Origin: an uncultured bacterium
Lineage (GTDB): Bacteria > Verrucomicrobiota > Kiritimatiellia > CAIKKV01
NCBI GenBank assembly: GCA_938038445.1
Contig: CALHRZ010000010.1
Location: forward strand, 16,757 to 80,756
Length of the DNA: 64,000 bases
Direction of reading: 5' to 3'
In this document: in pieces, positions 1 to 64,000 of the stretch
Layout: the number at the start of each line of letters is the position of its first letter
Position numbering within the stretch: the first letter of the stretch is position 1
Notes under the pieces: model-generated
What the model was told of the DNA's origin: nothing
Seen by the model: the letters and a program-made list of their open reading frames with translations, nothing else
Database searches by the model: none
Program-made: the position numbers and the translations under genes

Positions 1-307
1 ATTTTTGGGCGCATCATTGCCGCCCATGTCAACGTCAAGGCCGATTTGCGGCGGCTTTACACGGTCGCATCGGGGCATTGTCTTGCGGGCGTTCGTCCGA
101 TTCCGGAAACCATGATTCGTCCTCCCCATGCGCCGCCGGATCCTTTTGAAGCAAATTCTTCCCCGTGATACTTGCTTTCGAGGAAATTCGGCGGCGGGGG
201 AAGAAGGTCTCAAGAAATCTTGCAGGTTCGTCGTGGGCTTTACCGTTTATGCCGGCCAGAGGACGGTGTGGACATGAAGTAATGCCGAACGATAGAGGGG
301 GCCGGGA

Positions 308-1771
308 TCAAGGTATTCCGGAATATGGGCGGGAGGATGCGTGGGAGTCCCGGTTGTTCGAGGGATTTCGGTTTTGAGGCGAGTAAAGCAGGGGAAGGGC
401 GGAAAAAAAGAGGAGGGCTACGGCACCGAGGCTGAGCCAGAGACCACGAAACGAACGGGCGCGGGCTTGCAGGGTCGCGGGCCGCCCCAGCGGCAGTACA
501 TAAACGGTGTTGTTGAAGGCGCCGTGAATGAGCACGGAATAGGAACCGGCTTCCACGACGGCGGGGCTTCCCCAGCGATTCTCCCCTTTATTGATTTTGT
601 CCCAGATCGGTCGTCCGGTGTAGTAGGAGGTGACGATGCGGCCGGTTCGTGCATCCAGCAAATGCAGGTGGTTATCCAGAGCGGCGATTAACAAATGGGG
701 GCGTCCCTCGAGGTGGAAGAACGCTGGGGCAGAGTAGATTTCTCCCCCCAGTGCGCGGCGCCAGATCAAGTGGCCGTCGGCGGCGCGGAGGGCATAGACG
801 TTGTAATCGTGTGAGCCGGCGAATACGACCGGTTCGCCCTCCACGACTCCGATGCAGGCGGAGTTATCGAACCAGTTTCCGGCCATTCGTTTCCATCGTT
901 CGCGGCCGGTGGCGGCATCGAGGGCGATGAGGTTACCGAACTTGGATCCCAGGACGAGAACCGGTTTGTCGTCCTGGTCCCAGACGGCGGGCGCTCCCAT
1001 GACCTCGTGGGGCATCTGGTAAGTCCAACGCAACTGGGGGGTGGCGGTTTCGACTGTGAAACATTGCAGCAAGCCTTTTCGCGCGCAGATTGCGACGTGT
1101 GGGGTGCCGTGAATTCGGAACCCGATCGGTTCGCTGACATAGCCGCGGCTGACTTCGACACGCGCCCGGAGGGTACCGTCTTCGGGATGGAGCACATACA
1201 GCCATCCGCGTTGTTCATTGCGGGCGATCGAGCGATCGTACACAAATCCCCCCACGTAGAGGCGTTCTTCGAACAGCAGCGGTGCGGTCATTTCCGCTTC
1301 TCCGAGCGTTGGCCTTGCCGGCTCTAGTTCTCGAGTCCAGAGTGTTGTACCGGTTTGGGCATCCAGAGCGTAGAGGGTTCGGTCGTTGGAAGCCAGAAAG
1401 ACTGCGAGGCGTCCGCGAATATAACCCACAGCGGGGGGTGCGACGATTTCGGCGTTGGTCATCCGCCGCCAGAGGATGCGGGTGTTGACAAGGTCGAGAG
1501 CGTGGAGGGTTTGGTCATATCCCCCCAGGAAGGCTATGGGTCGGCCGTCGAGCATTGCGAGCGCGGGGGATGCCCAGACCGTCTGGCCGGGTTTGTAGCG
1601 TTGTTTTGCTTTCCATTCGTAATGCCATTCGGGGATTTCGATGGGATGGTTCGACTGCATGGTTGCGTCTCCTGCAGCGGACCGGCGTGCGGCGGGCCAT
1701 GGGTCTTCGGGGCTTGCCGGAAGAACGGTAGGGATGCAGAGGGCGATCGGGAGGAGGAGGGTCAACCGCAT
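308..1771 (-). CDS. Secreted PQQ-like beta-propeller repeat protein (BamB/PQQ_2-type repeats)
   Basis: The translation has repeated motifs (YALDAQTGTTLWTRELE, LYVLHPEDGTLRARVEV, VYALRAADGHLIWRRALGG) typical of PQQ-enzyme-like beta-propeller blades. The start was trimmed to the ATG at 1771 (MRLTLLLPIALCIP..., signal-peptide-like); this overlaps the upstream gene stop (1762-1764) by 10 nt. It is the last gene of the minus-strand operon. Confidence 0.6.
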   Translation of the reverse strand: MRLTLLLPIALCIPTVLPASPEDPWPAARRSAAGDATMQSNHPIEIPEWHYEWKAKQRYKPGQTVWASPALAMLDGRPIAFLGGYDQTLHALDLVNTRILWRRMTNAEIVAPPAVGYIRGRLAVFLASNDRTLYALDAQTGTTLWTRELEPARPTLGEAEMTAPLLFEERLYVGGFVYDRSIARNEQRGWLYVLHPEDGTLRARVEVSRGYVSEPIGFRIHGTPHVAICARKGLLQCFTVETATPQLRWTYQMPHEVMGAPAVWDQDDKPVLVLGSKFGNLIALDAATGRERWKRMAGNWFDNSACIGVVEGEPVVFAGSHDYNVYALRAADGHLIWRRALGGEIYSAPAFFHLEGRPHLLIAALDNHLHLLDARTGRIVTSYYTGRPIWDKINKGENRWGSPAVVEAGSYSVLIHGAFNNTVYVLPLGRPATLQARARSFRGLWLSLGAVALLFFSALPLLYSPQNRNPSNNRDSHASSRPYSGIP

Positions 1772-2826
1772 GGGCGATTCCAATCGTCCACGACCGTCAA
1801 AGCGTTTTGGGGGCAGCGATCGACGCATTTCATGCAGAAATGGCATTCGGCGGGTTCGATATGACCGTTGTGAACGGATTCCACACCGCAGACGCGGTCG
1901 CAAGCGCCGCAGGAGACGCATCGGGAGGGGTCATGCACGATGGTTCGGACGCTGCATCGCCCCGCCCATGCGATTGCAGCCCGCCAGGGGCAGAGGTACC
2001 GGCACCAGACGTGGGGGATCAGAAGAGCGGCGAGAATGACCATGCCGGTTGAAAGCAGCGAGGCGGGGTCGTACACCTTGGCGAAGCCGAGATGGACGGG
2101 AGAGGTCACACGGAGGCTGAGGAAGGATGCGGCGGTTACCAAGCCGAAAGAGACCCAGCGGAGCCTGCGTAAGGGCCGGTCCCAGCGGGCCGTGTTCCAC
2201 GTGACGAGCAGCGTGATCAGAACGAGGACTTCGGACCAATAGATGGAGGCATCTTCGATAAAAAAGAGCCGGGTAACACTGAGGCGGATCATCCAGAGAA
2301 TGAACACGGCCATCAAGACGAGGGCGCCGGCGAAGGCGAGACGGGAGAACGGCCATCCCTGCTCTTTACGCCGGAGGTTCCATCGAGCCGTGAGGGTCCC
2401 GATCCACTCTTGGAGTGCTCCGGTGGGGCAAATCCAGCCGCAGAAGGCGGGTCCGAACAGCATGGAGGTGGTCAGGATGACGGCGGGAACGGAGCAGTAG
2501 TACAGGGCGACGATATTCTCTCGGCCGATTTCGGTTAGTCCGCGATGAAAGTTGCGGATCATGCCGAAGACGCCGAGACAGGTGAAGACCACGAAGATGA
2601 AGACGATCACACCGAGGATCTGGTTGAACATCCGCCATCGCTGGCGATGGCGGGGGGGGAAGAGAATGGGAAGGATAGCGAGAAGGCCGAGTGCCAGGAT
2701 GGTGAGGAGTTCGACGTAACTGCCCTCCATGCCGAGGAGTGCGCGTTCGACGATTTTGATATTGCCCGTTGCGTCTGAGAGGAAGGTTTCCAGCCGATCG
2801 AATGCCGAAGAGGGACCTGTGTTCAT
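1762..2826 (-). CDS. Membrane polyferredoxin, NapH/MauN/CcoG-like 4Fe-4S binding protein
   Basis: Multiple TM segments carry CGWICP and CRYLCP motifs. The C-terminus has two ferredoxin-type clusters (CVSCGACDRVCG ... CHFCMKCVDRCP). The start at ATG 2826 overlaps the upstream ABC ATPase stop (ATGA at 2823-2827). Confidence 0.6.
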   Translation of the reverse strand: MNTGPSSAFDRLETFLSDATGNIKIVERALLGMEGSYVELLTILALGLLAILPILFPPRHRQRWRMFNQILGVIVFIFVVFTCLGVFGMIRNFHRGLTEIGRENIVALYYCSVPAVILTTSMLFGPAFCGWICPTGALQEWIGTLTARWNLRRKEQGWPFSRLAFAGALVLMAVFILWMIRLSVTRLFFIEDASIYWSEVLVLITLLVTWNTARWDRPLRRLRWVSFGLVTAASFLSLRVTSPVHLGFAKVYDPASLLSTGMVILAALLIPHVWCRYLCPWRAAIAWAGRCSVRTIVHDPSRCVSCGACDRVCGVESVHNGHIEPAECHFCMKCVDRCPQNALTVVDDWNRPCG

Positions 2827-3827
2827 GGAGCAGTCTCCTGGCCGAAAAGGTGGAGGTGTTGGGGGTCCCAGCGAACGGAGACGCGGGCGCCCGAAACCAC
2901 GTAATCGGGAAGGGGTTTTCCGAGGTGGGCGATCCATCGCCGATTGGAACCAAGCGAAAGTTCGACTTCATGGAAGGCACCGCGGTCGCGGCAGGCCAGG
3001 ATGGTGGCAAGGCATCCTGTTTGGGGGTTGGGAGAGTCCAGAAGGAGATGTTCCGGGCGGAGCATGGCCAAGGTATCGTTCGGGCAACCGAATTCCCGGG
3101 CGGGGCAAACGTTTTCCGCGCCGAGGAATCGGGCGATTTCGGGGTTGGCCGGGTGGTGGAAGAGTTCCTCGACTGGGGCGAGCTGCCCGAGGCGGCCGTG
3201 AAGGAGAACGCCGCACAGACCGTTAAGGGTCCAAGCTTCCTCGCGGTCGTGTGTAACATGGATGGTGGCGGTTCCCAATTCTTCGTGAACCAGGGTCAGG
3301 CATTCGTGAAGTTCGCGTCGCGAGTTGGGGTCCAACATGCCGAGGGGTTCGTCGAGGAGGAGGAGTTGGGGCTCGATTGCGAGGGCGCGCGCGAGGGCGA
3401 GTCGTCGGCCTTCGCCGCCGGAGAGGAGGCCGGCGCGGTAATGGGCACGGTGCGTGAGGCGGAAAAGGTCGAGAAAGCGGCGGATTCGGGCAAGGCGGTC
3501 GGTTTGGGAGAGGGGGAGGAAGCGGAGTCCGAACGCGATATTTTCCTGCACGGTGAGATGGGGAAAGAGATCATTGGCCTGGGCGACGTAGGCCATCTGA
3601 CGCTGTTCCGGCGGAAGCCGTCCGATGGGGCGGCCGTCGAGTCGGATGGCGGTAGGAGGGGAGCGATAGACCCCGGCGAGGAAGCGGAGCAGGGTCGTCT
3701 TTCCGCAGCCGGAGGGGCCGAGCAATACGAGCCATGCTCGGGCCGGCAGTTCGAAGGAGATGGGACCGAAATGAAATTCGCCCAGTTGTGCTTCCAGTTC
3801 GTGCACTTCCAGGAGGGGGACGCTCAT
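2823..3827 (-). CDS. ABC transporter ATP-binding protein, molybdate/tungstate/sulfate type with C-terminal TOBE-like domain
   Basis: Walker A GPSGCGKTT, signature LSGGEGRRLALARAL and Walker B LLLLDEP are present. The C-terminal ~100 aa resemble a TOBE/ModE-type oxoanion-binding domain. The start ATG (3825-3827) overlaps the permease stop (3824-3826) as ATGA. Confidence 0.7.
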   Translation of the reverse strand: MSVPLLEVHELEAQLGEFHFGPISFELPARAWLVLLGPSGCGKTTLLRFLAGVYRSPPTAIRLDGRPIGRLPPEQRQMAYVAQANDLFPHLTVQENIAFGLRFLPLSQTDRLARIRRFLDLFRLTHRAHYRAGLLSGGEGRRLALARALAIEPQLLLLDEPLGMLDPNSRRELHECLTLVHEELGTATIHVTHDREEAWTLNGLCGVLLHGRLGQLAPVEELFHHPANPEIARFLGAENVCPAREFGCPNDTLAMLRPEHLLLDSPNPQTGCLATILACRDRGAFHEVELSLGSNRRWIAHLGKPLPDYVVSGARVSVRWDPQHLHLFGQETAP

Positions 3828-5194
3828 GGGGAGTCTATTCTCCAGTCATGCAAGGTGGGGATACGGCGGGCGGCGTATTGGAGCAGAAAGAAAAGGGCAA
3901 GTGAGGCGATCAGGAGAAGGGTCACGAAAGGGGTTGTTTCCACCAGTCCTTGCCGTTCGAAACGATAGAAGATTGCGATGGGAGCCACGGGAGGATCGGC
4001 GGTCATGAAGTAGACGGCGCCGAATTCCCCTGCGGCCCGCGCCCAGGCGAGAACGGCGGCAAGGAATAGACCGCGGCGGGCAAGGGGAAGGACGAGAAAC
4101 CGGAACGCCCCCCAGGCATTGGCCCCGAGGTGGCGGGCGGCCAGTTCGAGGTCGGGTGGGACGGCATCGAAAGCCGCAATCGCGGGTTTCACCAGAAAGG
4201 GAAACGCGGTGAACATCTGGGCGATTACGATCCCGGCGACGCTTCCGTCCAGGGCGACACCCCATCGTGATTCGAGCCAAGCGCCGAGGGGTTGGGTCCG
4301 GCTGAAAACGGAGAGGAGGGCGATTCCGGCGGCGGACTGGGGAATGATGATGGGGACATCCATGAGGGCGAGGACGAGGGTTTTGCCGCGAAACGTCAGG
4401 CGGCTGAGGCCGTATGCGAGTGGAATGCCTAGGAGGGCAAGGCCGAGTGTGGAGAGGCAGGCGGTTCCGGCGGTCAGGAGAATCGCGTGGCGGGTTTCTG
4501 CCCGTTCCAATTCGACGGCGAGAGTTGCGGTGGACTGGCTGAGGAGGAGGACCAGGACGGGGAGAAGGACCAGGGCCAACGCGGCAAGTCCGATTCCCAG
4601 GCCGAGCAGAGCGGCGGGATTAGAGGGATGGGCGTGGGCGGTCAGTATGGAGCGGAGAAGAAGGGCCAATAGGATTGCGGATTCCCAGGCGTAGGGCTGG
4701 AAAAGGGTAAAGGCGAGGACGAGGATCCAGAACCATGCGAGGAGGCGGAAATCGCGTCCGGTAGCGCACAACCCCATTACGGCAAGGAGAAAAAGCGGTT
4801 CCGCATGAGGCAGACGGACAATGAAGAGATAAAAGAGCGCCAGGTAGCTCAGGGCGAAAACTATTCCGTAGCGTAGGGGGCGCTGTTCGAAAATGTTCCA
4901 AGCCACATAGACCGTGAGGAGGCTGACGAGAAGCAAGGCGCCACTGGTCAGCGAATCGGGCGCCAACCGATGACCGACAAGAGCATGGGCGGCATTCAGG
5001 AACAGTACGGCGCTTCCCATGAGTTGTGGGATCTGACGGCGTGCCATCCCAACGGACAAAAGGCCGTTGAGCGCAAGGAGTCCGAGGCTGAACGGTTCGA
5101 GGGGATCGAGCCGGCCGGAGGTTCCCAGAGCCAAATGGCCCAGAAGGTGAGCGCCGAGCAATAGGAAAGGTAGCCATGAAAGAAAAGAATTCAT
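3824..5194 (-). CDS. ABC transporter permease (ModB/CysTW/TupB-type) fused to an extra N-terminal ~200-aa polytopic membrane domain
   Basis: The C-terminal half has the classic EAA-loop region (AARHLGANAWGAFRFLVLPLARRGLFLAAVLAWARAAGEFGA). The N-terminal ~200 aa are additional hydrophobic helices. A strong RBS (GGAGGGGA) precedes the ATG at 5194. Confidence 0.65.
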   Translation of the reverse strand: MNSFLSWLPFLLLGAHLLGHLALGTSGRLDPLEPFSLGLLALNGLLSVGMARRQIPQLMGSAVLFLNAAHALVGHRLAPDSLTSGALLLVSLLTVYVAWNIFEQRPLRYGIVFALSYLALFYLFIVRLPHAEPLFLLAVMGLCATGRDFRLLAWFWILVLAFTLFQPYAWESAILLALLLRSILTAHAHPSNPAALLGLGIGLAALALVLLPVLVLLLSQSTATLAVELERAETRHAILLTAGTACLSTLGLALLGIPLAYGLSRLTFRGKTLVLALMDVPIIIPQSAAGIALLSVFSRTQPLGAWLESRWGVALDGSVAGIVIAQMFTAFPFLVKPAIAAFDAVPPDLELAARHLGANAWGAFRFLVLPLARRGLFLAAVLAWARAAGEFGAVYFMTADPPVAPIAIFYRFERQGLVETTPFVTLLLIASLALFFLLQYAARRIPTLHDWRIDSP

Positions 5195-6070
5195 TTACGG
5201 TTCCCCTCCGTAGGCGGCGATATCCGCGAATTGGGCGTAATCTTGGCGGCTGCCAAAAAAGACGGGCTTCAGCCGGCGGAATCCTCGATCGGTCCATTCC
5301 ACGCGGTCGGGGCTGATGAGGTAGCGCAAAAGGGATTCTGCTTCGCGGGGATGGGCGCTATCGGGGGGAATGGTGGCCGCGAATCGGATGGGGGCGGTTT
5401 CGTCCGATTCGGTTGAGAAGTTGATGGCGGAGTCGAGTGCGATGAACCGAATTTCATGCATCAGGGCAGCGGAGCGGAACAGGAAGGCATAATCTACATC
5501 GCCGGTTTTCAGACGGGCGGCCACCGTGCCGATATCGTCGGCGACTAGGAAGGTTTTTTCGCGCAATTCTTCTGCAAGCCCGGGATAGCCTTTTTGTTCC
5601 ATTCGTTTCCACAAGCGGAGTGTATAAAGGCCGGCGGGGCTTTGAATTTCGTCGGTTCGGGCCAGTCGGATACCGGGGGCGCGGAGTGCGGCGACCCAAT
5701 CACGTTCTGCCAGATCGGGATTGGGGGCGCGAAGACCGACGGCCAGGACCATTTCGTCGGAAAGCCAGACGAGATGCCAGCGGAAACGGCCGCGGCCCGT
5801 GGTAGCGAAAAAGGAGGGATCGGCCGACAGGAGGAGATCGCACGGGCGGCCGAGTTCCGTATAGCGACGGATGAGATTTCCGCTGCTGCCGGCTTCGGCG
5901 CGGATGCGGAGGCCGAGGTGTTGGGCCGCTGTGGGATAGAGATCTCGCAAGACAGGCTCGAAAACGGCAGCGTGGAACACTTGCAGAGTGGGAGGGGGTG
6001 GGGTACGGGAACAGCCGGGACACAGAACGGCCGAAACGATCCAAAAGAGGAGCAGTTGGAATCCTTTCAT
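5195..6070 (-). CDS. Periplasmic substrate-binding protein, molybdate/tungstate (ModA/WtpA-like) family
   Basis: The start was trimmed to the ATG at 6070 (MKGFQLLLFWIVSAV..., signal peptide). VFHAA..., EAGSSGNLIRRYTELG and LLLSADPSFF resemble the WtpA/ModA-type PBP family. The start overlaps the upstream stop (ATGA at 6067-6070). Confidence 0.6.
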   Translation of the reverse strand: MKGFQLLLFWIVSAVLCPGCSRTPPPPTLQVFHAAVFEPVLRDLYPTAAQHLGLRIRAEAGSSGNLIRRYTELGRPCDLLLSADPSFFATTGRGRFRWHLVWLSDEMVLAVGLRAPNPDLAERDWVAALRAPGIRLARTDEIQSPAGLYTLRLWKRMEQKGYPGLAEELREKTFLVADDIGTVAARLKTGDVDYAFLFRSAALMHEIRFIALDSAINFSTESDETAPIRFAATIPPDSAHPREAESLLRYLISPDRVEWTDRGFRRLKPVFFGSRQDYAQFADIAAYGGEP

Positions 6071-6867
6071 GGGAGGGGCGAACGTTCCTTGGGGTTTTGG
6101 AACACGGCCAGTGCGGCTCCCAGGGCGACGACGGTCTGGGGCGAAGGTGGGACCCAGATGCGGACGCCGAGATTTTCCTCCAGTGTATCGAGCAACGCGC
6201 GGTTGAGGGCGCCGCCGCCGACGAAGGCGAGAATTTCGCGGGGACCGATTCGGCGCACCATCGCGGCGATGCGATCTGCGATGGCCTGATGGGCGGCGGC
6301 TGCGATATCGGCCTTTGCGACATTCCGGGCGAGGAGTGAGACGACTTCGCTTTCCGCGAAGACGGCGCACGTGGAGTTCATATGGATGGGGACGGTGGAG
6401 GAGCGAGCGGCCTGAATAAATTCCGGCATTGAAAGATCGAGCTTTCGTGCCAGCATTTCAAGGAAACGACCTGTTCCAGCCGCGCATTTGTCGTTCATGG
6501 CAAAATCCTGCACGTCGCCCGTGTCGGCCAGAGCAATGACTTTGGTATCCTGGCCGCCGAGGTCAAGGACGGTTCGGATGGGGCCATGCGGGGAACCGAG
6601 AAATCGGGCACCGAGGGCCGAGGCCCGGATTTCGGTAATGATGAGATCACCCATTCCGGCTAGACGCCGACCGTACCCTGTGACGGCGACGGCCCCGACG
6701 GCTTGAGGGGAGAGATTGGCCTGGGCCAATACTCCGTCCAGCACCTGGCGGGCGCTATCGGCGGGCAGGATGGCGTTTGAGAGGACGACGCCGGCGATCA
6801 GCCGGGTGCCGTCGAAGAGAACGGCTTTGCTGGTGGTGGATCCGATATCGAGCCCGGCGGCGATCAT
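6067..6867 (-). CDS. BadF/BadG/BcrA/BcrD-type ATPase (CoA-substrate-specific enzyme activase, HgdC-like)
   Basis: The N-terminus MIAAGLDIGSTTSKAVLFDG is the acetate/sugar-kinase-fold signature of HgdC/activator ATPases. The later VGGGALN motif also fits. The start overlaps the upstream stop (ATGA at 6864-6867). Confidence 0.7.
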   Translation of the reverse strand: MIAAGLDIGSTTSKAVLFDGTRLIAGVVLSNAILPADSARQVLDGVLAQANLSPQAVGAVAVTGYGRRLAGMGDLIITEIRASALGARFLGSPHGPIRTVLDLGGQDTKVIALADTGDVQDFAMNDKCAAGTGRFLEMLARKLDLSMPEFIQAARSSTVPIHMNSTCAVFAESEVVSLLARNVAKADIAAAAHQAIADRIAAMVRRIGPREILAFVGGGALNRALLDTLEENLGVRIWVPPSPQTVVALGAALAVFQNPKERSPLP

Positions 6868-8114
6868 CTCAGAGTCTCCAAAAAGGCTTCGACCCGTACT
6901 CGGAGCTGTTCGGTGTCTTCGAGACTGTAGTCGGTCCGAAGGGTGAGGAGAGGGATGCCACGGGCCTTGAGGACCCGTTCCAGCCGACCGGTTTCGAGGT
7001 CGAAGGGTTGACAGAGGCGGAGAGCGTAATTGACGACGCCGTGGGCGTTGGAGCGTTCGACGAGATCAAGGATTCGATTGAAACGGTTGATGGAGTCAGT
7101 GAAACAAGGGCAAGGGGATCCGAAGACCGATCGGGCCGCGAGCGCTCGGAGGAGTGCATTCCAGCCGGATTCATCGGTGAGGGCGGGATCCGCGCAGGAT
7201 TGGATACCGGTACAGAGCGTATCGGCTACGAGGTCGGCGCCGGATTCTTCGAGGACTTGGATGGGTTTGAAATTGGGCCAGACGATGGGGGCGCCGGTCA
7301 AAATCAGTCGGGGGCGGAGCCGTTTGCGTTCCGGTTGGAAGGATTCGGCGTAGCGTACGGCTTTTTCGGCTTCCGGTAGCCATTCGGCAAGGGGGGTGGG
7401 AGAGAAGAGCGAAGACTGAATGATGAGGAACGCGTCCTGCAGACTCATGGATTCGGGGTGGGCGATCCGAGCCTCTTGGAGGCGGCGCGACAGGGCGGCG
7501 CGTTGGTTTGAATCATTGATCGCCAGTTGCAAGGCATCTCGTCGGATCCGGCGGCCGGTTCGTCTTGCGATGAAATCGGCAAGGCGATTATATTCATCGG
7601 TCATCGCGTGGGCGTAACGAGTCGGATCGGGGTTGGGAGGGAGCGACAGACTGAAGACCGTCTTGAAATCGGCCAACCATTCGATGAGTTTTCGTTTGGG
7701 GTCACAGGAGGCGGGTACGACCCAGGCGTTGCAGGAATTGGGGAGAGGGTTTCGGCTGGACACGAGGCCGAGCGTTGCCTTGGCGAGTGGGCAGATATCG
7801 CCGACGACGAGTTCTTCACCGGCCAGGAGTGCGGCGCTGCTGCCACAATCGAAGCGGAGGGTTTCGGCGTTGACGGCCCAGAAAAGTTCCGGAGGGGCGA
7901 AATTACAGAGGAGGCCGAACCGGCGAGTTTGAGGGGGAGAAAGGGAGGGGTTGAGGAGTTGTTGTTCGAACCAGGCGATGTTGGGTGGGCGCCGAGGGAT
8001 CTCGTGGAGTCGGCGGCGTTGTTCTTCCAGAACCGCGTGTTGTTTACGGCGGAGGGAAAGCCGGTCGGACCAGATTGGGGGAAGTTGATAGGGATGGTCG
8101 GGTGGGGACGTCAT
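6864..8114 (-). CDS. 2-hydroxyacyl-CoA dehydratase family protein (HgdB/BcrC/double-cubane-cluster-protein-like)
   Basis: The start was trimmed to ATG 8114 (MTSPPDHPYQ...), preceded by a GGAG RBS and overlapping the upstream polyferredoxin stop (ATGA at 8111-8114). Conserved Cys residues (DTLCTGIQSCADP; CPCF) and the overall pattern resemble PF06050 family members that pair with HgdC-like activators. Confidence 0.5.
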   Translation of the reverse strand: MTSPPDHPYQLPPIWSDRLSLRRKQHAVLEEQRRRLHEIPRRPPNIAWFEQQLLNPSLSPPQTRRFGLLCNFAPPELFWAVNAETLRFDCGSSAALLAGEELVVGDICPLAKATLGLVSSRNPLPNSCNAWVVPASCDPKRKLIEWLADFKTVFSLSLPPNPDPTRYAHAMTDEYNRLADFIARRTGRRIRRDALQLAINDSNQRAALSRRLQEARIAHPESMSLQDAFLIIQSSLFSPTPLAEWLPEAEKAVRYAESFQPERKRLRPRLILTGAPIVWPNFKPIQVLEESGADLVADTLCTGIQSCADPALTDESGWNALLRALAARSVFGSPCPCFTDSINRFNRILDLVERSNAHGVVNYALRLCQPFDLETGRLERVLKARGIPLLTLRTDYSLEDTEQLRVRVEAFLETLR

Positions 8115-9616
8115 GGCCACTGGCTCCGAGCGATGGGGCGGCCGGCAAACTCGGCGCGCAAGCAATCGTTTTGGGGGCACCATTCCACGCATTTGAGACA
8201 GTAGAGGCAGGCGGGTTGGGCGACATCTTCTGTTTTCATTTCGGAAGCGACGGTTGAGATATCCATGGGGCAGACTTCGCGACAAATTCCGCAGCGATTG
8301 CAGCGACGAGGTTGTTTGCGGAGGGAGAAGAGTCCCCCTCGGTTGAAGGGGGTAGCGAGCAATCCCATCGGGCAAAAACGGCAGAAAAAGCGGCGCGAGG
8401 CAGCGAAGGAAACGAGGAAAAAAAGCGTGAGAAGAGGGGCGACGATGAGGAAGAAGCCTCCGAGCCATTCCCGTCCTGGCAGGGGAGGGTATGCGGTGAG
8501 TCCGCGGGTTGCGACGGGGCATAGTTGTTGGGCTGGGCAGATTTTGCAGAAGGGGTAGAGAGGAATTTTACATCCGAGGAAGCGGCCATCGGCGTCCAAT
8601 CGTGGGATTGCGGCGGCGAGAAGGAGGCTGAAAGAACCGAAGGAGAGGCCGGCGCCCCAGGCGATCCTTTGACTTCGGGGTGAGGGTTTCCAATGGGGGA
8701 GTCGGAGAAGACGGCGGACGAGGTCGAATCCATCGCCCAAGGTTGCAAGGGGGCAAATCCATCCACACCACCAGCGGCCGGCAAGGAAGAGGGCGATGGT
8801 CACCGAGGCGATTGCTCCCAGAATGATGGCGAGGAGGCCGGTTTCATTCCGTGCGTTGCGGACGATCGTCCGAAAATCGAATTGGAAGAGACGTTGGAGA
8901 AGTTCCATGGGGCAGCCTTGGACGTAGCCGCCGTCTGCGCTGAATCGGCAAGGCGCGGACGGGATGTACGTGAGGCGATCGGGATCGTGAAGCGCGGGAA
9001 TCGTTTCAGAGAAGGCCACGACGTCGTTGCGTAATTGAGCCCGGCGGGCCATGGCGTGTTGCCAATCCGAAGGAGAACGGCGGAAAAGAAAGCCTCCGCC
9101 GAGGAGAAGAATTAGTGCGGTCAAACGGACAGAGGTGCGGAAGGCACGGAGGGGAACGAAGGGGTGGAGGAGAATGAGAATGGAGACGAGGCCGAGGAAC
9201 AGAGGGATAGGAGCGGAAGGCGCTCCCACGAAGCCTCCATCGGGAGGACGGCTCTGTTGCTGCGTTCCGACGTGGAGAATGAAACCGAGGAGAAGGAAGC
9301 AGGGCCAAACGAGAAAAATGCGGTATGCCGGGCGACCGTGCAGAAGAAGCGCAGGCAGGATGAGAAGAAAGAAGGCAGGGACGAGAGGATGCTGAAGGCG
9401 ATAAAGCCAGCGGGACCACCCGGGGTGAGTTTGGGCGAACCCATGGACCATAACGGACAAGAGGAAAACCCAGACAGGCACCATCCATCGAAGAAGGGGT
9501 GAGGAAGAACGGGAGGACGCCTTGAGCGCAAGGGAAGTTGCGAGGGCTACCAGGAGAGATTCCAGGGGGCGGAACCAAAATGCACCGCTTTGAAGAATGG
9601 CATTCAGCGGGTCCAT
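8111..9616 (-). CDS. Membrane polyferredoxin, NapH/MauN-like 4Fe-4S binding protein (second copy)
   Basis: The polytopic membrane protein carries a CGWICPLATLGD motif. Its C-terminus has ferredoxin motifs (CNRCGICREVCP ... CLYCLKCVEWCP). Confidence 0.6.
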   Translation of the reverse strand: MDPLNAILQSGAFWFRPLESLLVALATSLALKASSRSSSPLLRWMVPVWVFLLSVMVHGFAQTHPGWSRWLYRLQHPLVPAFFLLILPALLLHGRPAYRIFLVWPCFLLLGFILHVGTQQQSRPPDGGFVGAPSAPIPLFLGLVSILILLHPFVPLRAFRTSVRLTALILLLGGGFLFRRSPSDWQHAMARRAQLRNDVVAFSETIPALHDPDRLTYIPSAPCRFSADGGYVQGCPMELLQRLFQFDFRTIVRNARNETGLLAIILGAIASVTIALFLAGRWWCGWICPLATLGDGFDLVRRLLRLPHWKPSPRSQRIAWGAGLSFGSFSLLLAAAIPRLDADGRFLGCKIPLYPFCKICPAQQLCPVATRGLTAYPPLPGREWLGGFFLIVAPLLTLFFLVSFAASRRFFCRFCPMGLLATPFNRGGLFSLRKQPRRCNRCGICREVCPMDISTVASEMKTEDVAQPACLYCLKCVEWCPQNDCLRAEFAGRPIARSQWP

Positions 9617-10242
9617 ATCTTATTGATCGCAAGGAGTGCAAACACAACGGCCATGGGGAGGAGATACCACCAGAAATAATAATCGGCGCGGCTGTCCGCG
9701 ATGATGGAAATGGTGCCGAGCCGGGTTTCCTCGCCCGATGGTTCCGAACGGGTCAATGAGAAACGGCGGACTTTTTGAGCGGAAACCGGCGAGAAGGACA
9801 ATCGAGCAACGGTCGGATTGGAGCGTTGAAGAGCGTTCCCCCATTCAATGCGGAGGGGTCCCGCGTCGAGAGATTCCGGTGGCAATTCAAGGGCGAACGT
9901 CAGGCCGACGATTTCCCCGAATTCGCGGGTGAGGGTATTGGTTTCAATTACGAGGGGCAGAGGGCGGCCGAGTCCATCCGTTGCACCGATCCGATCGAGG
10001 GATCCGACAGATAGATGGGGAGGTTGGAAGCGGCCGTACACGATCCAACCCTGAGGGTTATGAGGAACGAACGAGGGGGTCTCCGACAGAGGGATTTCTT
10101 CGGGAGGTTCGGAGGGGGGCGGGTCAAGTTCCAAGAGGTGGATCGAGATTGACGTAGCCGATGTGTCGGCGGGACAAGATGGGCAGGAAAAGAAGAAAAG
10201 GAACGGGAGAGCGCACAGGAGGGCAAGACGGGGCATGGGCAT
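9604..10242 (-). CDS. Hypothetical secreted/membrane-anchored protein
   Basis: It has an N-terminal signal-like segment (MPMPRLALLCALPFLFFFSCPSCPA) and a C-terminal TM anchor (YYFWWYLLPMAVVFALLAINKIW). It overlaps the polyferredoxin start by 13 nt, so it is co-transcribed. Confidence 0.35.
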   Translation of the reverse strand: MPMPRLALLCALPFLFFFSCPSCPADTSATSISIHLLELDPPPSEPPEEIPLSETPSFVPHNPQGWIVYGRFQPPHLSVGSLDRIGATDGLGRPLPLVIETNTLTREFGEIVGLTFALELPPESLDAGPLRIEWGNALQRSNPTVARLSFSPVSAQKVRRFSLTRSEPSGEETRLGTISIIADSRADYYFWWYLLPMAVVFALLAINKIWTR

Positions 10243-10248
10243 ACGGCG

Positions 10249-11187
10249 TCAATCCGGAAGAAGCAGGCGGGCGAACACCAGCGGGTTTTGGTAGGAGGCT
10301 CCGTTTCCGAGCCAGTAGGAGAGGTGTGCGTCGCGTTGACGGGCCACATTGAGGAGGAAGGACTTTTGGATACCGAGGGGCTGAAGGGGAAGGGTCAGCT
10401 CGATGCCGTCGGGTCCTTTGACGGCCCGGGCTCCGGCGGGTGCGTTCTGAAGATCGGCGTTGGCCAGGTTAAGTAGGATCGAAGTCGGGGGAAGGTCCAT
10501 GTCGGAGCTAAGCAAGAGGGTCAGGACATCCGATTCCGCACTGGCGGTTTCGGGTGTGGGGATCATGGCGTAGAGCGTTTCGGCGTCTGCGGCGAGGCGG
10601 AGTCGGGTGCCGCAATTGGAGGGTTGCACCTCCACGTAGCGGCGGCTTTTGGAATCTTGGGAAAAGCTGGTGCAGAGCCAGGCATCGGCCCATTCGTCGC
10701 GGGTGATGGAGCCGTCAATTCGAAGCGAAGGGACTTTGCGGGGAAGCGTGGAGACGTTTATGGCGCGATCGAGTTCGACGGTTTTGAATTCCATGCGAGG
10801 TTGGCGGCCGTTGAAGAGGCGTAAAGCGATTTCGTAGCGGCCATCAGGCACTCCGGGTTTTCGTTTGAGGGTGACCGTGAAATACTCTTTTTTACCGCCG
10901 TGGCGGGTGGTTTGGAGTTGGGGGAAGGACCGCCATTCGGGAGAGGGAGTGACGGTGCTTTCGAAGTCGGGGCTAATCACTTCGAGCCGGATATCGGCGA
11001 TCGCCCGGTCCATGGTATTGAGGAGATGAACTCGGAAGGAAGCTTCCTGATGGATCCGGAGTTGTCCGTCGCGGATATCGACCTTGACGGCCAGATTGTC
11101 GCGGGCTTGTTCGAAAACATCGTTGCAGAGGTGGGACTGAACGTTCGCGAGGGGGAGGAAGAGTACGAGAAGGACGATTCGCTTCAT
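10249..11187 (-). CDS. Hypothetical secreted protein, possible CBM9/DOMON-like C-terminal domain
   Basis: The start was trimmed to ATG 11187 (MKRIVLLVLFLPLANV, signal peptide) with an AAGGA RBS. The motif IDGSITRDEWADAW resembles the CBM9/DOMON-like fold. There is a 7-nt gap to the next gene. Confidence 0.35.
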   Translation of the reverse strand: MKRIVLLVLFLPLANVQSHLCNDVFEQARDNLAVKVDIRDGQLRIHQEASFRVHLLNTMDRAIADIRLEVISPDFESTVTPSPEWRSFPQLQTTRHGGKKEYFTVTLKRKPGVPDGRYEIALRLFNGRQPRMEFKTVELDRAINVSTLPRKVPSLRIDGSITRDEWADAWLCTSFSQDSKSRRYVEVQPSNCGTRLRLAADAETLYAMIPTPETASAESDVLTLLLSSDMDLPPTSILLNLANADLQNAPAGARAVKGPDGIELTLPLQPLGIQKSFLLNVARQRDAHLSYWLGNGASYQNPLVFARLLLPD

Positions 11188-11259
11188 CGAGAGGATTCCT
11201 TGCACAGAGGGGCTTTTATTTATCAGTCTACCGAAAGAGGCGGCGGAAGTCAGGAACAA

Positions 11260-12621
11260 TTATTCATAAAACACATCCCCTTGCTCATTGAGGCGGACGT
11301 GGTAACGTCGCAGAAGATCGGGACCGGGTTCGAAGGGATCGCGGAGTCGGACGAGACGGGTATGAAGCAGGTGGTGCAATTCGGCGATTTGCTCTGGCGG
11401 GGCAGTGGGGAGGAGGTTATGGAGTTGAAAGGGGTCGTGTTGCACATCGTAGAGGAACCACGGGCCATCCGGACGTTCGGCATAGGCGTAGCGGGCGGTT
11501 CGCAAGCCACGGAATTCGAGCACGCGGGGGGGGCTCCGGCGGAGCTCGTGGAAGGGGCAGTAACAGGAGAGGAGGGCGGGTGTATTCGGTTCGTCGGGGG
11601 TGGTGCCAGTAAGGAGGGGGGCGAGGTTACGGCCTTCGGTTTGGGGCGGGATAGGGAGGGCCAAGAGACCGAGAAGGGTCGGCATGATATCCGGGGCGTC
11701 AATTGGGAACTGAACGGTACGGGGTTTGGCACCGAGTTTTTCCGTCCAGCGCAGGAGGAAGGGAACGCGGATGGACTCTTCGAAAGGCCACTGTTTTCTT
11801 AAGAGCCCCTGGGCGCCGAGCATATCGCCGTGATCGGAGGTAAAGACGACGAGGGTGTGATCAGCGATCCCTTGTTCCTCCAGGGTATCGAGAAGGCGGC
11901 CGAAGCATGCATCGAGCGCCGCGCCGTGGGCGTAGTAGCCCGCGAGGTCGTTGCGGGCTATTTCGGCCGTTTCCAGAGGCACGTTGGGGGAGAGTTGGAT
12001 TTTTTCGGGAGAAAAAAGCGATTGATATTGTTCGGGGGCGGTGTGGTAGGGGTTATGAGGGGGACCCCAGGAAAGAAAGAGGGCAAAAGGGCGGGGAGCA
12101 TGCGCGCGGGAGGCGATTTCGGCGCAGGCCAGGTCGGTTTGAGCCTTGGCGTCATATCCTTTCCAGAGAAGGGGTTCAGGGGCATCGGCATAGTACAGGG
12201 AATGGTTGTAGTCGTGGGTGCATTCGAAGCCGCGCCAGATCCGGAAGCCGAGGCGATCTTCGGGAGGGACGTAACGGGTTCTTCCGCCGCCGTGGAGATG
12301 CCATTTGCCGATCCAAAGCGTATCGTAATCCGCGGCGTTGAGATGGTCGGCCAGCGAGCCGCCGGGCACATGTCGGAGAGGCTGATCGTTGACGATGATC
12401 CCGTGGGCAAGGGGGTATCGGCCGGTGAGGAGAGAGGCGCGGTATGGGCTGCAGACCGGACAACCGCTCACCGCGTTGGGAAAAGCGATTGCTTGTGCGG
12501 CGAAGGCATCGGTGCGGGGCGTTTTCGCATTTGGATCTCCGGCGTATCCGAAGGCTTGGGCGCGCCATTGGTCGGAGAAGACGAAGAGGATATGCGGGCG
12601 ACGAAATGCAACATGTGGCAT
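11260..12621 (-). CDS. Sulfatase (arylsulfatase family)
   Basis: HILFVFSDQW ... CPVCSPYRASLLTGRYP carries the formylglycine C-x-P-x-R motif. The start was taken at ATG 12621. No obvious signal peptide is present. Confidence 0.7.
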   Translation of the reverse strand: MPHVAFRRPHILFVFSDQWRAQAFGYAGDPNAKTPRTDAFAAQAIAFPNAVSGCPVCSPYRASLLTGRYPLAHGIIVNDQPLRHVPGGSLADHLNAADYDTLWIGKWHLHGGGRTRYVPPEDRLGFRIWRGFECTHDYNHSLYYADAPEPLLWKGYDAKAQTDLACAEIASRAHAPRPFALFLSWGPPHNPYHTAPEQYQSLFSPEKIQLSPNVPLETAEIARNDLAGYYAHGAALDACFGRLLDTLEEQGIADHTLVVFTSDHGDMLGAQGLLRKQWPFEESIRVPFLLRWTEKLGAKPRTVQFPIDAPDIMPTLLGLLALPIPPQTEGRNLAPLLTGTTPDEPNTPALLSCYCPFHELRRSPPRVLEFRGLRTARYAYAERPDGPWFLYDVQHDPFQLHNLLPTAPPEQIAELHHLLHTRLVRLRDPFEPGPDLLRRYHVRLNEQGDVFYE

Positions 12622-12849
12622 GAACGTATTCTGCCAAAAAGGGGGCAGAGAACGGAAGAAAAACGTCGGAGTAAGACTTGCGCTGGCGTCTAACACCTCC
12701 GAGGGGATTTCTTTGAAGGGCGGGAGCAGATCAGTTGGAGTGTTGAGGGCTGGAGGGGTTGAGGGGGCGGCGTGAGGGAAGAGCGGATGCCAGCGGCGAT
12801 TGCGATGGAAGGTGGCCAAAGCGAGGAAGTCCTCATCGGCTTCGAGGCT

Positions 12850-13700
12850 TCAGAACTGGCCGGTGCGTTTGAAGCGCAGTTGGAATTGGCCGCAAGTTGA
12901 TTTCACGGCGCCGGGGCCATTGGGCTGGCCGAGACGCTTGCCTCTTTTGTTGTCCATGCGCTTCTTGTTGTCGGCGAGGTGGTTGGTTTCGTCCTGCGGG
13001 GTTTTCTTCTGCTTGGCGGTCGGGCGCGCGAGGCTGTCGCGCATCAGTTCGATGGGCTCGATGACGTCGATCGCGCCGTTCTGTTGGCGCTCCAGCCAGC
13101 GTAGCAGGGGCCGGAGCCATCGTCTGGCTTGCGCGGCATCATCGCCATAGATCGCAAGGGCGATGGTCCAGAGGTGTTGCTGGGTGGGCCAGTCGTCCAG
13201 GCGGTGCATGGCGCCCTTGAAGCGGTTCTGCGCCAGTTTCCACATCCAGATGGCCCCATCGGCCAGGAGCAGAACCGTCTGCGCCTGCAGCAGGCCGCGG
13301 AGGATCGCCTCGGTATTAAAGCTGCGCCTCGCCCAATGCCAGAGGGAGAACGCTTCCCCTTTCTGCCGTAGTAGTCGTCGAGTCGGTCCCCTGGCGGCGC
13401 GCTTCCCGATGGATCGTCGCTTGGCCCAACTGTGCTTCCCGTTGACCCGCCGCGCATTTTGCCCAGGTCGATCAGGTGCGTCTTGCCGCCCTTGTTCAAG
13501 GAGAAGTACGGCTGCTTGTTGCGCCCGCCAATCACCACCACGCTGCCGCGCATGACTACGTCAAGTCCGCTCATCTTCCGCTGGAGTTCGCGGAGCCGGG
13601 ACTTGAGGACCTGCAGGTTCTGCGGCTCCATGCGTTTTGGACTCCTCGGCATGGCTCCGCCTTTTTTCATGCGAGACGAGGCTCCTGGCATATACTCATG
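12850..13700 (-). pseudogene. Degenerate transposase-like gene (frameshifted mobile-element remnant)
   Basis: Protein-like segments are split over at least two minus-strand frames. The first has an N-terminal DUF6788-like segment (MSGLDVVMRGSVVVIGGRNKQPYFSLNKGGKTHLIDL). The other has a transposase-like core (EAFSLWHWARRSFNTEAILRGLLQAQTVLLLADGAIWMWKLAQNRF...). No intact ORF is present. An adjacent low-GC patch lies at ~13700-13860. Confidence 0.35.
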
Positions 13701-13932
13701 CAACAAAACGAGCCTCGGACGTGATATGCGCCCCGGAGGATGAAACCACCATAAAATTAGACAGAACCTCGATGGTGGTGGTAGGGTAGTAACGGGATAG
13801 TGTTTATCCTGATGGAACATGGATCAGGCCAGACAGTGAATCGGCAGCTGTGAAGACAATGTGTCGTGTATGTCTGACCCCGATGTTCCGTGCGGTGTTG
13901 GAGGTTTTTGGAACTCAATAGGGAGCACTTGC

Positions 13933-15033
13933 ATGACGGGTGAACTTCTCGGCATAGGGATGAACGCGTTGACGCGGTTGACCAACGAAAAGACTCGGTC
14001 CGTTACAGCAGAAAATGTGTATGGCGAAAAGGGAAGAGGGGGGATGGCGGAAGTATCTCAAACGCCACAAGAAGAGGTCGTCAAGATTGGGCAGCATTGG
14101 GACGGTCCCAATGCATGCGCGCGAGATCTCGGGCGGAAATGGAAGGTTCGGCCTTGTATCACTCTGCCGGCGGGAAAAGTCACTCCCTTGATGGATGTTG
14201 CGGGACCTGGCCGAATTCAGCACATTTGGATCACAGTGGATGCCAAATTCTATCGCGACCTTATTTTGCGAATCTATTGGGACGGGGAAGCCGATCCGAG
14301 CGTCGAGACGCCCTTGGGGGATTTTTTCTGCAACGGATGGAAGACGCGGGTGAACATTATGGCCATTCCGATCAACGCGAATCCTTCGGGCGGGTTCAAT
14401 TGCTATTTTCCCATGCCGTTTCGAACGCATGCGCGGATAACGATAGAGAACAGAAGTCCTAGCTCTGTTGGGGGATTCTTCTACGCGGTGAATTATGCCC
14501 AAGGTTCGGTGGGGCACGAGGAGGTCTACTTCCACGCCCAATTTCGAAGGACCAATCCATTACCCTACAAACAGGACTACGTGATTCTGGACGGCGTGAG
14601 AGGCCAGGGCCATTATGTCGGCACCTATCTGGCGTGGCAGCAAAATAACAGCGGCTGGTGGGGGGAAGGGGAGTTTAAGGTGTTTTTGGATGGCGATGAG
14701 GAGTTTCCCACGATATGTGGAACGGGGACGGAAGATTATTTCGGGGGCGCCTGGTGCTTTGGGCAAAATTACACGGCGCCGTTTCTTGGGTATCCTTTGG
14801 GATCCTGCGACGGTCGGCCCGGTAATCGGCACGGGATGTACCGGTTCCATATCTTGGATCCGATCCGTTTTGAGCAGGACATCCGGGTGACCATGCAGGC
14901 CATCGGATGGCGGAGCGAAGGGAGGTATCTTCCTTTGCAGGACGATATCGCGTCGGTCGCTTATTGGTACCAAACCGAGCCCCACGTTCCCTTTCCGCCT
15001 TTGGGCGATCGTGACGCCCTGGAAGTCATTTAG
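13933..15033 (+). CDS. DUF2961 domain protein (glycoside hydrolase family 172-like)
   Basis: The ATG at 13933 is preceded by a GGGAG RBS. Motifs such as ICGTGTEDYFGGAW and GWWGEGE are typical of DUF2961/GH172. Confidence 0.55.
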   Translation: MTGELLGIGMNALTRLTNEKTRSVTAENVYGEKGRGGMAEVSQTPQEEVVKIGQHWDGPNACARDLGRKWKVRPCITLPAGKVTPLMDVAGPGRIQHIWITVDAKFYRDLILRIYWDGEADPSVETPLGDFFCNGWKTRVNIMAIPINANPSGGFNCYFPMPFRTHARITIENRSPSSVGGFFYAVNYAQGSVGHEEVYFHAQFRRTNPLPYKQDYVILDGVRGQGHYVGTYLAWQQNNSGWWGEGEFKVFLDGDEEFPTICGTGTEDYFGGAWCFGQNYTAPFLGYPLGSCDGRPGNRHGMYRFHILDPIRFEQDIRVTMQAIGWRSEGRYLPLQDDIASVAYWYQTEPHVPFPPLGDRDALEVI

Positions 15034-15219
15034 GGCTTCCGGTCCGTTGGCCCCTTCCTCCGACGCAGCGTGAGAGGGGTGACGGAATTCTTTTTGTTTC
15101 CGTCAATGGGATATGGGGGAGATTCCAGCGGGGAAGGAGCATGGCGCTCCCGTAAAAGGTTTCCGGCGCGGCGGCTTTTCAAAGGGCCAGGCCGGGCGCC
15201 CTGCGGACGCTGGACAGAC

Positions 15220-15248
15220 TTGACGGAATAATCCAGCATACTTATACT
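15220..15248 (+). promoter_or_regulatory. Candidate sigma70-type promoter of the nikR-nik operon (TTGACG-N17-TATACT)
   Basis: TTGACG lies at 15220-15225 and TATACT at 15243-15248 with a 17-nt spacer. The predicted TSS is ~4 nt before the nikR ATG, implying a near-leaderless transcript. An AT-rich ATACTTATACTTA repeat overlaps the -10 box. Confidence 0.35.
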
Positions 15249-15258
15249 TACGAGCGAT

Positions 15259-15768
15259 ATGAATAATAAAGAAAAAAGTAATACGAGTTCTTCCGGGCTT
15301 TGCCGCTTTACCATCTGTATGCCCGAAGAACTGGCCAGACTTTTTGACGCTCTACGGCAGCGGAAGGGATTCGAAAACCGTTCTCAAGCGTTTGCCGAAC
15401 TCGTCCGCCAATGGGTGGTAGACGAGCGGGCACGGACGGGAAAAGGAACGATCGCCGGTTCGATTACGTTGGTCTACGATCATCACAAACCCGGGCTCCA
15501 GTCCCGCTTGACGGCGCTCCAGCACCGCTATGCGGGTGTCATCCTGAGCGTTTTGCACGCCCATCTGGATTCCTGTAACTGCCTGGAAATTATTGCCTTG
15601 CGCGGTGCCGCTCAACCGATTTATCGCCTGGCCGATGCCGTGGGGGCTGTCAAGGGGATCAAACACGCCCGTCTTTCGGTCACCACCGCCGGGCGGGAGT
15701 TTCGACACGGTTTTGGGCATGTATCGCGCCACTCTAATTTGCATGAACAGGACCCCCCCAAACATTGA
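15259..15768 (+). CDS. nikR: Nickel-responsive transcriptional regulator NikR (ribbon-helix-helix + ACT-like metal-binding domain)
   Basis: The RHH region (RFTICMPEELARLFDALRQRKGFENRSQAFAELV) and the high-affinity Ni-site motif (LHAHLDSCNCLEI, compare HxHLDHxNCLE) are present. It sits directly upstream of a CbiMQO-type transporter. Confidence 0.8.
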   Translation: MNNKEKSNTSSSGLCRFTICMPEELARLFDALRQRKGFENRSQAFAELVRQWVVDERARTGKGTIAGSITLVYDHHKPGLQSRLTALQHRYAGVILSVLHAHLDSCNCLEIIALRGAAQPIYRLADAVGAVKGIKHARLSVTTAGREFRHGFGHVSRHSNLHEQDPPKH

Positions 15769-15780
15769 AGGGAGAAATGC

Positions 15781-16560
15781 ATGAACCGTCACATCCTGGT
15801 TGTTGCCGTGGGGCTATTGCTTCCGCTGGCTCTTCGCGCCCATCACGCATTGGAGTATATCGAAATGGAAAGTTATTTCACCCCTCGCCGCGGGGGGGCG
15901 CTCTTTCATGTTCATTACGACTACTATGTCGAGGATGCCGACAATCCCGATGCCGACCACTGGGAATTTACGCCGGGGTTTTCCTACGGTCTCACCGATT
16001 GTCTCATGTTCGATGTGCACACCCATTTTGCGAAGTTTGGCCGGGAACATGTCGTGGAGGCACGGCGCGAGGAATACGGCGAGAGCGGTCCTTCGCCGTT
16101 TTTGGAAGCCGTGGCCTTTTCCCTTCAGTATCGTTTGCCGGATCAATGGCCGATCCAGGCGGGGCTCGCTGGGAAGCTTGAGGTCCCGTTTCGCAGGGCC
16201 CGCCGTCTCCTTGGAAGCGAAGATCATGTGTTCGGCGGCACGTTGATCTTGAATCGAGAATTCGGATCGCACGGCGCGGTCACCCTCAACGTGAACTATG
16301 AGAATGAGGGGGGCGAAGAAGATTGGAGCTGGGCGTTGGGGGTGAGATCGCCGCTTTCCATGGATCCCCATGGGATTGCCGGAGGCGTCGAAATCTCAGG
16401 CGACTTTGAAGGCAATTCATGGGCCGTACTGCCTGGCGTCTATCTTCCGATCCGGGAGGGAACGGTGTTCAAAACGGGGCTTCAGTTGGGACGCCAGAGG
16501 GCGGAAGAGGAATGGGTTGGTACGCTTCGGCTACACACCTCGTTGATGTACAGCTTTTAA
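15781..16560 (+). CDS. Putative outer-membrane beta-barrel/channel protein of the nickel uptake operon
   Basis: It has a signal peptide (MNRHILVVAVGLLLPLALRA), a His-rich mature N-terminus (HHALEYIEMESYF...HVHYDYYVED) and a C-terminal aromatic residue (...LMYSF), as in MetA-pathway-like OM channels. Confidence 0.4.
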   Translation: MNRHILVVAVGLLLPLALRAHHALEYIEMESYFTPRRGGALFHVHYDYYVEDADNPDADHWEFTPGFSYGLTDCLMFDVHTHFAKFGREHVVEARREEYGESGPSPFLEAVAFSLQYRLPDQWPIQAGLAGKLEVPFRRARRLLGSEDHVFGGTLILNREFGSHGAVTLNVNYENEGGEEDWSWALGVRSPLSMDPHGIAGGVEISGDFEGNSWAVLPGVYLPIREGTVFKTGLQLGRQRAEEEWVGTLRLHTSLMYSF

Positions 16561-16564
16561 GGGG

Positions 16565-17242
16565 GTGCATGCAATGCCGCGAATGCTGATCCCGTTGGTG
16601 TTGACCCTTTCGGCATGCGGAGGATCGCGTGTTCTCGCGCACGAAACGTGGCTGTGGGTATCTTCTTATCGGCCGTCTCCAGAAGAACGAGTTACGGTTT
16701 GCGCGGGGAACGGCCATGCCTTTCCCAAGAGCGATATGCGCATCGCTCCGGACTGGCTTCGTCGCCTTCATGTTGTCGAGAACGGGATCCCGCGCGCCGA
16801 TCTATTGCTTCAACCGGACGGGAATGAATATACGGCGGCCATGACGGTGGAACGCGGAGGGGTGTTTCTCTTCGTGTTAGAGCTTCAGCGGGCTTCCATG
16901 TCGGAGCCGAGGGCATGGGTTCGTGCGATCATGGTTTCAGGCGAACGGGATGAGCCAGACTGGTATCGAACGGGGGATGGTTTGGAAATCGTTCCGGAGC
17001 GCGCGGTGTCCCGGCTCACGGAGGGAGAATCCCTTCCCGTGGCGGCATATTGGAAAGGCGAACGGATTGAAAACCGGCTGACGATCCGACTGCCGAAAAG
17101 CGGGCGGGAACTCGTACTGAGCACGACCCCAGAGCGCCCAGCGGTTCTGACGCACCTTGAATCGGGCGTCTATCTGCTGACGGTGTCCTATCTCGGGCGA
17201 ACGGCGACTCTGACCTTTTCGATCGGTGGAGGCCGGCCATGA
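16565..17242 (+). CDS. DUF4198 periplasmic protein (NikK/CbiK-like additional component of Ni/Co ECF-type transporter)
   Basis: It has a lipoprotein-like signal (LTLSACGG) and a mature N-terminus HETWLW typical of DUF4198. It is positioned immediately before nikL/M/Q/O-like genes. Confidence 0.55.
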   Translation: MHAMPRMLIPLVLTLSACGGSRVLAHETWLWVSSYRPSPEERVTVCAGNGHAFPKSDMRIAPDWLRRLHVVENGIPRADLLLQPDGNEYTAAMTVERGGVFLFVLELQRASMSEPRAWVRAIMVSGERDEPDWYRTGDGLEIVPERAVSRLTEGESLPVAAYWKGERIENRLTIRLPKSGRELVLSTTPERPAVLTHLESGVYLLTVSYLGRTATLTFSIGGGRP

Positions 17243-17682
17243 GGTTCGGTGTCTGGCGGAATGGAGTTGTATTGTTCTTTACCGGCGCGGTGTCCTTCGC
17301 TCTGGGCCATGGGATGCATGCAGAGCGAACCGATGCTGCAGGGTTTGTGTTTCGGTATGATGACGGTTCACCGGTTGCGTTTGCCGATATTCGTGTATGG
17401 GGGCCGGGGGATGGGGAGACCCCGGGTCTTCAGGGGACTACGGACGTCCGCGGTGCGTTTGCGTTTTCCGTTTCCACCGTGGGGAGTTGGCGCATTCGGG
17501 TTGATGACGGGCTTGGCCATGCAACGGAGACAACGTTTACGGCGGGGACCGAAGGGGGTCAGTGCGCGAGGGTAGGGCGACCGGATCGGTGGGCACGATG
17601 GCTGGCGGGGATTGGGGTTATCTTTGGATTGGCAGGGGTCTATGTCCTGGTGTCGCGGCCGGTTGGCCAACCGCGGCATTAG
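17239..17682 (+). CDS. Small membrane-anchored protein, NikL-like (transthyretin/carboxypeptidase-regulatory-like fold) accessory component
   Basis: It overlaps the upstream gene by ATGA. It has N- and C-terminal TM segments flanking a beta-rich domain. This position is conserved in nik(K)(L)MQO clusters. Confidence 0.4.
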   Translation: MRFGVWRNGVVLFFTGAVSFALGHGMHAERTDAAGFVFRYDDGSPVAFADIRVWGPGDGETPGLQGTTDVRGAFAFSVSTVGSWRIRVDDGLGHATETTFTAGTEGGQCARVGRPDRWARWLAGIGVIFGLAGVYVLVSRPVGQPRH

Positions 17683-17703
17683 ACCGACAACAGGAGGCAG
17701 GGC

Positions 17704-18321
17704 GTGCATATTGCAGAAGGGGTGTTGAGTCCGGCAGTGGCTGCGAGCGGGTGGCTGGCAAGCGCGGCGGGGATTTACTGGGGATTGCGTTGTATGGAGC
17801 CCGAAGCGATTCCCCGAACGGCGATGATGACGGCGGCTTTTTTTACGGCCTCCCTGATTCAAGTGCCGATCGGCCCTGGCCATACCCACCTCGTTCTGAG
17901 TGGCCTGGCGGGAATCCTGCTGGGGCCGGCCACATTTCCGTCTCTGGCGGTCGCTTTGTTTCTCCAGGCGTTACTGTTTCAATTCGGCGGGCTGAGCTCC
18001 CTGGGAGTCAATCTCCTCATTATGGCGGTTCCGGCTGTCGTATTCGGATTCCTTTTTCAGGGGGGAATGCGTCGGCGGAGCGGGGGACGCGGTCGGCTGT
18101 GGGGGTTTGCGTTTATGGCAGGAATGGGTTCGGTCTGGCTTTCCGCCTTGATGCAAGCCGGCGCGCTCCTGGCGTCTGACCCCACGTTTCGGGTTGCGGG
18201 CATGACGTTGGCGGCGATTCATGCTGTATCGGGTCCAGTGGAAGGACTCATTACGGCATTCACCGTCACGTTTTTGGAGGAACTTCGGCCGGGTCTGGCG
18301 AAACGCGGAGGGATCCGGTGA
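17704..18321 (+). CDS. nikM: CbiM/NikM substrate-capture component of Ni/Co ECF transporter
   Basis: The GTG start gives the N-terminus MHIAEGVLSP, the hallmark CbiM/NikM N-terminus (N-terminal Met-His metal ligands). Confidence 0.8.
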   Translation: MHIAEGVLSPAVAASGWLASAAGIYWGLRCMEPEAIPRTAMMTAAFFTASLIQVPIGPGHTHLVLSGLAGILLGPATFPSLAVALFLQALLFQFGGLSSLGVNLLIMAVPAVVFGFLFQGGMRRRSGGRGRLWGFAFMAGMGSVWLSALMQAGALLASDPTFRVAGMTLAAIHAVSGPVEGLITAFTVTFLEELRPGLAKRGGIR

Positions 18322-19070
18322 GTTGTCTGACTTGGATTCCGGGGCGCTCCTGGATTCACCGCGTGACGCCGGAAGCACGTCTTTTTTCGGCGCTTGTGCT
18401 GATGGTCGCGCTGACCATTGCGGAGGGTCCTTGGGCGGCGATGGGCGGAGGAGTTCTGGCGGTGGTTCTCGTTGGGCTGGCTCGGTTGCCGCTGCGGCTG
18501 TTGGGGCATGTGTTGATTCGGCTGAACCTTGTATTGGGGTTTATGGCGTTACTCCTTCTTCCGGCACTGTGCGGTAGTTCCCTCGTCGAGTCTCCCGCGG
18601 TACGACCTTCTGGGAACGGGTTTTCGCTTTTGGGGCGGATGGTTTGGAAAGGCAATGCGATGGTGATGCTCTATTTGGCCCTTTTGGCTACGATGGACCC
18701 CATGGCGTTGGGGCTGGCGATGCGCGCTCTCCGTCTTCCTTCCCGGCTCGCTCTCCTGTATCTGTTGACGGTTCGGTATGTCGATCTCTTGCATCACGAG
18801 TGGGAGCGCATCCGCCGTGCGATGGGGGTTCGGGGATTCCGTGCCCGAGCGGATCGCCGTACCTTTCGCCTGTATGGCCACGCTCTGGGCCGACTGTTCC
18901 TGCGGTCTCTCGAACGGGCGGAACGGATTGTTTGGGCTATGAAATGCCGGGGTTTCAAGGGGCATTATCCTTTGTCTTCCCGGGGACGGTGGACGACGGA
19001 CTCGATCTTGTTCGCGGTGGGGAGTTGTCTTGCGGCTGTTTTAATATTTGCCTTAGCATGGATCCGATGA
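18318..19070 (+). CDS. nikQ: CbiQ/NikQ transmembrane (T) component
   Basis: The GTG start overlaps the nikM stop (GTGA). The hydrophobic CbiQ-like sequence includes RAMGVRGF. Confidence 0.7.
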   Translation: MSCLTWIPGRSWIHRVTPEARLFSALVLMVALTIAEGPWAAMGGGVLAVVLVGLARLPLRLLGHVLIRLNLVLGFMALLLLPALCGSSLVESPAVRPSGNGFSLLGRMVWKGNAMVMLYLALLATMDPMALGLAMRALRLPSRLALLYLLTVRYVDLLHHEWERIRRAMGVRGFRARADRRTFRLYGHALGRLFLRSLERAERIVWAMKCRGFKGHYPLSSRGRWTTDSILFAVGSCLAAVLIFALAWIR

Positions 19071-19723
19071 ACGCATCTTTCCTTCGTTTTTGGAACTTGT
19101 CTTATGCGTACGAAGAGGGGCGAGCGGTGCTGCGGGAGGTTTCCGGTCGGATCGAACGCGGCGAACGGATTGCGCTGATCGGTCCGAACGGAGCGGGAAA
19201 AAGTACGCTGTTGCTTCTCCTCATGGGGTTGTTGAAGTCTCCGACTGGCGGATTGGAGATATTGGGGCGACGGTGTCGGTTGGAACAGGATTTTGATGAG
19301 GTGCGGGGTCGGATCGGTCTTCTGTTCCAGGACAGCGACGATCAATTGTTCAACCCGACTGTCTGGGACGAGATGATGTTTGGTCCGCTCAATTTGGGGT
19401 GGTCTTTTTCGCGGGCCGAGGCGAAGGCGAAGGAAACGTTGGTGTTGTTTGGAATTGAAAACCAGGCGTCTCGGTTCACGCATCGGCTTTCAGCCGGGGA
19501 GAAACGTCTGGTGGCGCTTGCCTCTCTATGGGTAATGGAACCGGAGGCGTTGTTGCTGGATGAGCCGACGGCCGGTTTGGACGACAGTGCCCGCCAACGG
19601 GTGAAGGCGATTGTGGCGTCTTTTCCGGGTAGCCTGGTCGTTGCGTCACACGATCGGGAATTTTTGGAGGGTGTGACATCACGGCGTTGGAATCTCGTGG
19701 CTGGACATTTGGAAATTGAGTGA
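19055..19723 (+). CDS. nikO: CbiO/NikO ATP-binding component
   Basis: The start was trimmed to ATG 19055 (MDPMNASFLRF...). Walker A GPNGAGKST, LSAGEKRLVALA and LLLDEPTAGLD are present. Confidence 0.75.
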   Translation, partial: SMDPMNASFLRFWNLSYAYEEGRAVLREVSGRIERGERIALIGPNGAGKSTLLLLLMGLLKSPTGGLEILGRRCRLEQDFDEVRGRIGLLFQDSDDQLFNPTVWDEMMFGPLNLGWSFSRAEAKAKETLVLFGIENQASRFTHRLSAGEKRLVALASLWVMEPEALLLDEPTAGLDDSARQRVKAIVASFPGSLVVASHDREFLEGVTSRRWNLVAGHLEIE

Positions 19724-19778
19724 CGCGGCTGGTCGCTTCTGATATCCTTTTCCGCTTTCCAGATCGCGGAAGAGCGGA

Positions 19779-21305
19779 ATGGGAGCGGATCGAATGCGCG
19801 AACCCAGATTGGATTTGCTTGTACTGGCGGATCTTCACTATGCGTTGCCGAATCGGCCGGAAGCTGCGGCGGAACCTCTTCGAAAGATGGCGTGGGGGCG
19901 TTTACTTTTTCGCAAGGTGTTGCGCCGCGTTCGACACATGGGGCGATGGCCGGATGCTCTGGTTTTGCTGGGCGATCTGGTAGAAGATGGAGGAGCGGCG
20001 GATGCGGAATCCCTTCTCAAGGGATTGGCCGCGGAAGCGGAAGAAGCGGGACTTTTCGTCCTGGCGGTTGCGGGCAATCATGATCCAACGGACGATTCGG
20101 TTGCTCGAGTTTTCGACTCTCCGACCGGCTTTCGAGAATTTGGAGGCTATGGATTTCTTCTGATCCGCGACGAGGTGGGGCCGGGGGATTTTGCCGCGCG
20201 CCCCCCCGGCGATCTCGTCTTGCCCGTCCAGGCGGCGCGTGCTCATCCGGATCTTCCCCTGGTTGCGGTTCAGCACAATCCGATCTTCCCTCCCATTGAA
20301 AGTTCCTATCCCTTTTTGCCGACGAATGCGGAAGCGATTGCCGAATGTTATGAGGAGGCGGGGGTAATTCTTTCGCTCAGCGGGCATTATCACTGCGGAA
20401 ATGGGCCGATTCAGCGGGGGCCGACTCTGTACCGCACCACGCCTGCATTATGCGAATCGCCTTTTCGATTCGACTATGTGCGGCTGCGCGGTCGGCGGGT
20501 CGAGGTGGAGACTCATGCGCTCCGTCTGGAGGTGCCAGGACTCACCGACGTGCACTGTCATACCGAACTTGCGTACTGTGCCACGACGGTTCGGGCCGAA
20601 GAGAACGTGGCGATTTCCCGTGCCATGGGTGTTTCCCAGATCTGTTTGACCGAGCATGCCTTTCAGCTTTACATGCCGGAGGAGGAGGCGTGGAGTTTTC
20701 GTTGGCAGACGGACAGGCCGATGGCGGAGCGTTGTTTGGCGGGGCCGACTCGCATGGAGGCGTATCGGGCGTTAGCCGGCGTTTGGCGGGGTGACGCGAG
20801 CGTTCGAATCGGATTGGAAGTGGACTGGCGGGAAGGGGAAGGCTGGCTCCTGCGGCCGGGCGATGCGGACGGTTGGGATTTGTTGGTGGGAGGCGTGCAT
20901 TTGTTACCGGGCTATACTCGCGAGACGGTTCGGAAGGCGAAGCGGGCGGAGTTGGAGCGGCTTTTTATACGGCAAGTCGAAGATTTGCTCTCGAAGGGGA
21001 TTTCGGTTTTGGCCCATCCGTTTCGCATTTTCATCCGCTGGGGGTTGGAAGAACCCACGGCACTTCATGACCGACTGGTCGAAATGCTGAAGGCGGCGGA
21101 CACGGCTGCGGAAATCAATTTTCACGATCATCCCACGAGCGATCGGTTTTATCGCGAATGCCTGGTTCAGGGGGTGCGGTTGGCATTGGGCACAGATTCC
21201 CATGATCTGTCGGAGGTCGGCGAACTGTTTCCTCATTTGGAGGTTCTGAAACGGATTGGAGTGGACCCAACCACTGAGACAGACCGGCTGTTTCGGCTTT
21301 CCTGA
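19779..21305 (+). CDS. Fusion protein: calcineurin-like metallophosphoesterase domain + C-terminal PHP (polymerase/histidinol-phosphatase) domain
   Basis: The N-terminus has LADLHY ... GDLVEDG ... AGNHD metallophosphoesterase motifs. The C-terminus has HCHTELAYC ... TEHAF ... PHP-like motifs. An alternative start lies at 19794 (MREPRLD). Confidence 0.55.
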   Translation: MGADRMREPRLDLLVLADLHYALPNRPEAAAEPLRKMAWGRLLFRKVLRRVRHMGRWPDALVLLGDLVEDGGAADAESLLKGLAAEAEEAGLFVLAVAGNHDPTDDSVARVFDSPTGFREFGGYGFLLIRDEVGPGDFAARPPGDLVLPVQAARAHPDLPLVAVQHNPIFPPIESSYPFLPTNAEAIAECYEEAGVILSLSGHYHCGNGPIQRGPTLYRTTPALCESPFRFDYVRLRGRRVEVETHALRLEVPGLTDVHCHTELAYCATTVRAEENVAISRAMGVSQICLTEHAFQLYMPEEEAWSFRWQTDRPMAERCLAGPTRMEAYRALAGVWRGDASVRIGLEVDWREGEGWLLRPGDADGWDLLVGGVHLLPGYTRETVRKAKRAELERLFIRQVEDLLSKGISVLAHPFRIFIRWGLEEPTALHDRLVEMLKAADTAAEINFHDHPTSDRFYRECLVQGVRLALGTDSHDLSEVGELFPHLEVLKRIGVDPTTETDRLFRLS

Positions 21306-21338
21306 AACGGTGCGTTGAATAAAACGGAGGAAATAACA

Positions 21339-23162
21339 ATGAAAATGATTCAAAATGGCTGGTGGAAGGCTCGGTTTGACGAACGGACGGGCAAGTTGGT
21401 TTGGTTGGAGGAGGCGGAGGGCGGGATTCCGCTGACGGACGCGGTGACGGAGGATGGGACCGACATGAAAGAGGGGGGTGCGGAACCCTATCGTGGGTTG
21501 TCCACCTGGATTAAGACGGGGGATCAACCGGACCCCAATACGGGAGTGCTTATGGCCTTTGCTCCCTTGCACGTTATTCCGCGGCAGGCGGTTTTGGTGG
21601 AGAACGGCATCCGATTTGAATCGGAATTGGACGGCATTCGGTTTCAACAGACATGGACCTTGAAGCCGGGCCAATCGCCGCTGGAGGTGGAAACGGTTTT
21701 GGAAAACATCAACGGGGCACCGGCCCCGTATCAGATTGAATTTTTCTTTGCATGGCATATCCCGCCGGAAGAATGGGGCTGGACGGTTTCCTGGATGCCT
21801 GGAAAAGGATTGAACGTGCTTCCGCCCTTTGGCGATATCCGTTTTGGTCCATCGGAGGGTGTGAACTCGGCGGCCTTTTTTTGTCGTCTCGGATCGTTGA
21901 AGGGGGCGGCATTGCAAGCCGGGGAGGGGATTGCGCGGTATTTTGCCGGAAATCAATCCGGCAGTTTTGTCCTGGGCTTGCTGAGCGTGGCGAAGGCGTT
22001 ATCCCCCGGCATGCGGACGATCTCGCGATTTGAACTGTGGCCTTATGGGAAGGCGCAGGAGGCCGCAAAAGTTCCTCATCCGTCCTGTTTGGCGGAAGAG
22101 GTCAAGGTGTGGGAGCAGCAAACGATGCGGGTTGCCGGCCGGCATCCGGATCTTCGGAGTTTTGCCGGAACTCTGGAACCTATGGCGCTTCCCCGGCGGT
22201 ATTTGCATTTGACCTTCCAGTATGCGCCTGTTCCGGTGGATGAAATTTTAATGTTGTTGGATCGTGTGGTGGCCCCTCTGGGGTTTACGGATCTGATCGC
22301 CGAAATTGGCCGGGCCTTTCCCTATGCCTCACATCCTTCCGTCGGTGCCCGATGGGCCTATTCGCGGGCGGAGTGGAAACGGATTGTCGAGGCGGTTCGG
22401 GCGGTCGGTTTGAATTTCATTCCGGAATACAATGCATTGGGGCATCAACGGGAGTCGGGGCTTGGGGCGGCGTTTCCCGAGATGTGCGAGGATTCGGGAT
22501 GCTGGTGTTTGGACGTCGAACATCCCCAGACGCAGCCTTTTTTGAGGGATCTGATTGGTGAGTTGTGCGATTTCTTTGCGCCGGAAGCCTTCCATGTGGG
22601 GTTGGATGAAGCGGACATTCCGAGTCGGCCCCAGACGTTTGCCTGCCCGCGAAATGGGAGGCCACGGGATGGGGGGTTGTTGCTGGCGGAGCATGTGTTA
22701 GGGCTTCATGCGTTCCTGGCTGACCGCAAAGTGCGGGCGATGATGTGGGCGGATATGTTGCTCTACCGTCCGGAGCATCACACACAGAACGGATTAAGGA
22801 CTGGGTCGTGGCGGGCGATTGAGCGGCTTCCCCGTGATATCGTGATGTTCGATTGGTGTTATTGGCCTGTGAAGGGGTATGACACATCGATCTATTTGAA
22901 GGGCGAAGGATTTTCGGTTGTGGGAGTGACCTGGCATATTCCGAAAGCGGTGGCCGATTTCACGCGGTTTGGGGCCGAGCAAAAGCTTGCCGGCATGTGT
23001 GCCACGACGTGGGCGAACCCGACCTTTCGTTCCATTCCCGTTGTTTGTACCCTCATGGCCGGTAGGCTCTTTCGCCGTCCTTTCGATGGACCATGGGAAG
23101 CGATTCGGGATGAAGCCGAAGCGCAGGCGTTTCGGTTGGCGCGGCAAAAGGATCAGCGATAA
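21339..23162 (+). CDS. Glycoside hydrolase family 20-like (beta-N-acetylhexosaminidase-like) protein
   Basis: The ATG at 21339 (MKMIQNGWWK) has a GGAGGA RBS 7 nt upstream. EYNALGHQRE ... LDVEHPQTQPFLRDLIGELCDFFAPEAFHVGLDEA aligns with the GH20 catalytic region (E.DMPGH ... LD..NP.T..F ... HIGGDE). Confidence 0.5.
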   Translation: MKMIQNGWWKARFDERTGKLVWLEEAEGGIPLTDAVTEDGTDMKEGGAEPYRGLSTWIKTGDQPDPNTGVLMAFAPLHVIPRQAVLVENGIRFESELDGIRFQQTWTLKPGQSPLEVETVLENINGAPAPYQIEFFFAWHIPPEEWGWTVSWMPGKGLNVLPPFGDIRFGPSEGVNSAAFFCRLGSLKGAALQAGEGIARYFAGNQSGSFVLGLLSVAKALSPGMRTISRFELWPYGKAQEAAKVPHPSCLAEEVKVWEQQTMRVAGRHPDLRSFAGTLEPMALPRRYLHLTFQYAPVPVDEILMLLDRVVAPLGFTDLIAEIGRAFPYASHPSVGARWAYSRAEWKRIVEAVRAVGLNFIPEYNALGHQRESGLGAAFPEMCEDSGCWCLDVEHPQTQPFLRDLIGELCDFFAPEAFHVGLDEADIPSRPQTFACPRNGRPRDGGLLLAEHVLGLHAFLADRKVRAMMWADMLLYRPEHHTQNGLRTGSWRAIERLPRDIVMFDWCYWPVKGYDTSIYLKGEGFSVVGVTWHIPKAVADFTRFGAEQKLAGMCATTWANPTFRSIPVVCTLMAGRLFRRPFDGPWEAIRDEAEAQAFRLARQKDQR

Positions 23163-24242
23163 CGTCCGAATCGGCGGGCGGCCTCATACATGGCGAGGAC
23201 GTTTTCCGTTGGAGTATTATCCTGAATCGCATGGGTGGGGGCGAGGCAGTACCCTCCGCCGGGCATCATGACTTCCAGGGTTTGGCGGCAGACTTTCCGG
23301 ACGTCGTCGGGTGTCCCGGTGGCGAGCGGGCCGGCGGTGGAGATGGCGCCATGAAAGGCCAGGCGGTTGCCGAATCTTGATTTGAGGTATGCGGGGGCCA
23401 TCTGGGCGGCTTCGGGTTGAAGCGTATCCACGGCGGCGATACCCATTTCGATGAAGTCTTCGAAGGCCCAGCTGCTGGAACCGCAGGAGTGGATGATGAC
23501 GGGGATTCCATACGCGCGCCCCAGGTCTACGAACCGCTGATGGATGGGGCGGAGGACTCGGCGGTAGAGGTCGAGGCTGATCATGGGACCGATCTGGGTT
23601 CCGAGATCTTCCCCGAGCCAGAGGCCGTCGGCTTTTCCGTCGAGCGCGTCGAGGGTCCGTTCGGCGAGGGCAAACAGGATGTCGGCTCTTCGGCGGGCGA
23701 GGAGGAGGCCGGCCGGGTCATCCGTGGCCAGGTCCACGAGGGTCTGTTCCATGGAGCGAAGCATTCCATTGCCGTTGATGATGTCGGGGACGCCTGGGCC
23801 GCCGACGGTGAGGAAAAGATTGGGCCATTGTTGACGCGCCTGTCTGGCGGTGGCGTAATCGAAATGATCTGGGTTGGGCATTGGCCACCGCGCCACCTCC
23901 TCTTCCGTCGCGTTCAGAAGGGGGAAGTCGCAGTAATCCCAATAACCGCCGGATGGGTGTTCGATCCAGCGTCGTCGGACGCCCCAGCAATCCGTTTTGA
24001 TCCCTCGTTCTGGAATGTCGGCATGGAGTTGGGGTCCGCGGTAGGGCGGCCAAAAGGAGCGGAAATCCACCTCCAGGGCCCGCAGGAGACCTTCGTTGTC
24101 ATCAGGGGCAAGGCCGAAATGTTCTTTGAGGCGCGCGTCAATCCCGGCATTCGCGCTGTAATTGACGGGGACACGGTCGGGTTCGTGCCGTGCCAAGGCG
24201 ATTCGAACGCGTTCGCGAGAGTTCAGCGAGGTCATCGGCATT
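23153..24242 (-). CDS. Uroporphyrinogen decarboxylase (URO-D) family protein (MtaA/CmuA-like methyltransferase fold)
   Basis: The start was trimmed to ATG 24242 (MPMTSLNSRERV...). Its length and motifs (RVPV ... HSCGSSSWAFEDFIEMGIAAVDTLQPEA) match the URO-D family. Its 3' end overlaps the GH20-like gene convergently by 10 nt. Confidence 0.5.
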
Positions 24243-24343
24243 CTTTCTTGTTTATAGTGACCTATTATGCAACATTTCTTTAGTCCAGGGCAACGGGATG
24301 AGGATAGAGGAACGATGAGAAGAAGCGAAGAGGAGAAAAGGGA

Positions 24344-25171
24344 ATGCGGTATTCGATGATGAGTTACACGATCGCTCGCCATGGGCCGAAAGTTTTCGAT
24401 CTCGACCGGATGCTGCGGCTGGCGGTCGAATTGAAGATGGCGGGTGTGGATTTTGTGACATTGCACGGTTTTTCGGCTGCCGAATTGAAGAAGCGATGCG
24501 AGGGATATGGACTTGCAGTTGTGTGCTATACCATTCCGGCGGGGGGGCTGACCAGCGATAGGCGGGAGGAAGTGGAGCGGGCAAAGGAAACGTTGATGCG
24601 CGGGGTGGAGGATGCGGCGGCACTTGGCGCTCCCGTCATAATGGTCGTTACGCCGGGGCGGGATGACGTGCCGCGCGACGAAGCGCGTCGGCGCTACATT
24701 GAGGGGATTGCGCGATGCATCGAAGTGGCGAAGCCCATGAACATTCGGGTAACGGTAGAGAATTTTCCGGGTAAGAGCAGTCCGTTTGTCACGGCGGAGG
24801 ATTTCTTGGCGGCTGCCGTGCAATTACCGGATTTGGGCTTGACGTTTGACAGTGGGAATACGGCGGGCGGCGAGGATCCTGCGGATTCGTTTCGGCGGGT
24901 TGCGGGTCGCGTCGCACATGCCCATTTCAAGGATTGGGTGGTTCTGACCGCGCGGCAAGCGGGCGGGCGGGAAATGTTGAATGGTCTTCGGTATGAACCG
25001 GCGCTGATCGGCGAAGGGATTCTCAATCACAAGGCCGTGCTTGGGGCGATGGGGCAATCGGGATATTGCGGGTGCATTAATATTGAATATGAGGGGCCGA
25101 AGGATCCTTATGAAGCAACTCGGGCGGCGGTAAATTATTTGCGGGCGCTCGAGGTGGAACTCGGCGTTTGA
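24344..25171 (+). CDS. Sugar phosphate isomerase/epimerase (xylose-isomerase-like TIM barrel)
   Basis: Typical motifs are present (GVDFVTLHG ... MVVTPG ... VTVENFPG ... HAHFKD ... INIEYEG). Confidence 0.55.
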   Translation: MRYSMMSYTIARHGPKVFDLDRMLRLAVELKMAGVDFVTLHGFSAAELKKRCEGYGLAVVCYTIPAGGLTSDRREEVERAKETLMRGVEDAAALGAPVIMVVTPGRDDVPRDEARRRYIEGIARCIEVAKPMNIRVTVENFPGKSSPFVTAEDFLAAAVQLPDLGLTFDSGNTAGGEDPADSFRRVAGRVAHAHFKDWVVLTARQAGGREMLNGLRYEPALIGEGILNHKAVLGAMGQSGYCGCINIEYEGPKDPYEATRAAVNYLRALEVELGV

Positions 25172-25176
25172 TCTTC

Positions 25177-25253
25177 TGGCGTACCTGGCAGGAGTCGAAC
25201 CTGCAACCCTCAGATCCGAAGTCTGATGCTCTGTCCAATTGAGCTACAGGTAC
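25177..25253 (-). tRNA. tRNA-Arg (anticodon TCG)
   Basis: The 77-nt cloverleaf (minus strand) is GTACCTG TA GCTC AATTGGACA GAGC A TCAGA CTTCGGA TCTGA GGGTT GCAGG TTCGACT CCTGC CAGGTAC G CCA. A20 in the D-loop is an Arg identity element. The CCA end is encoded. Confidence 0.75.
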
Positions 25254-25276
25254 AGGGAAGGGTGAGGTCAAGGTGC

Positions 25277-25353
25277 TGGCGTACCTGGCAGGAGTCGAAC
25301 CTGCAACCCTCAGATCCGTAGTCTGATGCTCTGTCCAATTGAGCTACAGGTAC
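25277..25353 (-). tRNA. tRNA-Arg (anticodon ACG)
   Basis: It is identical to the neighbouring tRNA except for position 34 (anticodon loop CTACGGA). It lies 23 nt upstream (in transcription order) of the TCG copy. Confidence 0.75.
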
Positions 25354-25356
25354 GCG

Positions 25357-25384
25357 TTGCATATCCATTGCCCTGTACTATAAA
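25357..25384 (+). promoter_or_regulatory. Candidate uvrB promoter (TTGCAT-N16-TATAAA), overlapping the divergent tRNA promoter
   Basis: TTGCAT lies at 25357-25362 and TATAAA at 25379-25384. The -10 boxes of the two divergent promoters overlap. Confidence 0.3.
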
Positions 25385-25405
25385 ATAAGCGTTTAGGAAA
25401 AGCAA
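25377..25405 (-). promoter_or_regulatory. Candidate sigma70-type promoter for the tRNA-Arg pair (TTGCTT-N17-TATAGT on minus strand)
   Basis: Minus-strand TTGCTT lies at 25400-25405 and TATAGT at 25377-25382 with a 17-nt spacer. This places the TSS ~17 nt upstream of the mature tRNA 5' end. Confidence 0.4.
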
Positions 25406-25418
25406 GCGATCCTTGTCT

Positions 25419-27476
25419 ATGTCTCTGTTGTTCCGCCTTGAGTCCCCTTTTGAACCCACCGGCGATCAACCGGCCGCGATTGCGGCGATTGAGGAAGCGT
25501 TCCGGGCGGGGCGGCGCTATCAGGTATTGGAAGGGGTGACCGGTTCCGGTAAAACGTTTACAATGGCGAATGTGATTGCCCGACTGGGCCGTCCGGCTCT
25601 TGTGATCTCCCACAACAAGACGTTGGCGGCGCAGTTGTATGCGGAGTTGAAGAGCTTTTTTCCCGGAAACGCGGTGGAGTATTTCATCAGTTACTACGAT
25701 TATTACCAGCCGGAAGCCTACATTCCTCAGACGGACACTTATATCGAGAAAGATGCCTCGATCAATCGGCAGATCGAGCGGTTTCGTCTATCCGCCACAA
25801 ACGCGCTTCTCGGGCGGCGGGATGTGATTGTGGTGGCCTCTGTGTCGTGCATCTACGGGTTGGGGTCGCCGGAGGACTATCGGGAGATGGTGGTTTCGGT
25901 CCGGCGGGACGCGCCGATGGACCGGGACGAACTGTTGGCGAAATTCGTGGAGATTCAATACGATCGAAATGACGGGGAATTGGAACCGGGCGTCTTTCGG
26001 GTACGGGGGGACGTTGTCGAAGTGGTACCTGCGTGGGAGGAAACGGGAATTCGGCTGTTGTTTTTTGGGGACCGGGTAGAGCGGATCGAGCGATTCGATC
26101 CCTTGACGGGCCGGACCCAGGAGGAGTGTGAGGCCGTCGTATTATCCCCGGCCAATCATTTTGTGACCCCGCGGGACAAGCTGGAATGGGCCATTGCGGC
26201 CATTTTGGAAGAGCTGGAGGAGCGGGTGGCCGAGTTGGAGAAAGCCCGCAAGCTGGTGGAAGCGCAGCGGTTGCGGCAGCGCACGTTGTATGATGTGGAG
26301 ATGCTCCGGACGGCGGGTTATTGTCCGGGGATTGAGAATTATTCGCGGCACTTGACCGGTCGGAGGGCGGGAGCCCCCCCCGCAACGCTGATGGATTATT
26401 TTCCGGCCGATTTTCTCACGATCGTGGATGAGTCTCACGTGACGGTGCCTCAGCTACGGGCGATGTACAACGGCGACCAAGCGCGCAAGACGGTGCTGGT
26501 GGAGCATGGGTTTCGGCTTCCCTCGGCGAAGGACAACCGGCCGCTTAATTTTGATGAATTTCTGGAACGGGCCGGTCCGATTTTATTTGTGTCGGCGACG
26601 CCGGGACCCTTCGAGAGGAGTTTGTCGGATCCCGTTCGGCAGCTCATTCGACCGACGGGGCTCTTGGATCCTCCGGTGGATGTGCGGCCTTTGCGGGGGC
26701 AGGTGGATGATCTAATGGCGGAGGTGCGGGCCCATGCTGCGCGTGGGGAGCGTGTGTTGGCCACGACGTTGACGAAAAAGACGGCGGAGGATCTTGCGCG
26801 TTATCTGCGGGAAGCCGGGTTGCGCGTGCAGTATCTTCATTCCGACATCACGGCGCTGGAACGGGTGGACATTTTGCGACGGTTGCGCCGAAACGAATTT
26901 GACTGCTTGGTGGGTGTCAATTTGCTGCGGGAGGGGCTTGATTTGCCCGAAGTGTCGCTTGTAGCGATTCTGGATGCGGATAAGGAGGGGTTTCTACGGT
27001 CGGACACCTCGCTGATTCAGACGGCGGGTCGTGCGGCCCGGCATGTGAACGGCAAGGTGATTCTGTATGCGGATGAGGTGACGGATTCGATGCGCCGGTT
27101 GATCGAGGTGACGGAGGAACGCCGGGCTGTTCAGATGGAGTTCAATCGCCGCCATGGGATTACGCCCAAGAGCATTCAACGGGAGCGGGACTGGGAGTGG
27201 GCGGCGGGAGCGACGGCTCGGGCGATTGAGGAATCAGTAGTTCGGGAAGCGGGAACGGCGTATGAAACGCGCGATTTGATAGAGACGCTCAAGAAAGAGA
27301 TGTGGGAGGCTGCAGAGGCGCTGGAGTTTGAGCGGGCGGGGCGGTTGAGAGATGAACTGATGGAACTTATGAAAGCGGCGGGGATGACGCCGCCGCGCGA
27401 GTGGCGAAAACCGGGTGGACGCGGGGCTGCCCGGCGTCCACTGGGGAGGCGTCATGCCCGCCCGTTTCGGAGGTGA
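25419..27476 (+). CDS. uvrB: Excinuclease ABC subunit B (UvrB)
   Basis: The conserved UvrB N-terminus ([20 protein letters not shown]), the helicase motif (GVTGSGKTF) and the C-terminal UvrB/UvrC-interaction region are present. The start is ATG 25419, or the TTG at 25413 as in the ORF track. Confidence 0.9.
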
Positions 27477-27480
27477 TAAG

Positions 27481-28002
27481 ATGCCGATCTACGAATTCTA
27501 CTGTCCGAGTTGTCATCGTTTATTTTCCTTTTTATCCCGTCGGGTGGGCGTATCTCGGACGCCTGCTTGCCCGAAGTGCAAAGGGCATCAGATGCGCCGC
27601 GAGGTTTCGCCCTTTGCGGCTCCGAGAAAAAGCGGTGAAACGCGGGGGGCAGAGGAGGGCGGCGAGCCAGGCGGTGAGGAGGAGGTGCCGGTAGAGGAGG
27701 AGCGGGTCGAGCGGGCGTTGGATACGCTGGCGGCCGAGGCGGCCTCCATGGGGGAGAACGAGGATCCCCGGCAGGCGGCGCGGTTGATGCGCCGTTTTTC
27801 CGAGATGACGGGCATGCCGCTGGGGGAAGGGATGGAGGAAGCGATGCGCAGGCTCGAGGCGGGGGAGGATCCCGAGGCGGTTGAAGAGGAATTGGGCGAT
27901 CAAATCGAGCGGGAAGATCCCTTTGAAACACCTCGGCGGCAAGAAATTCGCCGTCGGAGAACGCCTCCTTCCCGCGATCCGACGCTGTATGATTTGGGCT
28001 GA
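27481..28002 (+). CDS. FmdB-family zinc-ribbon protein (putative regulatory protein)
   Basis: MPIYEFYCPSCHRLF ... ACPKCKG, a CxxC-N-CxxC zinc ribbon, is followed by an acidic low-complexity tail. Confidence 0.6.
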   Translation: MPIYEFYCPSCHRLFSFLSRRVGVSRTPACPKCKGHQMRREVSPFAAPRKSGETRGAEEGGEPGGEEEVPVEEERVERALDTLAAEAASMGENEDPRQAARLMRRFSEMTGMPLGEGMEEAMRRLEAGEDPEAVEEELGDQIEREDPFETPRRQEIRRRRTPPSRDPTLYDLG

Positions 28003-28008
28003 GCGCGT

Positions 28009-29694
28009 TTATTTTTCGCCCGTGACGACTTCTGCAATGTTGTAGGCGTGGTCCCGCACGCGCCGGAAGGCGGTGAGCATATCGGTATAGACCAGGCTCA
28101 TCAGCGGATTGTGTTCCTGACGAGCGAAGGTTTCGAGATGTTCGTGACGGAACTCTTTCATGACCTTGAGGACCTTGGCGGCTTCCGGTTGGAAGTCCAC
28201 CATCAACGTGGGATTGGGAATCGTTTCCTCCTGGAGAGGTTGGTGCAGCCGTTTGAGCAAGCCGGCAACGAGCCCATGGAGTTCTCGCAGGTGGCGGCGT
28301 TCTTCCATAGGAAGCTCCAAGCGGTTCTGGACGAGTTTGATGTTCAGTTTGACGAGGTTCATGAAGTAGTCCCCGACGGATTCGTATTCGTGGGCGAGGC
28401 GGAGCTGGCGGCGCCCGACATCCATCACTTCCCCTGGGACCGAATCGGACAGAAGGCGGGACAAAAAGACCGTTACCTCGCGTTGGATATTGTCCAGAAT
28501 CTTCTCCCGTCGGAAGATCTCATCTTCCGACCGTGTATCCCGTTCCGGATAGGGAAGGCTGAGGATTGTATCCAGGGCAGAAACCATTTGGAGGACATGC
28601 TCGGACATGGCGACGATCTCCTTATGGGACTGTTCGACGCCGAGAGCAGGATGGGCGAGAAAACGGACGTTGAGATATTCGAGGCGATAGGCTTCGCCGG
28701 CCTGACGGTCCGGAATCAACCAACTGACCAAGCGGGCGAACGGTTTAAGGAAGGGCAAAAAGACCAACGTGTTGATGACGTTAAACATCGTATGAACCAA
28801 CGCGAGCCGCGTCAAATTAGTCTGGAGCAGGAGCGAGGCTTCACTTCCATGGTTCGGAACCAGACCTTCGATGAATCGACGGTAATGGGGAAAGATGGGA
28901 AGAAGCCAAAGGACGCCGATGACGTTGAAGAGAATGTGGCCGAGGGCAGCCCGCCGGGCGTGGGCGTTTCCTCCGATGGACGCGATCCAGGCGGTGATGG
29001 TTGTGCCGATATTGAGTCCTAATACGATGGATGCGGCGGTTGGGAAATCGAGCAGGTCGGTCTTCAAAAGCCCGATCACGATTCCCAAGGTGGCCGAAGA
29101 GGATTGAATGATTGCCGTGACAATCAAACCGACAAACGCCGCCCGGATGACTCCCGTAAACGTTTCGGCTCGGAGTGTGTGAAACAGGCGGAGGACGGCA
29201 GGTTCCGAGCGCAAAGGCTTGAACCCGTCGCTCATCAGTTCGAGGCCGAAGAAGACCATTCCGATGCCCATAAGGAACATTCCCCAATAGCGGTATCGTT
29301 CCCGCCCGGCGAAAAGGAACACAAGGGAGGAAGCCCCAAGCAAAGGGAGGCCGTAGTGAGAAATTTTGAGCGAGAGAACCCATCCGGTGATTGTTGTGCC
29401 GATATTGGCTCCAAAAATCACACCCAGGGCTTGAAGGAGCGTCATAAAGCCGCTATTCACAAACCCGACAACCATGACGGTGGTAATGGAGCTTGATTGA
29501 ATCAGGGTGGTGACGAAGGTTCCGATTGCGACCGCGAAAATACGGTTATCCGTGACGCTACTGATCATGCGGCGAAGCCGGGGACCTGCGACCGCCTGCA
29601 TGCCTTCGGACATGTACTTCATGCCGAGGAGAAAAATGCCGAGCCCCCCCATTGCCATCATGAGAACCTGGAAATAGCAATTCATGGAATTCAT
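28009..29694 (-). CDS. Na/Pi cotransporter family protein (NptA-like, with PhoU-like C-terminal domain)
   Basis: The N-terminus MAMGGLGIFLLGMKYMSEGMQ and the repeated GANIGTTITGW / GLNIGTTITAW motifs match Na/Pi cotransporters. Confidence 0.75.
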   Translation of the reverse strand: MNSMNCYFQVLMMAMGGLGIFLLGMKYMSEGMQAVAGPRLRRMISSVTDNRIFAVAIGTFVTTLIQSSSITTVMVVGFVNSGFMTLLQALGVIFGANIGTTITGWVLSLKISHYGLPLLGASSLVFLFAGRERYRYWGMFLMGIGMVFFGLELMSDGFKPLRSEPAVLRLFHTLRAETFTGVIRAAFVGLIVTAIIQSSSATLGIVIGLLKTDLLDFPTAASIVLGLNIGTTITAWIASIGGNAHARRAALGHILFNVIGVLWLLPIFPHYRRFIEGLVPNHGSEASLLLQTNLTRLALVHTMFNVINTLVFLPFLKPFARLVSWLIPDRQAGEAYRLEYLNVRFLAHPALGVEQSHKEIVAMSEHVLQMVSALDTILSLPYPERDTRSEDEIFRREKILDNIQREVTVFLSRLLSDSVPGEVMDVGRRQLRLAHEYESVGDYFMNLVKLNIKLVQNRLELPMEERRHLRELHGLVAGLLKRLHQPLQEETIPNPTLMVDFQPEAAKVLKVMKEFRHEHLETFARQEHNPLMSLVYTDMLTAFRRVRDHAYNIAEVVTGEK

Positions 29695-30223
29695 GGAGGG
29701 AATGATAAACTAGGGGGATGTTTGGTTCAAGTTGTGGTTCGCGTCGTGGCCGGGGGGAGCCCTTCACCGCAAAGGGAGGCCGTGAGAGGTGGGATAATAT
29801 CGCGTTATGCTGGGAAAGCTACGATTGTTGTGTGAGCGTGCGCTGTGTTTTGTGACAAGCGGGGGAAACGCCTGGCAGGTGATTTTTCACCTTGAGGAGG
29901 GCCATGAGCGTTTCTGAAGCAGCATGGGGAACGGGTCTCAGCCCTTGGAATGGGGGTCTATGCGAGGCGTGCGGATGGACAATCATTATTTCGCGCGGAC
30001 ACTGCGTGGGAAATTCAATCGCTTCTAGCAGCGCCTCAACACGACCGATGCAGTATTATCGGCATAACGCGGACAGCCGTGGCATGTTATGATTGAGGGG
30101 AGCCGGCTTCCAGGGGGACGATGGCGATGGACGGACCGGGGCGAGCCTTCGCGTAATTGGGCTCTGCATGGCAGGGTAAGCGCAAAAGCCGTTATCATGA
30201 GATGCAAGCGATTTGAGCCCCAG

Positions 30224-30253
30224 GATGAAACCATCGAGGATGAAACGATCGAG
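30224..30253. repeat. Perfect-ish 15-bp tandem direct repeat (GATGAAACCATCGAG / GATGAAACGATCGAG)
   Basis: It is seen directly in the 0.9-kb non-coding gap between nptA and the 861-aa gene; 14 of 15 bases are identical. Confidence 0.6.
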
Positions 30254-30619
30254 ATAAGGCAGAACCTTGATGGCGGTGATCGGGTATGGGCAGGAAGAGT
30301 GTTGATCCGACCCCGATGGATCATTGAGCAGGTCGGACAGCAAGTTGCCGCCGTGAAGAAAGTGTACGGGGCATGTCTGGCCCCGTAGGCAGGGCATGCA
30401 AGAAACTCATATTCTGAAGGGAGGAGTAACGATTGCGAATGTCGCAAAAATAGCGCTTATGGTTGAACAGCACATGAGACTCCATGCTTCGGAACACGGC
30501 CGCGGCCAAGGGAAGGGGCTTCGCTTTTTGGATTTGGCTGTCTGCCGGGTCTTCATGGTTCTGGTTGCGGTTGAATTACAAATCTGCGGACAGAACAGCA
30601 AAACAGAGGAAAAGGATCA

Positions 30620-33205
30620 GTGAAACGAGTCGGCTTGCTTGTGATGACCGTGATAAGCGCCGGAGGAGTGATGTGCGGGGGGCTGGTTGCCGGCCAGGAA
30701 GTGTTGTTTCCACGGTGGACACCTTTCGGACGCAATCTGGCGTTAGGGAAGCCCTACACTCCTGATCAATCCGGATATCCCCTCTGTGCGGATCCTGGGG
30801 ATAAAACCCAGCTAACAGACGGTGCTTATGCGCCGGGCGGGCCAGGGATGTGGCATTTCAAGGAGACGGTCGGTTGGTCGTGTGCCACGATCCCGTTGAT
30901 TGTTGATTTAGGTGAGATCTGTTCGATTGGAGGGCTCAGTTTCAGTTCTGAGACGAGTCCTGAAGCGGGCGTTGGTTTGCCTCGCGCAATCCTGATTTTG
31001 GTGAGCGACGACGGCAAGGCGTACCGAAGGGTAGGGGAACTGATTGCCCTTGCGGCCCGATATGGTGCCCCCCCGGAACGGGGGCGATATACGTTGCGGA
31101 CTGACGGTTTGAACTGCCGGGGGCGGTTTCTTCAACTCGTAATCCAGTCCAGCCTTCACATCTTTGTGGATGAGGTTGAGGTGTACGAAGGTTCGGCGGC
31201 TTTTCTCGATCAGGAGCCTCAGGGCCCGATTATTGATCATCCGGTCCAGCATTTGGAGACGCATGTGACCGGTTATGCCGCTGCGGCCTGGTCGGCGATT
31301 GATGCGGCTCGGGCTCGCGAACGGCTGGCGGCGCTCGGCATATCGCCTACGCTTCGGAACCGGTTGTTCAAACGTTTGGATGACATCCATCGAAAGTCGG
31401 TCCAGATGATGCCGGAGTTAGCGGATCCCGAATTTCGCGCGATCGTACCGATTCATTCGTTGCAGGCCGACGTGCTTTCGGTAATGGCGGAGGGGTATCG
31501 CGCGGCGGGATATCCCGAGCATTGGGTGTGGCATACGAACCGCTGGTTGCGCCTTTCGCATTGGGACATCCCGCCCCCGCCGAAGGGGGGCGGTGGGCCG
31601 GCGTTACGGATGCACCAGATGCAGGAGGAAAGGCGGGGGGAAGTGTTCAGCATAGCCAATTTCAGTCCGATCCCGAAAACGGCGACGGTTCGGTTCCATG
31701 GATTACCCGGCGGGGCAGTTCCAGAATGTATCCGGGTATTGCAGGCGGAATTCGTCGCGCAGCAGTCGCGCTACTGGGACGCCAATGCGTTGCCGGCGGC
31801 GGAGAAGACAGACGGGGGTTGGCGCATAACCCTGCCGGTCGGAATTTCCCGGCAGGTATGGTTGGACGTATGGCCCCGCCGGCCAACGTGCCCGCCTGGC
31901 CTTTACAAGGGTGAAGTTGTTGTGGCGATCGAAGAAGGGGGGACGTTCCGCATTCCCCTTGAATTGAAGGTCAGTTCGATCCGGATGCCCCCGCCTCGCG
32001 AACGCGCCATTGCGATCGGCGTATGGGACTACACGGCCAAAGGAGGCGCGGCCGGATATGGGCTTCACCCCGGCAATGTTCAGGCGGCGATTGCTCACAT
32101 GAAGGGCAGCGGTGTGAACGCGCCATGGGCGATGAACGACTGGGCTTCTCCGAACGTGTTTCCTCCTCATGGAGCGTTGGATTCGGAGGGACGGATGGAT
32201 TTCAGCGCGTTTGACCAGTGGGTGGATCAATGGCCGGACGCGAAATACTACATGATCTACAGCGGCTTTCACTGGGGGCTGATCGGCAAGGAGTGGGGGC
32301 AAACCGATCCGGAAATTCAGCGCCAGTTTGGGGAGCGGATGAAGGCATGGGCCGAACATCTTCGGAACCGCAGGATCAATCCTTCCCGCGTGGCGCTTCT
32401 GTTGGTGGATGAGCCGGGAGGTGGGGATGCCGATGCCCTGACTTTGGCAGGGGCCGCCGTGATCAAGACCGAGACTCCCGAATTCCTCTTGTACATTGAT
32501 CCCGTTCATGGAGCTGCCCAGTATGAGGACCCGGTGACGCGGAAGATGTTTGAACATATGGACATCATTACACCGGGGTGTCCGTTTGTTTGGGGCCAGC
32601 CGTGGGGGGAGGCGACACATGCTTTTTACGATCAATGGCGCCGCAAGGGGAAAATCATGGGGTACTACTCGTGTGCGCAGAATCCCTCCGAAGCCGACGC
32701 CATCGGCTACTATCGGATGCAGCAATGGCATTGTTGGAAGATCAACGGTGGCGGTTCGAACAGTTGGGCCGGCTTTTGGGCGTACGCGGACGTGCGGGGC
32801 AATTCGTCATGGAACCCTCTCGACAGCGGACGCGACAAAAACTGGTCTCCAGTTTACATTGATTCGAAGTCGGTGACCGACAGCAAGCACTGGTTGGCCA
32901 TTTTTGAAGGACAACAGGACTACGAGTATCTGCTGACTCTCAAAAATAAGGTTGAATTGCTGGAGAAATCGAAGGCGCATCCCTCGGTGGCATCTGCGCG
33001 TCGACTGCTGGAGACGGTGGCTGACGAGACCATTGCGGCGGTATATTTTGGCCGGGAGACGGCAGAACGAATGGACTTCGAGCGAACCGACGTTTATGCG
33101 GAGATGCGCCGGTTGGGTCGAGGGCTTTACGATATCGAAGCGTGCGACCGAGGGCGGTTACGGGTGTTGGAAGCGTTGGAGCGATTGGGAGAAGTGGATC
33201 GGTGA
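30620..33205 (+). CDS. Large secreted hypothetical protein (N-terminal galactose-binding/discoidin-like domain; possible glycoside hydrolase)
   Basis: The GTG start has a GAGGAAAAGGA RBS. It has a signal peptide (MKRVGLLVMTVISAGGVMCGG). The N-terminal segment resembles CBM32/F5-8-type lectin domains. The remainder is unassigned. Confidence 0.4.
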   Translation: MKRVGLLVMTVISAGGVMCGGLVAGQEVLFPRWTPFGRNLALGKPYTPDQSGYPLCADPGDKTQLTDGAYAPGGPGMWHFKETVGWSCATIPLIVDLGEICSIGGLSFSSETSPEAGVGLPRAILILVSDDGKAYRRVGELIALAARYGAPPERGRYTLRTDGLNCRGRFLQLVIQSSLHIFVDEVEVYEGSAAFLDQEPQGPIIDHPVQHLETHVTGYAAAAWSAIDAARARERLAALGISPTLRNRLFKRLDDIHRKSVQMMPELADPEFRAIVPIHSLQADVLSVMAEGYRAAGYPEHWVWHTNRWLRLSHWDIPPPPKGGGGPALRMHQMQEERRGEVFSIANFSPIPKTATVRFHGLPGGAVPECIRVLQAEFVAQQSRYWDANALPAAEKTDGGWRITLPVGISRQVWLDVWPRRPTCPPGLYKGEVVVAIEEGGTFRIPLELKVSSIRMPPPRERAIAIGVWDYTAKGGAAGYGLHPGNVQAAIAHMKGSGVNAPWAMNDWASPNVFPPHGALDSEGRMDFSAFDQWVDQWPDAKYYMIYSGFHWGLIGKEWGQTDPEIQRQFGERMKAWAEHLRNRRINPSRVALLLVDEPGGGDADALTLAGAAVIKTETPEFLLYIDPVHGAAQYEDPVTRKMFEHMDIITPGCPFVWGQPWGEATHAFYDQWRRKGKIMGYYSCAQNPSEADAIGYYRMQQWHCWKINGGGSNSWAGFWAYADVRGNSSWNPLDSGRDKNWSPVYIDSKSVTDSKHWLAIFEGQQDYEYLLTLKNKVELLEKSKAHPSVASARRLLETVADETIAAVYFGRETAERMDFERTDVYAEMRRLGRGLYDIEACDRGRLRVLEALERLGEVDR

Positions 33206-33494
33206 GAACCGTTTGCCGTTGGCGAATGAATGCCTTGGAAATTAAAATTCGGTTTTCGCCTGAGCCGCCATGAAGGGCGGCACAGAATGGTCCTCCCTCC
33301 AACGGGGGGCGTTTTCCTCTTTGGGGTCGCTTTTATGCGATTAGCCATTACGCTGGAAATCTTGGGGGGATGCCCGAGATGTTCAATTTAGGCAAAGTGA
33401 GAAAATCATATTATGATGTGATAGGGAGGGATTGTTTGGTTGTACTTTCTGCGCGATGTTTCCGTCAGGTTCGTATTAGTAGGGGAGGTGTCCT

Positions 33495-35333
33495 ATGAAC
33501 GGCTGCTTTGATATCCGAGTTTTGGTGGCGGCGATAGCTGTGGGCATTCTGGGCATGCGGAGCAGCGTATGGAGTGCGACTTGGCATGTCGATGCGCAAG
33601 CCTCCTCCGAGGGGGACGGCACGAGTTGGGCGACGGCGTTTCAGAGCCTGACGAATGCGATCGCGCAGGCTTCGAATGGCGATGAGATCTGGGTGGCACA
33701 AGGCACCTATTTTTGGACCAATGAGAGCGGGCTTTCGGTGAGCCATCATACGCTGGTGGGAGGATATCCGACGGGCGGAGGACTGCGCGATCCTGAGGCG
33801 AACCCGACTATTCTCGATTGCCAGTCCGCACGGCGGGCATTCTATAAGACCGGCGCAGCGGAGCGCTTCACGCTGGACGGGTTCCGCGTGATCAATGGGG
33901 TGGCCATCGGCGATCAAAAGGGTGGCGCCATATACGCGATAGAGGGTCCGCTGACGATCGCCAACTGCGTCTTCAGCAACAACGTTGCAACTTATCACGG
34001 CGGCGCGATCTACACGGAGGCAGCGGGCGTTGAAAACATTTTCTCCACCTGCCGATTCCTTGACAATCGCGCCACCGATGCCTGGAACGGATATGGCGGT
34101 GCCGTTGCGTTCCGATATGCCGGCACGAGCCGCTTCGAGCGCTGCACGTTCACGACGAACAGCGCCGGTTACAACGGCGGGGCCATTGCCGCGGGGCTGT
34201 CGGAAGTCGGCGGACAGTTGTCGATGACCGACTGCGTCTTTTCCAACAATGTCGCCGGAACGTTGGGCGGCGGGATATGGGCAAGGAGCCATCTCGAATG
34301 TTCGCAAGGGACGAATGCGTTCGTGCACAACGTTGCAACTTATTACGGCGGCGCCGTCTGCAGCTCGTACAGCGGCCACAGCAACGCATTTGTCAACTGC
34401 ATATTCGACAACAATCGCACCACCCATGTTGGGGACGGCCAAGGTGGCGCCATCATGATCCAATATGCCGGCACCAGCCGCTTCGAGCATTGTTCGTTCA
34501 CGGCCAATCGTTCGGGGCGCGGGGGAGGCGCGTTAAGGCTTGGGCAGATGGAATCAGGGGGGCTCTATCGCTTAAAGGACTGTCTGTTTGCTAACAACGT
34601 GGCAGCGATTGCCGAGGGCGGCGCGATCGAGTCCTGGGGCGGGCTCGAGTGCGTGCGCGTGGATTTCGACCACAATGAGGCGGAGTACGCCGGCGGCGCG
34701 GTGATTTTGCGCAATACCGCTGGGCAAGAGTGCCGTTTTCAGAACTGTGCGTTTACCGGCAACAGAACGGCCGCCTATCTCGGCGGGGGAGCGATTTATG
34801 CTCATAGTGACTTTACGATGACAACGACCGTGGAAAACTGCACCTTTGTTGGTAACCAGTCGGAGTGTTGGGGCGGGGCCATTCGATGGAACTCGGGATT
34901 GGCCACCCTGACGATCATCAACAGCATTTTTTGGGGGAATATCATTCCCGGGTCATACACCGGCACGAACATTCAAAATGCGGGGACGGTCAAGATCACC
35001 TACAGCGATTTGGACGTCGGCGAGGGTGCTGTGAACGGAGGGACAAAGAACTTGGGAGTCGGTTTGATGCACGTGGATCCCTTGTTGGCGAGTGCGAGCG
35101 CCCCTTATGACGTGCATCTCAAGTCGCGATACGGTCGATGGGATCCGGTCACTCACGGCTGGGTGAACGACGCGGAGCACAGTCCCTGTATAGATGCCGG
35201 AGATCCGGCCAGCGACTGGTCGAACGAACCGACCCGACGAAACGGCGAACGGATCAACTTGGGGCGGTACGGAAACACAGGGGAGGCTTCTCGTTCGTCC
35301 GGACCGACAGGAACCTTAATTTTTGTCCGATAG
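33495..35333 (+). CDS. Secreted right-handed parallel beta-helix (PbH1) repeat protein with choice-of-anchor-Q-like C-terminal cap
   Basis: It has a signal peptide. Repeated NCVFSNNVATYHGGAIY-type PbH1 units are present. The C-terminus is SPCIDAGDP...RINLGRYGNTGEA...GTLIFVR. An RBS GGGGAGG precedes the ATG. Confidence 0.6.
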   Translation: MNGCFDIRVLVAAIAVGILGMRSSVWSATWHVDAQASSEGDGTSWATAFQSLTNAIAQASNGDEIWVAQGTYFWTNESGLSVSHHTLVGGYPTGGGLRDPEANPTILDCQSARRAFYKTGAAERFTLDGFRVINGVAIGDQKGGAIYAIEGPLTIANCVFSNNVATYHGGAIYTEAAGVENIFSTCRFLDNRATDAWNGYGGAVAFRYAGTSRFERCTFTTNSAGYNGGAIAAGLSEVGGQLSMTDCVFSNNVAGTLGGGIWARSHLECSQGTNAFVHNVATYYGGAVCSSYSGHSNAFVNCIFDNNRTTHVGDGQGGAIMIQYAGTSRFEHCSFTANRSGRGGGALRLGQMESGGLYRLKDCLFANNVAAIAEGGAIESWGGLECVRVDFDHNEAEYAGGAVILRNTAGQECRFQNCAFTGNRTAAYLGGGAIYAHSDFTMTTTVENCTFVGNQSECWGGAIRWNSGLATLTIINSIFWGNIIPGSYTGTNIQNAGTVKITYSDLDVGEGAVNGGTKNLGVGLMHVDPLLASASAPYDVHLKSRYGRWDPVTHGWVNDAEHSPCIDAGDPASDWSNEPTRRNGERINLGRYGNTGEASRSSGPTGTLIFVR

Positions 35334-35386
35334 TGCCTCCCGCGCATCATGGGCTCGGGGACATGGGTTCCCCCCATATCAAGGCG

Positions 35387-36262
35387 TTAGCGATGGATGC
35401 TTTTGCGGTACAAGCCAGGCCGCCATCCGGTTTGTCGAAGGAACGCCTGCGAAAAATTGTATGCGTTGCTGTAGCCCACGAGCACCGCAATCGTATCCAG
35501 CTTCTCATGGGAGGTTCTCAGCAGCTCGGCAGCTTTTGCCATTCGAACGCTGCGGATGAGGCAGGCGGGAGGCTGACCATACAATCGGCGGACGGTTCGG
35601 TGGAGATGTCCGACGGACATGTTGAGCGTGTGCGCTAGCATGGGAACGGACCATGGTTGTTCGGGCTGCGCGGCGATGTTATCCAACACGCATGCCATCT
35701 TTTTGCGGAAGTTCCGATCGAAAAAGGATTCGTGAGCACCAAGATGCCGCCGAAGAAAGTGGAAAATAGCGTTGCAGAGGGCGGCGCATGCTTCCCCGGA
35801 GTCCGGGTGTTGTTGCAGGGGCTCGCGGATTAGGACCTCTGTCGCGACCCGAAGCAGTTCCGAATGGGGAAACGGATGGACTTCCACCTGTTGGGGGAGC
35901 GCGAGGTTTTTGCGCAGAGTTCCGTCCGGTAGAAGGTGAATCCAAAGGACGGTCGCAGAACAGCGATGGGTTTCCACTCGCTTCGGAGAATTTTCGGGCA
36001 GTAGCAGGGCTTCCCCTCGTTTGACTAGTATTGGGGGCGCCTTATCGCGTGGGTAGTAGATACGGCCTGCTGCCACGATAAAGATCAGGTAGAGGGAGGT
36101 TTCGCCCCAGCTTTGCCGCGGGGGTCGTTTATCCATTCCCATCATCCGGACCCCCAACTCGCGCAGAGGACGCATGATGGGAATGTCGGATGTCACCCCG
36201 ACGATTCGTGTGAGGTCGTTCAATGGGGGGCGGTGAAAGTCCTTTGACGGATGGGAAGGCAC
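35387..36262 (-). CDS. AraC-family transcriptional regulator
   Basis: The C-terminal HTH_AraC signature is present (HLHRTVRRLYGQPPACLIRSVRMAKAAELL...GYSNAYNFSQAF). Confidence 0.75.
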   Translation of the reverse strand: MPSHPSKDFHRPPLNDLTRIVGVTSDIPIMRPLRELGVRMMGMDKRPPRQSWGETSLYLIFIVAAGRIYYPRDKAPPILVKRGEALLLPENSPKRVETHRCSATVLWIHLLPDGTLRKNLALPQQVEVHPFPHSELLRVATEVLIREPLQQHPDSGEACAALCNAIFHFLRRHLGAHESFFDRNFRKKMACVLDNIAAQPEQPWSVPMLAHTLNMSVGHLHRTVRRLYGQPPACLIRSVRMAKAAELLRTSHEKLDTIAVLVGYSNAYNFSQAFLRQTGWRPGLYRKSIHR

Positions 36263-36287
36263 GCGGCAAGTCGTCGCTTTCGGTAAA

Positions 36288-36376
36288 CCGTTAACCGAAA
36301 CATATCATGTTCTCATATTTCACGCAAGATGGCCCCCCTTGTGGCAAGAGGCGCGATATTCCCAACGGGTTAACGG
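36288..36376. promoter_or_regulatory. Pair of inverted 9-bp sites containing GTTAAC (CCGTTAACC ... GGTTAACGG) in the AraC/hypothetical divergent region
   Basis: CCGTTAACC lies at 36288-36296 and its reverse complement GGTTAACGG at 36368-36376. They are ~70 bp apart between divergently transcribed genes. Confidence 0.3.
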
Positions 36377-36466
36377 CTTATCGCGGGGTAATCCAACCTT
36401 TTTCGTGTTTTGTCCAGGTTTGGATTGAGAAGGACGAGGGGTTTTGCTAAAAAACAGATCTTAGGG

Positions 36467-37780
36467 ATGCGGAAGATTCGTCCAGCCTGGGGTGTGGCCT
36501 TACTGGCTTTCGCGGTTGCGTATAGTATGACCCGCCCCGTGTCCTTGCGGCGGGCTGCCTTGCGGCCACCCCATGAGCCGGACTTGAGTCGGGTGCCTCC
36601 TTCGGTCGCTCTGGTGACCGTCCTATTGGGTGGGTTCCGGGGTTTGGCGGCCGATCTTCTTTGGTTCCGCGCCACGTCGCTTCAAGACGAGGGGCGTTTT
36701 CTGGAAATTGCGCAGTTGGCCGACTGGATTACGCGACTCGAGCCGACCCTTCCGGAGGTTTGGTCCTATCACGCATGGAATATGGCCTATAATATCAGTG
36801 TTCTTTTTCCGAACCCTTTGGACCGCTGGCGGTGGATTTGCAACGGCCGCCGGATTCTTCAGGAGGACGCCATTCGGTTCAATCCCGCCTCGCCCCGGCT
36901 TTATGCAGAATTAAGTTGGCTTTACTATCATAAAATCGGCGGGTATTCCGATCCGGCGTCTGATCATTATCTGGCGTTTTTTTTTCAGGAAGTCGAAGAG
37001 GTGTTACCGGGGGGCAGGATGGAAGGGATCCCGCCTGCGCACCTTTCCCGATTCTTGGAAGTCTTTCGGATAGGGGGGGAGACCGCTCGATTGATGACGG
37101 ATCGTTGGGGGGAAATGGATTGGCGGTTACCGGAAACTCATGCGCTGTATTGGGCGTTGGAAGGCACACAGGCGGCTGGCGAGGCGCCGGACATTCGCGC
37201 GGACCGCCTTCTTTACTTGACCTTGATGGCTTGCTTTTTCCGGGGGCGGATTGCGCTACCCCGGCCAGGCCAATCGCCGATACGGGGGCTTCGACCGGAA
37301 CTGGCTGGGGCCGTTTTGGAGGCTTTGGAAGAAATCGCTCTTCGCCATCCAGACCCGGCATACCGATGGGGGGAGATCATCGCCTATTTCAACAAACGTG
37401 CCGCGTTTTATCTGTATTGTTACGGCCATGACGAGTTGGCGGAGCTTTATTTTGAACGGGCCCGAAGGGCGGGGGCGGCGACCGAAGCAACGCTCTACGA
37501 GATGGCTGTTCGCGCAGCGGAGGAAGCCACAATGGCGGGTGCGGATTACTGGGACCAGACGATGGCGCTTTTTTATGAAGCGGCGCGACGGCGTTTGGGG
37601 GGAGACGAAAAGGGAGGGGCGCGCTGTGCCGAAATGGGGCGTCGTTTTTACGAAGGGGTCAGGGCTCGGCTGGTTGTGATGGGAGTGGATTCGCTTCCGT
37701 CGGCCGATGCCTTGCGAATGGAAGGAGAACGACTGGCCTGTCTGGAGAAGAACGGCGAGGGGGAGGGGGAGGATCCGTGA
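36467..37780 (+). CDS. Hypothetical polytopic membrane protein
   Basis: The track ORF starts with a TTG at 36410. The ATG at 36467 (MRKIRPAWGVALLAFAVA...) is more plausible. No confident family assignment was made. Its 3' end overlaps the apbE start (GTGA). Confidence 0.35.
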   Translation: MRKIRPAWGVALLAFAVAYSMTRPVSLRRAALRPPHEPDLSRVPPSVALVTVLLGGFRGLAADLLWFRATSLQDEGRFLEIAQLADWITRLEPTLPEVWSYHAWNMAYNISVLFPNPLDRWRWICNGRRILQEDAIRFNPASPRLYAELSWLYYHKIGGYSDPASDHYLAFFFQEVEEVLPGGRMEGIPPAHLSRFLEVFRIGGETARLMTDRWGEMDWRLPETHALYWALEGTQAAGEAPDIRADRLLYLTLMACFFRGRIALPRPGQSPIRGLRPELAGAVLEALEEIALRHPDPAYRWGEIIAYFNKRAAFYLYCYGHDELAELYFERARRAGAATEATLYEMAVRAAEEATMAGADYWDQTMALFYEAARRRLGGDEKGGARCAEMGRRFYEGVRARLVVMGVDSLPSADALRMEGERLACLEKNGEGEGEDP

Positions 37781-38808
37781 AGAGGCGCTTTTTCTTTGTT
37801 TGGATTTTATCGGCGGTTGGGCTTATGACCGGCTGTTTGCCTTCTCGACCTCGGCTTGTGGTTCGCGAATATCCGGGCATGGGGACCTTGGGCAGTGTGA
37901 CGGCGTTGTCGGACGAGGAGGCTTTTTCGTGGGCAGCCCGGTGCGCTCAGATCACGCGGGAATGGGAAGAGCGGCTCAGTGTTTTTCTTCCGAATTCCGA
38001 CTTGGCGCGGATCAATGCTGCCGCCGGCAAAGGAGTGGTGGCAATTTCTCCCGAGACACGCTGGGTACTGGAACATGCGATTCGTCTTGCCCGAGAGAGC
38101 GGAGGTGCTTTCGATCCCACGGTGGGTCCTTTAATGGATTTGTGGGGATTCCGTCGCCAGGGTTTGGCACGCAAACCCATGTTGGATGAGATTGCGGCGT
38201 CACGTGAACGGGTGGGTTATCACAAGCTTGTGATTTCAACGGAAGGCTGTGGGTTGGAACGGGAGGGGATGGCATTGGATTTAGGGGGGATTGGCAAAGG
38301 GGTTGCGGTGGACCGCTGCTGGGAAGAGTTACGAAGGGAAGCCAAAGGGCGGCCGTTTCTGGTCAATCTGGGAGGCAACATTCGCGCGTCGGGACGTTTG
38401 CCGACGGGGCGGGAGTGGTCCATCGGCATCCGGGATCCGTTCGATCCTGGCCGGATTGTCGCCACGATTTCGTTGGAAGATGGAAAAGCGGTGGCGACCT
38501 CGGGTCACTACGAACGGTTTGTGGTGCTGGACGGAGAGCGCTGGGCACACATTATGGATCCCCGGACGGGTATGCCGGTGCGGGGGATGGCTTCTGTGAC
38601 GGTAGTGGCCGACAGTGCGGAGGATGCCGATGGTCTCTCAACCACGCTTTTTGTGATGGGGCGTGAGGAAGGAGAGGCATTTCTGCGACAGACGGGAAGA
38701 AATGCTGCTGTTTTGTACATTCCTGACCAGAAGCCTCTTCATCTGTTTCCCAACGCTTCCATGAAAAAAATCATAAAAATTGACAGCCGCGATCCTAGCC
38801 TATTATAA
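37777..38808 (+). CDS. apbE: FAD:protein FMN transferase ApbE (lipoprotein)
   Basis: The GTG start has a GGAGGA RBS. A lipobox-like LMTGC is present. ApbE motifs match (AFDPTVGPLMDLWGF; DLGGIGKGVAVD; TSGHYERF). Confidence 0.75.
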   Translation: MKRRFFFVWILSAVGLMTGCLPSRPRLVVREYPGMGTLGSVTALSDEEAFSWAARCAQITREWEERLSVFLPNSDLARINAAAGKGVVAISPETRWVLEHAIRLARESGGAFDPTVGPLMDLWGFRRQGLARKPMLDEIAASRERVGYHKLVISTEGCGLEREGMALDLGGIGKGVAVDRCWEELRREAKGRPFLVNLGGNIRASGRLPTGREWSIGIRDPFDPGRIVATISLEDGKAVATSGHYERFVVLDGERWAHIMDPRTGMPVRGMASVTVVADSAEDADGLSTTLFVMGREEGEAFLRQTGRNAAVLYIPDQKPLHLFPNASMKKIIKIDSRDPSLL

Positions 38809-38873
38809 TGTAACTATGTTTTTGGTTTGCGTGTGAATACTATTTAGACAAACACGCAGATACGGAGGGTGCC

Positions 38874-41800
38874 ATGACATTTCGATGCTGTTCGGGTAGG
38901 TTGTTCCAGCTTTTGGGCGTTCTTTGCAGTTTTTTTCTTTCTGAAGTGGGATGGGGGCAGACGTGGACGTTCAATGTGCCCGAACGGGTAGTGGAAACCG
39001 GCACGAATTGGTTGACGGGTGCCGGTGTGGTCAGTAAAACGGGGATTGGAACCCTCTGGCTGATTCCGACAGGGGCCACCAACGTCTATACGGGACCGAC
39101 CTATGTTTTGGATGGGGTTCTGAGGGCCGACGAGGGGCGAGGCTTGCCGTTTGCGTCCACCTTATATCTCAACGGTCAGAATGTTGCAACTCGGTCAACA
39201 GGGGTTTTGGAAACCCGTGGAACGTTTTCCCGGGATGTGGGAACCGCGGCAGGGCAAGTTTATTGGAACGGGACTTATGGCGGATTTGCCGCACGTGGGG
39301 GTGATCTTATTGTGACTCTGAACGGTGGGGCTCCGTTGCTTTGGGGCGCAGCCAACGGCTTTAATGCGAAAAGTCTTTCCTTGAGCAGCCTGACCGCGGA
39401 CGGAGCGGTCGAGATTCGGAATGACATCGGATTGGGGGCAAACCGGGCTGTTTTCATCGAGCTGAATACGAATAATGCGAACAATTTAGCGGTTCTTTCG
39501 GGTGTGATCAGCAATGGTGCTGCAAGCGCGTTCGGACTGACCGTAAATGGTCGTGGCACCTTGTGGTTGCGTAACACCAATACATTTACGGGTGCGCTCA
39601 CTTTTGGCGGGGGGACAGTGCGCGCAGTGGATGGCGTGGGGCTTCCAACGACGGCACTGGTGACATTCAACAATACGGCTACGCATGGGATACTGGAATC
39701 CTCCGGCTCATTTACTCGAACGATTGGGAGTGGGGCGGGGCAAATTTCATGGCAATCGTCGAGTGTCGGAGGAGGATTTGCAGCGTGGGGAGGGCCGTTG
39801 AATGTGAGTCTTAACGGGGGTGGGGTCATCAATTGGGCGAGCGGCACGGATGGTTTTAATGGGCGGGTTCTGGTGTTGAACAGTTTTACCGCGAACGACC
39901 GAGTCATCCTTGAAAATTCGATCGAACTTGGGGCGGCTCGCACCATTTATGTTTATGACAATCCTTTTTCTGAGAATGATGCCGCCGAGATCCGTGGTGA
40001 ACTTCGGGGAAATAATACAGGCTATAACCTTACTAAAAGCGGGCCAGGGATCTTGGAGTTGAGTGGGTTTAATTCTTATCGTGGCAATACATTTGTTGGG
40101 GAGGGAACACTGCGGGTTAATGGGACAATTGCGAGCAACAACTATATTCAGGTGAATGTTCCGGCCATGCTGAGCGGGACGGGTCGAGTGATCAGTGTCG
40201 CTGCGAATGGTCTTTTGAATTATGGGACCGTATCGCCCCAGGATGGGACAGCGGCGGGCGTTTTACGGTACACGGGGCATGGGACGCTCTATACCAACTC
40301 TCGTTTGGAGGTGGTGCTGGGACCTGGGACCCAGGTGGGGCGATTGGAGATCAGTGGGAACGTGACGATTCAAACCAACTTTATCGTGCGGTTTCGGGAT
40401 TTTGGGGGTTCATGCAAAGCAGAGGATGAGTTAACGGTTTTGACGTATGGGACCAATTGCATGTCATTTCCGACGAACAGCTGGTCTTTCGACGCCTCGC
40501 TGGTGCAACATTCAGGGCGGTGGAATTGGACGAATGCGGTGTTGGTGCACGATCCGGCGGGCAAGCGGGTTTATGTGACCGGTTTGCGGGTGGATCCGCA
40601 GACTCCGAGCACATGGGTGACTTGGAATGGAGGGGCGGGAAATTGGACGGACTGGAACTGGGATGGCCCTGAGCCGGTTCCGACCATCGAGACGGAGGCT
40701 TTGGTGCTTTCCTCCGATTCCGATATTCAGGTCACGGGGGAGCAAGAAGCCCATACGCTGACGCTTTCCAATGGGGTGGTGCAAATTGAATCGGGTGGTG
40801 AGTTGGAAAGCTATTATGTGGAGATAGGGGGTGGGGAACTGAATGTGGAGGGAGTGCTCAAAGGGTTTGAGCGGGTTCGGGTGGCTCCGGCGGGTTCCTT
40901 GCGAATTTCGGGTACGCTGCAAGGGGCCGATTTGATCATCGAAGGGACGAATGTATTGGAATCGGGCGCAGACCTACGGGTGAGGCAATGGGTGTTTGGG
41001 GCGGATCAGACGCTGGGAAGCAATGTGTCCATCGCCGCCGATCGTGTAAGCGTTCCGCCTGCTCTGTTTTTGGAATCGGGCAGTGTGCTCAGTGCGGGGA
41101 CGTGGAGTGTAAAGGGGAATGTGGATGTGGCAGCGAGCGCGCAGGTGGCGGGGCAAGTTCGGCTGGCTACGGATGGGGATATGACCATTCACGGGGAGGC
41201 GGCATCGGGTGCTGTTATAGTGATGGATGGGGGCACGTTGCGCGCTTCGGAAGCGACCAGGGTGGGCGGATTGGATTTTACCTTGGGTGGTGTTTTGATC
41301 CGGGATGGGGCAACGGATCCGTTGCAAGTGGCAGGTCCGTTGATTGTACAGGGGGTTAATTTGGATTTGGATGGGTTGAAGCTGGACACATCAGAGGCTG
41401 CCATTGTGGCGACGAATGGGTATTGGCTGAGTACGACCGGGGATTTAAATGCGGCTTCGCTCCGAATGGTCGGTCCTATGCTCCGTGTGGGAGGAATGGT
41501 TTCGATCAGCAACGTGCTGTCCCTGGAAGATGTGACGATCACCAATCCGATCACAGGAGACACGATGGTTCTGGTGGGTGAAGGGCGCACACGGGATCAA
41601 CTTGTTTGGTTGGCCGCCTCCAACTCATTTCGGGGTAAAGTTCAGATTGAGCGGGGTACTTTGAGAGCCATTCCGGGAATCGGGTTGCCTGATGATCCAG
41701 GTGCTGGGGCATTTGATTTTTCCGCCGATACTGCCGGATGGCATGCTCTCTTGGAAGGCAACGGGGTTTTTGCCCGTTCCATTGGTGAGGGGAGCGGCGA

Positions 41801-44800
41801 TGTGTTTTGGAGTGGACATGGGGGGTTTGCGGCCTGGGGGGGAGATTTGGATGTGACGCTAAGGGGTGGAGATTTGATCACATGGGGAGCCACGAATGGA
41901 TTTCGCGGTTTCAACCTTTATTTGAGCAGCACGTCCGCTACGCATGTCGTAACGCTTCACAATCCCCTATTGGTCAATGGCACACATATTTTGCGGGTTT
42001 TTGACAATCCGTTCACCAACTCCGATTATGCGCGAATTACCGGTACGATTTCCATGGATACAGCGGGGCGGATCTTACAAAAAGCCGAACCGGGCATGGT
42101 CTGGCTGACGGGAACGAACACGTTTGGGGGCCGATTGCAAATTGATGATGGGGTTGTGCGAGCGATCGACGGGGCAGGACTTCCCGCTTCCGCCACTCTC
42201 TATCTGAACGGATCACTGCCAGGGACTCGCGCGTGTGGCGTGTTGGAGAGCAGCGGGGTGTTTGCCCGTAATATTGGGACAGGCGCAGGTCAAGTCTATT
42301 GGAATAATGCCGGAGGTTTTTCGGCTTTTGGTGGGCCGTTGGAGGTCCTTCTGAACGGTGGCGCAACCATCAGCTGGGGCGCAGCCAATGGATTTAATTC
42401 CAAGATCCTTGTCTCGGGCGGTCCGACCGCCGATGAAGTCGTGACGCTAGTCAATCCGGTCGATTTGGGGGCAAATCGTTCCATCTATGTCTGGGACAAT
42501 ACGAACTCACCGTCTGATGCGTTCAAGATGGCGGGAACCCTTGCCAACGGGGGTGCAGGCCATTTTGGGATTTGGAAATATGGGGATGGTGTCCTTTGGG
42601 TGACGGGAACCAACACCTTTACCGGAGGGATCACGAACTTCAACGGCGTTGTCCGTTTTGGGGACGGCATTGGGATTTCCGCCTCCGCATCGATGCGGCT
42701 AAGCGGCGGCAATATCACGCCCTGTGTGTTTGAGACGAGTGGAACACTGACGCGGAACCTGGGCACCGAAGCCGGGCAGATCCACTGGGGAGGGAGCGGC
42801 GGTTTTGCGGCATGGGGCGGGGATCTCGACTTGGTGTTCCATGGCGGTTCGAATATTGTCTGGTCCGCGCTTTCGGGCGGATTCAACGGCCAAGTTTTGC
42901 ATTTGGGATCGCGAACGGCGAACGGACGAGTGGATCTTAAAAACGACATCGCGCTCAATGGGCACCGAACCATTTATGTGTGGGACAATCCATTCTCCAC
43001 CAGCGATTATGCCCGCATTTCCGGAACGATTTCGAACGGTCCTACAGCCGGTTCGCAATTTCTTCGGTACGGTGATGGGTTGCTGGAACTGACGGCGACC
43101 AATAGTTACACGGGGCAGACTTCTCTCTATGACGGTGATACCCGCGTGATGGGAGTTATTTCGGGACCGGTGGTAGTGGCCGTAAACCACACGAATGGGC
43201 CTCGTACGATCCTTTCGGGTATAGGACGCGTGGGTAACCTCACCGTGCAGGCCAATGGCATTGTGGCGCCGGGGGCGGGGGGTGTCGGCACCCTGACGGT
43301 GAACGGAAATGCGACAATTCAACGCGGTGCGGCCTTGGAGTGGGAGATTGGGTTGGACCAACAGTCTGATCGAATCCATATCATATCGAACGTCACCTTT
43401 AATGCGGAATGGGTTCTTCGGGTTCGGGATGGTGGAGGCTGTCCGACGAAGGAGGATCGGTATCCGGTGGTGACGTTTGGCGGTTTTCTGGCCAGCAACA
43501 CCACAACGGTATTGGATTTTTCGCTCTTGGATGAGGAGGTATGGGATGTTTCGGAGGCGCGCGTTTATTACGATCCGACCAACAAGCAGGTCGGGATCAC
43601 GGGATTGGGATACACGGGACCGCGGGTGCTGGTATCGGATGCAACCGTTGCCGAGACGGATTCGGGCGAAGTGGAGTTGGTCTTTGATGTGACGCTTTTT
43701 GATGGGTTTATGGGAGATGTGGACCTTTACTTTGCGACAGCCGATGGGACAGCGGAGGCCGGCAGTGATTACACGGCGACGTCCGGGGTGGTGACCCTGA
43801 CGATGGATTGGCCGAGCACAACGATCGTTGTAAAAGTTCAGGGGGACACGGTTCCGGAATGGCCGAGCGAATATTTCCTGTTGAGTCTCGCCGTGACCGG
43901 GGGAAACGCGCGGTTGGTGCGTTCGACGGCGGTTGGGAAAATTGCGGATGATGATGGAAGCGCGCGCTACAAGATGCCGATCGTGTTGAGCGGTTACACC
44001 GGAACAGAGACCTTGATCAACTTTCCGGCCCTTGTTACGTTCCGTGAGGGGGATGGGGGTTTCAGTTACGGGCAAATGGGGCACACAAACGGGTGGGACT
44101 TGCGGTTTCTCAATGCGGAAGAGACCGAGGAGTTGGCATACGAAATCGAGCAGTGGAATCGGGCCGGAACCTCGTATGTTTGGGTTCGGATTCCCCGATT
44201 GAGCGGCACGAACACCCTGATCTGGGCGGTATGGGGTGATGCGACGGTGACCGAACCGCCGGTGTATAGCACGAATGGAACAGTATGGTCCGAAGGGTTT
44301 GTGACGGTCCATCATTTCACACCCCCCGTTGGAGGGCTTTATCGGGATTCGGGGCCAAGAAATTTCCATGGCGTCAATGAAGGAGGCCGGATGGCATCCG
44401 GTGCAATCGGGGTCGGTTTGGATCTCAATGGGCCGACCAACAACGTCAACATGACCGGAGTGGCGTCCTCTGAACAAAGCTTCACGTTCGAGATGTGGGT
44501 TCGCACTCCCAGTTTAGTTTTGAACCGTTATTTATTTGATGCATTGAACGGCCGCCATCTGATTGCCATTAACTATCCCACCGTGGGAACGATTGCATAT
44601 TATGATGGCACATGGCGGTATTTCCCAGGGGCTCAGGGGTTGAACAATGGCGAGTGGAACCACGTGGTCGTGGTGGTTGATCGTGACGCCGGCCGTTCTG
44701 CTGTATATCTCAACGGCGAATTTGTGGGCACGAATACCTATAATCCCCGCGTGCTGGGTGGACAGGCGAGGATTGGGTCCCAATACAATGCGCCGGCAAC

Positions 44801-47800
44801 CCAGCATTATGATGGGCAGATGGATGAATTTCGCATTTCGGATCGTGCGCGTTCCGCCGATTGGATACGGGCGAACAGTCAGACCCAGAGCCGACCGGAT
44901 GAATTTGCCCGTAAAGGGAATGTCTTCACGGCTCGGGGGGGTGCGCTTGCGGAGGGGGTGTTAGCCGTGGGCAACCGTGCGGCCACCGGCGTACGCGACG
45001 GTAAGGCGACACTGAATGGAATCTTGGTTGGAACAGGCGGGGAAGCGACGGCGGGTTTGATGGTTTGCTGGGGGACGGCCGATGGGGGTACGGGGGCGAC
45101 GGGGGATTGGGAATATGCCGCTTCGCTGGGGACGGGGATTGAGCCTGCGTCATGGGTATCCTTTGAAGTTGACGGGTTGACGCCGGGTCAAAGTTATGCG
45201 TATCGGTTTTTTGCCACCAACGCAGCGGGTGAGGCGTGGGCGTCTCCGGCCGAATGGTTTGTGGTGCCTCGGGGGTGGTATGTGGCCACGACGGGTGATG
45301 GGAGCGACGGACAGAGTTGGGCCACGGCCTATACGAATATTCAGCAGGCGCTGGATGCGGCGCAACCGGGAGATGAAATCTTTCTCAAAGGGGAGCGGTT
45401 CAATATATGCAGTGATCCGACAGAAAACAACCAGCTCCTTGTCACCACGCCCAATCTCCGGATTCGCGGTGGGTACGAGGGGGTGGGGACGCCCGGGGCG
45501 AATGATCCTTCCGTATGGGTCACCATTATCACGCGCAGTGCGGGAACCAACCGGTTGATGCTCATTGATGGTGCCGACAATGTGGAGCTGTATGGACTGA
45601 TGTTTACCAATGGGTTACCCCGTGCACGTGCCAACCCTGTTCATCCTGATTCGAGTGGGGCGGGTCTCTTTATCCGAAATGCGAACGGAATCCGGATCGA
45701 ACGATGCGTCTTTCAACAGAATTGGGGCTACGGTCCGTTTGTGAACGGCGGCTATGTCTATGGCGGTGGAATTTGCGCCGTGACCTCCCGGTTGGAAATC
45801 GTTGCGAGTCGGTTTGTTTCGAACCGCGTCACCAGTTTGAGCTCGGCAAATATCCAGAATGGTTCTGGCGGCGGCATTGCCGTTGTGGATGGCGAATTGA
45901 CCATCGAGGATTCTGAAATTCTTGACAACTGGGTGGCTGGGGATTACCTGCATGGTTATGTGGATGGGGGAGGGCTTTCGATTCGGGGACTTTTTACAGC
46001 TCGGCGTGTTGTCGTGGCGCGAAACGATGTCGGAGAACCGTCGAATGATGCACGCCAATTCGGGGATGGAATTTACCTCTGGGGTGCAGGGAAGATTGAG
46101 AATGGGCTTTTCTTCAGGAATGGGCAATTCGCTCCGGGCACATCGGGAACATCGAACTTTGCGGTATATGTGGCCGGCGGGTATCTGACGATGGATCGGT
46201 GCACGGTAACCGATCACAAGCAGGCGGGTCTCTATCGAATCGGGGGGTCGGTTGTTATTTCCAATAGCATATTCTGGAACAACAACTTCTTGGATATATA
46301 CGAAAATGTGGCCGGAAACGTCATTCCCTTCTACACGCTGACCCAGCAGGGCTTTTACGATGGAGTTAATGGATGTTTTTCAGCGAATCCGTTGTTTGCC
46401 GATACCAACACCTTCCATCTGAAATCCGCCTATGGGACCTATACGGGGGGTTGGTTCAGCGGAGGCACGTGGGAGAATGCCGATGCGAACAGCCCGGCGA
46501 TTGATGCGGGCGATCCTTTATTCCGGGCCGACTTGGAGCCGTTCCCGAACGGGGGGCGGTTAAACTTGGGCGCATATGGCGGAACGATGGTAGCCTCCAA
46601 ATCGCCTCCGATTGCCGTCAGCAATGAACCGGCTTCGGGGGTGTCGCCGACGATGGCTCGGTTGAATGGGCGAATTGTGTCGGTGGGAGGCTACGGGACG
46701 GAAGCATGGTTTCTGTGGGATACAGAGGATCGAGGTGGCGATGTGGGGGCGTGGTCGAATCGTACCTTTGTTTCCACCTATGATGCGGCGGGTCCAGTGA
46801 CGTTGTTCTTGACGGGGCTAACACCGGAGACGGTTTATTATTATCGCTTGATGGCCACGAATTCGGCCGGTGGGTATGCTCTTGCCGAACCGTCCGAAAG
46901 CTTTGAAACCGTTCTTTCGAAACCTGAAGTGGCAAATCGAGGGGTGGAAAACGAAGCGGGCCCCACCGTGGTTTTGAAAGGCGAGGTGGTATTGACAGGT
47001 GGGGAAGACCCTGGGGTTTACGTCGTATGGGGTGAGGTTCCTGGTGGAAAGGCAACTGGGAGCTGGGAAAACGTGGTTTATGCCGGTTTTCAGGGAGGAA
47101 CGTTCAGCGTCGAGGTCGCGACGGCACCGGGACGCAGCTATTATTACACCTGTTATGCGACGAACAGTGGGGGAGAGGATTGGGCGTGGCCTCCCATTCA
47201 TTTTGGAGTCTCCAACTTATTCTATGTGTCAGCCGATGCGGTGGGAGAAGGCACAGGTCAGGGGTGGGTCAATGCTTTCAGCAACCTGCAAGATGCGCTC
47301 AATGCGGTGCTCTCGGACAAACCCACGGAAATCTATATCAAAGGAGGCGGCGGCAAGGAGCTGCAAGCGGCTGCGGAAGTCGGGTGGAATCGGTCCAACG
47401 TGCGGATTCTGGGCGGTTATGAAGGGGTAGGCTGGCCTGGGAATCGTGATCCGGAGGTTTGGCCGACCGTTTTGACTCGTCGCCCTGCCAACTTCATTCG
47501 GATCCTTTCGATACAGGGTGTTACGAACGGCTTACTGGATGGCGTGACCATACGCCATGGCAATCTGGCCGATTTCGGGGGTGGGATTCGGATTGTGAAT
47601 TCGACGAATCTAACGATTGCAAACTGCCGGATCGAGCGGAACAAGGGAGAGAATGCGACGGGAGGAACGACGGGGGGTGGCGGGGTGTATGCGGTCGATT
47701 CGTTCGGGGTGATTACGAACTGTTTGTTTGAGCGTAACGCGGTGACCAACACGGCTGGAGGCGGGTTTGCGTTGGGCGGCGGATTGATGATTTCGAATGG

Positions 47801-49619
47801 GCAGTGGACGATCCGCGACAGTCAGTTTATCTACAATACGGTGAATGCCAGCGGAAGCGGCTCGCGTGGGCGTGGTGCGGGCGTATATATTCATGGCGGC
47901 CAGCATGCGATCCGAAACTGCCTCTTTACCCAGAACTATCCTGCCGGAGCGGTGGATCAAGCGACGATGGCGCAAGGCGGGGCAGCCTACTTGACCAATA
48001 CCGTTGTTGCGTTCGATTACGTGACGGTGGCCGGCAATGTGCATGAGGGAATTCATGGCGCACAATTTGCCGAAATCCGGCATTCGATCCTGTGGCACAA
48101 TGGGAAAGACCTTGTCGGAACGCCGGGCGTATTGGCATACAACTCCATCAGTGACGGGGATGGGGTGGGGACCAATGGAAACGTGGTGACGGATCCTCGG
48201 TTTGAATATGGGTTCTATCTTGGTGATGGGAGTGGGTGTCGGGATGCGGCTTCGGAGACCGCTGCAGCGGCTGGGTTGGGCGGGATGTCGACCCGAGCGG
48301 ATGGGGCTTTGGATGAGGGTATGGCGGATCTTGGGTATCATGCGGCGCGTGGGATTGGGCCTTGGCACACTCTCTATGTGGCGACGGACGGCAATGACGC
48401 AAATGCCGGAACGAATTCTGCGGCCCCCTTGCGATCGCTGACAAGGGCTCTTGAAAAGGCGCTGATGGGGACGCGCGTCCTTGTTGCCGAGGGGCTCTAT
48501 GACAAAACGGTGGAAACATTCCCACTGATTGTGGACAAGGCGGGAATTCAACTTCTCGGTACGAATTTCGAAACCACAATTGTTTCCGCTTTGAATGCCA
48601 CGAGCCGGGTATTTCACGTCTTTGAGGCTCCGTGGGTTGTGTTGAGGGGAATGACCATAAGGGATGGCGTTCAGACGACTTATCGGTACTATCAGCAGGG
48701 CGGTGGGTTGTGGATTCGTCATTCGACTGATCTGCTGTTGGATCGCTGCGGGGTCGTCAACAATCTCAATCAGGGCGCAGTCAACGAGAATCGTTATGGG
48801 GGCGGTATCTATGCAGAAAATGCGGCGTTTGCTCGGGCGATCAACACTCGTTTTGTCAGCAACACCGTGTTTGCGAGTGCCGGACTATGGTCTGGTCTTG
48901 GGCATGGTGGGGGATTATACTTGTTGCGGGGAAGCTGGACCTTCGAGCGGTGTGTCTTTTCGGGCAATCTGGCCCGTGGGTACAATAATGAAGGTGCCTT
49001 GGGAGGCGCGGTGGCCATCTTGGGGGGAACCCATGAGTTTCGCAATTCCTTGATCGTCTCCAACAGTCTCGAATCCCGGGGTTATGGAGGGGATGGCGTG
49101 TATTCCCAGAACGCGACCACCCGCGTGGTAAACTGCACGGTTGCGGACAATGGGTGGCATCCGACGAAACCTGCGGGCTATTTTCGCGATGGATTGAGGC
49201 AAGTCGGAACGGGATACTTTGAAGTGCGCAACAGCATTGTGTATGGAAATCAGACGAACGATTTGGCGGGATTCACCACGAATGAGGTGGGCGAGTTGAT
49301 TAATGTTTACTACACGTGCATCGGAGACGGCCAAAACAACGGCGTGCAAGGATGCTTCCAGGCTGATCCGTTGTTTGCGGACCGTATTCATTATCATGAG
49401 CTATCCCGGAAAGGCTATTACAGCGGGGGCTTCTGGACAGGTGGGGAATGGCTCCTGGGCGGGGAAACAAGCTCTTGCATTGATGCGGGGGATCCCAATG
49501 ACGCGTATGAACATGAACCGGAACCCAACGGGAAGCGGATCAATCTCGGCGCATATGGCAACACGGAGACCGCCAGCAAGACGGCACGGCCGGGAGGAAC
49601 ACTCATCATTGTTCGGTAA
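38874..49619 (+). CDS. Giant (3581 aa) secreted multidomain surface/adhesin-like protein: PATR (autotransporter-associated beta-strand) repeats, Calx-beta, DUF2341-LamG, FN3 modules and three PbH1 beta-helix modules with choice-of-anchor-Q-like caps
   Basis: It has a signal peptide and a strong RBS (GGAGGG). Repeated GTLWL...NTFTG...GGTVRA units occupy the N-terminal ~1400 aa. The Calx-beta signature is VSDATVAETDSGEVELVFDVTL...DYTATSG. The LamG region is GEWNHVVVVVDRDAGRSAVYLNGEF. The repeated caps are DAGDP...NGGRLNLGAYGGT and CIDAGDPNDAYEHEPEPNGKRINLGAYGNT. Confidence 0.7.
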   Translation: MTFRCCSGRLFQLLGVLCSFFLSEVGWGQTWTFNVPERVVETGTNWLTGAGVVSKTGIGTLWLIPTGATNVYTGPTYVLDGVLRADEGRGLPFASTLYLNGQNVATRSTGVLETRGTFSRDVGTAAGQVYWNGTYGGFAARGGDLIVTLNGGAPLLWGAANGFNAKSLSLSSLTADGAVEIRNDIGLGANRAVFIELNTNNANNLAVLSGVISNGAASAFGLTVNGRGTLWLRNTNTFTGALTFGGGTVRAVDGVGLPTTALVTFNNTATHGILESSGSFTRTIGSGAGQISWQSSSVGGGFAAWGGPLNVSLNGGGVINWASGTDGFNGRVLVLNSFTANDRVILENSIELGAARTIYVYDNPFSENDAAEIRGELRGNNTGYNLTKSGPGILELSGFNSYRGNTFVGEGTLRVNGTIASNNYIQVNVPAMLSGTGRVISVAANGLLNYGTVSPQDGTAAGVLRYTGHGTLYTNSRLEVVLGPGTQVGRLEISGNVTIQTNFIVRFRDFGGSCKAEDELTVLTYGTNCMSFPTNSWSFDASLVQHSGRWNWTNAVLVHDPAGKRVYVTGLRVDPQTPSTWVTWNGGAGNWTDWNWDGPEPVPTIETEALVLSSDSDIQVTGEQEAHTLTLSNGVVQIESGGELESYYVEIGGGELNVEGVLKGFERVRVAPAGSLRISGTLQGADLIIEGTNVLESGADLRVRQWVFGADQTLGSNVSIAADRVSVPPALFLESGSVLSAGTWSVKGNVDVAASAQVAGQVRLATDGDMTIHGEAASGAVIVMDGGTLRASEATRVGGLDFTLGGVLIRDGATDPLQVAGPLIVQGVNLDLDGLKLDTSEAAIVATNGYWLSTTGDLNAASLRMVGPMLRVGGMVSISNVLSLEDVTITNPITGDTMVLVGEGRTRDQLVWLAASNSFRGKVQIERGTLRAIPGIGLPDDPGAGAFDFSADTAGWHALLEGNGVFARSIGEGSGDVFWSGHGGFAAWGGDLDVTLRGGDLITWGATNGFRGFNLYLSSTSATHVVTLHNPLLVNGTHILRVFDNPFTNSDYARITGTISMDTAGRILQKAEPGMVWLTGTNTFGGRLQIDDGVVRAIDGAGLPASATLYLNGSLPGTRACGVLESSGVFARNIGTGAGQVYWNNAGGFSAFGGPLEVLLNGGATISWGAANGFNSKILVSGGPTADEVVTLVNPVDLGANRSIYVWDNTNSPSDAFKMAGTLANGGAGHFGIWKYGDGVLWVTGTNTFTGGITNFNGVVRFGDGIGISASASMRLSGGNITPCVFETSGTLTRNLGTEAGQIHWGGSGGFAAWGGDLDLVFHGGSNIVWSALSGGFNGQVLHLGSRTANGRVDLKNDIALNGHRTIYVWDNPFSTSDYARISGTISNGPTAGSQFLRYGDGLLELTATNSYTGQTSLYDGDTRVMGVISGPVVVAVNHTNGPRTILSGIGRVGNLTVQANGIVAPGAGGVGTLTVNGNATIQRGAALEWEIGLDQQSDRIHIISNVTFNAEWVLRVRDGGGCPTKEDRYPVVTFGGFLASNTTTVLDFSLLDEEVWDVSEARVYYDPTNKQVGITGLGYTGPRVLVSDATVAETDSGEVELVFDVTLFDGFMGDVDLYFATADGTAEAGSDYTATSGVVTLTMDWPSTTIVVKVQGDTVPEWPSEYFLLSLAVTGGNARLVRSTAVGKIADDDGSARYKMPIVLSGYTGTETLINFPALVTFREGDGGFSYGQMGHTNGWDLRFLNAEETEELAYEIEQWNRAGTSYVWVRIPRLSGTNTLIWAVWGDATVTEPPVYSTNGTVWSEGFVTVHHFTPPVGGLYRDSGPRNFHGVNEGGRMASGAIGVGLDLNGPTNNVNMTGVASSEQSFTFEMWVRTPSLVLNRYLFDALNGRHLIAINYPTVGTIAYYDGTWRYFPGAQGLNNGEWNHVVVVVDRDAGRSAVYLNGEFVGTNTYNPRVLGGQARIGSQYNAPATQHYDGQMDEFRISDRARSADWIRANSQTQSRPDEFARKGNVFTARGGALAEGVLAVGNRAATGVRDGKATLNGILVGTGGEATAGLMVCWGTADGGTGATGDWEYAASLGTGIEPASWVSFEVDGLTPGQSYAYRFFATNAAGEAWASPAEWFVVPRGWYVATTGDGSDGQSWATAYTNIQQALDAAQPGDEIFLKGERFNICSDPTENNQLLVTTPNLRIRGGYEGVGTPGANDPSVWVTIITRSAGTNRLMLIDGADNVELYGLMFTNGLPRARANPVHPDSSGAGLFIRNANGIRIERCVFQQNWGYGPFVNGGYVYGGGICAVTSRLEIVASRFVSNRVTSLSSANIQNGSGGGIAVVDGELTIEDSEILDNWVAGDYLHGYVDGGGLSIRGLFTARRVVVARNDVGEPSNDARQFGDGIYLWGAGKIENGLFFRNGQFAPGTSGTSNFAVYVAGGYLTMDRCTVTDHKQAGLYRIGGSVVISNSIFWNNNFLDIYENVAGNVIPFYTLTQQGFYDGVNGCFSANPLFADTNTFHLKSAYGTYTGGWFSGGTWENADANSPAIDAGDPLFRADLEPFPNGGRLNLGAYGGTMVASKSPPIAVSNEPASGVSPTMARLNGRIVSVGGYGTEAWFLWDTEDRGGDVGAWSNRTFVSTYDAAGPVTLFLTGLTPETVYYYRLMATNSAGGYALAEPSESFETVLSKPEVANRGVENEAGPTVVLKGEVVLTGGEDPGVYVVWGEVPGGKATGSWENVVYAGFQGGTFSVEVATAPGRSYYYTCYATNSGGEDWAWPPIHFGVSNLFYVSADAVGEGTGQGWVNAFSNLQDALNAVLSDKPTEIYIKGGGGKELQAAAEVGWNRSNVRILGGYEGVGWPGNRDPEVWPTVLTRRPANFIRILSIQGVTNGLLDGVTIRHGNLADFGGGIRIVNSTNLTIANCRIERNKGENATGGTTGGGGVYAVDSFGVITNCLFERNAVTNTAGGGFALGGGLMISNGQWTIRDSQFIYNTVNASGSGSRGRGAGVYIHGGQHAIRNCLFTQNYPAGAVDQATMAQGGAAYLTNTVVAFDYVTVAGNVHEGIHGAQFAEIRHSILWHNGKDLVGTPGVLAYNSISDGDGVGTNGNVVTDPRFEYGFYLGDGSGCRDAASETAAAAGLGGMSTRADGALDEGMADLGYHAARGIGPWHTLYVATDGNDANAGTNSAAPLRSLTRALEKALMGTRVLVAEGLYDKTVETFPLIVDKAGIQLLGTNFETTIVSALNATSRVFHVFEAPWVVLRGMTIRDGVQTTYRYYQQGGGLWIRHSTDLLLDRCGVVNNLNQGAVNENRYGGGIYAENAAFARAINTRFVSNTVFASAGLWSGLGHGGGLYLLRGSWTFERCVFSGNLARGYNNEGALGGAVAILGGTHEFRNSLIVSNSLESRGYGGDGVYSQNATTRVVNCTVADNGWHPTKPAGYFRDGLRQVGTGYFEVRNSIVYGNQTNDLAGFTTNEVGELINVYYTCIGDGQNNGVQGCFQADPLFADRIHYHELSRKGYYSGGFWTGGEWLLGGETSSCIDAGDPNDAYEHEPEPNGKRINLGAYGNTETASKTARPGGTLIIVR

Positions 49620-49622
49620 ATC

Positions 49623-50993
49623 ATGAGAAAAATCGCACGGCTCAATCAGGAATGGAAAAAAATCTCCAAAGTTATTCAGGCATGGGAAGGGGCGATCGAC
49701 CCTCTTTTCATGACCCCTACGGAGGAATTTAAACGCCGGCAGACGGCTGTTTGGAAATCATTGGAGCAAGGGGGATACGACGCCGGGTTTGTCTTTTCGG
49801 ACGAACATTACTGCGGCGACGTGCCGTATCTGGGAGGCAATACCAATATTTCCATTGAGCAAGTAGCGGGGCTGATCGGGTCGACGGGTTTTCATTTGAT
49901 TGCCGGTTTGGAAGGGGGATATGTCGCCGAACAGCTTGCCTACCGTTCCGGTTGCACGGTTCATAAGGCCGAGCTGTTGCAACTTGCCGACGAAAAATAT
50001 CCCGTTGCAGCGGAAAAGTTGGGCGATATTTTGCAAGCGGCGGCCGGAAAACCGTTGCCAGCGATACGGAAGATTGGGTTGCTATCGCCCCGGCAGGTGA
50101 TTCCGTCCAGTCTCATCGAGCATTTGCATCATCTCCTCGGGCCGGAGCGTGTCGAGGATGCGCAGGAGCGGTATTTTCGGATCAAATACGAAAAATCGGA
50201 TGTTGAGATGCGATTGATCGCCGATGCCTGCAAGGTGGCCGATGCCATGATGCGGGGAATGTTGGCGGTTTTGAGGCCGGGCATGTTGGAAACGGAGGTC
50301 GCGGCCTGGGCGTCATTCCTAGGGAAAGCATTGGGCTGTGAGGATTGCGGCTTTAAGGTCATGGTGGGGGCCAATGAAGCGAACCGGACTCTGATTGGGA
50401 AGGCCCTTAATCGCCCGATTCAGAAAGGGGATTGGGTCCATTTGGGCGTGGCGCCGACGAGAGACGGGCTCAACTCGTGCATTCGCCGGTCGGTTATTGC
50501 GGTCGAATCGCCGGAAGAGGTCACATCGGATCAACGATATTGGTTCCGGTTCATCGAGCAAGCCTATCGCGTGGGGCATCGAAAATATGTGGAAGTGGCA
50601 AAAAACAATCTACCGGCCAGGCTTCAAGAGCAAGCGCTGGTGGATTTTTTTGCGTCGAAAGCGGAGGAAGTTTCCCGGCGGGTGGGAAAACCTATTCCCC
50701 TCGCGCAACTGAAGCCGTATACGGGAACCCACAATGCGGGGTATACGGAATGCCAGGAGTTTTTTGGCGCCATCACCTTGGAGTCCGAAGAGCCGCTTGG
50801 CCGTCAGATTGTCACCATGTTGGATGTCGCACTTCGGGGGTTTGGAAGCAAGTGGCATGAGGTGGTCATTCCGGGTTTTGACTACATCGTCATTGAAAAC
50901 ACGTTGGGGAAATACGATTCGACGATCAAAACCCTCACCCAGATGCCGTTGAACGTGCAGCGGTTGGTGGGGAATGTGGACGAATTGAAATAG
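49623..50993 (+). CDS. Hypothetical protein (possible creatinase/M24-peptidase-like fold), co-transcribed with the giant gene
   Basis: It starts 3 nt after the giant gene stop. The weak resemblance to Xaa-Pro aminopeptidase/creatinase architecture is not a confident assignment. Confidence 0.3.
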   Translation: MRKIARLNQEWKKISKVIQAWEGAIDPLFMTPTEEFKRRQTAVWKSLEQGGYDAGFVFSDEHYCGDVPYLGGNTNISIEQVAGLIGSTGFHLIAGLEGGYVAEQLAYRSGCTVHKAELLQLADEKYPVAAEKLGDILQAAAGKPLPAIRKIGLLSPRQVIPSSLIEHLHHLLGPERVEDAQERYFRIKYEKSDVEMRLIADACKVADAMMRGMLAVLRPGMLETEVAAWASFLGKALGCEDCGFKVMVGANEANRTLIGKALNRPIQKGDWVHLGVAPTRDGLNSCIRRSVIAVESPEEVTSDQRYWFRFIEQAYRVGHRKYVEVAKNNLPARLQEQALVDFFASKAEEVSRRVGKPIPLAQLKPYTGTHNAGYTECQEFFGAITLESEEPLGRQIVTMLDVALRGFGSKWHEVVIPGFDYIVIENTLGKYDSTIKTLTQMPLNVQRLVGNVDELK

Positions 50994-51003
50994 GCGGAAA
51001 CCC

Positions 51004-51363
51004 TTAGGGGAGGGGAATCTTGTTCCCTTCCGCATCCACCCGCACGAGGGTGACGGTGGTGGAAAACATGGGTTCATCGGCCGCGCGTCCCGGTGCTCTT
51101 CGAAATACCGTCACGTCGTACTGAACGGACGTATTGCCTTTGGTCTTCTGGACGCATTCGAAGCGCAGGATATCTCCATTGCCGGATCGTTTTTTGAATA
51201 CGACGTGATCCAGGGCGACGGTGACGAACGCGCAGTCGGGGAACTCCCGGGTTGCGGCAATCCACGCTGTTTCATCGACCCAGCGGAGCAAGTTTCCGCC
51301 GAAAAGAAAGCCGAAATGGTTCAGGTGTTCCGGCATCACCAGTTTGTAGGTCGTCGTGCTCAT
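51004..51363 (-). CDS. Acyl-CoA thioesterase (hotdog fold, YciA-like)
   Basis: The start was trimmed to ATG 51363 (MSTTTYKLVMPEHLNHFGFLFGGNLLRWVDETAWIAA...), a hotdog thioesterase pattern of 119 aa. Confidence 0.55.
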   Translation of the reverse strand: MSTTTYKLVMPEHLNHFGFLFGGNLLRWVDETAWIAATREFPDCAFVTVALDHVVFKKRSGNGDILRFECVQKTKGNTSVQYDVTVFRRAPGRAADEPMFSTTVTLVRVDAEGNKIPLP

Positions 51364-51390
51364 GCGCGCATTGTGAGAGATCGCCCAGCG

Positions 51391-51434
51391 CGCTTCAACC
51401 TTTTTTGACGCGTCAAAAAGCGGGTTGAAAGCCG
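51391..51434. promoter_or_regulatory. Extended near-perfect palindrome (core TTTTTGACGCGTCAAAAA flanked by TTCAACC/GGTTGAA) in the thioesterase/polA divergent promoter region
   Basis: The 18-bp perfect palindrome lies at 51402-51419, with outer 7-bp inverted arms at 51393-51399 and 51425-51431. It is ~40 bp upstream of both divergent start codons. Confidence 0.4.
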
Positions 51435-51459
51435 GTACGGAATCGGGCAATCTGTCTAC

Positions 51460-54180
51460 ATGGATGAGACGCCCCGGCTTTTTGTGGTGGATGTGATGCC
51501 TTTTCTGTATCGGGGGTACTTTGTCTTTCTGCGAAACCCCCGGATTACCTCGACCGGACTGAACACTTCTGCGTTGTATGGATTTGCCTCGAGTCTGGTC
51601 TCGATCCTCGAGGACCAGAAACCCACCCATGTAGCCTTGGCGCTTGATTCGGAAGGACCCTCATTCCGGCATCAGGTGTATGCGCCGTATAAAGCCCAAC
51701 GACAGAAGGCGCCGGAGGATCTCAAGGCGGCCATTCCCATGGCAATTGAGTTGGCCCGGGCGCTACGGATTCCTATTTTGCAGGTTGAGGGTTATGAGGC
51801 GGACGATCTGATGGGGATGTTAGCTCGCAAAGGACGGGACGCGGGGTGGAGGGTGTATTTGGTCACACCGGACAAGGACGCGGCTCAATTGGTGGAGGAA
51901 GGGGTTTTTCTCGTTCGTCCGGGCAAAAAAGGAGATGCGTTGGAGATTTTGGGTCCGGAAGAGGTGGCTTCTCGTTGGGGGCTTAAGCATCCCAGGCAAA
52001 TGGTAGACTATTTGGCGTTAGCGGGCGATACGTCCGACAATCTGCCTGGAATACCGGGCGTAGGCGAAAAGACGGCCAGAATCCTTTTGGAAAAATATGG
52101 CTCGCTGGATAACATTTTAGCTCATGCAGGAGAGATCACCGGCCGACTGGCGGAGCGTGTGCGGGAAGGACGCGAATCGGCGCTCCTTAGCCGAAGACTG
52201 GCCACCATTCGGGCCGATGTGCCCCTGGCCGTTGCGTTGGACGACCTGAGGCGGAGGGAGCCGGACCGGAATGCCTTGCAACAGGTTCTCAGTAAATATG
52301 AGTTGCAACAGGTTGGGCGGCGGTTGTTGGGGGAACTGTTTGAGATCAAGCCTGCGGCAAGGCGGGAATCGCTTCAAAGCGTTCCCCACGAGTATCGGCT
52401 GGCGGATACGGAGGAGGAACGCCATCGCCTTTTGGAAGCGCTACGGCAGGCGCCGGTGTGGTCGTTCGACACCGAAACCACGGGACTCGACCCTTGGAAG
52501 GCGAGGCTGGTTGGAGTATCGTTTGCCGTAGCGCCGGGGCGTGCCTGGTATCTCCCGGTTCCATCGGGGAAAGAGGAGTCCCTTCGCTGGTTGGCACCCT
52601 TTCAACCGCTCTTCGGCGATTCCACCCGCGTGCGCGTTGCGCATAATGCAAAATTCGATCTCACCATTCTTCGCCGCTATGGGCTCCTGCTGAAGGGGCG
52701 TGTGCACGACACGATGCTTGCGCATTATGTGCTCGACATGGGCGATCGTCATTCGTTGGACCATCTTGCGCAGACGTACTTGAATTATGAACCCATCCCG
52801 ATTCGGGTTTTGATCGGAGAGCGTGGGGCGGAGCAAGGAAACATGGGGGATCTCGATCCGCGCCAGATTGTGGATTATGCGGCGGAGGATGCCGATCTGA
52901 CTCTCCGGCTGCATGAAATCCTGCGCCCCGAAGTATTGCAGAAAGGCGCGCTGCCGGCCTTGGAAGAGTGCGAGGAGCCGTTGGTCGAGGTTCTGATCGC
53001 GATGGAGGAGACGGGGGTACGGATTGATCCCGGGGTTCTTCGGGCATACGGCCGCGAGTTGAACCGCGAACTGCTCGAATTGGAGCAGAAAATCGTCGAA
53101 GCCGCTGGAACGGCCTTTAACGTCAATTCCCCCAAGCAACTCGGTGAAGTGCTTTTTGATCGGCTGAAGCTGGATCCTCATGCGGGACTTACGGCGACTG
53201 GGCAGCAGTATGCGACGAGTGAAGAGGTGTTGCAGAAACTCGTGGACCGTCATCCCATTGTCCCCCTTATCCTCGAACACCGGACCTGCAGCAAGCTTAA
53301 GTCTACCTATGTGGACAAACTGCCGGAATGCATTGATTCCGCCACGGGGCGTGTCCATACACGGTTCAGCCAGACGCTGACGGAGACCGGCCGGCTTTCC
53401 TCTTCCGATCCCAACCTCCAAAATATTCCTGTGCGGACGGAACGAGGCAAGCGCATTCGGCAAGCCTTTGTGGCGCGCGACGACCGTCACGTGTTGCTTT
53501 CGGCCGACTATTCCCAGATCGAGCTTCGGGTGATGGCGGCCCTCAGTGGCGATCCGGCGATGCGGGAGGCGTTTGCGCGCGGGGCGGATATTCATGTGGA
53601 GACGGCGGCGCGGGTCTATGGCGTGATGCCGTCCCTGGTGACGCCTGAGATGCGAAACCGCTGCAAGATGGTGAATTTCGGAATCATTTATGGGATCTCG
53701 GCCTTTGGACTTTCCCAGCGGCTGGGCATTTCCCGCAAGCAGGCGCAGGAGCTGATCGACGCCTATTTTACCCAATATCCTGGAGTGAAAGCATATATGG
53801 AGAAAACCATTGCCGAGGCGCGGCGGCTGGGGTATGTGCAAACCGTCTTGGGCCGTCGGCGTTATCTAAGGGACATTCAGTCGCGCAACGCCACGGTGAG
53901 GCAGGCGGCGGAGCGGAATGCGATCAACACCCCAATTCAGGGTACGGCGGCCGATTTGATCAAGCTGGCGATGATTCGCATTCATCGGTTGTTTCTGGAG
54001 AAGGGGTGGAAGGCCCGAATGGTGTTGCAGATTCACGACGAGTTGCTGTTTGATGTTCCGAGGGAGGAAGTGGAGGAGGTGCGGGATGTGGTCCGGAAAT
54101 GCATGCTTGAGGCGATGGATCTTGGGGTTCCGCTGGCGGTTGAACTGGGTGTGGGGTGCAATTGGTTAGAGGCCCACTGA
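51460..54180 (+). CDS. polA: DNA polymerase I
   Basis: The 5'-3' exonuclease N-terminus, the 3'-5' exo region and the polymerase motifs (RQAFVARDDRHVLLSADYSQIELRVMA; KMVNFGIIYGISAFGL; QIHDELLFDV) are present. Confidence 0.9.
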   Translation: MDETPRLFVVDVMPFLYRGYFVFLRNPRITSTGLNTSALYGFASSLVSILEDQKPTHVALALDSEGPSFRHQVYAPYKAQRQKAPEDLKAAIPMAIELARALRIPILQVEGYEADDLMGMLARKGRDAGWRVYLVTPDKDAAQLVEEGVFLVRPGKKGDALEILGPEEVASRWGLKHPRQMVDYLALAGDTSDNLPGIPGVGEKTARILLEKYGSLDNILAHAGEITGRLAERVREGRESALLSRRLATIRADVPLAVALDDLRRREPDRNALQQVLSKYELQQVGRRLLGELFEIKPAARRESLQSVPHEYRLADTEEERHRLLEALRQAPVWSFDTETTGLDPWKARLVGVSFAVAPGRAWYLPVPSGKEESLRWLAPFQPLFGDSTRVRVAHNAKFDLTILRRYGLLLKGRVHDTMLAHYVLDMGDRHSLDHLAQTYLNYEPIPIRVLIGERGAEQGNMGDLDPRQIVDYAAEDADLTLRLHEILRPEVLQKGALPALEECEEPLVEVLIAMEETGVRIDPGVLRAYGRELNRELLELEQKIVEAAGTAFNVNSPKQLGEVLFDRLKLDPHAGLTATGQQYATSEEVLQKLVDRHPIVPLILEHRTCSKLKSTYVDKLPECIDSATGRVHTRFSQTLTETGRLSSSDPNLQNIPVRTERGKRIRQAFVARDDRHVLLSADYSQIELRVMAALSGDPAMREAFARGADIHVETAARVYGVMPSLVTPEMRNRCKMVNFGIIYGISAFGLSQRLGISRKQAQELIDAYFTQYPGVKAYMEKTIAEARRLGYVQTVLGRRRYLRDIQSRNATVRQAAERNAINTPIQGTAADLIKLAMIRIHRLFLEKGWKARMVLQIHDELLFDVPREEVEEVRDVVRKCMLEAMDLGVPLAVELGVGCNWLEAH

Positions 54181-54373
54181 GCGTGTGGGAGTTGCCCTGA
54201 ATTCCGCGAAGGAAGCGCGGCACGGCCGATAATAATTTTCTCGTGAAACCGGATTGGCCCCCCAATGGATCTTGACGTTCTGAACCAAAAGAGGCAGCAT
54301 AACCATTTTGCACGAGGTTGTTGTGGCTGTTTTTAAACCGGCCAATCGAATTTGGAATCCGACATACGAATGC

Positions 54374-55645
54374 ATGCCGCGCCCTGCACTTGACGCGCTT
54401 CAAGTCGAACGGCTGCGGGACCGGCTTGAGCGCGTCTGCCGTTCGGTACCCTGGTATGCGGAAAAGATGCGGTCGGCGGGGATCCGTCCCGCTTCGATCC
54501 GCTCGCTTGAGGATGTTCGACGACTTCCTTTCACGACGAAGGACGATTTACGGAAGAGCTATCCGTATGGGGCATTTGCCGTGCCGATGCGCGAAATCGT
54601 TCGCATCCATGCGTCGACCGGCACCACGGGTAAACCGACAGTCGTCGGTTATACGCGGCGGGACATGGAGACGTGGATGGAAGTGGTCGCGCGGTTTCTC
54701 ATTTCCGGCGGGTTGACGGAAGACGACATTGTGCAGATCGCATTTGGGTATGGGCTTTTCACGGGCGGGTTTGGCCTTCACTATGGAGTGGAAAAAATCG
54801 GTGCGGCCGTCATTCCCGCCTCTTCCGGCAACACGGAACGGCAGATTCTCTTGCTGCGCGATTTCGGCACCACCGCTTTGGTGTGCACCCCGACTTATGC
54901 CGTCCACCTGGGTGAGGAGCTTCAGAAGACGGGAGAAGAGTTATCCCGTTTGCGCCTTCGGTTGGGTTTTTTTGGCGGGGAGTTCTGGACAAATGAAATC
55001 AGGGAAAAGATCCAAGCATTGCTCGGTATCTTCGCGACCGACAACTATGGTCTTTCAGAGGTCATGGGGCCTGGGGTCAGCGGGGAGTGCGTGGAGCAGC
55101 GGGGCATGCATGTGCAAGAGGATCATTTTTTGTTTGAGATTGTACATCCAGGGACATTGGAGCCTGTTCCGGACGGCGAAACAGGAGAGGTGGTTCTCAC
55201 GACCCTCACCAAGGAGGGGATGCCGGTCATACGGTATCGGACGCGCGATATCACCCGCGTCATTCCCGAGCCGTGTCCTTGTGGGCGGACGACCCGCCGG
55301 ATGGAGAAAGTGACGGGGCGGACGGACGACATGCTGATCATTCGGGGGGTCAACATTTTTCCCTCGCAAGTGGAGGAGGTTTTACTGCGGTTTCAAGGGA
55401 CGGCGCCCCACTATTTACTGGTGGCCTCGCGTGAGGGGGCGCTGGACCGTCTCGAAGTCAAGGTGGAGATGTCCGAAGCTCTTTTCACGGACGAAATGAA
55501 AAAGCTGACGGAGGTCAAGGAAGCACTTCAACATCGACTCGACAGTGCTCTGGGCATACGGGTTAAGCTGACGCTGGTTGAGCCTGGTTCCCTGGAGCGA
55601 TTTATCGGAAAAGCGAAACGGGTGATTGACACCCGGCGATTCTAA
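54374..55645 (+). CDS. Phenylacetate-CoA ligase family adenylating enzyme (PaaK / coenzyme F390 synthetase-like)
   Basis: The ATG at 54374 gives [21 protein letters not shown]...; the motifs TKDDLR, SGTTGKPT and the PaaK-type C-terminal domain are present. Confidence 0.7.
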
Positions 55646-55654
55646 TATCCGATC

Positions 55655-56512
55655 ATGAGCGAGATCGCACAGATTCAGAAGCAACATGGCATTGTGGGCC
55701 GGGAACGGGAGATGCGTCTTGCGTTGGCGATTCTGCAATGTGGGCGGCATCTGTTGCTCGAGGGTCCTGTGGGGGTGGGTAAAACGACGGTTGCGCTGGC
55801 GGTATGTGCCCATCTGGGTCGGCGCGTTTGGCGGGTGGATGGGGACGACCGGTTCACGGAGCAAAAACTGACCGGGTGGTTTGATCCGCCCTTGGTGCTC
55901 AAGGCGGGGTATGGGGATGAATCCTTTACGCCGGGACCTCTGCTCGAAGCGATGGAGGTCGGGGGCGTTTTGTTCATCAATGAGTTGAACCGGATGCCGG
56001 AGTCAGTTCAGAACGTTCTTCTCCCCGCGTTGGATGAAGGGGTTCTTCAGATTCCTCACCTCGGAGAGCGCCGAGCGCGCCCCGGCTTTCAGGTCGTGGC
56101 AACTCAGAATCCGATTGAATATGTGGCCACCGGACATCTTTCCGAAGCGTTGCGGGATCGATTTGAGCATGTGGGGTTATCCTATCAGAGCGAGGAAGAG
56201 GAGATTGCGATTGTTCGGCGCCATGTTCCGGATGCGCCGCTCGAGCTTGCAGAGGAGGCGGTTCGCTTGACGCGCGCGACACGGCAGCATACGGCCTTTC
56301 GACGGGGCGCTTCGGTGCGGGCGGCCATTGCCATCGCGCAGATCGCGATGGCAATTGGGGGCCCTTCCGCCTTGTCGCAGGCGGCGGAAGCTGCTCTGAC
56401 GACTCGGGTGGAGGTGAACGAGACGGACGGATCGGGGTTAAGCGGCGTTATTCAGGCGATTCTGGCTGAAAAAAAAAAGAGCTGTTCGAATTACGCCCCG
56501 TCCCTGATCTGA
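55655..56512 (+). CDS. MoxR/CbbQ-NorQ-type AAA+ ATPase
   Basis: Walker A LLEGPVGVGKTT, Walker B VLFINELNR and the short (~285 aa) CbbQ/NirQ/NorQ-like size fit. It starts 9 nt after the paaK-like gene. Confidence 0.75.
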   Translation: MSEIAQIQKQHGIVGREREMRLALAILQCGRHLLLEGPVGVGKTTVALAVCAHLGRRVWRVDGDDRFTEQKLTGWFDPPLVLKAGYGDESFTPGPLLEAMEVGGVLFINELNRMPESVQNVLLPALDEGVLQIPHLGERRARPGFQVVATQNPIEYVATGHLSEALRDRFEHVGLSYQSEEEEIAIVRRHVPDAPLELAEEAVRLTRATRQHTAFRRGASVRAAIAIAQIAMAIGGPSALSQAAEAALTTRVEVNETDGSGLSGVIQAILAEKKKSCSNYAPSLI

Positions 56513-56607
56513 GTTTTTCGACCTCCCAATCCTTCCCGCAACTTCCATGCAAGCCGGAGGAACGTCGCCGGAGGGTCTGTCAGCATTATGGCCAGAACGA
56601 AACGCGA

Positions 56608-57390
56608 TTGGACGGCTGGAAACTGGCGGAGACCGTTTCCGAACTCGGGTATGAAACGACAAATCCAGCCATCCGGGAGGAAGCGGTTCGGCTGGCGGCC
56701 TGGGCGGTGCTACGCCGGGCATGCCGTTTGGTCGGGCCGTTAAGGCTCAGCCGACGCAAGCGGCGGGAGGTGATGCGGGAATCGTTTCGGGGGGAGCTTG
56801 AAGTCGAGTTGACGTTGGACAATATATTGGGTAAAGAGATGCCTGAACCTCACGATTGGATGGCCGTATTGCCGGAGGAGCATGCACGGGCGGTCTGTCT
56901 GATGATGGATGTGTCCCTCAGCATGTCGGGACGTAATCTCGCATTGGCGGCATTGGCGTGCGCCGTACTGGCGCTCAAGATTCCCCCGGGCGACCTGGCG
57001 TTGGTGGCCTTTGACAGCGTGGCGCGTCGGTTGGTGGCGTTGGGGGAAAAGGTTTCGGCAGAGGAAGTGATTCGGCGAATATTGCGGTTGCCGGCTCGTG
57101 GTTATACGAATCTTAAGGATGCGTTACAGACCGGAGGAAAAGAATTGAGCCGTGCCCGGAGCGGAAAGCGTGTCGGCGTGTTGGTGACCGATGGGGTTGC
57201 GACGGTTGGGGAAGATCCTCTGTCGGAGACAAGGCGTTTTCCGCGGCTTCATGTCTTGATGACGGAAGATGGGAAAACGAACGAAGTTCTATGCCGGAAG
57301 ATGGCAAGCGGGGGACAAGGGCAACTGCTCCGGATCCGTCGGTTGGAAGAGATGCCGGCACGGTTATTGGAACTGGCGAATCGGCTATGA
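56608..57390 (+). CDS. von Willebrand factor A (vWA) domain protein, partner of the MoxR ATPase
   Basis: The MIDAS motif DVSLSMSG lies in a VWA fold (...VLVTDGVAT...). A start further upstream via a non-ATG codon is possible. Confidence 0.6.
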   Translation: MDGWKLAETVSELGYETTNPAIREEAVRLAAWAVLRRACRLVGPLRLSRRKRREVMRESFRGELEVELTLDNILGKEMPEPHDWMAVLPEEHARAVCLMMDVSLSMSGRNLALAALACAVLALKIPPGDLALVAFDSVARRLVALGEKVSAEEVIRRILRLPARGYTNLKDALQTGGKELSRARSGKRVGVLVTDGVATVGEDPLSETRRFPRLHVLMTEDGKTNEVLCRKMASGGQGQLLRIRRLEEMPARLLELANRL

Positions 57391-57406
57391 AAGGACGGGC
57401 GTTTCG

Positions 57407-58393
57407 ATGATGACAGCGCGAGAGATCATTTTGGCGAATGCGAAATCTGACGGCGCGGACCGGCCGGGGTTCGACTTTGATGGCGGGCGGCGCCGAGACA
57501 TTCTGTGGGCGGGGCTGTCACCCTCTCGGCGTTGGAAAGAGCGGCGATGGAGAGAAGGAGGGTTCGAGTATTATGACGATGCCTGGGGAAACATCTGGCA
57601 TCGGAAACCGGATATGTCTGCGACGGGGGAGGTTTGGAAACCGGTGTTGGAGGATTGGGGAAAGCTGGATGCGCTCGTTCTGCCCGATTTCGATCATTCA
57701 GAACGATATGAGGATATGGCCAAGGCATTCCGAACAGATCCGGACGACCGGTTTCACATGGCCTTTTTGCCGATGTGGATATTTGCCGTCAGCCGTTATT
57801 TGAGGAAGATGGAAATTTATCTCACCGATTTGATCGAGTATCCGGAGGAGATTGACGCCTTACACGGGAAAGTGGCCGATTTGGCCGAACGGGTAATCCG
57901 GCAATGTGCGGAGGCGGGAGCGCATGGGGTGTTTTTCTGCGAGGATTGGGGAGTTCAGGATCGGCCGTTGGTATCGCCGGCCATGTTTCGAGAACGGTTC
58001 GCACCGCATTACCGGCGGCTGACGGCCGCGGCTCATGATCGCGGGCTTCTCGTGTTCATGCATTCGTGTGGGAACAATACCCAGCTGCTGGAGGATTTTG
58101 CCGATACTGGTTTGGACTGTTTTCAATTTGATCAGCCGGCGGTTTATGATATGCCCGCTCTGGCGGCTTGGATGCGAAAACGGAAGATCGGACTTCATGC
58201 CCCGCTGGATATTCAACGGTTTCTCCCTACGGGCGACCGGGCGCTGATCGTACGCGAGGCCCGGCGCATGGTCGAACTATTTCGCGGCGGATTGATCCTC
58301 AAGAACTACCCTGATCTGAAGGGAATCGGGGTTCAACCCGAATGGGACCAGTGGGCCTATGAAGAATTTCTGTCGGCCGCCGATCTGTCCTAA
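57407..58393 (+). CDS. Uroporphyrinogen decarboxylase (URO-D) family protein, second paralog
   Basis: The start was trimmed to ATG 57407 (MMTAREIILANAKSDGADRP...). The URO-D-like length and motifs (FMHSCGNNTQLLEDFADTGLDCFQFDQP) match. It starts 16 nt after the vWA gene. Confidence 0.5.
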   Translation: MMTAREIILANAKSDGADRPGFDFDGGRRRDILWAGLSPSRRWKERRWREGGFEYYDDAWGNIWHRKPDMSATGEVWKPVLEDWGKLDALVLPDFDHSERYEDMAKAFRTDPDDRFHMAFLPMWIFAVSRYLRKMEIYLTDLIEYPEEIDALHGKVADLAERVIRQCAEAGAHGVFFCEDWGVQDRPLVSPAMFRERFAPHYRRLTAAAHDRGLLVFMHSCGNNTQLLEDFADTGLDCFQFDQPAVYDMPALAAWMRKRKIGLHAPLDIQRFLPTGDRALIVREARRMVELFRGGLILKNYPDLKGIGVQPEWDQWAYEEFLSAADLS

Positions 58394-58401
58394 AAACACG
58401 A

Positions 58402-58428
58402 GGCAAAAGTTTCTTGCTTTTTTCCGAT
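58402..58428 (+). terminator. Weak candidate intrinsic terminator after the URO-D-like gene
   Basis: A short GCAA/TTGC stem is followed by a TTTTTT run (ggcaaaagtttcttgcttttttcc). Low confidence. Confidence 0.2.
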
Positions 58429-58467
58429 TCGATTATTATCATTTCATTATAACTAGGAGGGATCCAC

Positions 58468-60561
58468 ATGAAAAAGAAGGTGTTCGTCATTCTGCTTTTT
58501 TCGGGTCTGATTGAAATCTGCGTGGGGGGATCGGTCTGGGACGGAGGAGGGGCTGATGCTTCTTGGGGGACGCCGGAGAACTGGAATTCTGATACGTTGC
58601 CGGCTTTTGATGGCACGGAAACCATTACGTTTTCCGGATTGTCAAGCGGGACCAACTTGACGCTGGACGGCGACCGGCGGATTCGTTCCATTACCCTTCC
58701 AACCGGAAACGACATTTCCATTAGGTCGGGCACGCCGTCGGGAAGTCGGTTGGAAATCCAGGGGGGCAGCATCTCTCTTTCCGCTAACACCCGAAGGCAT
58801 GCTTTTGATTGTCCGATTTTACTTTTGGGAAACGTTGCCGTCACAAACGCCGGCGCCTCCGGAGCATTTATTCGATTTCAGGGGCCCATTTTGGATGAAG
58901 GGGAGGGGTACGGGCTGAGCGTGGCGGGATTGCGAAATACAACGCTCAGTGCCAGCAACGATTTTCGGGGACCTGTCCTCTTGATGGCAGGCGTTCTCTA
59001 TGTGGCGGACGATTTTGCCCTCGGGCATGGGACATTGATCTACAGAGGCGGTGCCCTTTTCGCGAGCGGGAACCGCACAGTGACCAACAGCTTGGATATC
59101 GAAGCCACTCCATTCAATTTTGGAAATAATGGGGGCTCTGGGATGTATTTTACAGCCCCCGGCATTGTCTCGCTGAAGACCAATGTAGAATTCAAGTTAA
59201 CCCAGGCGACAGGCGCCGGATCTGAATTGCGATTTATGAACGGCATTCGGGAAGATATTCCCGGTTGTTCCATGACCCATAACCATAATCGAACCATGTG
59301 GCTTTATGGCACGAGCACCTTTACCGGACCGGTTATTCTTCAATCCGGCACCCTACGTTTTGGCGGCACGTTGATGGCCTCTTCGGTCCAGCAAAGCGGT
59401 GGAACCATTGAGATTGCTGCGCATAATCCGCTGGGCACGGGAACGTTATTTTTGGCGGGCGGGCGGTTTTCATCTGCGGGGACGCGATGGCAATTGGACA
59501 ACGACGCGTTTTGGAGCGGGACTCATGGCATTATGGTCAATGGCGGGTCCCACATTGACTTTAATCTCGACGGAGGGGCTGCGATTCTGACGGATCATAT
59601 GGTGTTTGATCATCGAGGGACCTCCTCCGATCCGGCAACATCCCCTAAATTCCATCGGGGCTTTCAGGAGACCAACGGGTCGTTTGGGATCACATGGAAA
59701 GGCAGTCCGTCGCGATACATCCGGTTGGCCGGCACCAGCACCTATACGGGACCGACCATTGTCACCGACCTGATTGTTCGGGTTGAAGCCGAGAATGCGC
59801 TTCCCACGAATACGGCACTGTCGGTTTTCAGCACGGTCCAAATGCTGGGTAATGCGACCACGATCGGAAGCCTGCAAGGCAATGGAGCGGTGGATACGGG
59901 GGGAGGGCTTTTGACCCTTGGGGGCGACGGAACCGCGTCGTATGAAGGAAGAATCATGGGCGCAGGGGGACGGCTGCTTAAGGTCGGGTCGGGCGTGCAG
60001 CGGTTGGCATGGACCAATCTTCAGAGCTATACCGGATGGACGCGCATTGAAGGCGGTATTCTTCGGTTGGACGATGGTTTGACGTCTCAAATCAGTCTTG
60101 TGGAAGTTGTGGGCGGCTGTCTGGGGGGGACCGGTCTCGTCAACCGTCCTGTACGAGTTTATGGCGGCGGACGGTTGGGCGCCCATGGGGTGACGGTGCC
60201 GGAAGGAGGAATGCTGAGAATTCCACGCACGGTGACGCTGGAGGACGAGGCGGCCCTGGTTTGGACAGTCGCGGCCGATAGTCAGGATCGGATTGCGGTT
60301 TCCGATCTCGTTCAGCAAGGGGCCGTGACCCTTTATTTGCGTAATTACGGACGTGCGATTCAACCGGAAGACACTTTCGAAGTTGTTCCCTACACCGGTT
60401 CGCTCACGGGGTTCGAACCGGGACAATGGACGTTGGATACTTCCGAGTCGCCCATTCCGATTTCCGTTCGGTCGGCGCAAATCGAGAATACAGGTGCTGC
60501 GATTGTAATATCTGGGCTTCGATCGCCGGTTGCTCCTGGAACGGTCATACAGATTCGCTAA
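58468..60561 (+). CDS. Secreted autotransporter-associated beta-strand (PATR) repeat protein
   Basis: It has a signal peptide (MKKKVFVILLFSGLIEICVGG) and a strong RBS (AGGAGGG). Repeated GTL...GGxL...G units are present. It ends ...VAPGTVIQIR. Confidence 0.5.
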   Translation: MKKKVFVILLFSGLIEICVGGSVWDGGGADASWGTPENWNSDTLPAFDGTETITFSGLSSGTNLTLDGDRRIRSITLPTGNDISIRSGTPSGSRLEIQGGSISLSANTRRHAFDCPILLLGNVAVTNAGASGAFIRFQGPILDEGEGYGLSVAGLRNTTLSASNDFRGPVLLMAGVLYVADDFALGHGTLIYRGGALFASGNRTVTNSLDIEATPFNFGNNGGSGMYFTAPGIVSLKTNVEFKLTQATGAGSELRFMNGIREDIPGCSMTHNHNRTMWLYGTSTFTGPVILQSGTLRFGGTLMASSVQQSGGTIEIAAHNPLGTGTLFLAGGRFSSAGTRWQLDNDAFWSGTHGIMVNGGSHIDFNLDGGAAILTDHMVFDHRGTSSDPATSPKFHRGFQETNGSFGITWKGSPSRYIRLAGTSTYTGPTIVTDLIVRVEAENALPTNTALSVFSTVQMLGNATTIGSLQGNGAVDTGGGLLTLGGDGTASYEGRIMGAGGRLLKVGSGVQRLAWTNLQSYTGWTRIEGGILRLDDGLTSQISLVEVVGGCLGGTGLVNRPVRVYGGGRLGAHGVTVPEGGMLRIPRTVTLEDEAALVWTVAADSQDRIAVSDLVQQGAVTLYLRNYGRAIQPEDTFEVVPYTGSLTGFEPGQWTLDTSESPIPISVRSAQIENTGAAIVISGLRSPVAPGTVIQIR

Positions 60562-60794
60562 ATGTTCGCGGCGCTCAAGATGGGAAGGTGAGGGTGGGCT
60601 TTGGCTTCGCTCCTCGGTGATGAAACAGAAACACGATGTTTCGTTGAGAGCGTTTCGGAACATCAACGAGTGGAGTTTTGGGGTAATCTTGGTTGGACGT
60701 TGACTGGTGAAAATGGGATGGGCTTGTCGGTGGCTCGGTTTTGGGCTAGAGTAAAAGGCGTTTTTGATGCAGGGGCCCCTTTTGAGGAGCGGAC

Positions 60795-62378
60795 ATGGCG
60801 AAAAAGAAAGTGTTGATTCCGACCAAGCTGGACAAAATCGCAGCAGAGATTTTGGAGGGGCATGGAGGGTATGAGGTCGTCCAAGACGACAAGACGGAGT
60901 TGCACGCGCTGGCTTGTCTTCATCCGGATGCGCATGCGCTGATCGTGCGAAGCGAGAAAGTGACGGCCGTTGTTCTCGACGCTCTCCCATCGCTCAAAGT
61001 GGTGATTCGTGCCGGCGCTGGTTACGATACGATTGACATTCGCCATGCCCGGCGGCGAGGGGTGGACGTCATGAATACGCCGGGAGCAAACTCCAACGCC
61101 GTCGCGGAAGAGGTGATTGCGATGATGTTGTCCGATGCCCGGCACATTGTGAGGGCGGATACGGACACGCGGGCAGGCGGATGGGAAAAGAAAGCCTTTA
61201 TGGGGCGGGAAATTGCGGGCAAGACGATTGGGATTGTCGGGCTGGGCAATATTGGCAGGCTGGTGGCGAAACGCCTATCCGGATTCGATTGTCGTTTTTT
61301 GGGCTACGATCCGCTGATCGCGCCTCAGCGTGCAGAAGAGTATGGCGTGACGCTGACGACGTTGGAAGTGCTGTTTTCGGAGTCGGATTATGTTACGCTC
61401 CACGTTCCCCTGAGTCCGGAGACCCGGGCAATGGTGAATGAAACTCTGCTCATGCGGATGAAGCGTGGCGCGACGCTGATCAACTGTGCTCGGCATGGGA
61501 TTGTGGACATGGCGGCGTTGCGGAAGGTGAAACCGCAGAAGGGACTTCGTTTTTTGAATGACGTTTACGAAAGGGACGAACCCGGGCCGAAACCGGACGC
61601 CGATTTGATGGATCTGATGCTTCCCCATTTGGGCGCCAACACGCACGAGGCCAATTGGAATGCCGCTCGTCGTGCGGCCGAGCAGTTGATCGAATACGAG
61701 GAAAAGGGGATTACTTCCTATGTGGTCAATCGGGACATTCCGGAGGGGCTCGATCCAGCTTATGGAGAATTGACGTTTATGCTGTCAAAACTTGCGCGGG
61801 CCCTGGTGGGCCGGGAGAGCAAGCTGACGCGGATCGAGACGAGTTTTTATGGAACGCTCGAACCGTTTGCGGACTGGTTATTGGTTCCGCTGGTTTCGGC
61901 GATCTGGAACGAGTTTGACCGCTCGATGGATGCGGGTGCCGCGCGCCATTTCCTGAAGGAGCGGGGAATTGAGTACCAAAATCGCAAAGGGGATCCAAAG
62001 AAAGGCTTTGCCAATTCGATTACGGTGGACATGACGGCGAGCATGGGGGGACAATCCCTTACGGCGGTGAGTGTGCGGGGAACCGTGGCGGAAAGCGCGC
62101 TGATGATCTCGCGGATTGACGAATTTGATCGGCTGTATTTCGAGCCGAAGGGGTTCACGGTTTATTTTCAATACGATGATCGGCCAGGGGTGGTGGGTGC
62201 GATCGGAATGGCGTTGGCGGCGGCGGAGATCAACATCGAGGATGTTCGCCATTCGCACAGCGAACGGAGCGGGCAATCGCTGGTCATGATGCGGGTCAAC
62301 AAACCCGTTTCGCCTGCGATGATTCGTCAGATCGGCGAAGAGATCCGCGCGTCGCGCGCTATTGCGCTTAGTTTTTAA
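60795..62378 (+). CDS. serA: D-3-phosphoglycerate dehydrogenase (SerA) with C-terminal ASB/ACT regulatory domains
   Basis: The NAD-binding motif GIVGLGNIGRLVAKR, the catalytic-domain pattern of 2-hydroxyacid dehydrogenases and a ~527 aa length with a C-terminal ACT-like region are present. Confidence 0.8.
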   Translation: MAKKKVLIPTKLDKIAAEILEGHGGYEVVQDDKTELHALACLHPDAHALIVRSEKVTAVVLDALPSLKVVIRAGAGYDTIDIRHARRRGVDVMNTPGANSNAVAEEVIAMMLSDARHIVRADTDTRAGGWEKKAFMGREIAGKTIGIVGLGNIGRLVAKRLSGFDCRFLGYDPLIAPQRAEEYGVTLTTLEVLFSESDYVTLHVPLSPETRAMVNETLLMRMKRGATLINCARHGIVDMAALRKVKPQKGLRFLNDVYERDEPGPKPDADLMDLMLPHLGANTHEANWNAARRAAEQLIEYEEKGITSYVVNRDIPEGLDPAYGELTFMLSKLARALVGRESKLTRIETSFYGTLEPFADWLLVPLVSAIWNEFDRSMDAGAARHFLKERGIEYQNRKGDPKKGFANSITVDMTASMGGQSLTAVSVRGTVAESALMISRIDEFDRLYFEPKGFTVYFQYDDRPGVVGAIGMALAAAEINIEDVRHSHSERSGQSLVMMRVNKPVSPAMIRQIGEEIRASRAIALSF

Positions 62379-63522
62379 GTGAGGGGGCGTCCGAAGAGGC
62401 CAGACAGACGCGAAGTGCGGCGGAGAAATCGGCCAGAAAGCGGGGGATGGAGAACTGTTCCGCTCGGCGGCGGATTGCGGCGGGGTCCCAAGGGATTGTT
62501 TCGGCTTTTTCAATCGCTTCGCGGAGGCATTCTTCCGTTTGGTATTCGAACAGCAGCCCGGAGACGCCTGGAAGGACGGTTTCGGTCGCACCGCCCCGGC
62601 CGAAGGCGATGACGGGGCGTCCGCAGGCCATGACTTCCAGCGGGATGATTCCAAAATCTTCCTCGCCGGGAAAGAGGAGGGCCCGGCACCGTTGGTAGAG
62701 ACGGCGCAGTTCGGCGTCGGATACCCGGCCGAGAAATTGGATTGTGGGTCCGGCCATCTGTTCCAGGCGGGGACGTTCGCTGCCCTCTCCGACGACACGG
62801 AGCGGCAGATGGAACCGCGTGCAGGTGCGGACGGCGAGATCGATTTTCTTATAGGGTACAAGGGCGGATGCCGCGAGATAGTACTCGGCGGGTGCTTCAT
62901 TTGAGGGGTGCCAGTAGGCGGTATCGGCGGGCGGATAGACGCAGAGTGAGTTCTGCCCGTAGAAACGGCGAATACGGTCCTGGACGTGGCGGCTGATGGC
63001 GACGAAGGTATCCACCGAGGCATTGGTCTGGCGGTCCCAGTGGCGTAGAAGCGCGATAGCGGGGGAGGCGAGCAATCGTCGAAGGGGTGACCTTCCGAAA
63101 TATTCCTCCCGGAAAAGCCAGGCGTATCGCATGGGGGTGAAACAGTAGCAGAGGTGTCGGCCTCCGGAAGGGCGGGGAAGTCCCTTGATCACGCAATGGC
63201 TTGTGGTGATCAGGAGGTCTCCGGTTGGGCGTGGCAGTGTTCGAACGGCGGAGGGGAAAAGCGGAAGAAGGTGACGGTACTGGGTTGCGACGTTGGGCCA
63301 CCGTTGCAGCCAGGAGGTGCGAATGGGGTGTTGACGGAGGCGATCCGAGATTGCGGAGGGGTTACAGAAAAGGGTGAGAATCGGCGCGCCGGGAAAGCCA
63401 TCGGCCAGCAATTCCAGGACCCGTTCGCCGCCGCGCATGCCGGTCAGCCAATCGTGGCCGAGCGTGACGCGCAGCCCGCGGGGCCAATCGGTGGGAAAAG
63501 TAAGGGAAAATGGCTCCATCAT
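62368..63522 (-). CDS. Glycosyltransferase family 4 (GT-B, GT1/GT4-like)
   Basis: The C-terminal motif is LLFPGEEDFGIIPLEVMACGRPVIAFGRGGATETV. The start at ATG 63522 overlaps the upstream GT stop (ATGA). Confidence 0.7.
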   Translation of the reverse strand: MMEPFSLTFPTDWPRGLRVTLGHDWLTGMRGGERVLELLADGFPGAPILTLFCNPSAISDRLRQHPIRTSWLQRWPNVATQYRHLLPLFPSAVRTLPRPTGDLLITTSHCVIKGLPRPSGGRHLCYCFTPMRYAWLFREEYFGRSPLRRLLASPAIALLRHWDRQTNASVDTFVAISRHVQDRIRRFYGQNSLCVYPPADTAYWHPSNEAPAEYYLAASALVPYKKIDLAVRTCTRFHLPLRVVGEGSERPRLEQMAGPTIQFLGRVSDAELRRLYQRCRALLFPGEEDFGIIPLEVMACGRPVIAFGRGGATETVLPGVSGLLFEYQTEECLREAIEKAETIPWDPAAIRRRAEQFSIPRFLADFSAALRVCLASSDAPSLKN

Positions 63523-64000
63523 TCGGGATTTTCCTGCGCGGAACACGCCGATTCGTATGCTTCGAGTGTGGCGGAAGCGGTTCGATCCCAATGGAAAGCC
63601 GCCGCTTGTCGAAGACCTGCGGAAGACATGCGTTCGGCGAGTTGGGGATCGAGCAACGGTTTGAGCAGGAGCCTGGCAAAATCGGCGGTATCCGACGGAT
63701 CGCCGTAGAGAGCGGCATTTCCGGCAATTTCCCGGAGTGCGGGAGCTGGGCCACAGAGGACCGGTGTACCGCAGGCCATGGCTTCGGCCACGGGAAGGCC
63801 GAATCCTTCGTAACGGGAGGGGAGTACGACCAAATCGGCGCGTTGGTAGGCGTCAAGCAACTCTTCGTCGGTGAGGTATCCTGCCCAGTGCACCGAATGA
63901 CCGAGTCCGAGGGACGCGGCGAGGAGGTGGGCCTCCGGATATCGGGGATCGGGTGGTCCGGCGATGCGAAGGAGGAGGGGGAACGGGGCTTCTTTTTGCG
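63519..64000 (-). CDS. Glycosyltransferase family 4, C-terminal part (gene continues beyond window end)
   Basis: The motif LVVLPSRYEGFGLPVAEAMACGTPVLCGPAPALREIAG is present. The reading frame is open to the window edge. Confidence 0.6.
   Translation of the reverse strand, partial: QKEAPFPLLLRIAGPPDPRYPEAHLLAASLGLGHSVHWAGYLTDEELLDAYQRADLVVLPSRYEGFGLPVAEAMACGTPVLCGPAPALREIAGNAALYGDPSDTADFARLLLKPLLDPQLAERMSSAGLRQAAAFHWDRTASATLEAYESACSAQENPE

Follow-up and report, generated by a model that had tools for sequence, protein, structure and literature searches.

A conserved ten-gene unit joining a double-cubane-cluster protein and its archerase to a tungstate/molybdate-type ABC importer

Many anaerobic bacteria carry a unit of ten genes, in the order U1-U2-A-B-C-D-E-F-G-H, which occupies positions 308-11187 of the window analyzed here (the whole 64,000-nucleotide stretch of DNA). 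Its gene content suggests that the module may act as one envelope-spanning machine that imports a small inorganic oxoanion and performs an ATP-driven reduction at very low potential, a proposal to which we give a little less than an even chance. The unit appears to be newly described: an earlier note on this DNA knew of no such system, and literature searches found no prior description of the ten genes.

Gene organization and conservation

The earlier note flagged eight ORFs ending at 9616. All are intact, on the minus strand and at the coordinates it gave, and their order and family assignments pass HMM search (PF06050, PF01869, PF13531, BPD_transp_1, ABC_tran plus TOBE_2, Fer4_5 in both polyferredoxins, and PQQ_2; Table 1). 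The unit does not end there: two unannotated upstream genes for exported proteins, U1 and U2, had been missed, and the flagged 308-9616 genes form its larger part. The reported stop/start ATGA overlaps at 2823, 3824, 6067, 6864 and 8111 are each present, as is the 10-nt G/H overlap at 1762-1771. At the D/E junction (5194/5195), TAA abuts ATG directly without overlap; U2 overlaps A by 13 nt, and a gap of 6 nt separates U1 from U2.

Table 1. Features of the ten-gene unit and its upstream neighbor
Feature	Product	Coordinates	Strand	Evidence
sulfatase	sulfatase	11260..12621	-	PF00884 1e-45; 72 nt from U1, directly upstream, same strand
U1	312-aa Sec-exported protein	10249..11187	-	mature N-terminus invariant His-Leu-Cys-Asn-Asp
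U2	212-aa exported protein	9604..10242	-	position conserved between U1 and A
A	501-aa membrane polyferredoxin, NapH/CcoG superfamily	8111..9616	-	Fer4_5 3.8e-09; Fer4_10
B	416-aa double-cubane-cluster protein (DCCP), HGD-D family	6864..8114	-	PF06050 2.2e-68
C	266-aa ATP-dependent electron-transfer ATPase (archerase/activase) for B	6067..6867	-	PF01869 6.6e-52
D	291-aa exported substrate-binding protein, divergent WtpA/ModA relative	5195..6070	-	PF13531 3e-28
E	456-aa ABC permease	3824..5194	-	BPD_transp_1; WtpB/ModB-like core residues ~200-456
F	334-aa ABC ATPase, C-terminal TOBE_2	2823..3827	-	ABC_tran 4.9e-30; TOBE_2 1.7e-07
G	354-aa membrane polyferredoxin, two CX3CP + two [4Fe-4S] motifs	1762..2826	-	Fer4_5 3.5e-12
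H	487-aa exported BamB/PQQ_2-type beta-propeller	308..1771	-	PQQ_2 1.6e-28

About 25 loci share the identical ten-gene order; they belong to Verrucomicrobiota, Kiritimatiellia, Lentisphaerae, Planctomycetota, Brocadiia and Auribacterota. FCPU426 has both halves of the unit in a divergent arrangement; order and coupling are kept across at least six phylum-level lineages. Across 21 related loci the median spacing at each of the nine junctions lies between -17 and +2 nt, U2 and A overlap in 19 of 19, and tight coupling is not special to the genome of the window. The flanks, represented by 100 genes across loci, show no conservation. The sulfatase gene occupies its position only in the window and in its 71%-identity relative, L003, sulfatases making up 3 of the 100 flanking genes, and is a lineage-specific neighbor outside the conserved unit. 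A search for a riboswitch found none. Mo/W-cofactor, selenium and sulfur-assimilation genes are absent from the window, and none recurs beside the unit across loci.

In one complete Victivallales chromosome of 8.6 Mb the unit is split into halves 5.4 Mb apart, with U1-U2-A-B at 2.90 Mb and C-D-E-F-x-G-H at 8.29 Mb. Activase C thus sits with the ABC, polyferredoxin and propeller genes, apart from its DCCP partner, indicating that the activase needed by B is inherited with the transporter half. This placement, together with the shared order, conserved junctions and unconserved flanks, argues for the unity of the module and backs the idea of one machine already put forward in the note. A narrower core, comprising an Ig-like exported protein, a polyferredoxin, a DCCP and an activase, occurs in Goldiibacteriota, Omnitrophota, Dehalococcoidia and one archaeon. 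The polyferredoxin-DCCP-activase core of these distant phyla comes without any ABC importer, from which it follows that the DCCP substrate need not be the imported anion; the gene for the Ig-like protein there sometimes adjoins genes for large cell-surface proteins and for an outer-membrane protein resembling PorV.

The DCCP and its archerase

B and C had been described as an HgdC/HgdB-like pair, a description that needs correcting: from their sequences, they are assigned as a DCCP plus archerase rather than a 2-hydroxyacyl-CoA dehydratase. The best solved relatives of B are PDB 7YYL/6ENO (E 1e-41 over residues 63-415, ~30% identity), and all seven motif cysteines are kept (C70, C90, C108, C137, C301, C335 and C368). 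Each unit has one HGD-D gene only, and the catalytic subunit is single. C scores 235 bits against TIGR00241, above the cut-off of 125.4, and its cluster cysteines are conserved in KCAAGTG and STCAVF. The pair resembles the DCCP/DCCP-R of Carboxydothermus hydrogenoformans (6ENO, 7YYL) in fold, length class, the seven cysteines and the presence of a single catalytic subunit beside an ASKHA-type [4Fe-4S] ATPase. With 416 aa, against 421-422 aa for the C. hydrogenoformans chain in the PDB, B lies nearer in length to the small-molecule "class I" than to the 33-aa-shorter YjiM class (PMC7317905).

B nevertheless falls below the NF040772 equivalog cut-off (234 bits versus 350), and with its relatives it forms a separate subfamily (45-71% identity among members), in which a further cysteine, C128, is invariant; the C. 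hydrogenoformans DCCP lacks it. The subfamily is always paired with a membrane polyferredoxin and in most lineages also with an ABC importer and exported proteins; the reference DCCP, by comparison, has no established role or partner set (PMC7317905). DCCPs reduce small molecules only when supplied with both ATP and their reductase, and the literature assigns them no physiological substrate or role (PMC9351452, PMC7317905). B, the sole cytoplasmic catalytic candidate, is likely the catalytic reductase of the unit.

The importer

Judged by sequence, D, E and F are assigned as a type-I ABC importer of the sulfate/molybdate/tungstate group. Like WtpABC and ModABC they combine an SBP_bac_11 binding protein, a BPD_transp_1 permease and a TOBE-domain ATPase, and Wtp models are the top match of each. 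In HMM searches, however, all three fall under every Wtp/Mod/Cys equivalog cut-off, at 18-50% of those values: D reaches 57-63 bits against WtpA models (cut-offs 243-355), E 165 against WtpB (340) and F 219 against WtpC (440). D matches only archaeal WtpA/ModA in the PDB, and its second lobe is ~30 residues shorter than theirs. In the binding-site columns of the family alignment, WtpA HAGS has become HAA[G/A] and NDDP has become N[Q/L]GP, so that the serine of HAGS and the aspartates of NDDP are gone. Still present are S63, Y198, an acidic residue at position 191 and the invariant D140-E141. E differs further in a cluster-specific N-terminal domain of ~200 aa with ~5 TM helices, conserved in 28 of 28 orthologues and carrying the motifs APDSLTSG, NAEALFLL and QPYAWE. 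Given the scores and the altered motifs, the substrate class is a family-level assignment, and the "Mo/W-type" label used previously names the nearest family and only a putative substrate.

Membrane polyferredoxins

A and G share with NapH, MauN, NosR and CcoG a multi-pass architecture, CX3CP motifs after TM helices and a C-terminal 2x[4Fe-4S] domain. They fail the NapH, NosR and CcoG models (A, 61-63 bits against NapH cut-offs of 213-234; G, 52 bits against NapH/MauN, cut-off 213) and lack NapG, Nap, Nos or cbb3 context. A, which adjoins the DCCP gene even in distant phyla, carries CX3CP, CX2CP and two C-terminal [4Fe-4S] motifs; its membrane N-terminal region is longer than in the known families. 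It has 19 conserved cysteines, of which six extra ones lie in predicted periplasmic loops, where a 4-Cys motif and a Cys pair are conserved. No protein of the unit is better conserved than G (58-88% identity across phyla). Its invariant charged loops, predicted to face the periplasm and modeled with the lowest AF2 confidence, have no counterpart in solved structures, and a PDB search found no solved homologue of its membrane part. The topology of both proteins is predicted from hydropathy only. CcoG, a Fer4_5 polyferredoxin that acts as a specific metal-ion reductase, for Cu(II), has a link to an Ig-like domain in the periplasm (PMC7558416); in parallel, the Ig-like protein U1 is encoded beside A.

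Exported proteins

Three of the ten proteins are exported, two of them membrane-tethered. In U1, cleavage at a canonical signal-peptidase site would expose a His1-x-Cys3 motif on a beta-sandwich scaffold; an Ig-like (NEW3/CARDB-like) domain comes next, then a CBM9/DOMON-like one. An N-terminal histidine exposed in this way is a known metal chelator, and the histidine-brace proteins (LPMO, CopC, YcnI, DUF4198) likewise present it on a beta-sandwich after cleavage (PMC12537917, PMC10952591). U1 differs in having no sequence similarity to these proteins; a conserved second histidine was not found, the invariant partners being Cys3 and several aspartates. U2, which has no match in Pfam, NCBIfam or PDB profiles, starts with a signal sequence and ends in a conserved membrane anchor (YYxLWYLLPM), and H similarly has a signal and C-terminal anchor, each by hydropathy. 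The earlier term "PQQ propeller" overstates the case for H, a propeller of the BamB/PQQ_2 type: H scores 49 bits against PQQ alcohol dehydrogenase (cut-off 480) and 95 against BamB (285), bears no quinoprotein signature, and matches BamB, archaeal PQQ-like propellers and tetrathionate hydrolase in the PDB.

Discussion

Overall, the earlier interpretation holds for gene order, families and the single machine, and needs amending on the identity of the pair, the PQQ assignment, the Mo/W label and the missed upstream genes. In the import-and-reduction model, which rests on comparative evidence, D would bind the anion on the periplasmic side for import through E/F; at the expense of ATP, C would charge the [8Fe-9S]-type cluster of B with a low-potential electron, and B would reduce the imported species. 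A and G, at the membrane beside the transporter, may wire this chemistry to membrane and periplasmic components, either as electron supply or as membrane-face metal or oxoanion reductases in the manner of CcoG, and U1, U2 and H may form the periplasmic capture or docking side. Tungstate and molybdate, from the nearest family, are candidate anions, and a group-16 oxoanion of selenium or sulfur is equally open. Against this model count the transporter scores below all equivalog cut-offs, the altered binding-site motifs of D, the importer-free core of distant phyla, the lack of Mo/W-cofactor, selenium or sulfur-assimilation genes beside the unit and in the window, and the negative riboswitch search; the model also gives the three periplasmic proteins and the His1-x-Cys3 metal-type site no necessary role.

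Compact high-GC operons often show ATGA overlaps, and two more occur in the window (17239-17242 and 37777-37780), so that conservation across phyla, not the overlaps, lifts the unit above chance. A chance juxtaposition of a plain tungstate/molybdate operon with redox genes, to which we give practically no credence, is refuted by the order shared in several phyla, the conserved coupling and the co-segregation of activase with transporter in the split genome; the cluster-specific domain of E also speaks against it. It is very unlikely that B and C perform CoA-ester chemistry of the 2-hydroxyacyl-CoA dehydratase or benzoyl-CoA-reductase type beside an unrelated transporter and polyferredoxins. 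Pfam does place B in HGD-D and C in BcrAD_BadFG, and source annotations of homologues read "2-hydroxyacyl-CoA dehydratase" or BcrC/BadD/HgdB, but each unit has one HGD-D gene where a dehydratase or class I reductase would require a second, distinct one, HadC, BcrC and BzdN models give 45-47 bits against cut-offs of 421-700, and the seven-cysteine motif and best PDB matches point elsewhere. Moreover, the neighbors are conserved across phyla with overlapping junctions, and no CoA-ligase, CoA-transferase or beta-oxidation genes recur in the flanks.

The importer might instead deliver Mo or W for the machine rather than its substrate, which we consider unlikely, and we are similarly doubtful that B carries a heterometal (Mo/W)-Fe-S cluster on the DCCP scaffold and acts on another small molecule. 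An importer encoded within an operon usually serves a metalloenzyme of the same operon, and mod genes are found in nif clusters and tup genes beside W-enzymes. The Wtp-like affinities of D, E and F, the position of B as sole cytoplasmic catalyst and its invariant C128 fit such a role, as does the description of the double-cubane cluster as nitrogenase-related (PMC7317905). Yet B retains the full canonical [8Fe-9S] cysteine set, D departs from WtpA around the binding site, and the core exists without importer in other phyla. We also know of no DCCP with Mo or W. Electrons could alternatively flow outward, energized with ATP by C/B and carried by A/G to the periplasmic side, an arrangement we judge improbable; there is likewise a small chance that U1 (through a putative His1/Cys3 metal site), U2 and H reduce a target in the periplasm or on the cell surface, or activate it by reduction, and that the importer takes up the product. 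The nos clusters encode a periplasmic beta-propeller enzyme together with polyferredoxins of the NosR/NosH type, an ABC system and small proteins that handle metals in the periplasm, a layout that the unit resembles by analogy of architecture only: H is not homologous to NosZ, the ABC system is a binding-protein-dependent importer rather than NosDFY, and nos clusters lack an ATP-driven DCCP/archerase. Outward delivery would also suit the exported and tethered proteins, the conserved periplasmic-loop cysteines of A and charged loops of G, the metal-chelating type of N-terminus in U1 (PMC12537917, PMC10952591), and the persistence of the Ig-like protein with the core, sometimes near cell-surface proteins, in distant phyla. 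Against it, no DCCP is known to relay electrons, all known ones being terminal catalysts (PMC9351452), the Fe-S domains of the NapH family lie in the cytoplasm, the unit lacks motifs for redox cofactors of the periplasm (heme c, Tat signal or cupredoxin ligands), and the loop topology is a hydropathy prediction.

Import followed by DCCP reduction has a partial conceptual precedent in a preprint by Haft, which computationally links DCCPs to an uptake ABC locus (SAO) and to selenium (SelD) genomes (10.1101/2022.07.06.499078). There too the association is genomic only, in anaerobes, of an uptake ABC system with double-cubane proteins and activase, and the proposed logic is the same. The transporter here belongs to another family (SaoA model, 119 bits versus a cut-off of 360), and the unit, found in other phyla, lacks selenocysteine sites, the MerB-like lyase, the efflux pump and the DsrE-like protein and adds two polyferredoxins, the propeller and U1/U2. 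The unit thus joins an ATP-driven Fe-S reductase of unassigned natural role to a tungstate/molybdate-type importer, two membrane Fe-S proteins and three periplasmic proteins.

The Ten-Gene Unit

The earlier note had described an eight-gene operon at 308-9616. All eight minus-strand open reading frames are intact at the positions assigned to them, joined by ATGA stop/start overlaps at 8111, 6864, 6067, 3824, and 2823 and by a 10-nt overlap at 1762-1771, as the note had reported; at the junction of D and E (5194/5195) a TAA stop codon directly abuts an ATG. The upstream limit of the operon has to be moved, as the coupled series goes on through two further genes, U2 and U1. The resulting unit, transcribed in the order U1-U2-A-B-C-D-E-F-G-H, encodes three exported proteins (U1, U2, and H), two membrane polyferredoxins (A and G), a double-cubane-cluster-type protein (B), its activase or archerase (C), and the binding protein, permease, and ATPase of a Wtp-like ABC importer (D, E, and F). 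The family assignments proposed for the eight original products were all upheld by HMM searches.

A promoter and terminator scan of 1-14500 revealed nothing above shuffled expectation within the unit, and an Rfam scan of the whole window detected no riboswitch (Moco or other) upstream of it, the sole matches in the 64 kb being two tandem tRNA genes 27 nt apart. A functional link between the unit and the sulfatase gene that precedes it was considered and rejected, because the sulfatase is a neighbor in this lineage only. Between the sulfatase gene and a divergent DUF2961 gene lies a 258-aa ORF with no Pfam match and a coding-like GC3 of 0.68; it could be spurious or could mark the upstream boundary of the transcription unit.

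Coordinates of the genes of the unit and of other features in the window
Feature	Coordinates	Strand	Remarks
U1	10249-11187	-	312 aa; ends 6 nt ahead of U2
U2	9604-10242	-	212 aa; 13-nt overlap with A
A	8111-9616	-	intact ORF, 501 aa; Fer4_5 membrane polyferredoxin
B	6864-8114	-	intact ORF, 416 aa; HGD-D
C	6067-6867	-	intact ORF, 266 aa; TIGR00241 activase
D	5195-6070	-	intact ORF; SBP_bac_11
E	3824-5194	-	intact ORF; WtpB/ModB-like core
F	2823-3827	-	intact ORF; ABC ATPase + TOBE_2
G	1762-2826	-	intact ORF, 354 aa; Fer4_5 membrane polyferredoxin
H	308-1771	-	intact ORF; PQQ_2/BamB-type propeller
Sulfatase	11260-12621	-	72 nt upstream of U1
258-aa ORF	13044-13820	-	
DUF2961 protein	13861-15033	+	
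Nickel/cobalt uptake operon	15259-19723	+	
NikR_C regulator	15259-15768	+	first gene of the operon; unannotated 259-aa gene next
DUF4198 protein	16565-17242	+	4-nt overlap with next gene (147 aa)
CbiM-type membrane component	17704-18321	+	nickel/cobalt operon
ABC ATPase	18644-19723	+	nickel/cobalt operon
URO-D-family gene	23153-24823	-	
Two tRNA genes	25180-25353	-	
Chlam_PMP-repeat protein	33495-35333		
456-aa gene and ApbE gene	36410-38808	+	4-nt overlap; ApbE flavin transferase at 37777-38808
3581-aa ORF	38874-49619	+	
URO-D-family gene	57269-58393	+	
Second PATR protein	58468-60561		

Conservation across Phyla

A protein search with B recovered a subfamily sharing 45-71% identity in PVC bacteria and Auribacterota, and gene maps drawn around three of its members showed identical neighbors, including the two unannotated upstream genes U1 and U2. 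A survey in which one genome per species was scanned yielded 79 loci, and tblastn with eleven window proteins revealed the full order U1-U2-A-B-C-D-E-F-G-H in about 25 of them, spanning Verrucomicrobiota, Kiritimatiellia, Lentisphaerae, Planctomycetota, Brocadiia, and Auribacterota; in FCPU426 both halves of the unit are found in a divergent arrangement. Conservation of the neighborhood, which the earlier note had proposed to test, is borne out: a double-cubane-cluster protein (DCCP) and its activase recur beside a Wtp-like importer in several phyla. The genes are conserved as one unit, the median spacing at each of the nine junctions falling between -17 and +2 nt across 21 loci. Among 100 flanking ORFs from 23 loci, no family occurred in more than three, so that no conserved flanking gene names a pathway and the unit is self-contained.

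A complete 8.6-Mb Victivallales chromosome carries U1-U2-A-B at 2.90 Mb and C-D-E-F-(230 aa)-G-H at 8.29 Mb. The split places the activase, which B needs, with the importer genes, and no other single observation argues as strongly for a joint function of the two halves as this shared inheritance of activase and transporter half. In Victivallales (locus L085, 9304-9996) the additional 230-aa gene sits between the ATPase gene F and the polyferredoxin gene G; that it is a U2 paralogue was rejected (hhalign probability 1%). At another locus (L019, 12265-12522) the binding-protein gene is missing between those for the activase and the permease.

Lineages in which B homologues are only 32-40% identical (Goldiibacteriota, Omnitrophota, Dehalococcoidia, and an Aenigmarchaeote) keep a narrower core of polyferredoxin, DCCP, and activase without the ABC importer, and ahead of this core there is often a gene for an exported protein with an Ig-like domain homologous to residues 44-123 of U1 (hhalign 96%). 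Other proteins precede the core at Goldiibacteriota-like and unclassified loci (L039, 2895-8281; L042, 3249-8518): both encode a secreted protein of about 720-740 aa with CarboxypepD_reg/BNR repeats and a U1-related 311-315-aa protein with an NPCBM_assoc (NEW3) Ig domain, and L042 alone adds a PorV-like outer-membrane protein, a sign that in these lineages the core system may extend to the cell surface. At four distant loci (L041, 11158-12703; L043, 5088-6618; L049, 7549-9132; L053, 11027-12391) a tandem activase pair or a fused double activase lies beside the DCCP gene.

The Double-Cubane-Cluster Protein and its Activase

B matches PF06050 at 231.8 bits (2e-68), and in a search of all PDB sequences its residues 63-415 align with the DCCP of Carboxydothermus hydrogenoformans (7YYL, 6ENO; E 1e-41), followed by weaker matches to BzdN, MbdN, and a dehydratase beta subunit. 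The published DCCP motif comprises seven cysteines spaced CX19CX18-19CX29CX166-170CX32-34CX32C (Haft preprint, 10.1101/2022.07.06.499078). The corresponding series in B, C70-X19-C90-X17-C108-X28-C137-X163-C301-X33-C335-X32-C368, aligns throughout with the DCCP cysteines, with three spacers 1-3 residues below the published ranges; the motif cysteines other than C90 are invariant in 17 members of the subfamily, and C90 is the consensus residue of its column. Each unit contains one HGD-D gene. The activase gene lies beside it, except in one genome, where it belongs to the partner locus. One kind of catalytic subunit with an ASKHA [4Fe-4S] ATPase of its own is the arrangement expected of a DCCP. 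C scores 235 bits against TIGR00241 (cut-off 125.4), and its predicted cluster-bridging cysteines, C128 and C167, lie within conserved KCAAGTG and STCAVF motifs; C115 and C152 of the DCCP reductase, DCCP-R, are comparable (PMC9351452).

By these sequence tests B is a double-cubane-cluster protein. It belongs to a distinct DCCP subfamily rather than to the equivalog, since its best NCBIfam model, that of the double-cubane-cluster reductase (NF040772), gives 234.2 bits, below the equivalog cut-off of 350. Natural substrates of DCCPs are still not established (PMC7317905, PMC9351452). According to Haft, canonical DCCPs are almost confined to genomes that contain SelD (10.1101/2022.07.06.499078), and B falls outside his high-scoring set.

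The Importer

The best model for the binding protein D is WtpA, at a weak 62.6 bits against an equivalog cut-off of 355; the permease E scores 165.5 bits with WtpB (cut-off 340) and the ATPase F 219.2 bits with WtpC, its best model (cut-off 440), so that all three components lie below the WtpABC equivalog cut-offs. The solved relatives of D are archaeal WtpA/ModA proteins only. In WtpA-type proteins two acidic residues give tungstate or molybdate an octahedral coordination (PMC11350598). In WtpA, Ser and Tyr additionally serve as hydrogen-bond donors. The D family keeps the serine of the AGS motif (S63), the tyrosine of IY[KR]S (Y198, in 26 of 28 members), and an acidic residue at 191 (24 of 28), and D140-E141 is invariant; the WtpA motif HAGS has become HAA[G/A] and NDDP has become N[Q/L]GP. 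The second lobe is also shorter by about 30 residues, and in the pairwise alignment some 26-30 WtpA residues are skipped around the ligand positions. Given these changes and the shorter lobe, we infer the ligand at family level only, as a class of oxoanions of the Mo/W/S/Se type with no specific anion named. E carries in addition a conserved N-terminal domain of about 200 residues with five predicted helices, which is not found in WtpB/ModB.

Membrane Polyferredoxins and Exported Proteins

A and G carry NapH-like motifs, two CX3CP and two [4Fe-4S] motifs (the second CX3CP motif of A being CX2CP), and fall within the NapH/CcoG superfamily but outside all of its defined families. Both score far below the NapH, NosR, and CcoG cut-offs, A reaching 61.6 bits and G 51.7 bits with the NapH/MauN model TIGR02163 (cut-off 213). 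The CcoG/FixG model TIGR02745 gives 20.1 bits against a cut-off of 316.7, and the fused C-terminal Ig domain is absent; unlike the fused periplasmic domain of CcoG, the Ig-like protein U1 is encoded by a separate gene. No napG, nap, or mau genes occur at any locus surveyed. Nineteen cysteines are conserved in A: eight in two ferredoxin motifs, four in the CX3CP/CX2CP motifs, and six in loops that hydropathy and a NapH-type topology would place in the periplasm. G is the most conserved protein of the unit (58-88% identity across phyla). Its membrane core has no solved homologue, and its invariant charged loops, predicted to be periplasmic, are precisely the parts that AF2 cannot place.

U1 and U2 have no match in Pfam or NCBIfam. 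In all 35 U1 homologues examined, the residue at -1 of the signal peptide is A, S, or G and an invariant HLCNDVF comes immediately after it, so that mature U1 is predicted to begin His1-x-Cys3; among more divergent homologues, 11 keep H-[LI]-C-D and four lack the histidine. Cys3 and several aspartates are invariant, and there is no other invariant histidine. An N-terminal histidine exposed by signal-peptide removal is a recognized metal chelator (PMC10952591, PMC12537917). U1 belongs to a small family, which forms 168 clusters at 50% identity in a set of 1.84 billion representatives. Reading the DOMON-like domain of U1 as an EbdC/NxrC-like heme-b site was rejected, because no Met, Lys, or His is conserved there. 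In U2 the middle is weakly conserved, between a signal peptide and an invariant anchor at the C terminus, and a profile search of PDB sequences found no relative at E <= 1.

H had been described as a PQQ-propeller. The propeller stands, with generic PQQ_2 repeats at 100 bits (BamB, 95 against a cut-off of 285), but the PQQ lacks support: the PQQ-dehydrogenase model TIGR03075 gives 49 bits against a cut-off of 480, and by the sequence tests applied H is not a quinoprotein.

Other Genes of the Window

Some 4 kb separate the nickel/cobalt uptake operon, which is on the other strand, from the ten-gene unit, and no link between them was seen. As DUF4198 is known as a secreted Ni-binding protein with an N-terminal histidine found beside NikR_C (PMC12537917), this operon looks ordinary. 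The giant 3581-aa ORF probably encodes an adhesin-like protein of the cell surface; it combines PATR autotransporter-passenger repeats with Calx-beta, DUF2341, Laminin_G_3, beta-helix, and DUF1565 domains. Another PATR protein and a Chlam_PMP-repeat protein are encoded elsewhere in the window. The usual targets of flavinylation by ApbE are redox proteins that are exported or lie in the membrane, and the 456-aa protein encoded beside it, which has no Pfam match, may therefore be its target or partner. Of the two genes of the URO-D family (uroporphyrinogen decarboxylase-like/methyltransferase-like), the minus-strand one is fused to a long N-terminal region without a Pfam match. Pfam annotation of the window beyond the unit reveals no genes for Mo/W cofactors or for selenium or sulfur assimilation.

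A Model and its Alternatives

We propose a model, plausible though short of probable, in which a small oxoanion would be caught in the periplasm and imported by the ABC system, then reduced at the DCCP B with electrons energized by the archerase C. A and G would act at the membrane, where they might wire electrons or, like CcoG, serve as reductases at the membrane face, while U1, U2, and H would make up the periplasmic side. A step of very low potential is appealing because some oxoanion and chalcogen couples lie far below ferredoxin, the potential of sulfate/sulfite being about -0.52 V and a value near -0.7 V being commonly given for Se(0)/HSe-. The main reasons for not rating this model higher are the importer-less core of polyferredoxin, DCCP, and activase and the unexplained His1/Cys3 site of U1.

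The importer might instead deliver Mo or W as the cofactor of the machine itself, which we consider unlikely. A further rival, likewise doubtful, would have the ATP-energized electrons exported to a metal protein in the periplasm, with a layout resembling that of nos. For it, U1 offers a candidate metal site; against it, all exported proteins of the unit lack a twin-arginine signal and a heme-c motif. Ordinary CoA-ester chemistry is very improbable. The HgdB-like label of the earlier note had suggested it, but 2-hydroxyacyl-CoA dehydratases and class I benzoyl-CoA reductases require two different HGD-D-type subunits and a single gene is found, and the corresponding models match B at only 45-47 bits (HadC, 45 against 700; BcrC, 46.6 against 421; BzdN, 45.2 against 454). 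Chance juxtaposition, for genes that keep one order across phyla, is scarcely credible.

An extension of the oxoanion-reduction model, which we offer as speculation and think rather unlikely, would make the unit the first natural context to name a physiological job for a DCCP: using ATP to reduce an imported oxoanion with a reduction potential beyond the reach of ordinary ferredoxin chemistry on the negative side. Candidate reactions would include the formation of selenide from selenium species, direct reduction of sulfate or of tungstate/molybdate, and the processing of thiomolybdate in sulfidic habitats. In a bolder variant, the Wtp-like importer would feed Mo or W into the DCCP scaffold, and the product would be a nitrogenase-like heterometal Fe-S catalyst that lies outside the Nif family and is connected by the two membrane polyferredoxins with the periplasmic His1/Cys3 metal protein.

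Relation to Known Systems and Significance

A literature search by family and Pfam names found no published description of the ten-gene cluster, in keeping with the earlier note, which knew of no matching system. The nearest precedent is Haft's computational association of DCCPs with the selenocysteine-assisted organometallic (SAO) locus, which involves different proteins (10.1101/2022.07.06.499078); the SaoA model gives only 118.9 bits here against a cut-off of 360, and none of the ten genes needs an in-frame TGA. The unit would work like other DCCP/archerase systems, whose motif B carries even though it misses the equivalog cut-off, but its set of partners has been reported for no DCCP. Its importer would likewise work as WtpABC does, while scoring outside that family at every cut-off, and U1 resembles histidine-brace-type metalloproteins in its predicted mature N-terminal histidine but has no second invariant histidine.

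The unit is real and widespread in anaerobic PVC bacteria and candidate phyla, and what we infer of its function comes throughout from comparison. Few enzyme classes spend ATP for super-reducing electrons, among them DCCPs, nitrogenase-type enzymes, and corrinoid-activating systems. A DCCP subfamily locked across phyla to an importer, two polyferredoxins, and three exported proteins provides a testable handle on DCCP function: the ligand of one small binding protein, D, can be measured directly, and the genes of the unit appear to be present in one or more cultured genera, namely Victivallis, as locus L016 is from a MAG of V. vadensis. Several of its parts are described in no library, namely U1 with its His1-x-Cys3 start, U2, the extra domain of E, and the membrane core of G, which is highly conserved. 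Should the substrate prove to be a trace-element oxoanion, the unit would bear on how fermentative PVC bacteria of sulfidic sediments and guts acquire or transform W, Mo, or Se.

What the first reader, a model, noticed from the sequence alone, without database searches (positions are those of the whole stretch)
3824..5194. ABC permease carries an extra N-terminal ~200-aa polytopic domain
The ModB/CysW-like EAA-loop permease domain occupies only the C-terminal ~250 aa. The N-terminal half (from MNSFLSWLPFLLLGAHLLG...) is a run of additional hydrophobic helices with no obvious family. A strong RBS supports the long start. A fused membrane domain on an oxoanion permease is unusual and may be the coupling point to the flanking polyferredoxins.
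Basis: seen in the sequence. Interest (0 to 1): 0.5.

Follow-up and report, generated by a model that had tools for sequence, protein, structure and literature searches.

The report
Oxyanion ABC permease with novel membrane domain
The gene really encodes a molybdate/tungstate-type ABC importer permease fused to a conserved eight-helix membrane domain of no known family, and this fusion is the hallmark of a transporter found almost only in a conserved redox gene cluster of uncultured anaerobes.

Summary

The domain is conserved in more than 110 homologues. Its dN/dS is 0.10-0.15, the same as the core. A profile search of 1.84 billion representatives found it only fused to this permease.

By the positive-inside rule the N-terminus is cytoplasmic. 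The invariant polar motifs (H70, APDxLTSG, NAE, QPYxWE) all lie at the periplasmic face.

The permease is part of a syntenic, overlapping operon: two unknown exported proteins, a polyferredoxin, a double-cubane-like reductase, an activase, a WtpA-like binding protein, this permease, an ATPase, a NapH-like polyferredoxin and a beta-propeller. All 46 permeases found next to the NapH-like gene carry the extension. That includes a divergent cluster type without the reductase.

My best reading is a built-in adaptor or hand-off module that links the importer to its redox partners. Physical coupling is untested and the substrate is unknown. I rate it a new variant of a known kind.

The parts
3824..5194 (-). 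Whole gene: 456-aa fused permease (N-domain plus ModB/WtpB-type core), stop codon at 3824..3826
4619..5194 (-). N-terminal accessory membrane domain, aa 1-192. Eight predicted helices: 2-26, 34-51, 57-77, 81-104, 107-127, 132-145, 149-163, 169-185. No known family or fold.
3827..4618 (-). Complete type I ABC importer permease core (ModB/WtpB fold), aa 193-456
4124..4147 (-). EAA-loop motif ELAARHLG (E350..G357) of the permease core
4985..4987 (-). His70, 96% conserved (invariant in the 35-sequence set), in the outer half of helix 3; also kept in the distant short-extension subfamily
4940..4963 (-). APDSLTSG motif (aa 78-85) at periplasmic loop 3 and the N-cap of helix 4
4796..4807 (-). HAEP in this protein (family consensus NAEP, aa 130-133) at the periplasmic N-cap of helix 6
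4754..4756 (-). Arg147, 98% conserved, in the turn between the two short helices 6 and 7
4682..4699 (-). QPYAWE motif (aa 166-171) at periplasmic loop 7 and the N-cap of helix 8. It is the most widely conserved signature and is also present in the distant subfamily.
5203..5209 (-). Shine-Dalgarno GGAGGGG, 8 nt upstream of the ATG
5195..6070 (-). WtpA/archaeal-ModA-like substrate-binding protein (291 aa). Its TAA stop abuts the permease ATG.
2823..3827 (-). ABC ATPase with a TOBE_2 domain (WtpC-like); 4-nt overlap with the permease stop
1762..2826 (-). NapH/MauN-type membrane polyferredoxin (354 aa); the best-conserved gene of the operon
308..1771 (-). PQQ_2/BamB-like beta-propeller (487 aa) with an N-terminal signal-like segment and a C-terminal hydrophobic anchor
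6067..6867 (-). BcrAD_BadFG acyl-CoA-dehydratase-type activase (266 aa)
6864..8114 (-). HGD-D / double-cubane-cluster-like reductase (416 aa) with the 7-Cys pattern
8111..9616 (-). Second membrane polyferredoxin (501 aa; Fer4_5 plus Fer4_10)
9604..10242 (-). Operon protein B (212 aa): signal-like N-terminus, C-terminal TM, no family
10249..11187 (-). Operon protein A (~312 aa from MKRIVLL), exported, no family

Best explanation
The gene encodes one polypeptide in which a complete ModB/WtpB-type permease is preceded by a conserved accessory membrane domain specific to this subfamily. The core is that of a type I, binding-protein-dependent ABC importer and presumably works as a homodimer with the adjacent ATPase and WtpA-like binding protein. 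The accessory domain has eight helices, or six in a divergent subfamily. Its N-terminus is cytoplasmic, and its invariant polar residues form a patch or cavity at the periplasmic face of the membrane. This extension is the hallmark of a permease subfamily encoded in a module of binding protein, permease, ATPase, NapH-like polyferredoxin and membrane-anchored beta-propeller. The module is usually preceded by a double-cubane-type ATP-driven reductase, its activase and a second polyferredoxin. The most likely role of the extension is a built-in adaptor: a docking or hand-off surface that integrates the oxyanion importer into a membrane and periplasmic redox assembly. Shown here: the domain architecture, translation and purifying selection, exclusivity of the fusion, predicted topology, and conserved synteny. 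Inferred: the homodimeric state, the adaptor role, the identity of the partner, and an oxyanion substrate.
For: Architecture: WtpB model positions 10-247 of 251 map to aa 202-441. Foldseek matches ModB 3D31_C over 248/248 columns, 37% identity, TM-score 0.90 normalised to the target. The full-length AF2 model has pLDDT 94.8 and pTM 0.83, so the two halves are predicted as one rigid unit.

Translation and selection: more than 110 homologues of 450-490 aa cover over 90% of the query. Invariant or nearly invariant N-domain residues are listed. dN/dS against a 77%-identical orthologue is 0.15 for the N-domain (0.10 for aa 57-192), against 0.10 for the core. The N-domain evolves more slowly than the ATPase and binding protein of the same transporter.

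Exclusivity: a profile search of 1.84 billion representatives gave only 23 hits. All are permease fusions or fragments, and one is an 834-aa fusion of N-domain, permease and ATPase.

Topology: K+R counts in the loops alternate (1.6, 0.64, 1.63, 0.02, 0.31, 0.41, 1.04, 0.0, 1.79). This places P31-F-E, H70/G74, APD80xLTSG, N130-A-E132 and Q166-P-Y-x-W170-E at the periplasmic side.

Association: the 10-gene synteny holds across Kiritimatiellia/Verrucomicrobiota, Lentisphaerota, Planctomycetota, Auribacterota, Spirochaetota and FCPU426. 17/19 N-domain-seeded loci have the NapH-like gene and 15/17 the propeller. 28/32 group-i and 18/18 group-ii loci seeded with the NapH-like gene have the permease upstream, and all of those permeases carry an N-extension. 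Adjacent genes overlap by 4 nt, which suggests translational coupling.
Against: No direct evidence of a protein-protein contact exists. Rate covariation of the N-domain with the NapH-like protein is weak (partial r 0.32, against 0.26 for the binding protein) and was not tested statistically. The association is not absolute. L018 and L028 have the fused permease without the polyferredoxin and propeller nearby. L051 and L074-76 have the polyferredoxin and propeller without a permease upstream. A patch of invariant His/Asp/Glu/Ser/Thr/Tyr/Gln residues fits a small-ligand site as well as a docking surface.
Confidence: 0.45

Rival explanations
1. The N-domain is itself a ligand site. It would be a periplasm-facing, partly membrane-embedded pocket that binds the oxyanion, a metal or another small molecule. 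The pocket would lie at the N-termini of helices 4, 6 and 8 and be lined by H70, D80, T83, S84, E132, Q166, Y168, W170 and E171. It could act as a second receptor, gate or regulatory site, or as the place where the substrate is chemically transformed before translocation. This does not exclude the adaptor model.
For: All invariant polar residues cluster at the periplasmic ends of helices, three of them at helix N-caps. Helices 6 and 7 have only 14-15 residues, which suggests the periplasmic loops dip into the membrane and form a vestibule. The motifs kept in the divergent subfamily are E132, R147 and QPYxxE, that is residues rather than surfaces. From background knowledge, WtpA-class proteins coordinate tungstate with Asp and Glu carboxylates (stated in PMC11350598), so an acidic and hydroxyl-rich oxyanion site has precedent.
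Against: No pocket geometry could be examined because no coordinates were available. No known ligand-binding motif or fold was matched. H16 is only 86% conserved, so a bis-His haem or metal site using H16 and H70 is unlikely.
Confidence: 0.25
2. The extension is passive structural ballast. Extra helices would only stabilise the permease dimer or adapt it to the host membrane, as the additional N-terminal helices of MalF are thought to do, with no specific partner or ligand.
For: Type I permeases with extra N-terminal helices exist. MalF chains appear but align only over the ~230-244 columns of the core. Helices 1-2 are less constrained (dN/dS 0.29) and are absent in the divergent subfamily.
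Against: Twelve or more invariant residues, many of them polar, sit at one membrane face. dN/dS for aa 57-192 equals that of the catalytically essential core. The extension has been retained for a long time in two cluster types whose NapH-like proteins are only ~38% identical.
Confidence: 0.15
3. The N-domain is an independent conduit. This would be a small channel or secondary transporter for protons, a counter-ion or a reduced product, or an electron or radical path through its conserved Tyr/Trp residues, fused to the importer for stoichiometry.
For: Conserved polar and aromatic residues occur at several membrane depths: a periplasmic patch, Y117/S116/Y96/W156 mid-membrane, and R147 at the cytoplasmic turn. 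The two short helices resemble hairpins seen in some transporters.
Confidence: 0.07
4. Annotation artefact: the true start is internal and the N-terminal ~190 codons are not translated.
For: In-frame ATG, GTG and TTG codons exist inside the region. A few database homologues are shorter at 391-402 aa.
Against: The alternatives have no SD sequence, while the long start has GGAGGGG and abuts the upstream stop. Amino-acid conservation holds across more than 110 homologues and several phyla, with dN/dS 0.15. AF2 is highly confident. A triple-fusion protein keeps the domain.
Confidence: 0.01

Closest known systems
ModB of the archaeal ModABC/WtpABC molybdate-tungstate importers (M. acetivorans 3D31 chain C; A. 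fulgidus 2ONK chain C)
   Same: The C-terminal 250 aa share the same fold: 248/248 and 249 columns aligned, 37% and 33% identity, TM-score 0.90 and 0.82. The protein has an EAA loop, an adjacent TOBE-containing ATPase and a WtpA/archaeal-ModA-like binding protein.
   Different: The solved ModB chains are 248-252 aa with no N-terminal extension. This protein adds 192 aa in eight helices. Its scores fall below the equivalog cut-offs for WtpB (165 vs 340) and ModB (131 vs 183). The binding protein scores 51 bits against cut-offs of 243-355.
MalF of the E. coli maltose transporter (a type I permease with extra N-terminal helices)
   Same: It is a type I importer permease that carries membrane helices in addition to the conserved core. 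In one search the MalF chains align only through the core (~230-244 columns).
   Different: There is no sequence or fold relationship between the extensions. From background knowledge, MalF's additions are three helices plus the periplasmic P2 loop that contacts the binding protein. This extension has eight helices, short loops and invariant polar motifs at the membrane surface.
Double-cubane cluster protein DCCP with its ATP-dependent reductase (C. hydrogenoformans), and the association of DCCPs with the SAO ABC-importer locus described by Haft
   Same: The neighbouring HGD-D gene best matches NF040772 (double_cubane) and keeps a 7-Cys pattern, with an activase next to it. A genomic link between DCCPs and an uptake ABC transporter has a precedent (bioRxiv 10.1101/2022.07.06.499078).
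   Different: The score of 234 bits is below the 350 cut-off. The SAO transporter is of the nitrate/sulfonate/taurine type with selenocysteine and has no N-terminal membrane domain. The physiological role of DCCPs is unknown (PMC7317905).
NapH/MauN/NosR-type membrane polyferredoxins
   Same: Both flanking Fer4_5 proteins carry the CxxxCP motifs and two ferredoxin-type clusters typical of NapH.
   Different: All scores are below the family cut-offs. No NapG/NapA, NosZ or Mau partner is present. Here these proteins are instead partnered with an ABC importer and a beta-propeller.

Membership tests
Type I ABC importer permease (Pfam BPD_transp_1) | PF00528 domain above the gathering score | tested here: met
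   41.2 bits against a cut-off of 26.4, aa 255-440
Type I ABC importer permease (Pfam BPD_transp_1) | EAA loop (E-A-A...G...LP) for coupling to the ATPase | tested here: met
   ELAARHLG...LVLPLA at aa 350-371. Conservation in 112 homologues: L356 and G357 invariant; E350, P370 and L371 at 90% or more
Type I ABC importer permease (Pfam BPD_transp_1) | Operon with a cognate ATPase and a substrate-binding protein | tested here: met
   SBP_bac_11 gene abuts upstream; ABC_tran plus TOBE_2 gene overlaps downstream
ModB/WtpB fold | Six-helix ModB fold superposes over its full length | tested here: met
   3D31_C 248/248 columns, TM-score 0.90 normalised to the target, rmsd 2.3
WtpB tungstate permease (NF040839 equivalog) | Score at or above the curated cut-off of 340 bits | tested here: not met
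   165.5 bits. It is the best-scoring family but not an equivalog.
ModB molybdate permease (TIGR02141 equivalog) | Score at or above the cut-off of 182.6 bits | tested here: not met
   130.8 bits
CysT/CysW sulfate permeases | Score at or above the curated cut-offs (240-329 bits) | tested here: not met
   95-125 bits
WtpABC tungstate transporter (system level) | Binding protein is a WtpA equivalog; tungstate or molybdate binding | tested here: not met
   WtpA models give 51 bits against cut-offs of 243-355. The closest solved relatives are archaeal ModA/WtpA at E 1e-16 to 1e-10. Ligand binding cannot be tested here.
Canonical ModB/WtpB/CysTW permease architecture | Single permease domain of ~210-290 aa without extra membrane domains | tested here: not met
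   456 aa; NCBIfam profile lengths are 208-297; 192 extra residues in eight helices
Any described domain family for aa 1-192 | Significant match to Pfam, NCBIfam, a PDB sequence or a PDB fold | tested here: not met
Duplicated-permease architecture (ThiP/FbpB type) | N-terminal half is a second BPD_transp_1 domain | tested here: not met
   hhalign of the N-domain profile against the core profile: probability 0.1%
Haem-b / bis-His membrane cytochrome (considered for the N-domain) | Two invariant His on different helices at matching depth | tested here: inconclusive
   H70 is 96% conserved, but H16 only 86%, replaced by Tyr/Gln in some sequences. Cofactor binding cannot be tested here.

The most novel reading that the evidence does not exclude
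The extended permease, the NapH-like polyferredoxin and the membrane-anchored beta-propeller form one physical machine: a redox-coupled ABC importer. In this machine the N-domain's periplasm-facing pocket holds the oxyanion or metal species while electrons routed through the polyferredoxin transform it, before or during translocation. In the larger operon the imported species is then the physiological substrate, or heterometal source, of the double-cubane-type ATP-driven reductase. This would be the first ABC importer with a built-in redox partner and would assign a physiological role to a DCCP-family enzyme.
Probability: 0.15. Interest if true: 0.85.

Novelty: new variant of a known kind. Interest (0 to 1): 0.58.

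Why it matters
Type I ABC importers are regarded as self-contained machines made of a binding protein, two permease subunits and two ATPase subunits. This subfamily has carried an extra, strongly constrained membrane domain of unknown fold through deep divergence. It almost always sits beside a NapH-type polyferredoxin and a periplasmic beta-propeller, and usually beside a double-cubane-type reductase with its activase. That points to an undescribed way of wiring solute uptake to membrane redox chemistry in uncultured PVC-group, Spirochaetota and related anaerobes. The physiological substrates of double-cubane cluster proteins are still unknown (PMC7317905). An operon that hard-links one to a specific importer offers a concrete, testable lead: identify what the binding protein binds. 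The domain also deserves a family definition, since public annotation calls these proteins only 'ABC transporter permease'.

Tried and rejected
(1) A word-indexed homology search with the N-terminal 195 aa alone returned nothing. This was an artefact of hydrophobic low-complexity words swamping the candidate list. The full-length search and the exhaustive profile search did find homologues.

(3) Internal duplication of the N-domain, or a degenerate second permease domain, was rejected by hhalign.

(4) Homology of the N-domain to the membrane parts of the two polyferredoxins or to any other operon protein was rejected.

(5) A bis-His haem site was considered unlikely because H16 is not invariant.

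(6) Evolutionary-rate covariation to pick the partner gave only weak, non-decisive differences.

(7) A sulfate or sulfatase link was considered. A sulfatase is adjacent in the window, L033, L002/L012, L005 and L010, but not in most loci, and these genomes appear to carry many sulfatases (background knowledge, not tested). I did not adopt it.

(8) Literature searches for the cluster or for extended ModB/WtpB permeases found nothing relevant.

(9) Model coordinates were not exposed to the scripting sandbox, so no cavity or interface analysis was possible.
Full report
**1. What is at the coordinates**

The ORF at 3824..5194 lies on the minus strand and encodes 456 aa starting MNSFLSWLPFLLLGAHLLG. 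Its ATG (5192..5194) directly follows the TAA stop (5195..5197) of the upstream gene. It is preceded by GGAGGGG (5203..5209) with an 8-nt spacer. The stop overlaps the ATG of the next gene by 4 nt. Pfam finds one BPD_transp_1 domain at aa 255-440. The best NCBIfam model, WtpB (251 positions), aligns at positions 10-247 to aa 202-441. The permease core is therefore complete and confined to the C-terminal ~255 residues. The first ~192 residues match nothing in Pfam or NCBIfam, even when 35 family members are scanned at E <= 1. Hydropathy analysis and the structure models show them to be a run of hydrophobic helices.

**2. Is the long form real?**

There is no credible internal start. The in-frame candidates nearest the core (ATG M140, TTG L206) have no Shine-Dalgarno sequence.

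A full-length search returned about 120 protein clusters of 450-490 aa. They cover more than 90% of the query at 43-77% identity. Where the source gives a name, they come from Planctomycetota, Kiritimatiellae and Auribacterota MAGs.

In a 112-sequence alignment the N-terminal region is nearly as conserved as the core. The mean top-residue frequency is 0.65 for aa 30-192 and 0.71 for the core. Conserved positions:
- Invariant: G85, L88, F124, P167, W170.
- At least 90% conserved: H70, G74, A78, P79, D80, T83, S84, Y96, Y117, R147, W156, Q166, Y168.

Against the 77%-identical orthologue (L033), dN/dS is 0.15 for the N-domain (0.10 for aa 57-192) and 0.10 for the core. The N-terminal half is translated and under purifying selection.

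**3. Anatomy**

AlphaFold2 with the 112-sequence alignment gives pLDDT 94.8 and pTM 0.83 for the whole protein, and pLDDT 94.7 for the N-domain alone. The N-domain has eight helices: 2-26, 34-51, 57-77, 81-104, 107-127, 132-145, 149-163 and 169-185. Helix 193-219 follows and is the first helix of the ModB core.

Foldseek of the full model against the PDB finds ModB of M. acetivorans (3D31_C: 248/248 columns, 37% identity, TM-score 0.90) and of A. fulgidus (2ONK_C: 33% identity). All other type I permeases, including MalF, align only through ~220-300 columns, which is the core.

Family-wide K+R counts in the loops alternate (1.6 / 0.64 / 1.63 / 0.02 / 0.31 / 0.41 / 1.04 / 0 / 1.79). This gives a cytoplasmic N-terminus and eight membrane passes, and it delivers the chain to the cytoplasmic start of the ModB core. 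In this topology every invariant polar motif lies at the periplasmic face:
- P31-F-E in loop 1.
- H70 and G74 at the outer end of helix 3.
- APD80xLTSG85 at the N-cap of helix 4.
- N130-A-E132 at the N-cap of helix 6.
- Q166-P-Y-x-W170-E at the N-cap of helix 8.

Y96, S116/Y117 and W156 are mid-membrane. R147 sits in the turn between helices 6 and 7. Those two helices have only 14-15 residues, so the periplasmic motifs probably dip into the outer leaflet. That last point is an inference.

**4. What the N-domain is not**

- A profile of 35 N-domains finds nothing among PDB sequences (E >= 1.4).
- Foldseek gives E > 0.5 and TM-score < 0.4.
- It has no internal repeat and is not a degenerate second permease domain (hhalign probability <= 2%).
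- It is not related to the membrane parts of the neighbouring polyferredoxins or to any other operon protein.
- An exhaustive HMM search of 1.84 billion representative proteins found only 23 hits. All are fusions to this permease or contig-end fragments. One is an 834-aa fusion of N-domain, permease and ATPase. A distant subfamily of 405-411 aa retains only helices 3-8.

The domain therefore has no detectable life outside this permease.

**5. Genomic context**

The permease sits in a co-directional run of genes whose reading frames mostly overlap by 4 nt:
- A: exported, no family.
- B: signal-like N-terminus plus C-terminal TM, no family.
- C: 501-aa Fer4_5 polyferredoxin.
- D: HGD-D. The best match is NF040772 double_cubane at 234 bits, below the 350 cut-off. 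The 7-Cys pattern is C66-X19-C86-X17-C104-X28-C133-X163-C297-X33-C331-X32-C364.
- E: BcrAD_BadFG activase.
- F: WtpA-like binding protein.
- G: this permease.
- H: ATPase with a TOBE_2 domain.
- I: 354-aa NapH/MauN-like polyferredoxin.
- J: PQQ_2/BamB-like beta-propeller with a C-terminal anchor.

These assignments rest.

The same order recurs in loci fetched through individual homologues. It also recurs in 25 GTDB species representatives seeded with the N-domain. All 25 are MAGs or SAGs, from Verrucomicrobiota/Kiritimatiellia, Lentisphaerales/Victivallales, Planctomycetota including Brocadiia, FCPU426, Spirochaetota and unclassified lineages. Where the contig leaves room:
- 17/19 have I.
- 15/17 have J.
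- 19/23 have E.
- 18/23 have D.

The converse test seeded a metagenome scan with the NapH-like protein I and returned 80 loci in two groups.
- Group i has I at 52-88% identity. 28 of 32 loci with enough upstream sequence carry the permease, and all 28 have the N-domain.
- Group ii has I at 36-41% identity and is a simpler F-G-H-I-J cluster without D and E. All 18 of its loci carry the permease.
- Every complete permease ORF in group ii has a 144-164-aa extension. This extension is homologous to N-domain positions ~63-195 (hmmsearch E 1e-11 to 1e-15) and keeps E132, R147 and QPYxxE.

No permease next to an I-type polyferredoxin lacks the extension (46 of 46). Another distant member (L031) sits directly after HGD-D and the activase.

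The minimal conserved module is therefore binding protein, extended permease, ATPase, NapH-like polyferredoxin and beta-propeller.

There are exceptions. L018 and L028 have the permease without I and J. L051 and L074-76 have I and J without a permease upstream.

**6. How it most likely works**

Shown:
- It is a complete type I importer permease with an ATPase and a binding protein of the archaeal ModA/WtpA class. The closest solved relatives of the binding protein are MA_0280, AF_0094, MJ1186 and PF0080, at E 1e-16 to 1e-10.
- It carries an extra, rigidly packed, strongly constrained membrane domain.
- The conserved residues of that domain face the periplasm.
- It co-inherits tightly with I and J.

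Inferred: the extension is a built-in adaptor or hand-off module that ties the importer to its membrane and periplasmic redox partners. I put this at about 0.45. The closely related alternative, that the conserved pocket itself binds the oxyanion or a metal, is at about 0.25, and the two are not exclusive.

A mirror-tree test, controlling for the activase, ATPase and HGD-D distances, ranks the partners of the N-domain as follows:
- its own core: 0.53
- I: 0.32
- binding protein: 0.26
- B: 0.21
- C: 0.19
- J: 0.13
- A: 0.03

As a sanity check, the core pairs best with the binding protein (0.45). These differences are small and were not tested statistically, so they are only a hint.

A purely passive role (about 0.15) is hard to reconcile with a dozen invariant polar residues and a core-like dN/dS. 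An independent channel (about 0.07) has no fold or repeat support. An annotation artefact (about 0.01) is excluded.

**7. Substrate**

The substrate is not established. All three transporter components score best against the Wtp (tungstate) models but far below the equivalog cut-offs: permease 165/340, ATPase 219/440, binding protein 51/243. In the alignment to MA_0280, the 'FHAGS' and 'NDDPAG' segments read 'FHAAV' and 'IQSPAG' here. I could not map these differences to ligand residues with the tools available. 'Oxyanion' is therefore an inference from family resemblance.

**8. Comparison with what is known, and novelty**

The core is a member of the BPD_transp_1/ModB fold family. All features tested for that family are met. 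It is not an equivalog of WtpB, ModB or CysT/W, because the cut-offs are not met. The extension belongs to no described family. Extra N-terminal helices occur in MalF, but they are unrelated.

At system level the nearest precedent is Haft's observation that double-cubane proteins co-occur with, and often sit next to, an uptake ABC transporter locus called SAO (bioRxiv 10.1101/2022.07.06.499078). The physiological function of DCCPs is explicitly unknown (PMC7317905).

Literature searches found no description of this cluster or of extended ModB/WtpB permeases. Public annotations read only 'ABC transporter permease' or 'molybdate/tungstate transport system permease protein'.

I rate it a new variant of a known kind: a known transporter class with an undescribed, obligate accessory domain, embedded in an undescribed redox operon.

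**9. Limits**

- No multimer prediction was possible and the AlphaFold DB library was unavailable.
- All members come from uncultured organisms.
- Locus retrieval used short peptide patterns, so the counts are lower bounds and may miss divergent members.

Noticed in passing
window 308..11187 (minus strand): There is a ten-gene co-directional operon: A, B, polyferredoxin, double-cubane-like reductase, activase, binding protein, fused permease, ATPase, NapH-like polyferredoxin, beta-propeller. Most reading frames overlap by 4 nt (ATGA type), which suggests translational coupling. The same order recurs across at least six phyla of uncultured bacteria.
   Followed up: yes
window 6864..8114 (-): The HGD-D protein best matches NF040772 double_cubane (234 bits, cut-off 350). 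It keeps a DCCP-like 7-Cys pattern (C66-X19-C86-X17-C104-X28-C133-X163-C297-X33-C331-X32-C364) and has two additional invariant Cys (C124, C333). The spacings differ by 1-3 residues from the published motif.
   Followed up: partly
window 1762..2826 (-): The NapH-like 354-aa polyferredoxin is the slowest-evolving gene of the operon. It is 59-88% identical across phyla, with a mean Kimura distance of 0.42 against 0.58 for the permease core and 0.89 for the ATPase. More than 150 columns are invariant in an 8-sequence alignment.
   Followed up: partly
loci L080-L113 (metagenome contigs): A second, simpler cluster type exists: binding protein, permease with a 144-164-aa extension, ATPase, NapH-like protein (~38% identity) and beta-propeller (~31% identity). 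It has no double-cubane reductase or activase within the flanks. Its taxonomy and habitat were not examined.
   Followed up: partly
P0125 (834 aa): This is a single polypeptide fusing the N-domain, the permease core and the ABC ATPase with its TOBE region. Its context was not fetched.
   Followed up: no
window 5195..6070 (-): The binding protein family has two invariant cysteines (C77, C202). At least C77 aligns to Ala in the closest solved WtpA/ModA (MA_0280). The 'FHAGS' and 'NDDPAG' segments of WtpA read 'FHAAV' and 'IQSPAG' here. This may indicate a substrate other than molybdate or tungstate.
   Followed up: partly
window 11260..12819 (-); L033 2629-3990; L002, L005, L010: A sulfatase gene lies immediately upstream of the operon and co-directional with it, both in the window and in its closest relative (L033). 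Sulfatases also lie nearby on the opposite strand in three other loci. L033 additionally has two Sulf_transp (YeeE-like) genes and a ferritin just upstream. The adjacency is not conserved in most loci.
   Followed up: partly
window 9604..10242 and 10249..11187 (-): Operon proteins A (~312 aa) and B (212 aa) have signal-like N-termini and no Pfam or NCBIfam match. A has 18 invariant polar residues, including C45, D47, D61, R63, D64, E189 and W190. B is the fastest-evolving gene (mean distance 1.41).
   Followed up: partly
loci L051, L074, L075, L076: Orthologues of the NapH-like protein (52-60% identity) and of the beta-propeller occur here without any ABC transporter gene in the 3-6 kb of upstream sequence fetched for each locus. 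The I-J pair can therefore exist apart from the permease.
   Followed up: no
locus L001/L014 (Victivallales chromosome OY787460.1, 8.6 Mb): This variant operon lacks A-D next to the activase and has an extra 230-aa unannotated ORF between the ATPase and the NapH-like gene. Three unannotated ORFs lie upstream on the opposite strand.
   Followed up: no

Follow-up and report, generated by a model that had tools for sequence, protein, structure and literature searches.

A DCCP-type PF06050 protein and its activase in a conserved ten-gene operon encoding polyferredoxins, an ABC importer and exported proteins

Genes of the operon and their conservation

The window, i.e. the whole 64-kb stretch of DNA that was analysed, contains ten tightly packed genes on the minus strand (308-11187), whose nine intergenic junctions are +6, -13, -4, -4, -4, 0, -4, -4 and -10 bp. 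Within this array, a first-pass annotation had recognized an activase next to a PF06050-like protein (6067-8114), flanked by polyferredoxins and a transporter. The pair is real, since it consists of two coupled minus-strand ORFs with family matches, and its flanks were correctly described, with one polyferredoxin gene upstream (8111-9616) and genes for a substrate-binding protein, a permease, an ATPase and a second polyferredoxin downstream. The ten genes are as follows.

308-1771, minus strand: exported PQQ-like (BamB-like) β-propeller with a C-terminal TM anchor, 487 aa (PQQ_2 108 bits, hydropathy)
1762-2826, minus strand: membrane polyferredoxin 2, NapH/MauN/NosH-like, 354 aa (Pfam/NCBIfam, conservation)
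2823-3827, minus strand: ABC ATPase, ABC_tran plus TOBE_2, WtpC-like, 334 aa (Pfam/NCBIfam)
3824-5194, minus strand: ABC permease with a WtpB/ModB/CysT-like core, 456 aa (WtpB model, hydropathy)
5195-6070, minus strand: ABC importer substrate-binding protein (SBP), SBP_bac_11, distantly WtpA/ModA-like, 291 aa (Pfam 98 bits)
6067-6867, minus strand: HgdC/HadI/DCCP-R-type ATP-dependent activase (reductase component), 266 aa (PF01869, TIGR00241, PDB search, Cys positions)
6864-8114, minus strand: PF06050 protein resembling double-cubane-cluster proteins (DCCP), putative [8Fe-9S] double-cubane reductase component, 416 aa (Pfam, NCBIfam, PDB sequence search, motif, AF2/Foldseek, tree)
8111-9616, minus strand: membrane polyferredoxin 1, 501 aa (Pfam/NCBIfam, conservation, hydropathy)
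9604-10242, minus strand: exported protein of no known family (unk212), 212 aa (hydropathy, conservation)
10249-11187, minus strand: exported protein of no known family (unk336), 312 aa

The start of the PF06050 gene at 8114 is backed by an identical 416-aa database protein (P0001) and by homologues of ~415 aa, and the longer ORF 6864-8522 was rejected as a high-GC artefact. This gene overlaps by 4 bp both the activase gene, to which it is translationally coupled, and the polyferredoxin 1 gene, and the start of polyferredoxin 2 at 2826 was inferred from another 4-bp overlap. Polyferredoxin 1 (28 of 33 informative loci, and present in distant clades too) has ~7 hydrophobic segments, a NapH-type Fer4_5 CX3CP motif, a C-terminal 2x[4Fe-4S] domain and extra conserved Cys-rich loops (APCRF..GGYVQGC and GCKIP.YPFCKxCP.Q..CP), and polyferredoxin 2 (22/30 loci), the sequence of which is very strongly conserved, has two CX3CP motifs and a 2x[4Fe-4S] domain. 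NapH-family scores are below cutoff for both (NapH 63 bits for polyferredoxin 1), the two TIGR02163 scores being 61.6 and 53.2 bits versus 213, and the 64-kb window contains no Nap, Nos or Mau genes.

The importer genes are found in 25/34 (SBP), 25/33 (permease) and 25/32 (ATPase) loci. The best PDB matches of the SBP are archaeal WtpA/ModA (4e-16), and the permease has a conserved extra N-terminal membrane domain of ~200 aa. Although Wtp proteins are the best named relatives of all three parts, a WtpABC equivalog was rejected as the scores are far below cutoff: 57-63 bits for the SBP with WtpA models (62.6 versus 355), 165.5 versus 340 for the permease with WtpB and 219.2 versus 440 for the ATPase with WtpC. 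Among the exported proteins, unk212 (26/31 loci) begins, by hydropathy, with a signal-like segment, ends with a TM anchor and has no Pfam or NCBIfam match, while unk336 consists of an N-terminal Ig-like β-sandwich followed by a CBM9/DOMON-like domain. The propeller, for which an identical 487-aa database protein exists (P0251), is found in 18/27 loci; it was rejected as a PQQ-dependent dehydrogenase (TIGR03075 48.1 bits versus 480), having only generic PQQ_2/BamB-type blades.

Complete copies of the ten genes in the same order occur in 16 of 37 loci, the carriers belonging to Verrucomicrobiota, Kiritimatiellia, Lentisphaerae, Planctomycetota and Auribacter, and each neighbour is present in 67-85% of the informative loci, in at least five phylum-level lineages and at 45-58% protein identity. 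The activase gene itself lies next to the DCCP gene in 26 of 36 informative related loci. In distant clades (32-38% identity), unk336, a polyferredoxin, the DCCP and the activase are still found together. Two fusion proteins also tie a DCCP to such neighbours, one joining it to a propeller-TM protein (P0374) and the other to a NapH-like polyferredoxin (P0422), but each is a single case on a single contig and could be a sequencing error. The flanking genes are thus not incidental but the conserved context of the pair. The first-pass annotation was right that no CoA-transferase accompanies the pair in the window, but not in treating polyferredoxins and transporter as the lack of a context. That the pair acts alone, its co-location with these genes being functionally meaningless, is very unlikely. 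This notion would fit the six of 37 loci in which housekeeping genes surround an isolated DCCP gene, so that physical linkage is not obligatory, as well as the Victivallales-type loci in which activase and importer are not adjacent. It is hard to reconcile with an order and orientation kept across phyla at ~50% identity, with overlapping start and stop codons, and with the finding that no further gene family is recurrent beside the ten genes in 52 related loci. No paper describing this ten-gene cluster was found and no cultured carrier was identified.

Family of the PF06050 protein and its activase

The activase matches PF01869 (BcrAD_BadFG, E 6.6e-52) and TIGR00241 ('acyl-CoA dehydratase activase', 235 bits, above the 125.4-bit cutoff), and its PDB matches are HadI (1e-50), HgdC (2e-48) and DCCP-R (8e-40). 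Its only two Cys, C128 and C167, are at what we take to be the positions of the HgdC ligands for the subunit-bridging [4Fe-4S] cluster. The partner matches the full PF06050 (HGD-D) profile in Pfam (E 5e-68) and contains the complete 7-Cys DCCP motif, C70-x19-C90-x17-C108-x28-C137-x163-C301-x33-C335-x32-C368, three spacers of which are 1-3 residues off the published ranges. In that motif, CX19CX18-19CX29CX166-170CX32-34CX32C, six Cys are the [8Fe-9S] ligands and one lies nearby (PMC7317905). The predicted ligands, Cys 70, 108, 137, 301, 335 and 368, are invariant across 39 homologues, the seventh Cys (C90) is conserved in at least 90% of them, and the entire motif is found in 36/39 clade members and in most distant relatives.

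Such a pattern is not discriminating by itself, since BzdN of class I benzoyl-CoA reductase (BCR) uses these six Cys, too, to hold an [8Fe-9S] cluster, which functions there as an electron relay and not as the active site (PMC11971306). This also makes a catalytic role of the cluster here putative. It is the tree, the presence of one gene only and the fold over the full length that discriminate. The top PDB match is the DCCP of Carboxydothermus (6ENO/7YYL), with E 1e-41 when the single sequence is used and E 1e-71 with a profile, the latter match spanning residues 35-421 of 421, while profile matches to subunits of CoA enzymes are weaker (MbdN 1e-25, BzdN 1e-23, HadC 1e-16). An AF2 model of the protein (pLDDT 89.9) was found by Foldseek to superpose on DCCP over its full length (TM 0.83-0.87 over 412-422 columns), compared with a TM of 0.75 for β/γ subunits and 0.64-0.69 for α subunits of CoA enzymes, among which 3o3m_A gives 0.65-0.69 at 13% identity. 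The phylogeny proposed in the first-pass annotation placed the 7-Cys proteins (this clade, the Carboxydothermus DCCP, hereafter DCCP_Ch, and YjiM) apart from BzdN, MbdN and HadC in 99/100 bootstraps, and the inspection of Cys ligands that it had also called for gave the invariant pattern above. The protein falls in a distinct clade (100% bootstrap) located outside DCCP_Ch+YjiM (87%). Its best NCBIfam match is NF040772 ('double_cubane'), with 234.2 bits against a cutoff of 350, and in view of this score and of the position of the clade it is filed as a DCCP-type relative rather than an NF040772 equivalog. Directly observed are the membership of the family, seen in the sequence, the motif, the predicted fold and the tree, and also the single-gene architecture, the packing of the operon and its synteny across phyla. 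What we infer, as set out below, is which cluster the protein holds, its coupling to ATP, the direction in which electrons flow and the nature of the substrate.

A true CoA-ester enzyme, whether a 2-hydroxyacyl-CoA dehydratase or an aryl-CoA reductase with its CoA-transferase or ligase partners encoded elsewhere, would likewise combine PF06050 with an activase, and homologues are named 'BcrC/BadD/HgdB' or '2-hydroxyacyl-CoA dehydratase' in databases. A CoA substrate has been deemed possible for short DCCPs such as YjiM (PMC7317905), and the window has one CoA-related gene, for a PaaK-like AMP-binding ligase (54308-55645), albeit on the other strand and 46 kb from the pair; the 2-Hacid_dh protein at 60795-62378, 53 kb away, has an ACT domain and is SerA-like. 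Nevertheless, this reading is largely refuted and we give it almost no credence. A 2-hydroxyacyl-CoA dehydratase (HgdAB, HadBC, FldBC) would have two PF06050 genes and a class I BCR two of these and two ATPase genes, while a tblastn search of the 64-kb window for further copies revealed no second PF06050 or activase gene. The BcrC, BzdN and HadC equivalog models score 45-47 bits on the protein against cutoffs of 421-700 (TIGR02263 46.6 versus 421, TIGR03190 45.2 versus 454, NF052456 HadC 45 versus 700). The class I BCR model TIGR03192 is also below cutoff (139.6 versus 380). Besides the separation in the tree, the protein belongs to the long type: its match to DCCP_Ch starts at residue 35 and includes the N-terminal helices, which in DCCP_Ch narrow the channel (PMC7317905). 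Finally, neither a CoA-transferase nor an acyl-CoA dehydrogenase is found among the ~35 large ORFs of the window, and no CoA-related gene family is recurrent in the 52 related loci. The earlier suggestion of a DCCP or YjiL-YjiM-like protein rather than a CoA enzyme is thus borne out by the motif, the best sequence and fold matches, the tree and the single gene, with no clustering with true dehydratases. We consider it probable that the pair is a two-component, ATP-dependent reductase of low potential and of the DCCP/DCCP-R type, forming the cytoplasmic core of the conserved operon.

Possible roles of the operon

If it resembles its counterpart in the Carboxydothermus system, for which structures are solved, the activase would be a homodimer with one [4Fe-4S] cluster between its subunits. 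After accepting an electron and binding ATP, it would associate with the PF06050 protein and drive the electron onto the putative [8Fe-9S] cluster held by the six Cys. A small non-CoA substrate may then be reduced at or near this cluster. For the rest of the operon, we put forward as a plausible scheme, held with less than even confidence, that the WtpABC-like importer would bring an oxyanion or a metal species into the cytoplasm as the substrate, that the two NapH-like polyferredoxins would connect activase and DCCP to electron flow in the membrane or from quinones, and that it would fall to the three exported proteins to capture this substrate or prepare it on the outer side of the cytoplasmic membrane.

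Electrons might instead travel outwards, the double cubane serving as an ATP-charged low-potential store that feeds the polyferredoxins and then the exported proteins, so that an extracytoplasmic substrate is reduced and the importer takes up the product. NosR/NosH and NapGH-type proteins do serve periplasmic reductases, and the three exported proteins are conserved as well as the cytoplasmic ones. Two conserved Cys-rich loops of polyferredoxin 1 are on the side opposite its ferredoxin domain in a crude topology, although this estimate comes down to a hydropathy count, and in a more distant clade the DCCP is linked to transmembrane electron carriers of the DsbD_2 type. The fusion of a propeller-TM protein with a DCCP (P0374) has the matching out/in topology. 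In class I BCR, such a cluster, bound by the same six Cys, is a relay and store (PMC11971306). Yet among redox cofactor motifs, neither heme CXXCH nor flavin nor a Cu centre with sufficient His was found in the exported proteins, the passage of ATP-energized electrons through several Fe-S centres and the membrane would dissipate their low potential, and the homodimeric Carboxydothermus DCCP reduces substrates directly. Such an electron export therefore appears rather unlikely.

A role in the handling of metals or cofactors, in which the operon would import molybdate, tungstate or another metal and the reductase would reduce it or build or repair a metallocluster, perhaps a heterometal Fe-S cluster on the DCCP scaffold, is improbable. 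CcoG, a polyferredoxin of the same type, is a cupric reductase, and the closest named relatives of the importer are WtpA/B/C and ModA/B/C. Column analysis of the SBP family revealed an invariant Cys77 and several invariant carboxylates, while unk336 displays, directly after an AxA signal-peptidase-type site, an invariant H-L-C-N-D-V-F, i.e. a His-x-Cys at the predicted mature N-terminus, together with an invariant NTMDR motif. The PF06050 clade has in addition two specific and invariant Cys, Cys128 and Cys337, near ligand positions, for which metal binding is putative. However, Wtp/Mod scores are all well below cutoff, and neither the window nor four related loci contain a Moco enzyme, a gene for Moco biosynthesis or a Moco riboswitch.

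Returning to import followed by reduction, we tentatively propose that the ten genes encode an undescribed membrane-bound machine in which an ATP-charged double-cubane reductase is wired via NapH-type polyferredoxins to a dedicated importer and exported proteins, and which would carry out the very-low-potential reduction of an inorganic or organometallic substrate. Such a machine would be widespread among anaerobes of the PVC superphylum and of candidate phyla close to it. If true, a homodimeric DCCP would here have its first physiological setting, and the ligand of the SBP would directly name the substrate class. The conserved operon context could help to reveal the natural role of the little-understood double-cubane enzymes.

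Comparison with known systems

The closest parallel is DCCP/DCCP-R of Carboxydothermus hydrogenoformans (CHY_0487/0488; 6ENO, 7YYL), likewise a single PF06050 gene beside one HgdC-type activase gene. DCCP_Ch shares the full 7-Cys motif, a similar length (421 versus 416 aa) and the N-terminal helical extension, but it is only 28% identical, belongs to a separate clade and has Ala in place of the extra Cys128. Unlike here, a ten-gene membrane-associated operon has not been described for CHY_0487. YjiM/YjiL of Escherichia coli ('class II' DCCP) is also a 7-Cys PF06050 protein with an activase and groups with the 7-Cys proteins, but YjiM (383 aa, 26% identity) is without the N-terminal extension (PMC7317905) and its neighbours yjiN, yjiK and mdtM are unrelated to this operon.

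The SAO locus, present in Clostridia and other selenocysteine users, similarly links a DCCP and an activase to a dedicated ABC importer, and its double-cubane proteins have been proposed to reduce what is imported (Haft and Gwadz, bioRxiv 10.1101/2022.07.06.499078). However, the MerB-like SaoL, the SaoE efflux protein and the selenoprotein transporter subunits that characterize it are missing here, the SaoA score of 119 bits falls short of the 360-bit cutoff, and the SAO locus has neither polyferredoxins nor a β-propeller.

In BzdNOPQ and MbdONPQ, electrons are also injected in an ATP-driven manner by activase-type subunits and BzdN carries [8Fe-9S] on the same six Cys, but these enzymes, which act on CoA esters, depend on a further PF06050 subunit that is the catalytic one (BzdO) and on two different ATPase subunits, and the identity to the protein described here is 22%. 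HadBC/HadI, HgdAB/HgdC and FldBC/FldI share the PF06050 fold and an activase, the present one being close to HadI and HgdC, but they are heterodimeric enzymes in a CoA-transferase context, whose [4Fe-4S] and [4Fe-5S] clusters are bound by three Cys in each subunit, and three of the six ligand Cys are missing from HadC (19% identity).

The polyferredoxins share Fer4_5 CX3CP motifs and a 2x[4Fe-4S] domain with NapH, NosH, NosR, MauN and CcoG, but there is no NapA/G, NosZ or cbb3 partner here. As to the importer, it resembles WtpABC/ModABC in its SBP_bac_11 protein, type I permease and ATPase with a TOBE domain. It differs in the additional membrane domain of its permease and in its SBP, where, in the sequence alignment, a Gly/Ser takes the place of the Asp of the WtpA DDPAGY motif, presumably a tungstate ligand that gives octahedral coordination of the oxyanion, and an invariant D140-E141 lies three to four residues upstream.

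The probable reductase pair and its family

Over its first 13 kb the window has genes on the minus strand only, among them the two in which the first-pass annotation had recognised an HgdC-like activase and a PF06050-like protein. Both the coordinates and the domain calls of this pair proved correct when the ORFs and the PF01869, TIGR00241 and PF06050 matches were checked. The activase ORF (6067-6867, minus strand, 266 aa) matches PF01869 BcrAD_BadFG with an E value of 6.6e-52 and scores 235 bits, above the cutoff of 125 bits, against TIGR00241 'acyl-CoA dehydratase activase'; its only two cysteines, C128 and C167, stand at what we take to be the ligand positions of HgdC. PF06050 HGD-D is matched across the whole profile by a mechanical ORF at 6864-8522 (E 5e-68). 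Translation really begins at the ATG at 8114, for a product of 416 aa, as supported by an identical 416-aa public protein (P0001) and by the 120 listed homologues, which are ~415 aa long. The two genes overlap by 4 bp.

The cysteine pattern of the PF06050 protein (C70-x19-C90-x17-C108-x28-C137-x163-C301-x33-C335-x32-C368) matches the 7-Cys signature of double-cubane cluster proteins (DCCPs) as defined by Jeoung and Dobbek, with three spacers off the published ranges by 1-3 residues (PMC7317905). Likeness to DCCPs and YjiM had been proposed in the first-pass annotation, and the cysteine ligands are in keeping with it, the six ligand positions being invariant and C90 at least 90% conserved in an alignment of 39 homologues. 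This pattern cannot by itself separate a DCCP from a benzoyl-CoA reductase, because the same six ligand cysteines are present in BzdN, a class I benzoyl-CoA reductase subunit shown to carry an [8Fe-9S] cluster that serves as an electron relay (PMC11971306). What decides in favour of a DCCP is the tree, the presence of one gene of each kind and the fold match over the full length.

The neighbour-joining tree (413 trimmed columns, Kimura distances, 100 bootstraps) held the window protein, 38 members of its clade, 14 distant relatives from genome loci, the Carboxydothermus hydrogenoformans protein DCCP_Ch, YjiM of E. coli MG1655, and BzdN, MbdN and HadC, the last three as proxies for the absent HgdA/B, FldB/C and BcrB/C. 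The proposed separation from CoA enzymes was recovered against these proxies, the 7-Cys proteins splitting from BzdN, MbdN and HadC in 99% of bootstraps. All bootstraps (100%) recover the window protein's clade, which has a long stem, as monophyletic; together with the distant relatives this clade excludes DCCP_Ch and YjiM in 87%. The top PDB sequence matches are Carboxydothermus DCCP 7YYL and 6ENO (E 1e-41 with the single sequence, 1e-71 with the family profile, aligned residues 35 to 421), followed by MbdN (2e-25), BzdN (1e-23) and HadC (1e-16). An AlphaFold2 model of the protein (pLDDT 89.9, pTM 0.90) superposes on DCCP chains with TM scores of 0.83-0.87 across 412-422 columns, against 0.75 for HadC, BzdN and MbdN and 0.64-0.69 for catalytic α-type subunits. 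As tblastn finds no second PF06050 or activase gene in the 64-kb window, the architecture is one plus one, as in DCCP and its activase DCCP-R, whereas dehydratases have two plus one subunits and class I benzoyl-CoA reductases two plus two.

Within the DCCP type, the protein belongs to a distinct clade and is not an equivalog of NF040772 'double-cubane-cluster-containing anaerobic reductase'. That model ranks first in NCBIfam with 234 bits (45-47 bits for the BcrC, BzdN and HadC models), but this falls short of its curated cutoff of 350 bits; identity to DCCP_Ch is 28%, and there is an extra, invariant Cys128, found in 54/54 members of the wider clade and replaced by Ala in DCCP_Ch and Ser in YjiM. 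The clade is narrow, since 1.84 billion cluster representatives, searched exhaustively with HMMER, yield 1982 matches with E <= 1e-3 and 115 with E <= 1e-30, of which only ~7 exceed 300 bits.

The pair is very probably a reductase of two components, ATP-dependent and built on the DCCP/DCCP-R plan. On the model of the solved complex (PMC7317905, PMC9351452), a single [4Fe-4S] cluster would bridge the subunits of an activase dimer, and ATP binding and hydrolysis would push an electron onto the [8Fe-9S] cluster.

A CoA-ester role for the pair is, by contrast, extremely unlikely. The first-pass annotation had seen no CoA-metabolism context, and within the 64 kb this stands: Pfam scans of the ~35 large ORFs revealed no CoA-transferase, acyl-CoA dehydrogenase or enoyl-CoA hydratase. 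The sole CoA-related gene in the window encodes a PaaK-like AMP-binding ligase with AMP-binding_C_2 (54308-55645, plus strand), which lies 46 kb from the pair and adjoins a DNA polymerase I gene. It and a URO-D-family protein (57269-58393, plus strand), neither of them related to the operon, have genes for a MoxR-type AAA ATPase and for a VWA protein nearby. A 2-hydroxyacid dehydrogenase (60795-62378) has an ACT domain, as in SerA.

The remaining window looks like that of a glycan-degrading PVC bacterium, with a sulfatase, a DUF2961 protein, a GH20-like protein and a giant surface protein. A gene for an ApbE flavin transferase (37777-38808, plus strand) is directly followed by an ORF of 3581 aa (together 37777-49619, plus strand) with PATR, Calx-beta, Laminin_G_3, DUF2341, β-helix and DUF1565 domains, the product of which resembles a giant surface or adhesin-like protein. 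Tandem tRNA genes (25180-25253 and 25280-25353, minus strand) sit between a gene for a xylose-isomerase-like TIM barrel and uvrB. On the plus strand, all 2-kb bins have a strongly positive GC skew (0.09-0.30), even those of the first 13 kb with their minus-strand genes, and so high a skew is unusual in a bacterial chromosome; AT skew, unlike GC skew, flips sign with gene orientation.

A conserved ten-gene operon

The pair lies in a run of ten genes, whose nine junctions (+6, -13, -4, -4, -4, 0, -4, -4 and -10 bp) are packed as expected for a single operon. For 8/10 of these genes, the protein lengths agree with gene calls made independently in public assemblies; database cluster look-ups give none of the proteins a name.

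Genes of the operon, with the number of informative loci (those whose contig extends far enough) in which each neighbour of the DCCP gene is present
10249-11187, minus, unk336, exported protein of no recognised family, 312 aa; 24/30
9604-10242, minus, unk212, exported protein of no recognised family, 212 aa; 26/31
8111-9616, minus, polyferredoxin 1, NapH-like, 501 aa; 28/33
6864-8114, minus, DCCP-like PF06050 protein, 416 aa
6067-6867, minus, activase, 266 aa; 26/36
5195-6070, minus, SBP, SBP_bac_11 binding protein of the ABC importer, 291 aa; 25/34
3824-5194, minus, ABC permease, 456 aa; 25/33
2823-3827, minus, ABC ATPase with TOBE, 334 aa; 25/32
1762-2826, minus, polyferredoxin 2, NapH-like, 354 aa; 22/30
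308-1771, minus, β-propeller, PQQ-like, 487 aa; 18/27

On the same strand, 72 bp separate the first cluster gene from the end of an upstream sulfatase gene (11260-12819, minus), an arrangement shared by two contigs with identical cluster genes (L001 and L002); the sulfatase gene was left out of the unit because in other lineages it is absent or on the other strand. Rfam at gathering thresholds found only the two tRNAs and no riboswitch or RNA leader in the window and four complete loci, and a promoter and terminator scan of positions 1-13000 gave counts at or below shuffled expectation.

A family-profile scan of one genome per GTDB species yielded 52 loci, whose six-frame translations were searched with the ten window proteins. 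All ten genes are present in 16 of the 37 close-clade loci (43-58% identity), carried by Verrucomicrobiota, Kiritimatiellia, Lentisphaerae/Victivallales, Planctomycetota including Brocadiia, and Candidatus Auribacter, with the same order and orientation in 15 of these 16 (in the other, L008, the upstream three genes are inverted). The polyferredoxins and transporter, in which the first-pass annotation saw only the lack of a CoA context, are themselves the conserved context: these operon surroundings, syntenic across lineages, are the main result. All-against-all clustering of the remaining ORFs of the PVC loci revealed no further recurrent gene families, be they regulators, cytochromes or CoA enzymes. 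The DCCP gene is found alone among housekeeping genes (such as htpG, cysS and glycogen phosphorylase) in six close-clade loci, and activase and importer lie elsewhere in loci of the Victivallales type. On balance, mere co-location of the pair with its neighbours is very unlikely, and the pair probably acts together with the other eight operon products.

In distant relatives (32-38% identity; Goldbacteria, Omnitrophica, FCPU426 and Endomicrobia), the genes for an unk336-like protein, a polyferredoxin, the DCCP and the activase stay together. A divergent second operon next to the DCCP cluster of FCPU426, on the opposite strand, encodes the importer, polyferredoxin 2 and propeller, which suggests that the ten-gene unit is made of two modules. 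Two FCPU426 clusters (L041:11068-12739 and L043:4956-6657) have two tandem activase genes after the DCCP gene. In still more distant loci, labelled Woesearchaeota, Patescibacteria or others, DCCP and activase are linked to a NapH-like or DsbD_2 membrane protein. The DsbD_2-type transmembrane electron carrier occurs in L046 (e.g. L046:6621-7280), L047, L048, L052 and L054, and L048 has NapH-like proteins and two DCCP paralogues.

Two apparent gene fusions lend weak, Rosetta-stone support to a complex. In P0374 (933 aa, L056:1016-3817), encoded downstream of a polyferredoxin-2 gene, the β-propeller of the cluster and a C-terminal transmembrane helix run directly into a DCCP domain, a topology (propeller out, one helix, DCCP in) compatible with a membrane-spanning complex. 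In P0422 (677 aa, L057:680-2713), a NapH-like polyferredoxin is fused to a DCCP domain, and the gene is followed by an activase gene and then a second DCCP gene. Little weight is placed on either because both are singletons, each on a single short Logan contig of the runs SRR18116728 and SRR29267480, and may be sequencing errors joining overlapping genes. Elsewhere in the wider family the DCCP is joined to an FHA domain or to its own activase, the latter fusion being known in the literature as 'class III'.

Partner proteins and possible mechanisms

Both polyferredoxins combine Fer4_5 CX3CP motifs with a C-terminal two-cluster ferredoxin domain, and their nearest named relatives are NapH, MauN and NosR (45-63 bits, far under the cutoffs). 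In polyferredoxin 1 there are further conserved loops rich in Cys (APCRF..GGYVQGC and GCKIP.YPFCKxCP.Q..CP), and a crude hydropathy count, which is not a reliable guide to topology, suggests ~7 membrane segments. The double cubane could be an ATP-charged store, as in BzdN, that would feed the polyferredoxins and through them send electrons to an extracytoplasmic reaction; this is the main rival to the scheme that we prefer, and a rather doubtful one.

In that preferred scheme, itself tentative and short of an even chance, the dedicated ABC system would bring in a small inorganic or organometallic substrate, which the double cubane would then reduce in the cytoplasm. Electrons would be supplied or drained at the membrane by the polyferredoxins, while capture or preparation of the substrate would fall to the exported proteins. 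The nearest named relatives of the importer are WtpA (63 bits), WtpB (165 bits) and WtpC (219 bits), against cutoffs of 355, 340 and 440, and the best solved relatives of the SBP are archaeal WtpA/ModA (4e-16). The SBP family has Gly or Ser at the position aligned to the Asp of the WtpA DDPAGY motif, and its invariant residues include D140-E141, C77, E59, S63, R68, D78, D84, R138, R149 and D178. The first ~200 residues of the permease form a conserved extra membrane domain, with motifs (HA..G..LAPD.LTSG, AE.LFLL and QPYAWE) that hold conserved His, Asp and Glu; ordinary ModB/WtpB/CysT permeases are without it.

Among the exported proteins, the β-propeller is generic PQQ_2/BamB-like, with similarity at blade level only, and was rejected both as a PQQ dehydrogenase (TIGR03075, 48 vs 480 bits) and as a tetrathionate hydrolase (again blade-level similarity only). 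For unk336, no match was found in Pfam, NCBIfam or PDB sequences, and its 183 homologues are all unnamed. Its AlphaFold2 model (pLDDT 91.6) has an Ig-like sandwich followed by a CBM9/DOMON-type domain in which W166, W292, E165, R195, R197 and N280 are conserved; judged from sequence, these resemble a sugar-binding CBM9 site more closely than a heme site. An NTMDR motif is also invariant in the family, as is H-L-C-N-D-V-F, which lies directly past an AxA signal-peptidase-type site in the segment at residues 16-25; AlphaFold2 draws this segment as an extension of the signal helix. Mature unk336 may start with His-x-Cys, a putative metal site. Metal or cofactor handling by the operon would find a footing in such possible sites and in the Wtp/Mod-like importer, but there is no Moco partner in the window or in four related loci, and we regard it as improbable.

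Relation to known double-cubane systems

As of 2025, the biological function of homodimeric DCCPs was stated to be unknown, and the substrates reported for them, such as acetylene, azide and hydrazine, were artificial only (PMC11971306). In the literature searched, which covered part of the journals, we found no description of the present clade or of the ten-gene cluster. Homologues in the clade bear the public names 'BcrC/BadD/HgdB' or '2-hydroxyacyl-CoA dehydratase', which are misleading, and the present assignment corrects such labels in many PVC metagenome-assembled genomes, where they could be misread as evidence of aromatic or amino-acid fermentation. The fixation of the clade in an operon with its own SBP, transporter and membrane electron carriers makes the question of the substrate experimentally tractable, the ligand of the SBP being determinable and thus a direct lead to what a double-cubane reductase reduces physiologically.

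Homodimeric double-cubane proteins are seen as archetypes of the benzoyl-CoA reductase/dehydratase superfamily and, like nitrogenase, they place electrons energised by ATP on a large Fe-S cluster. The enzyme type is an established one; what is new is a distinct clade of it and a conserved, multi-component operon setting.
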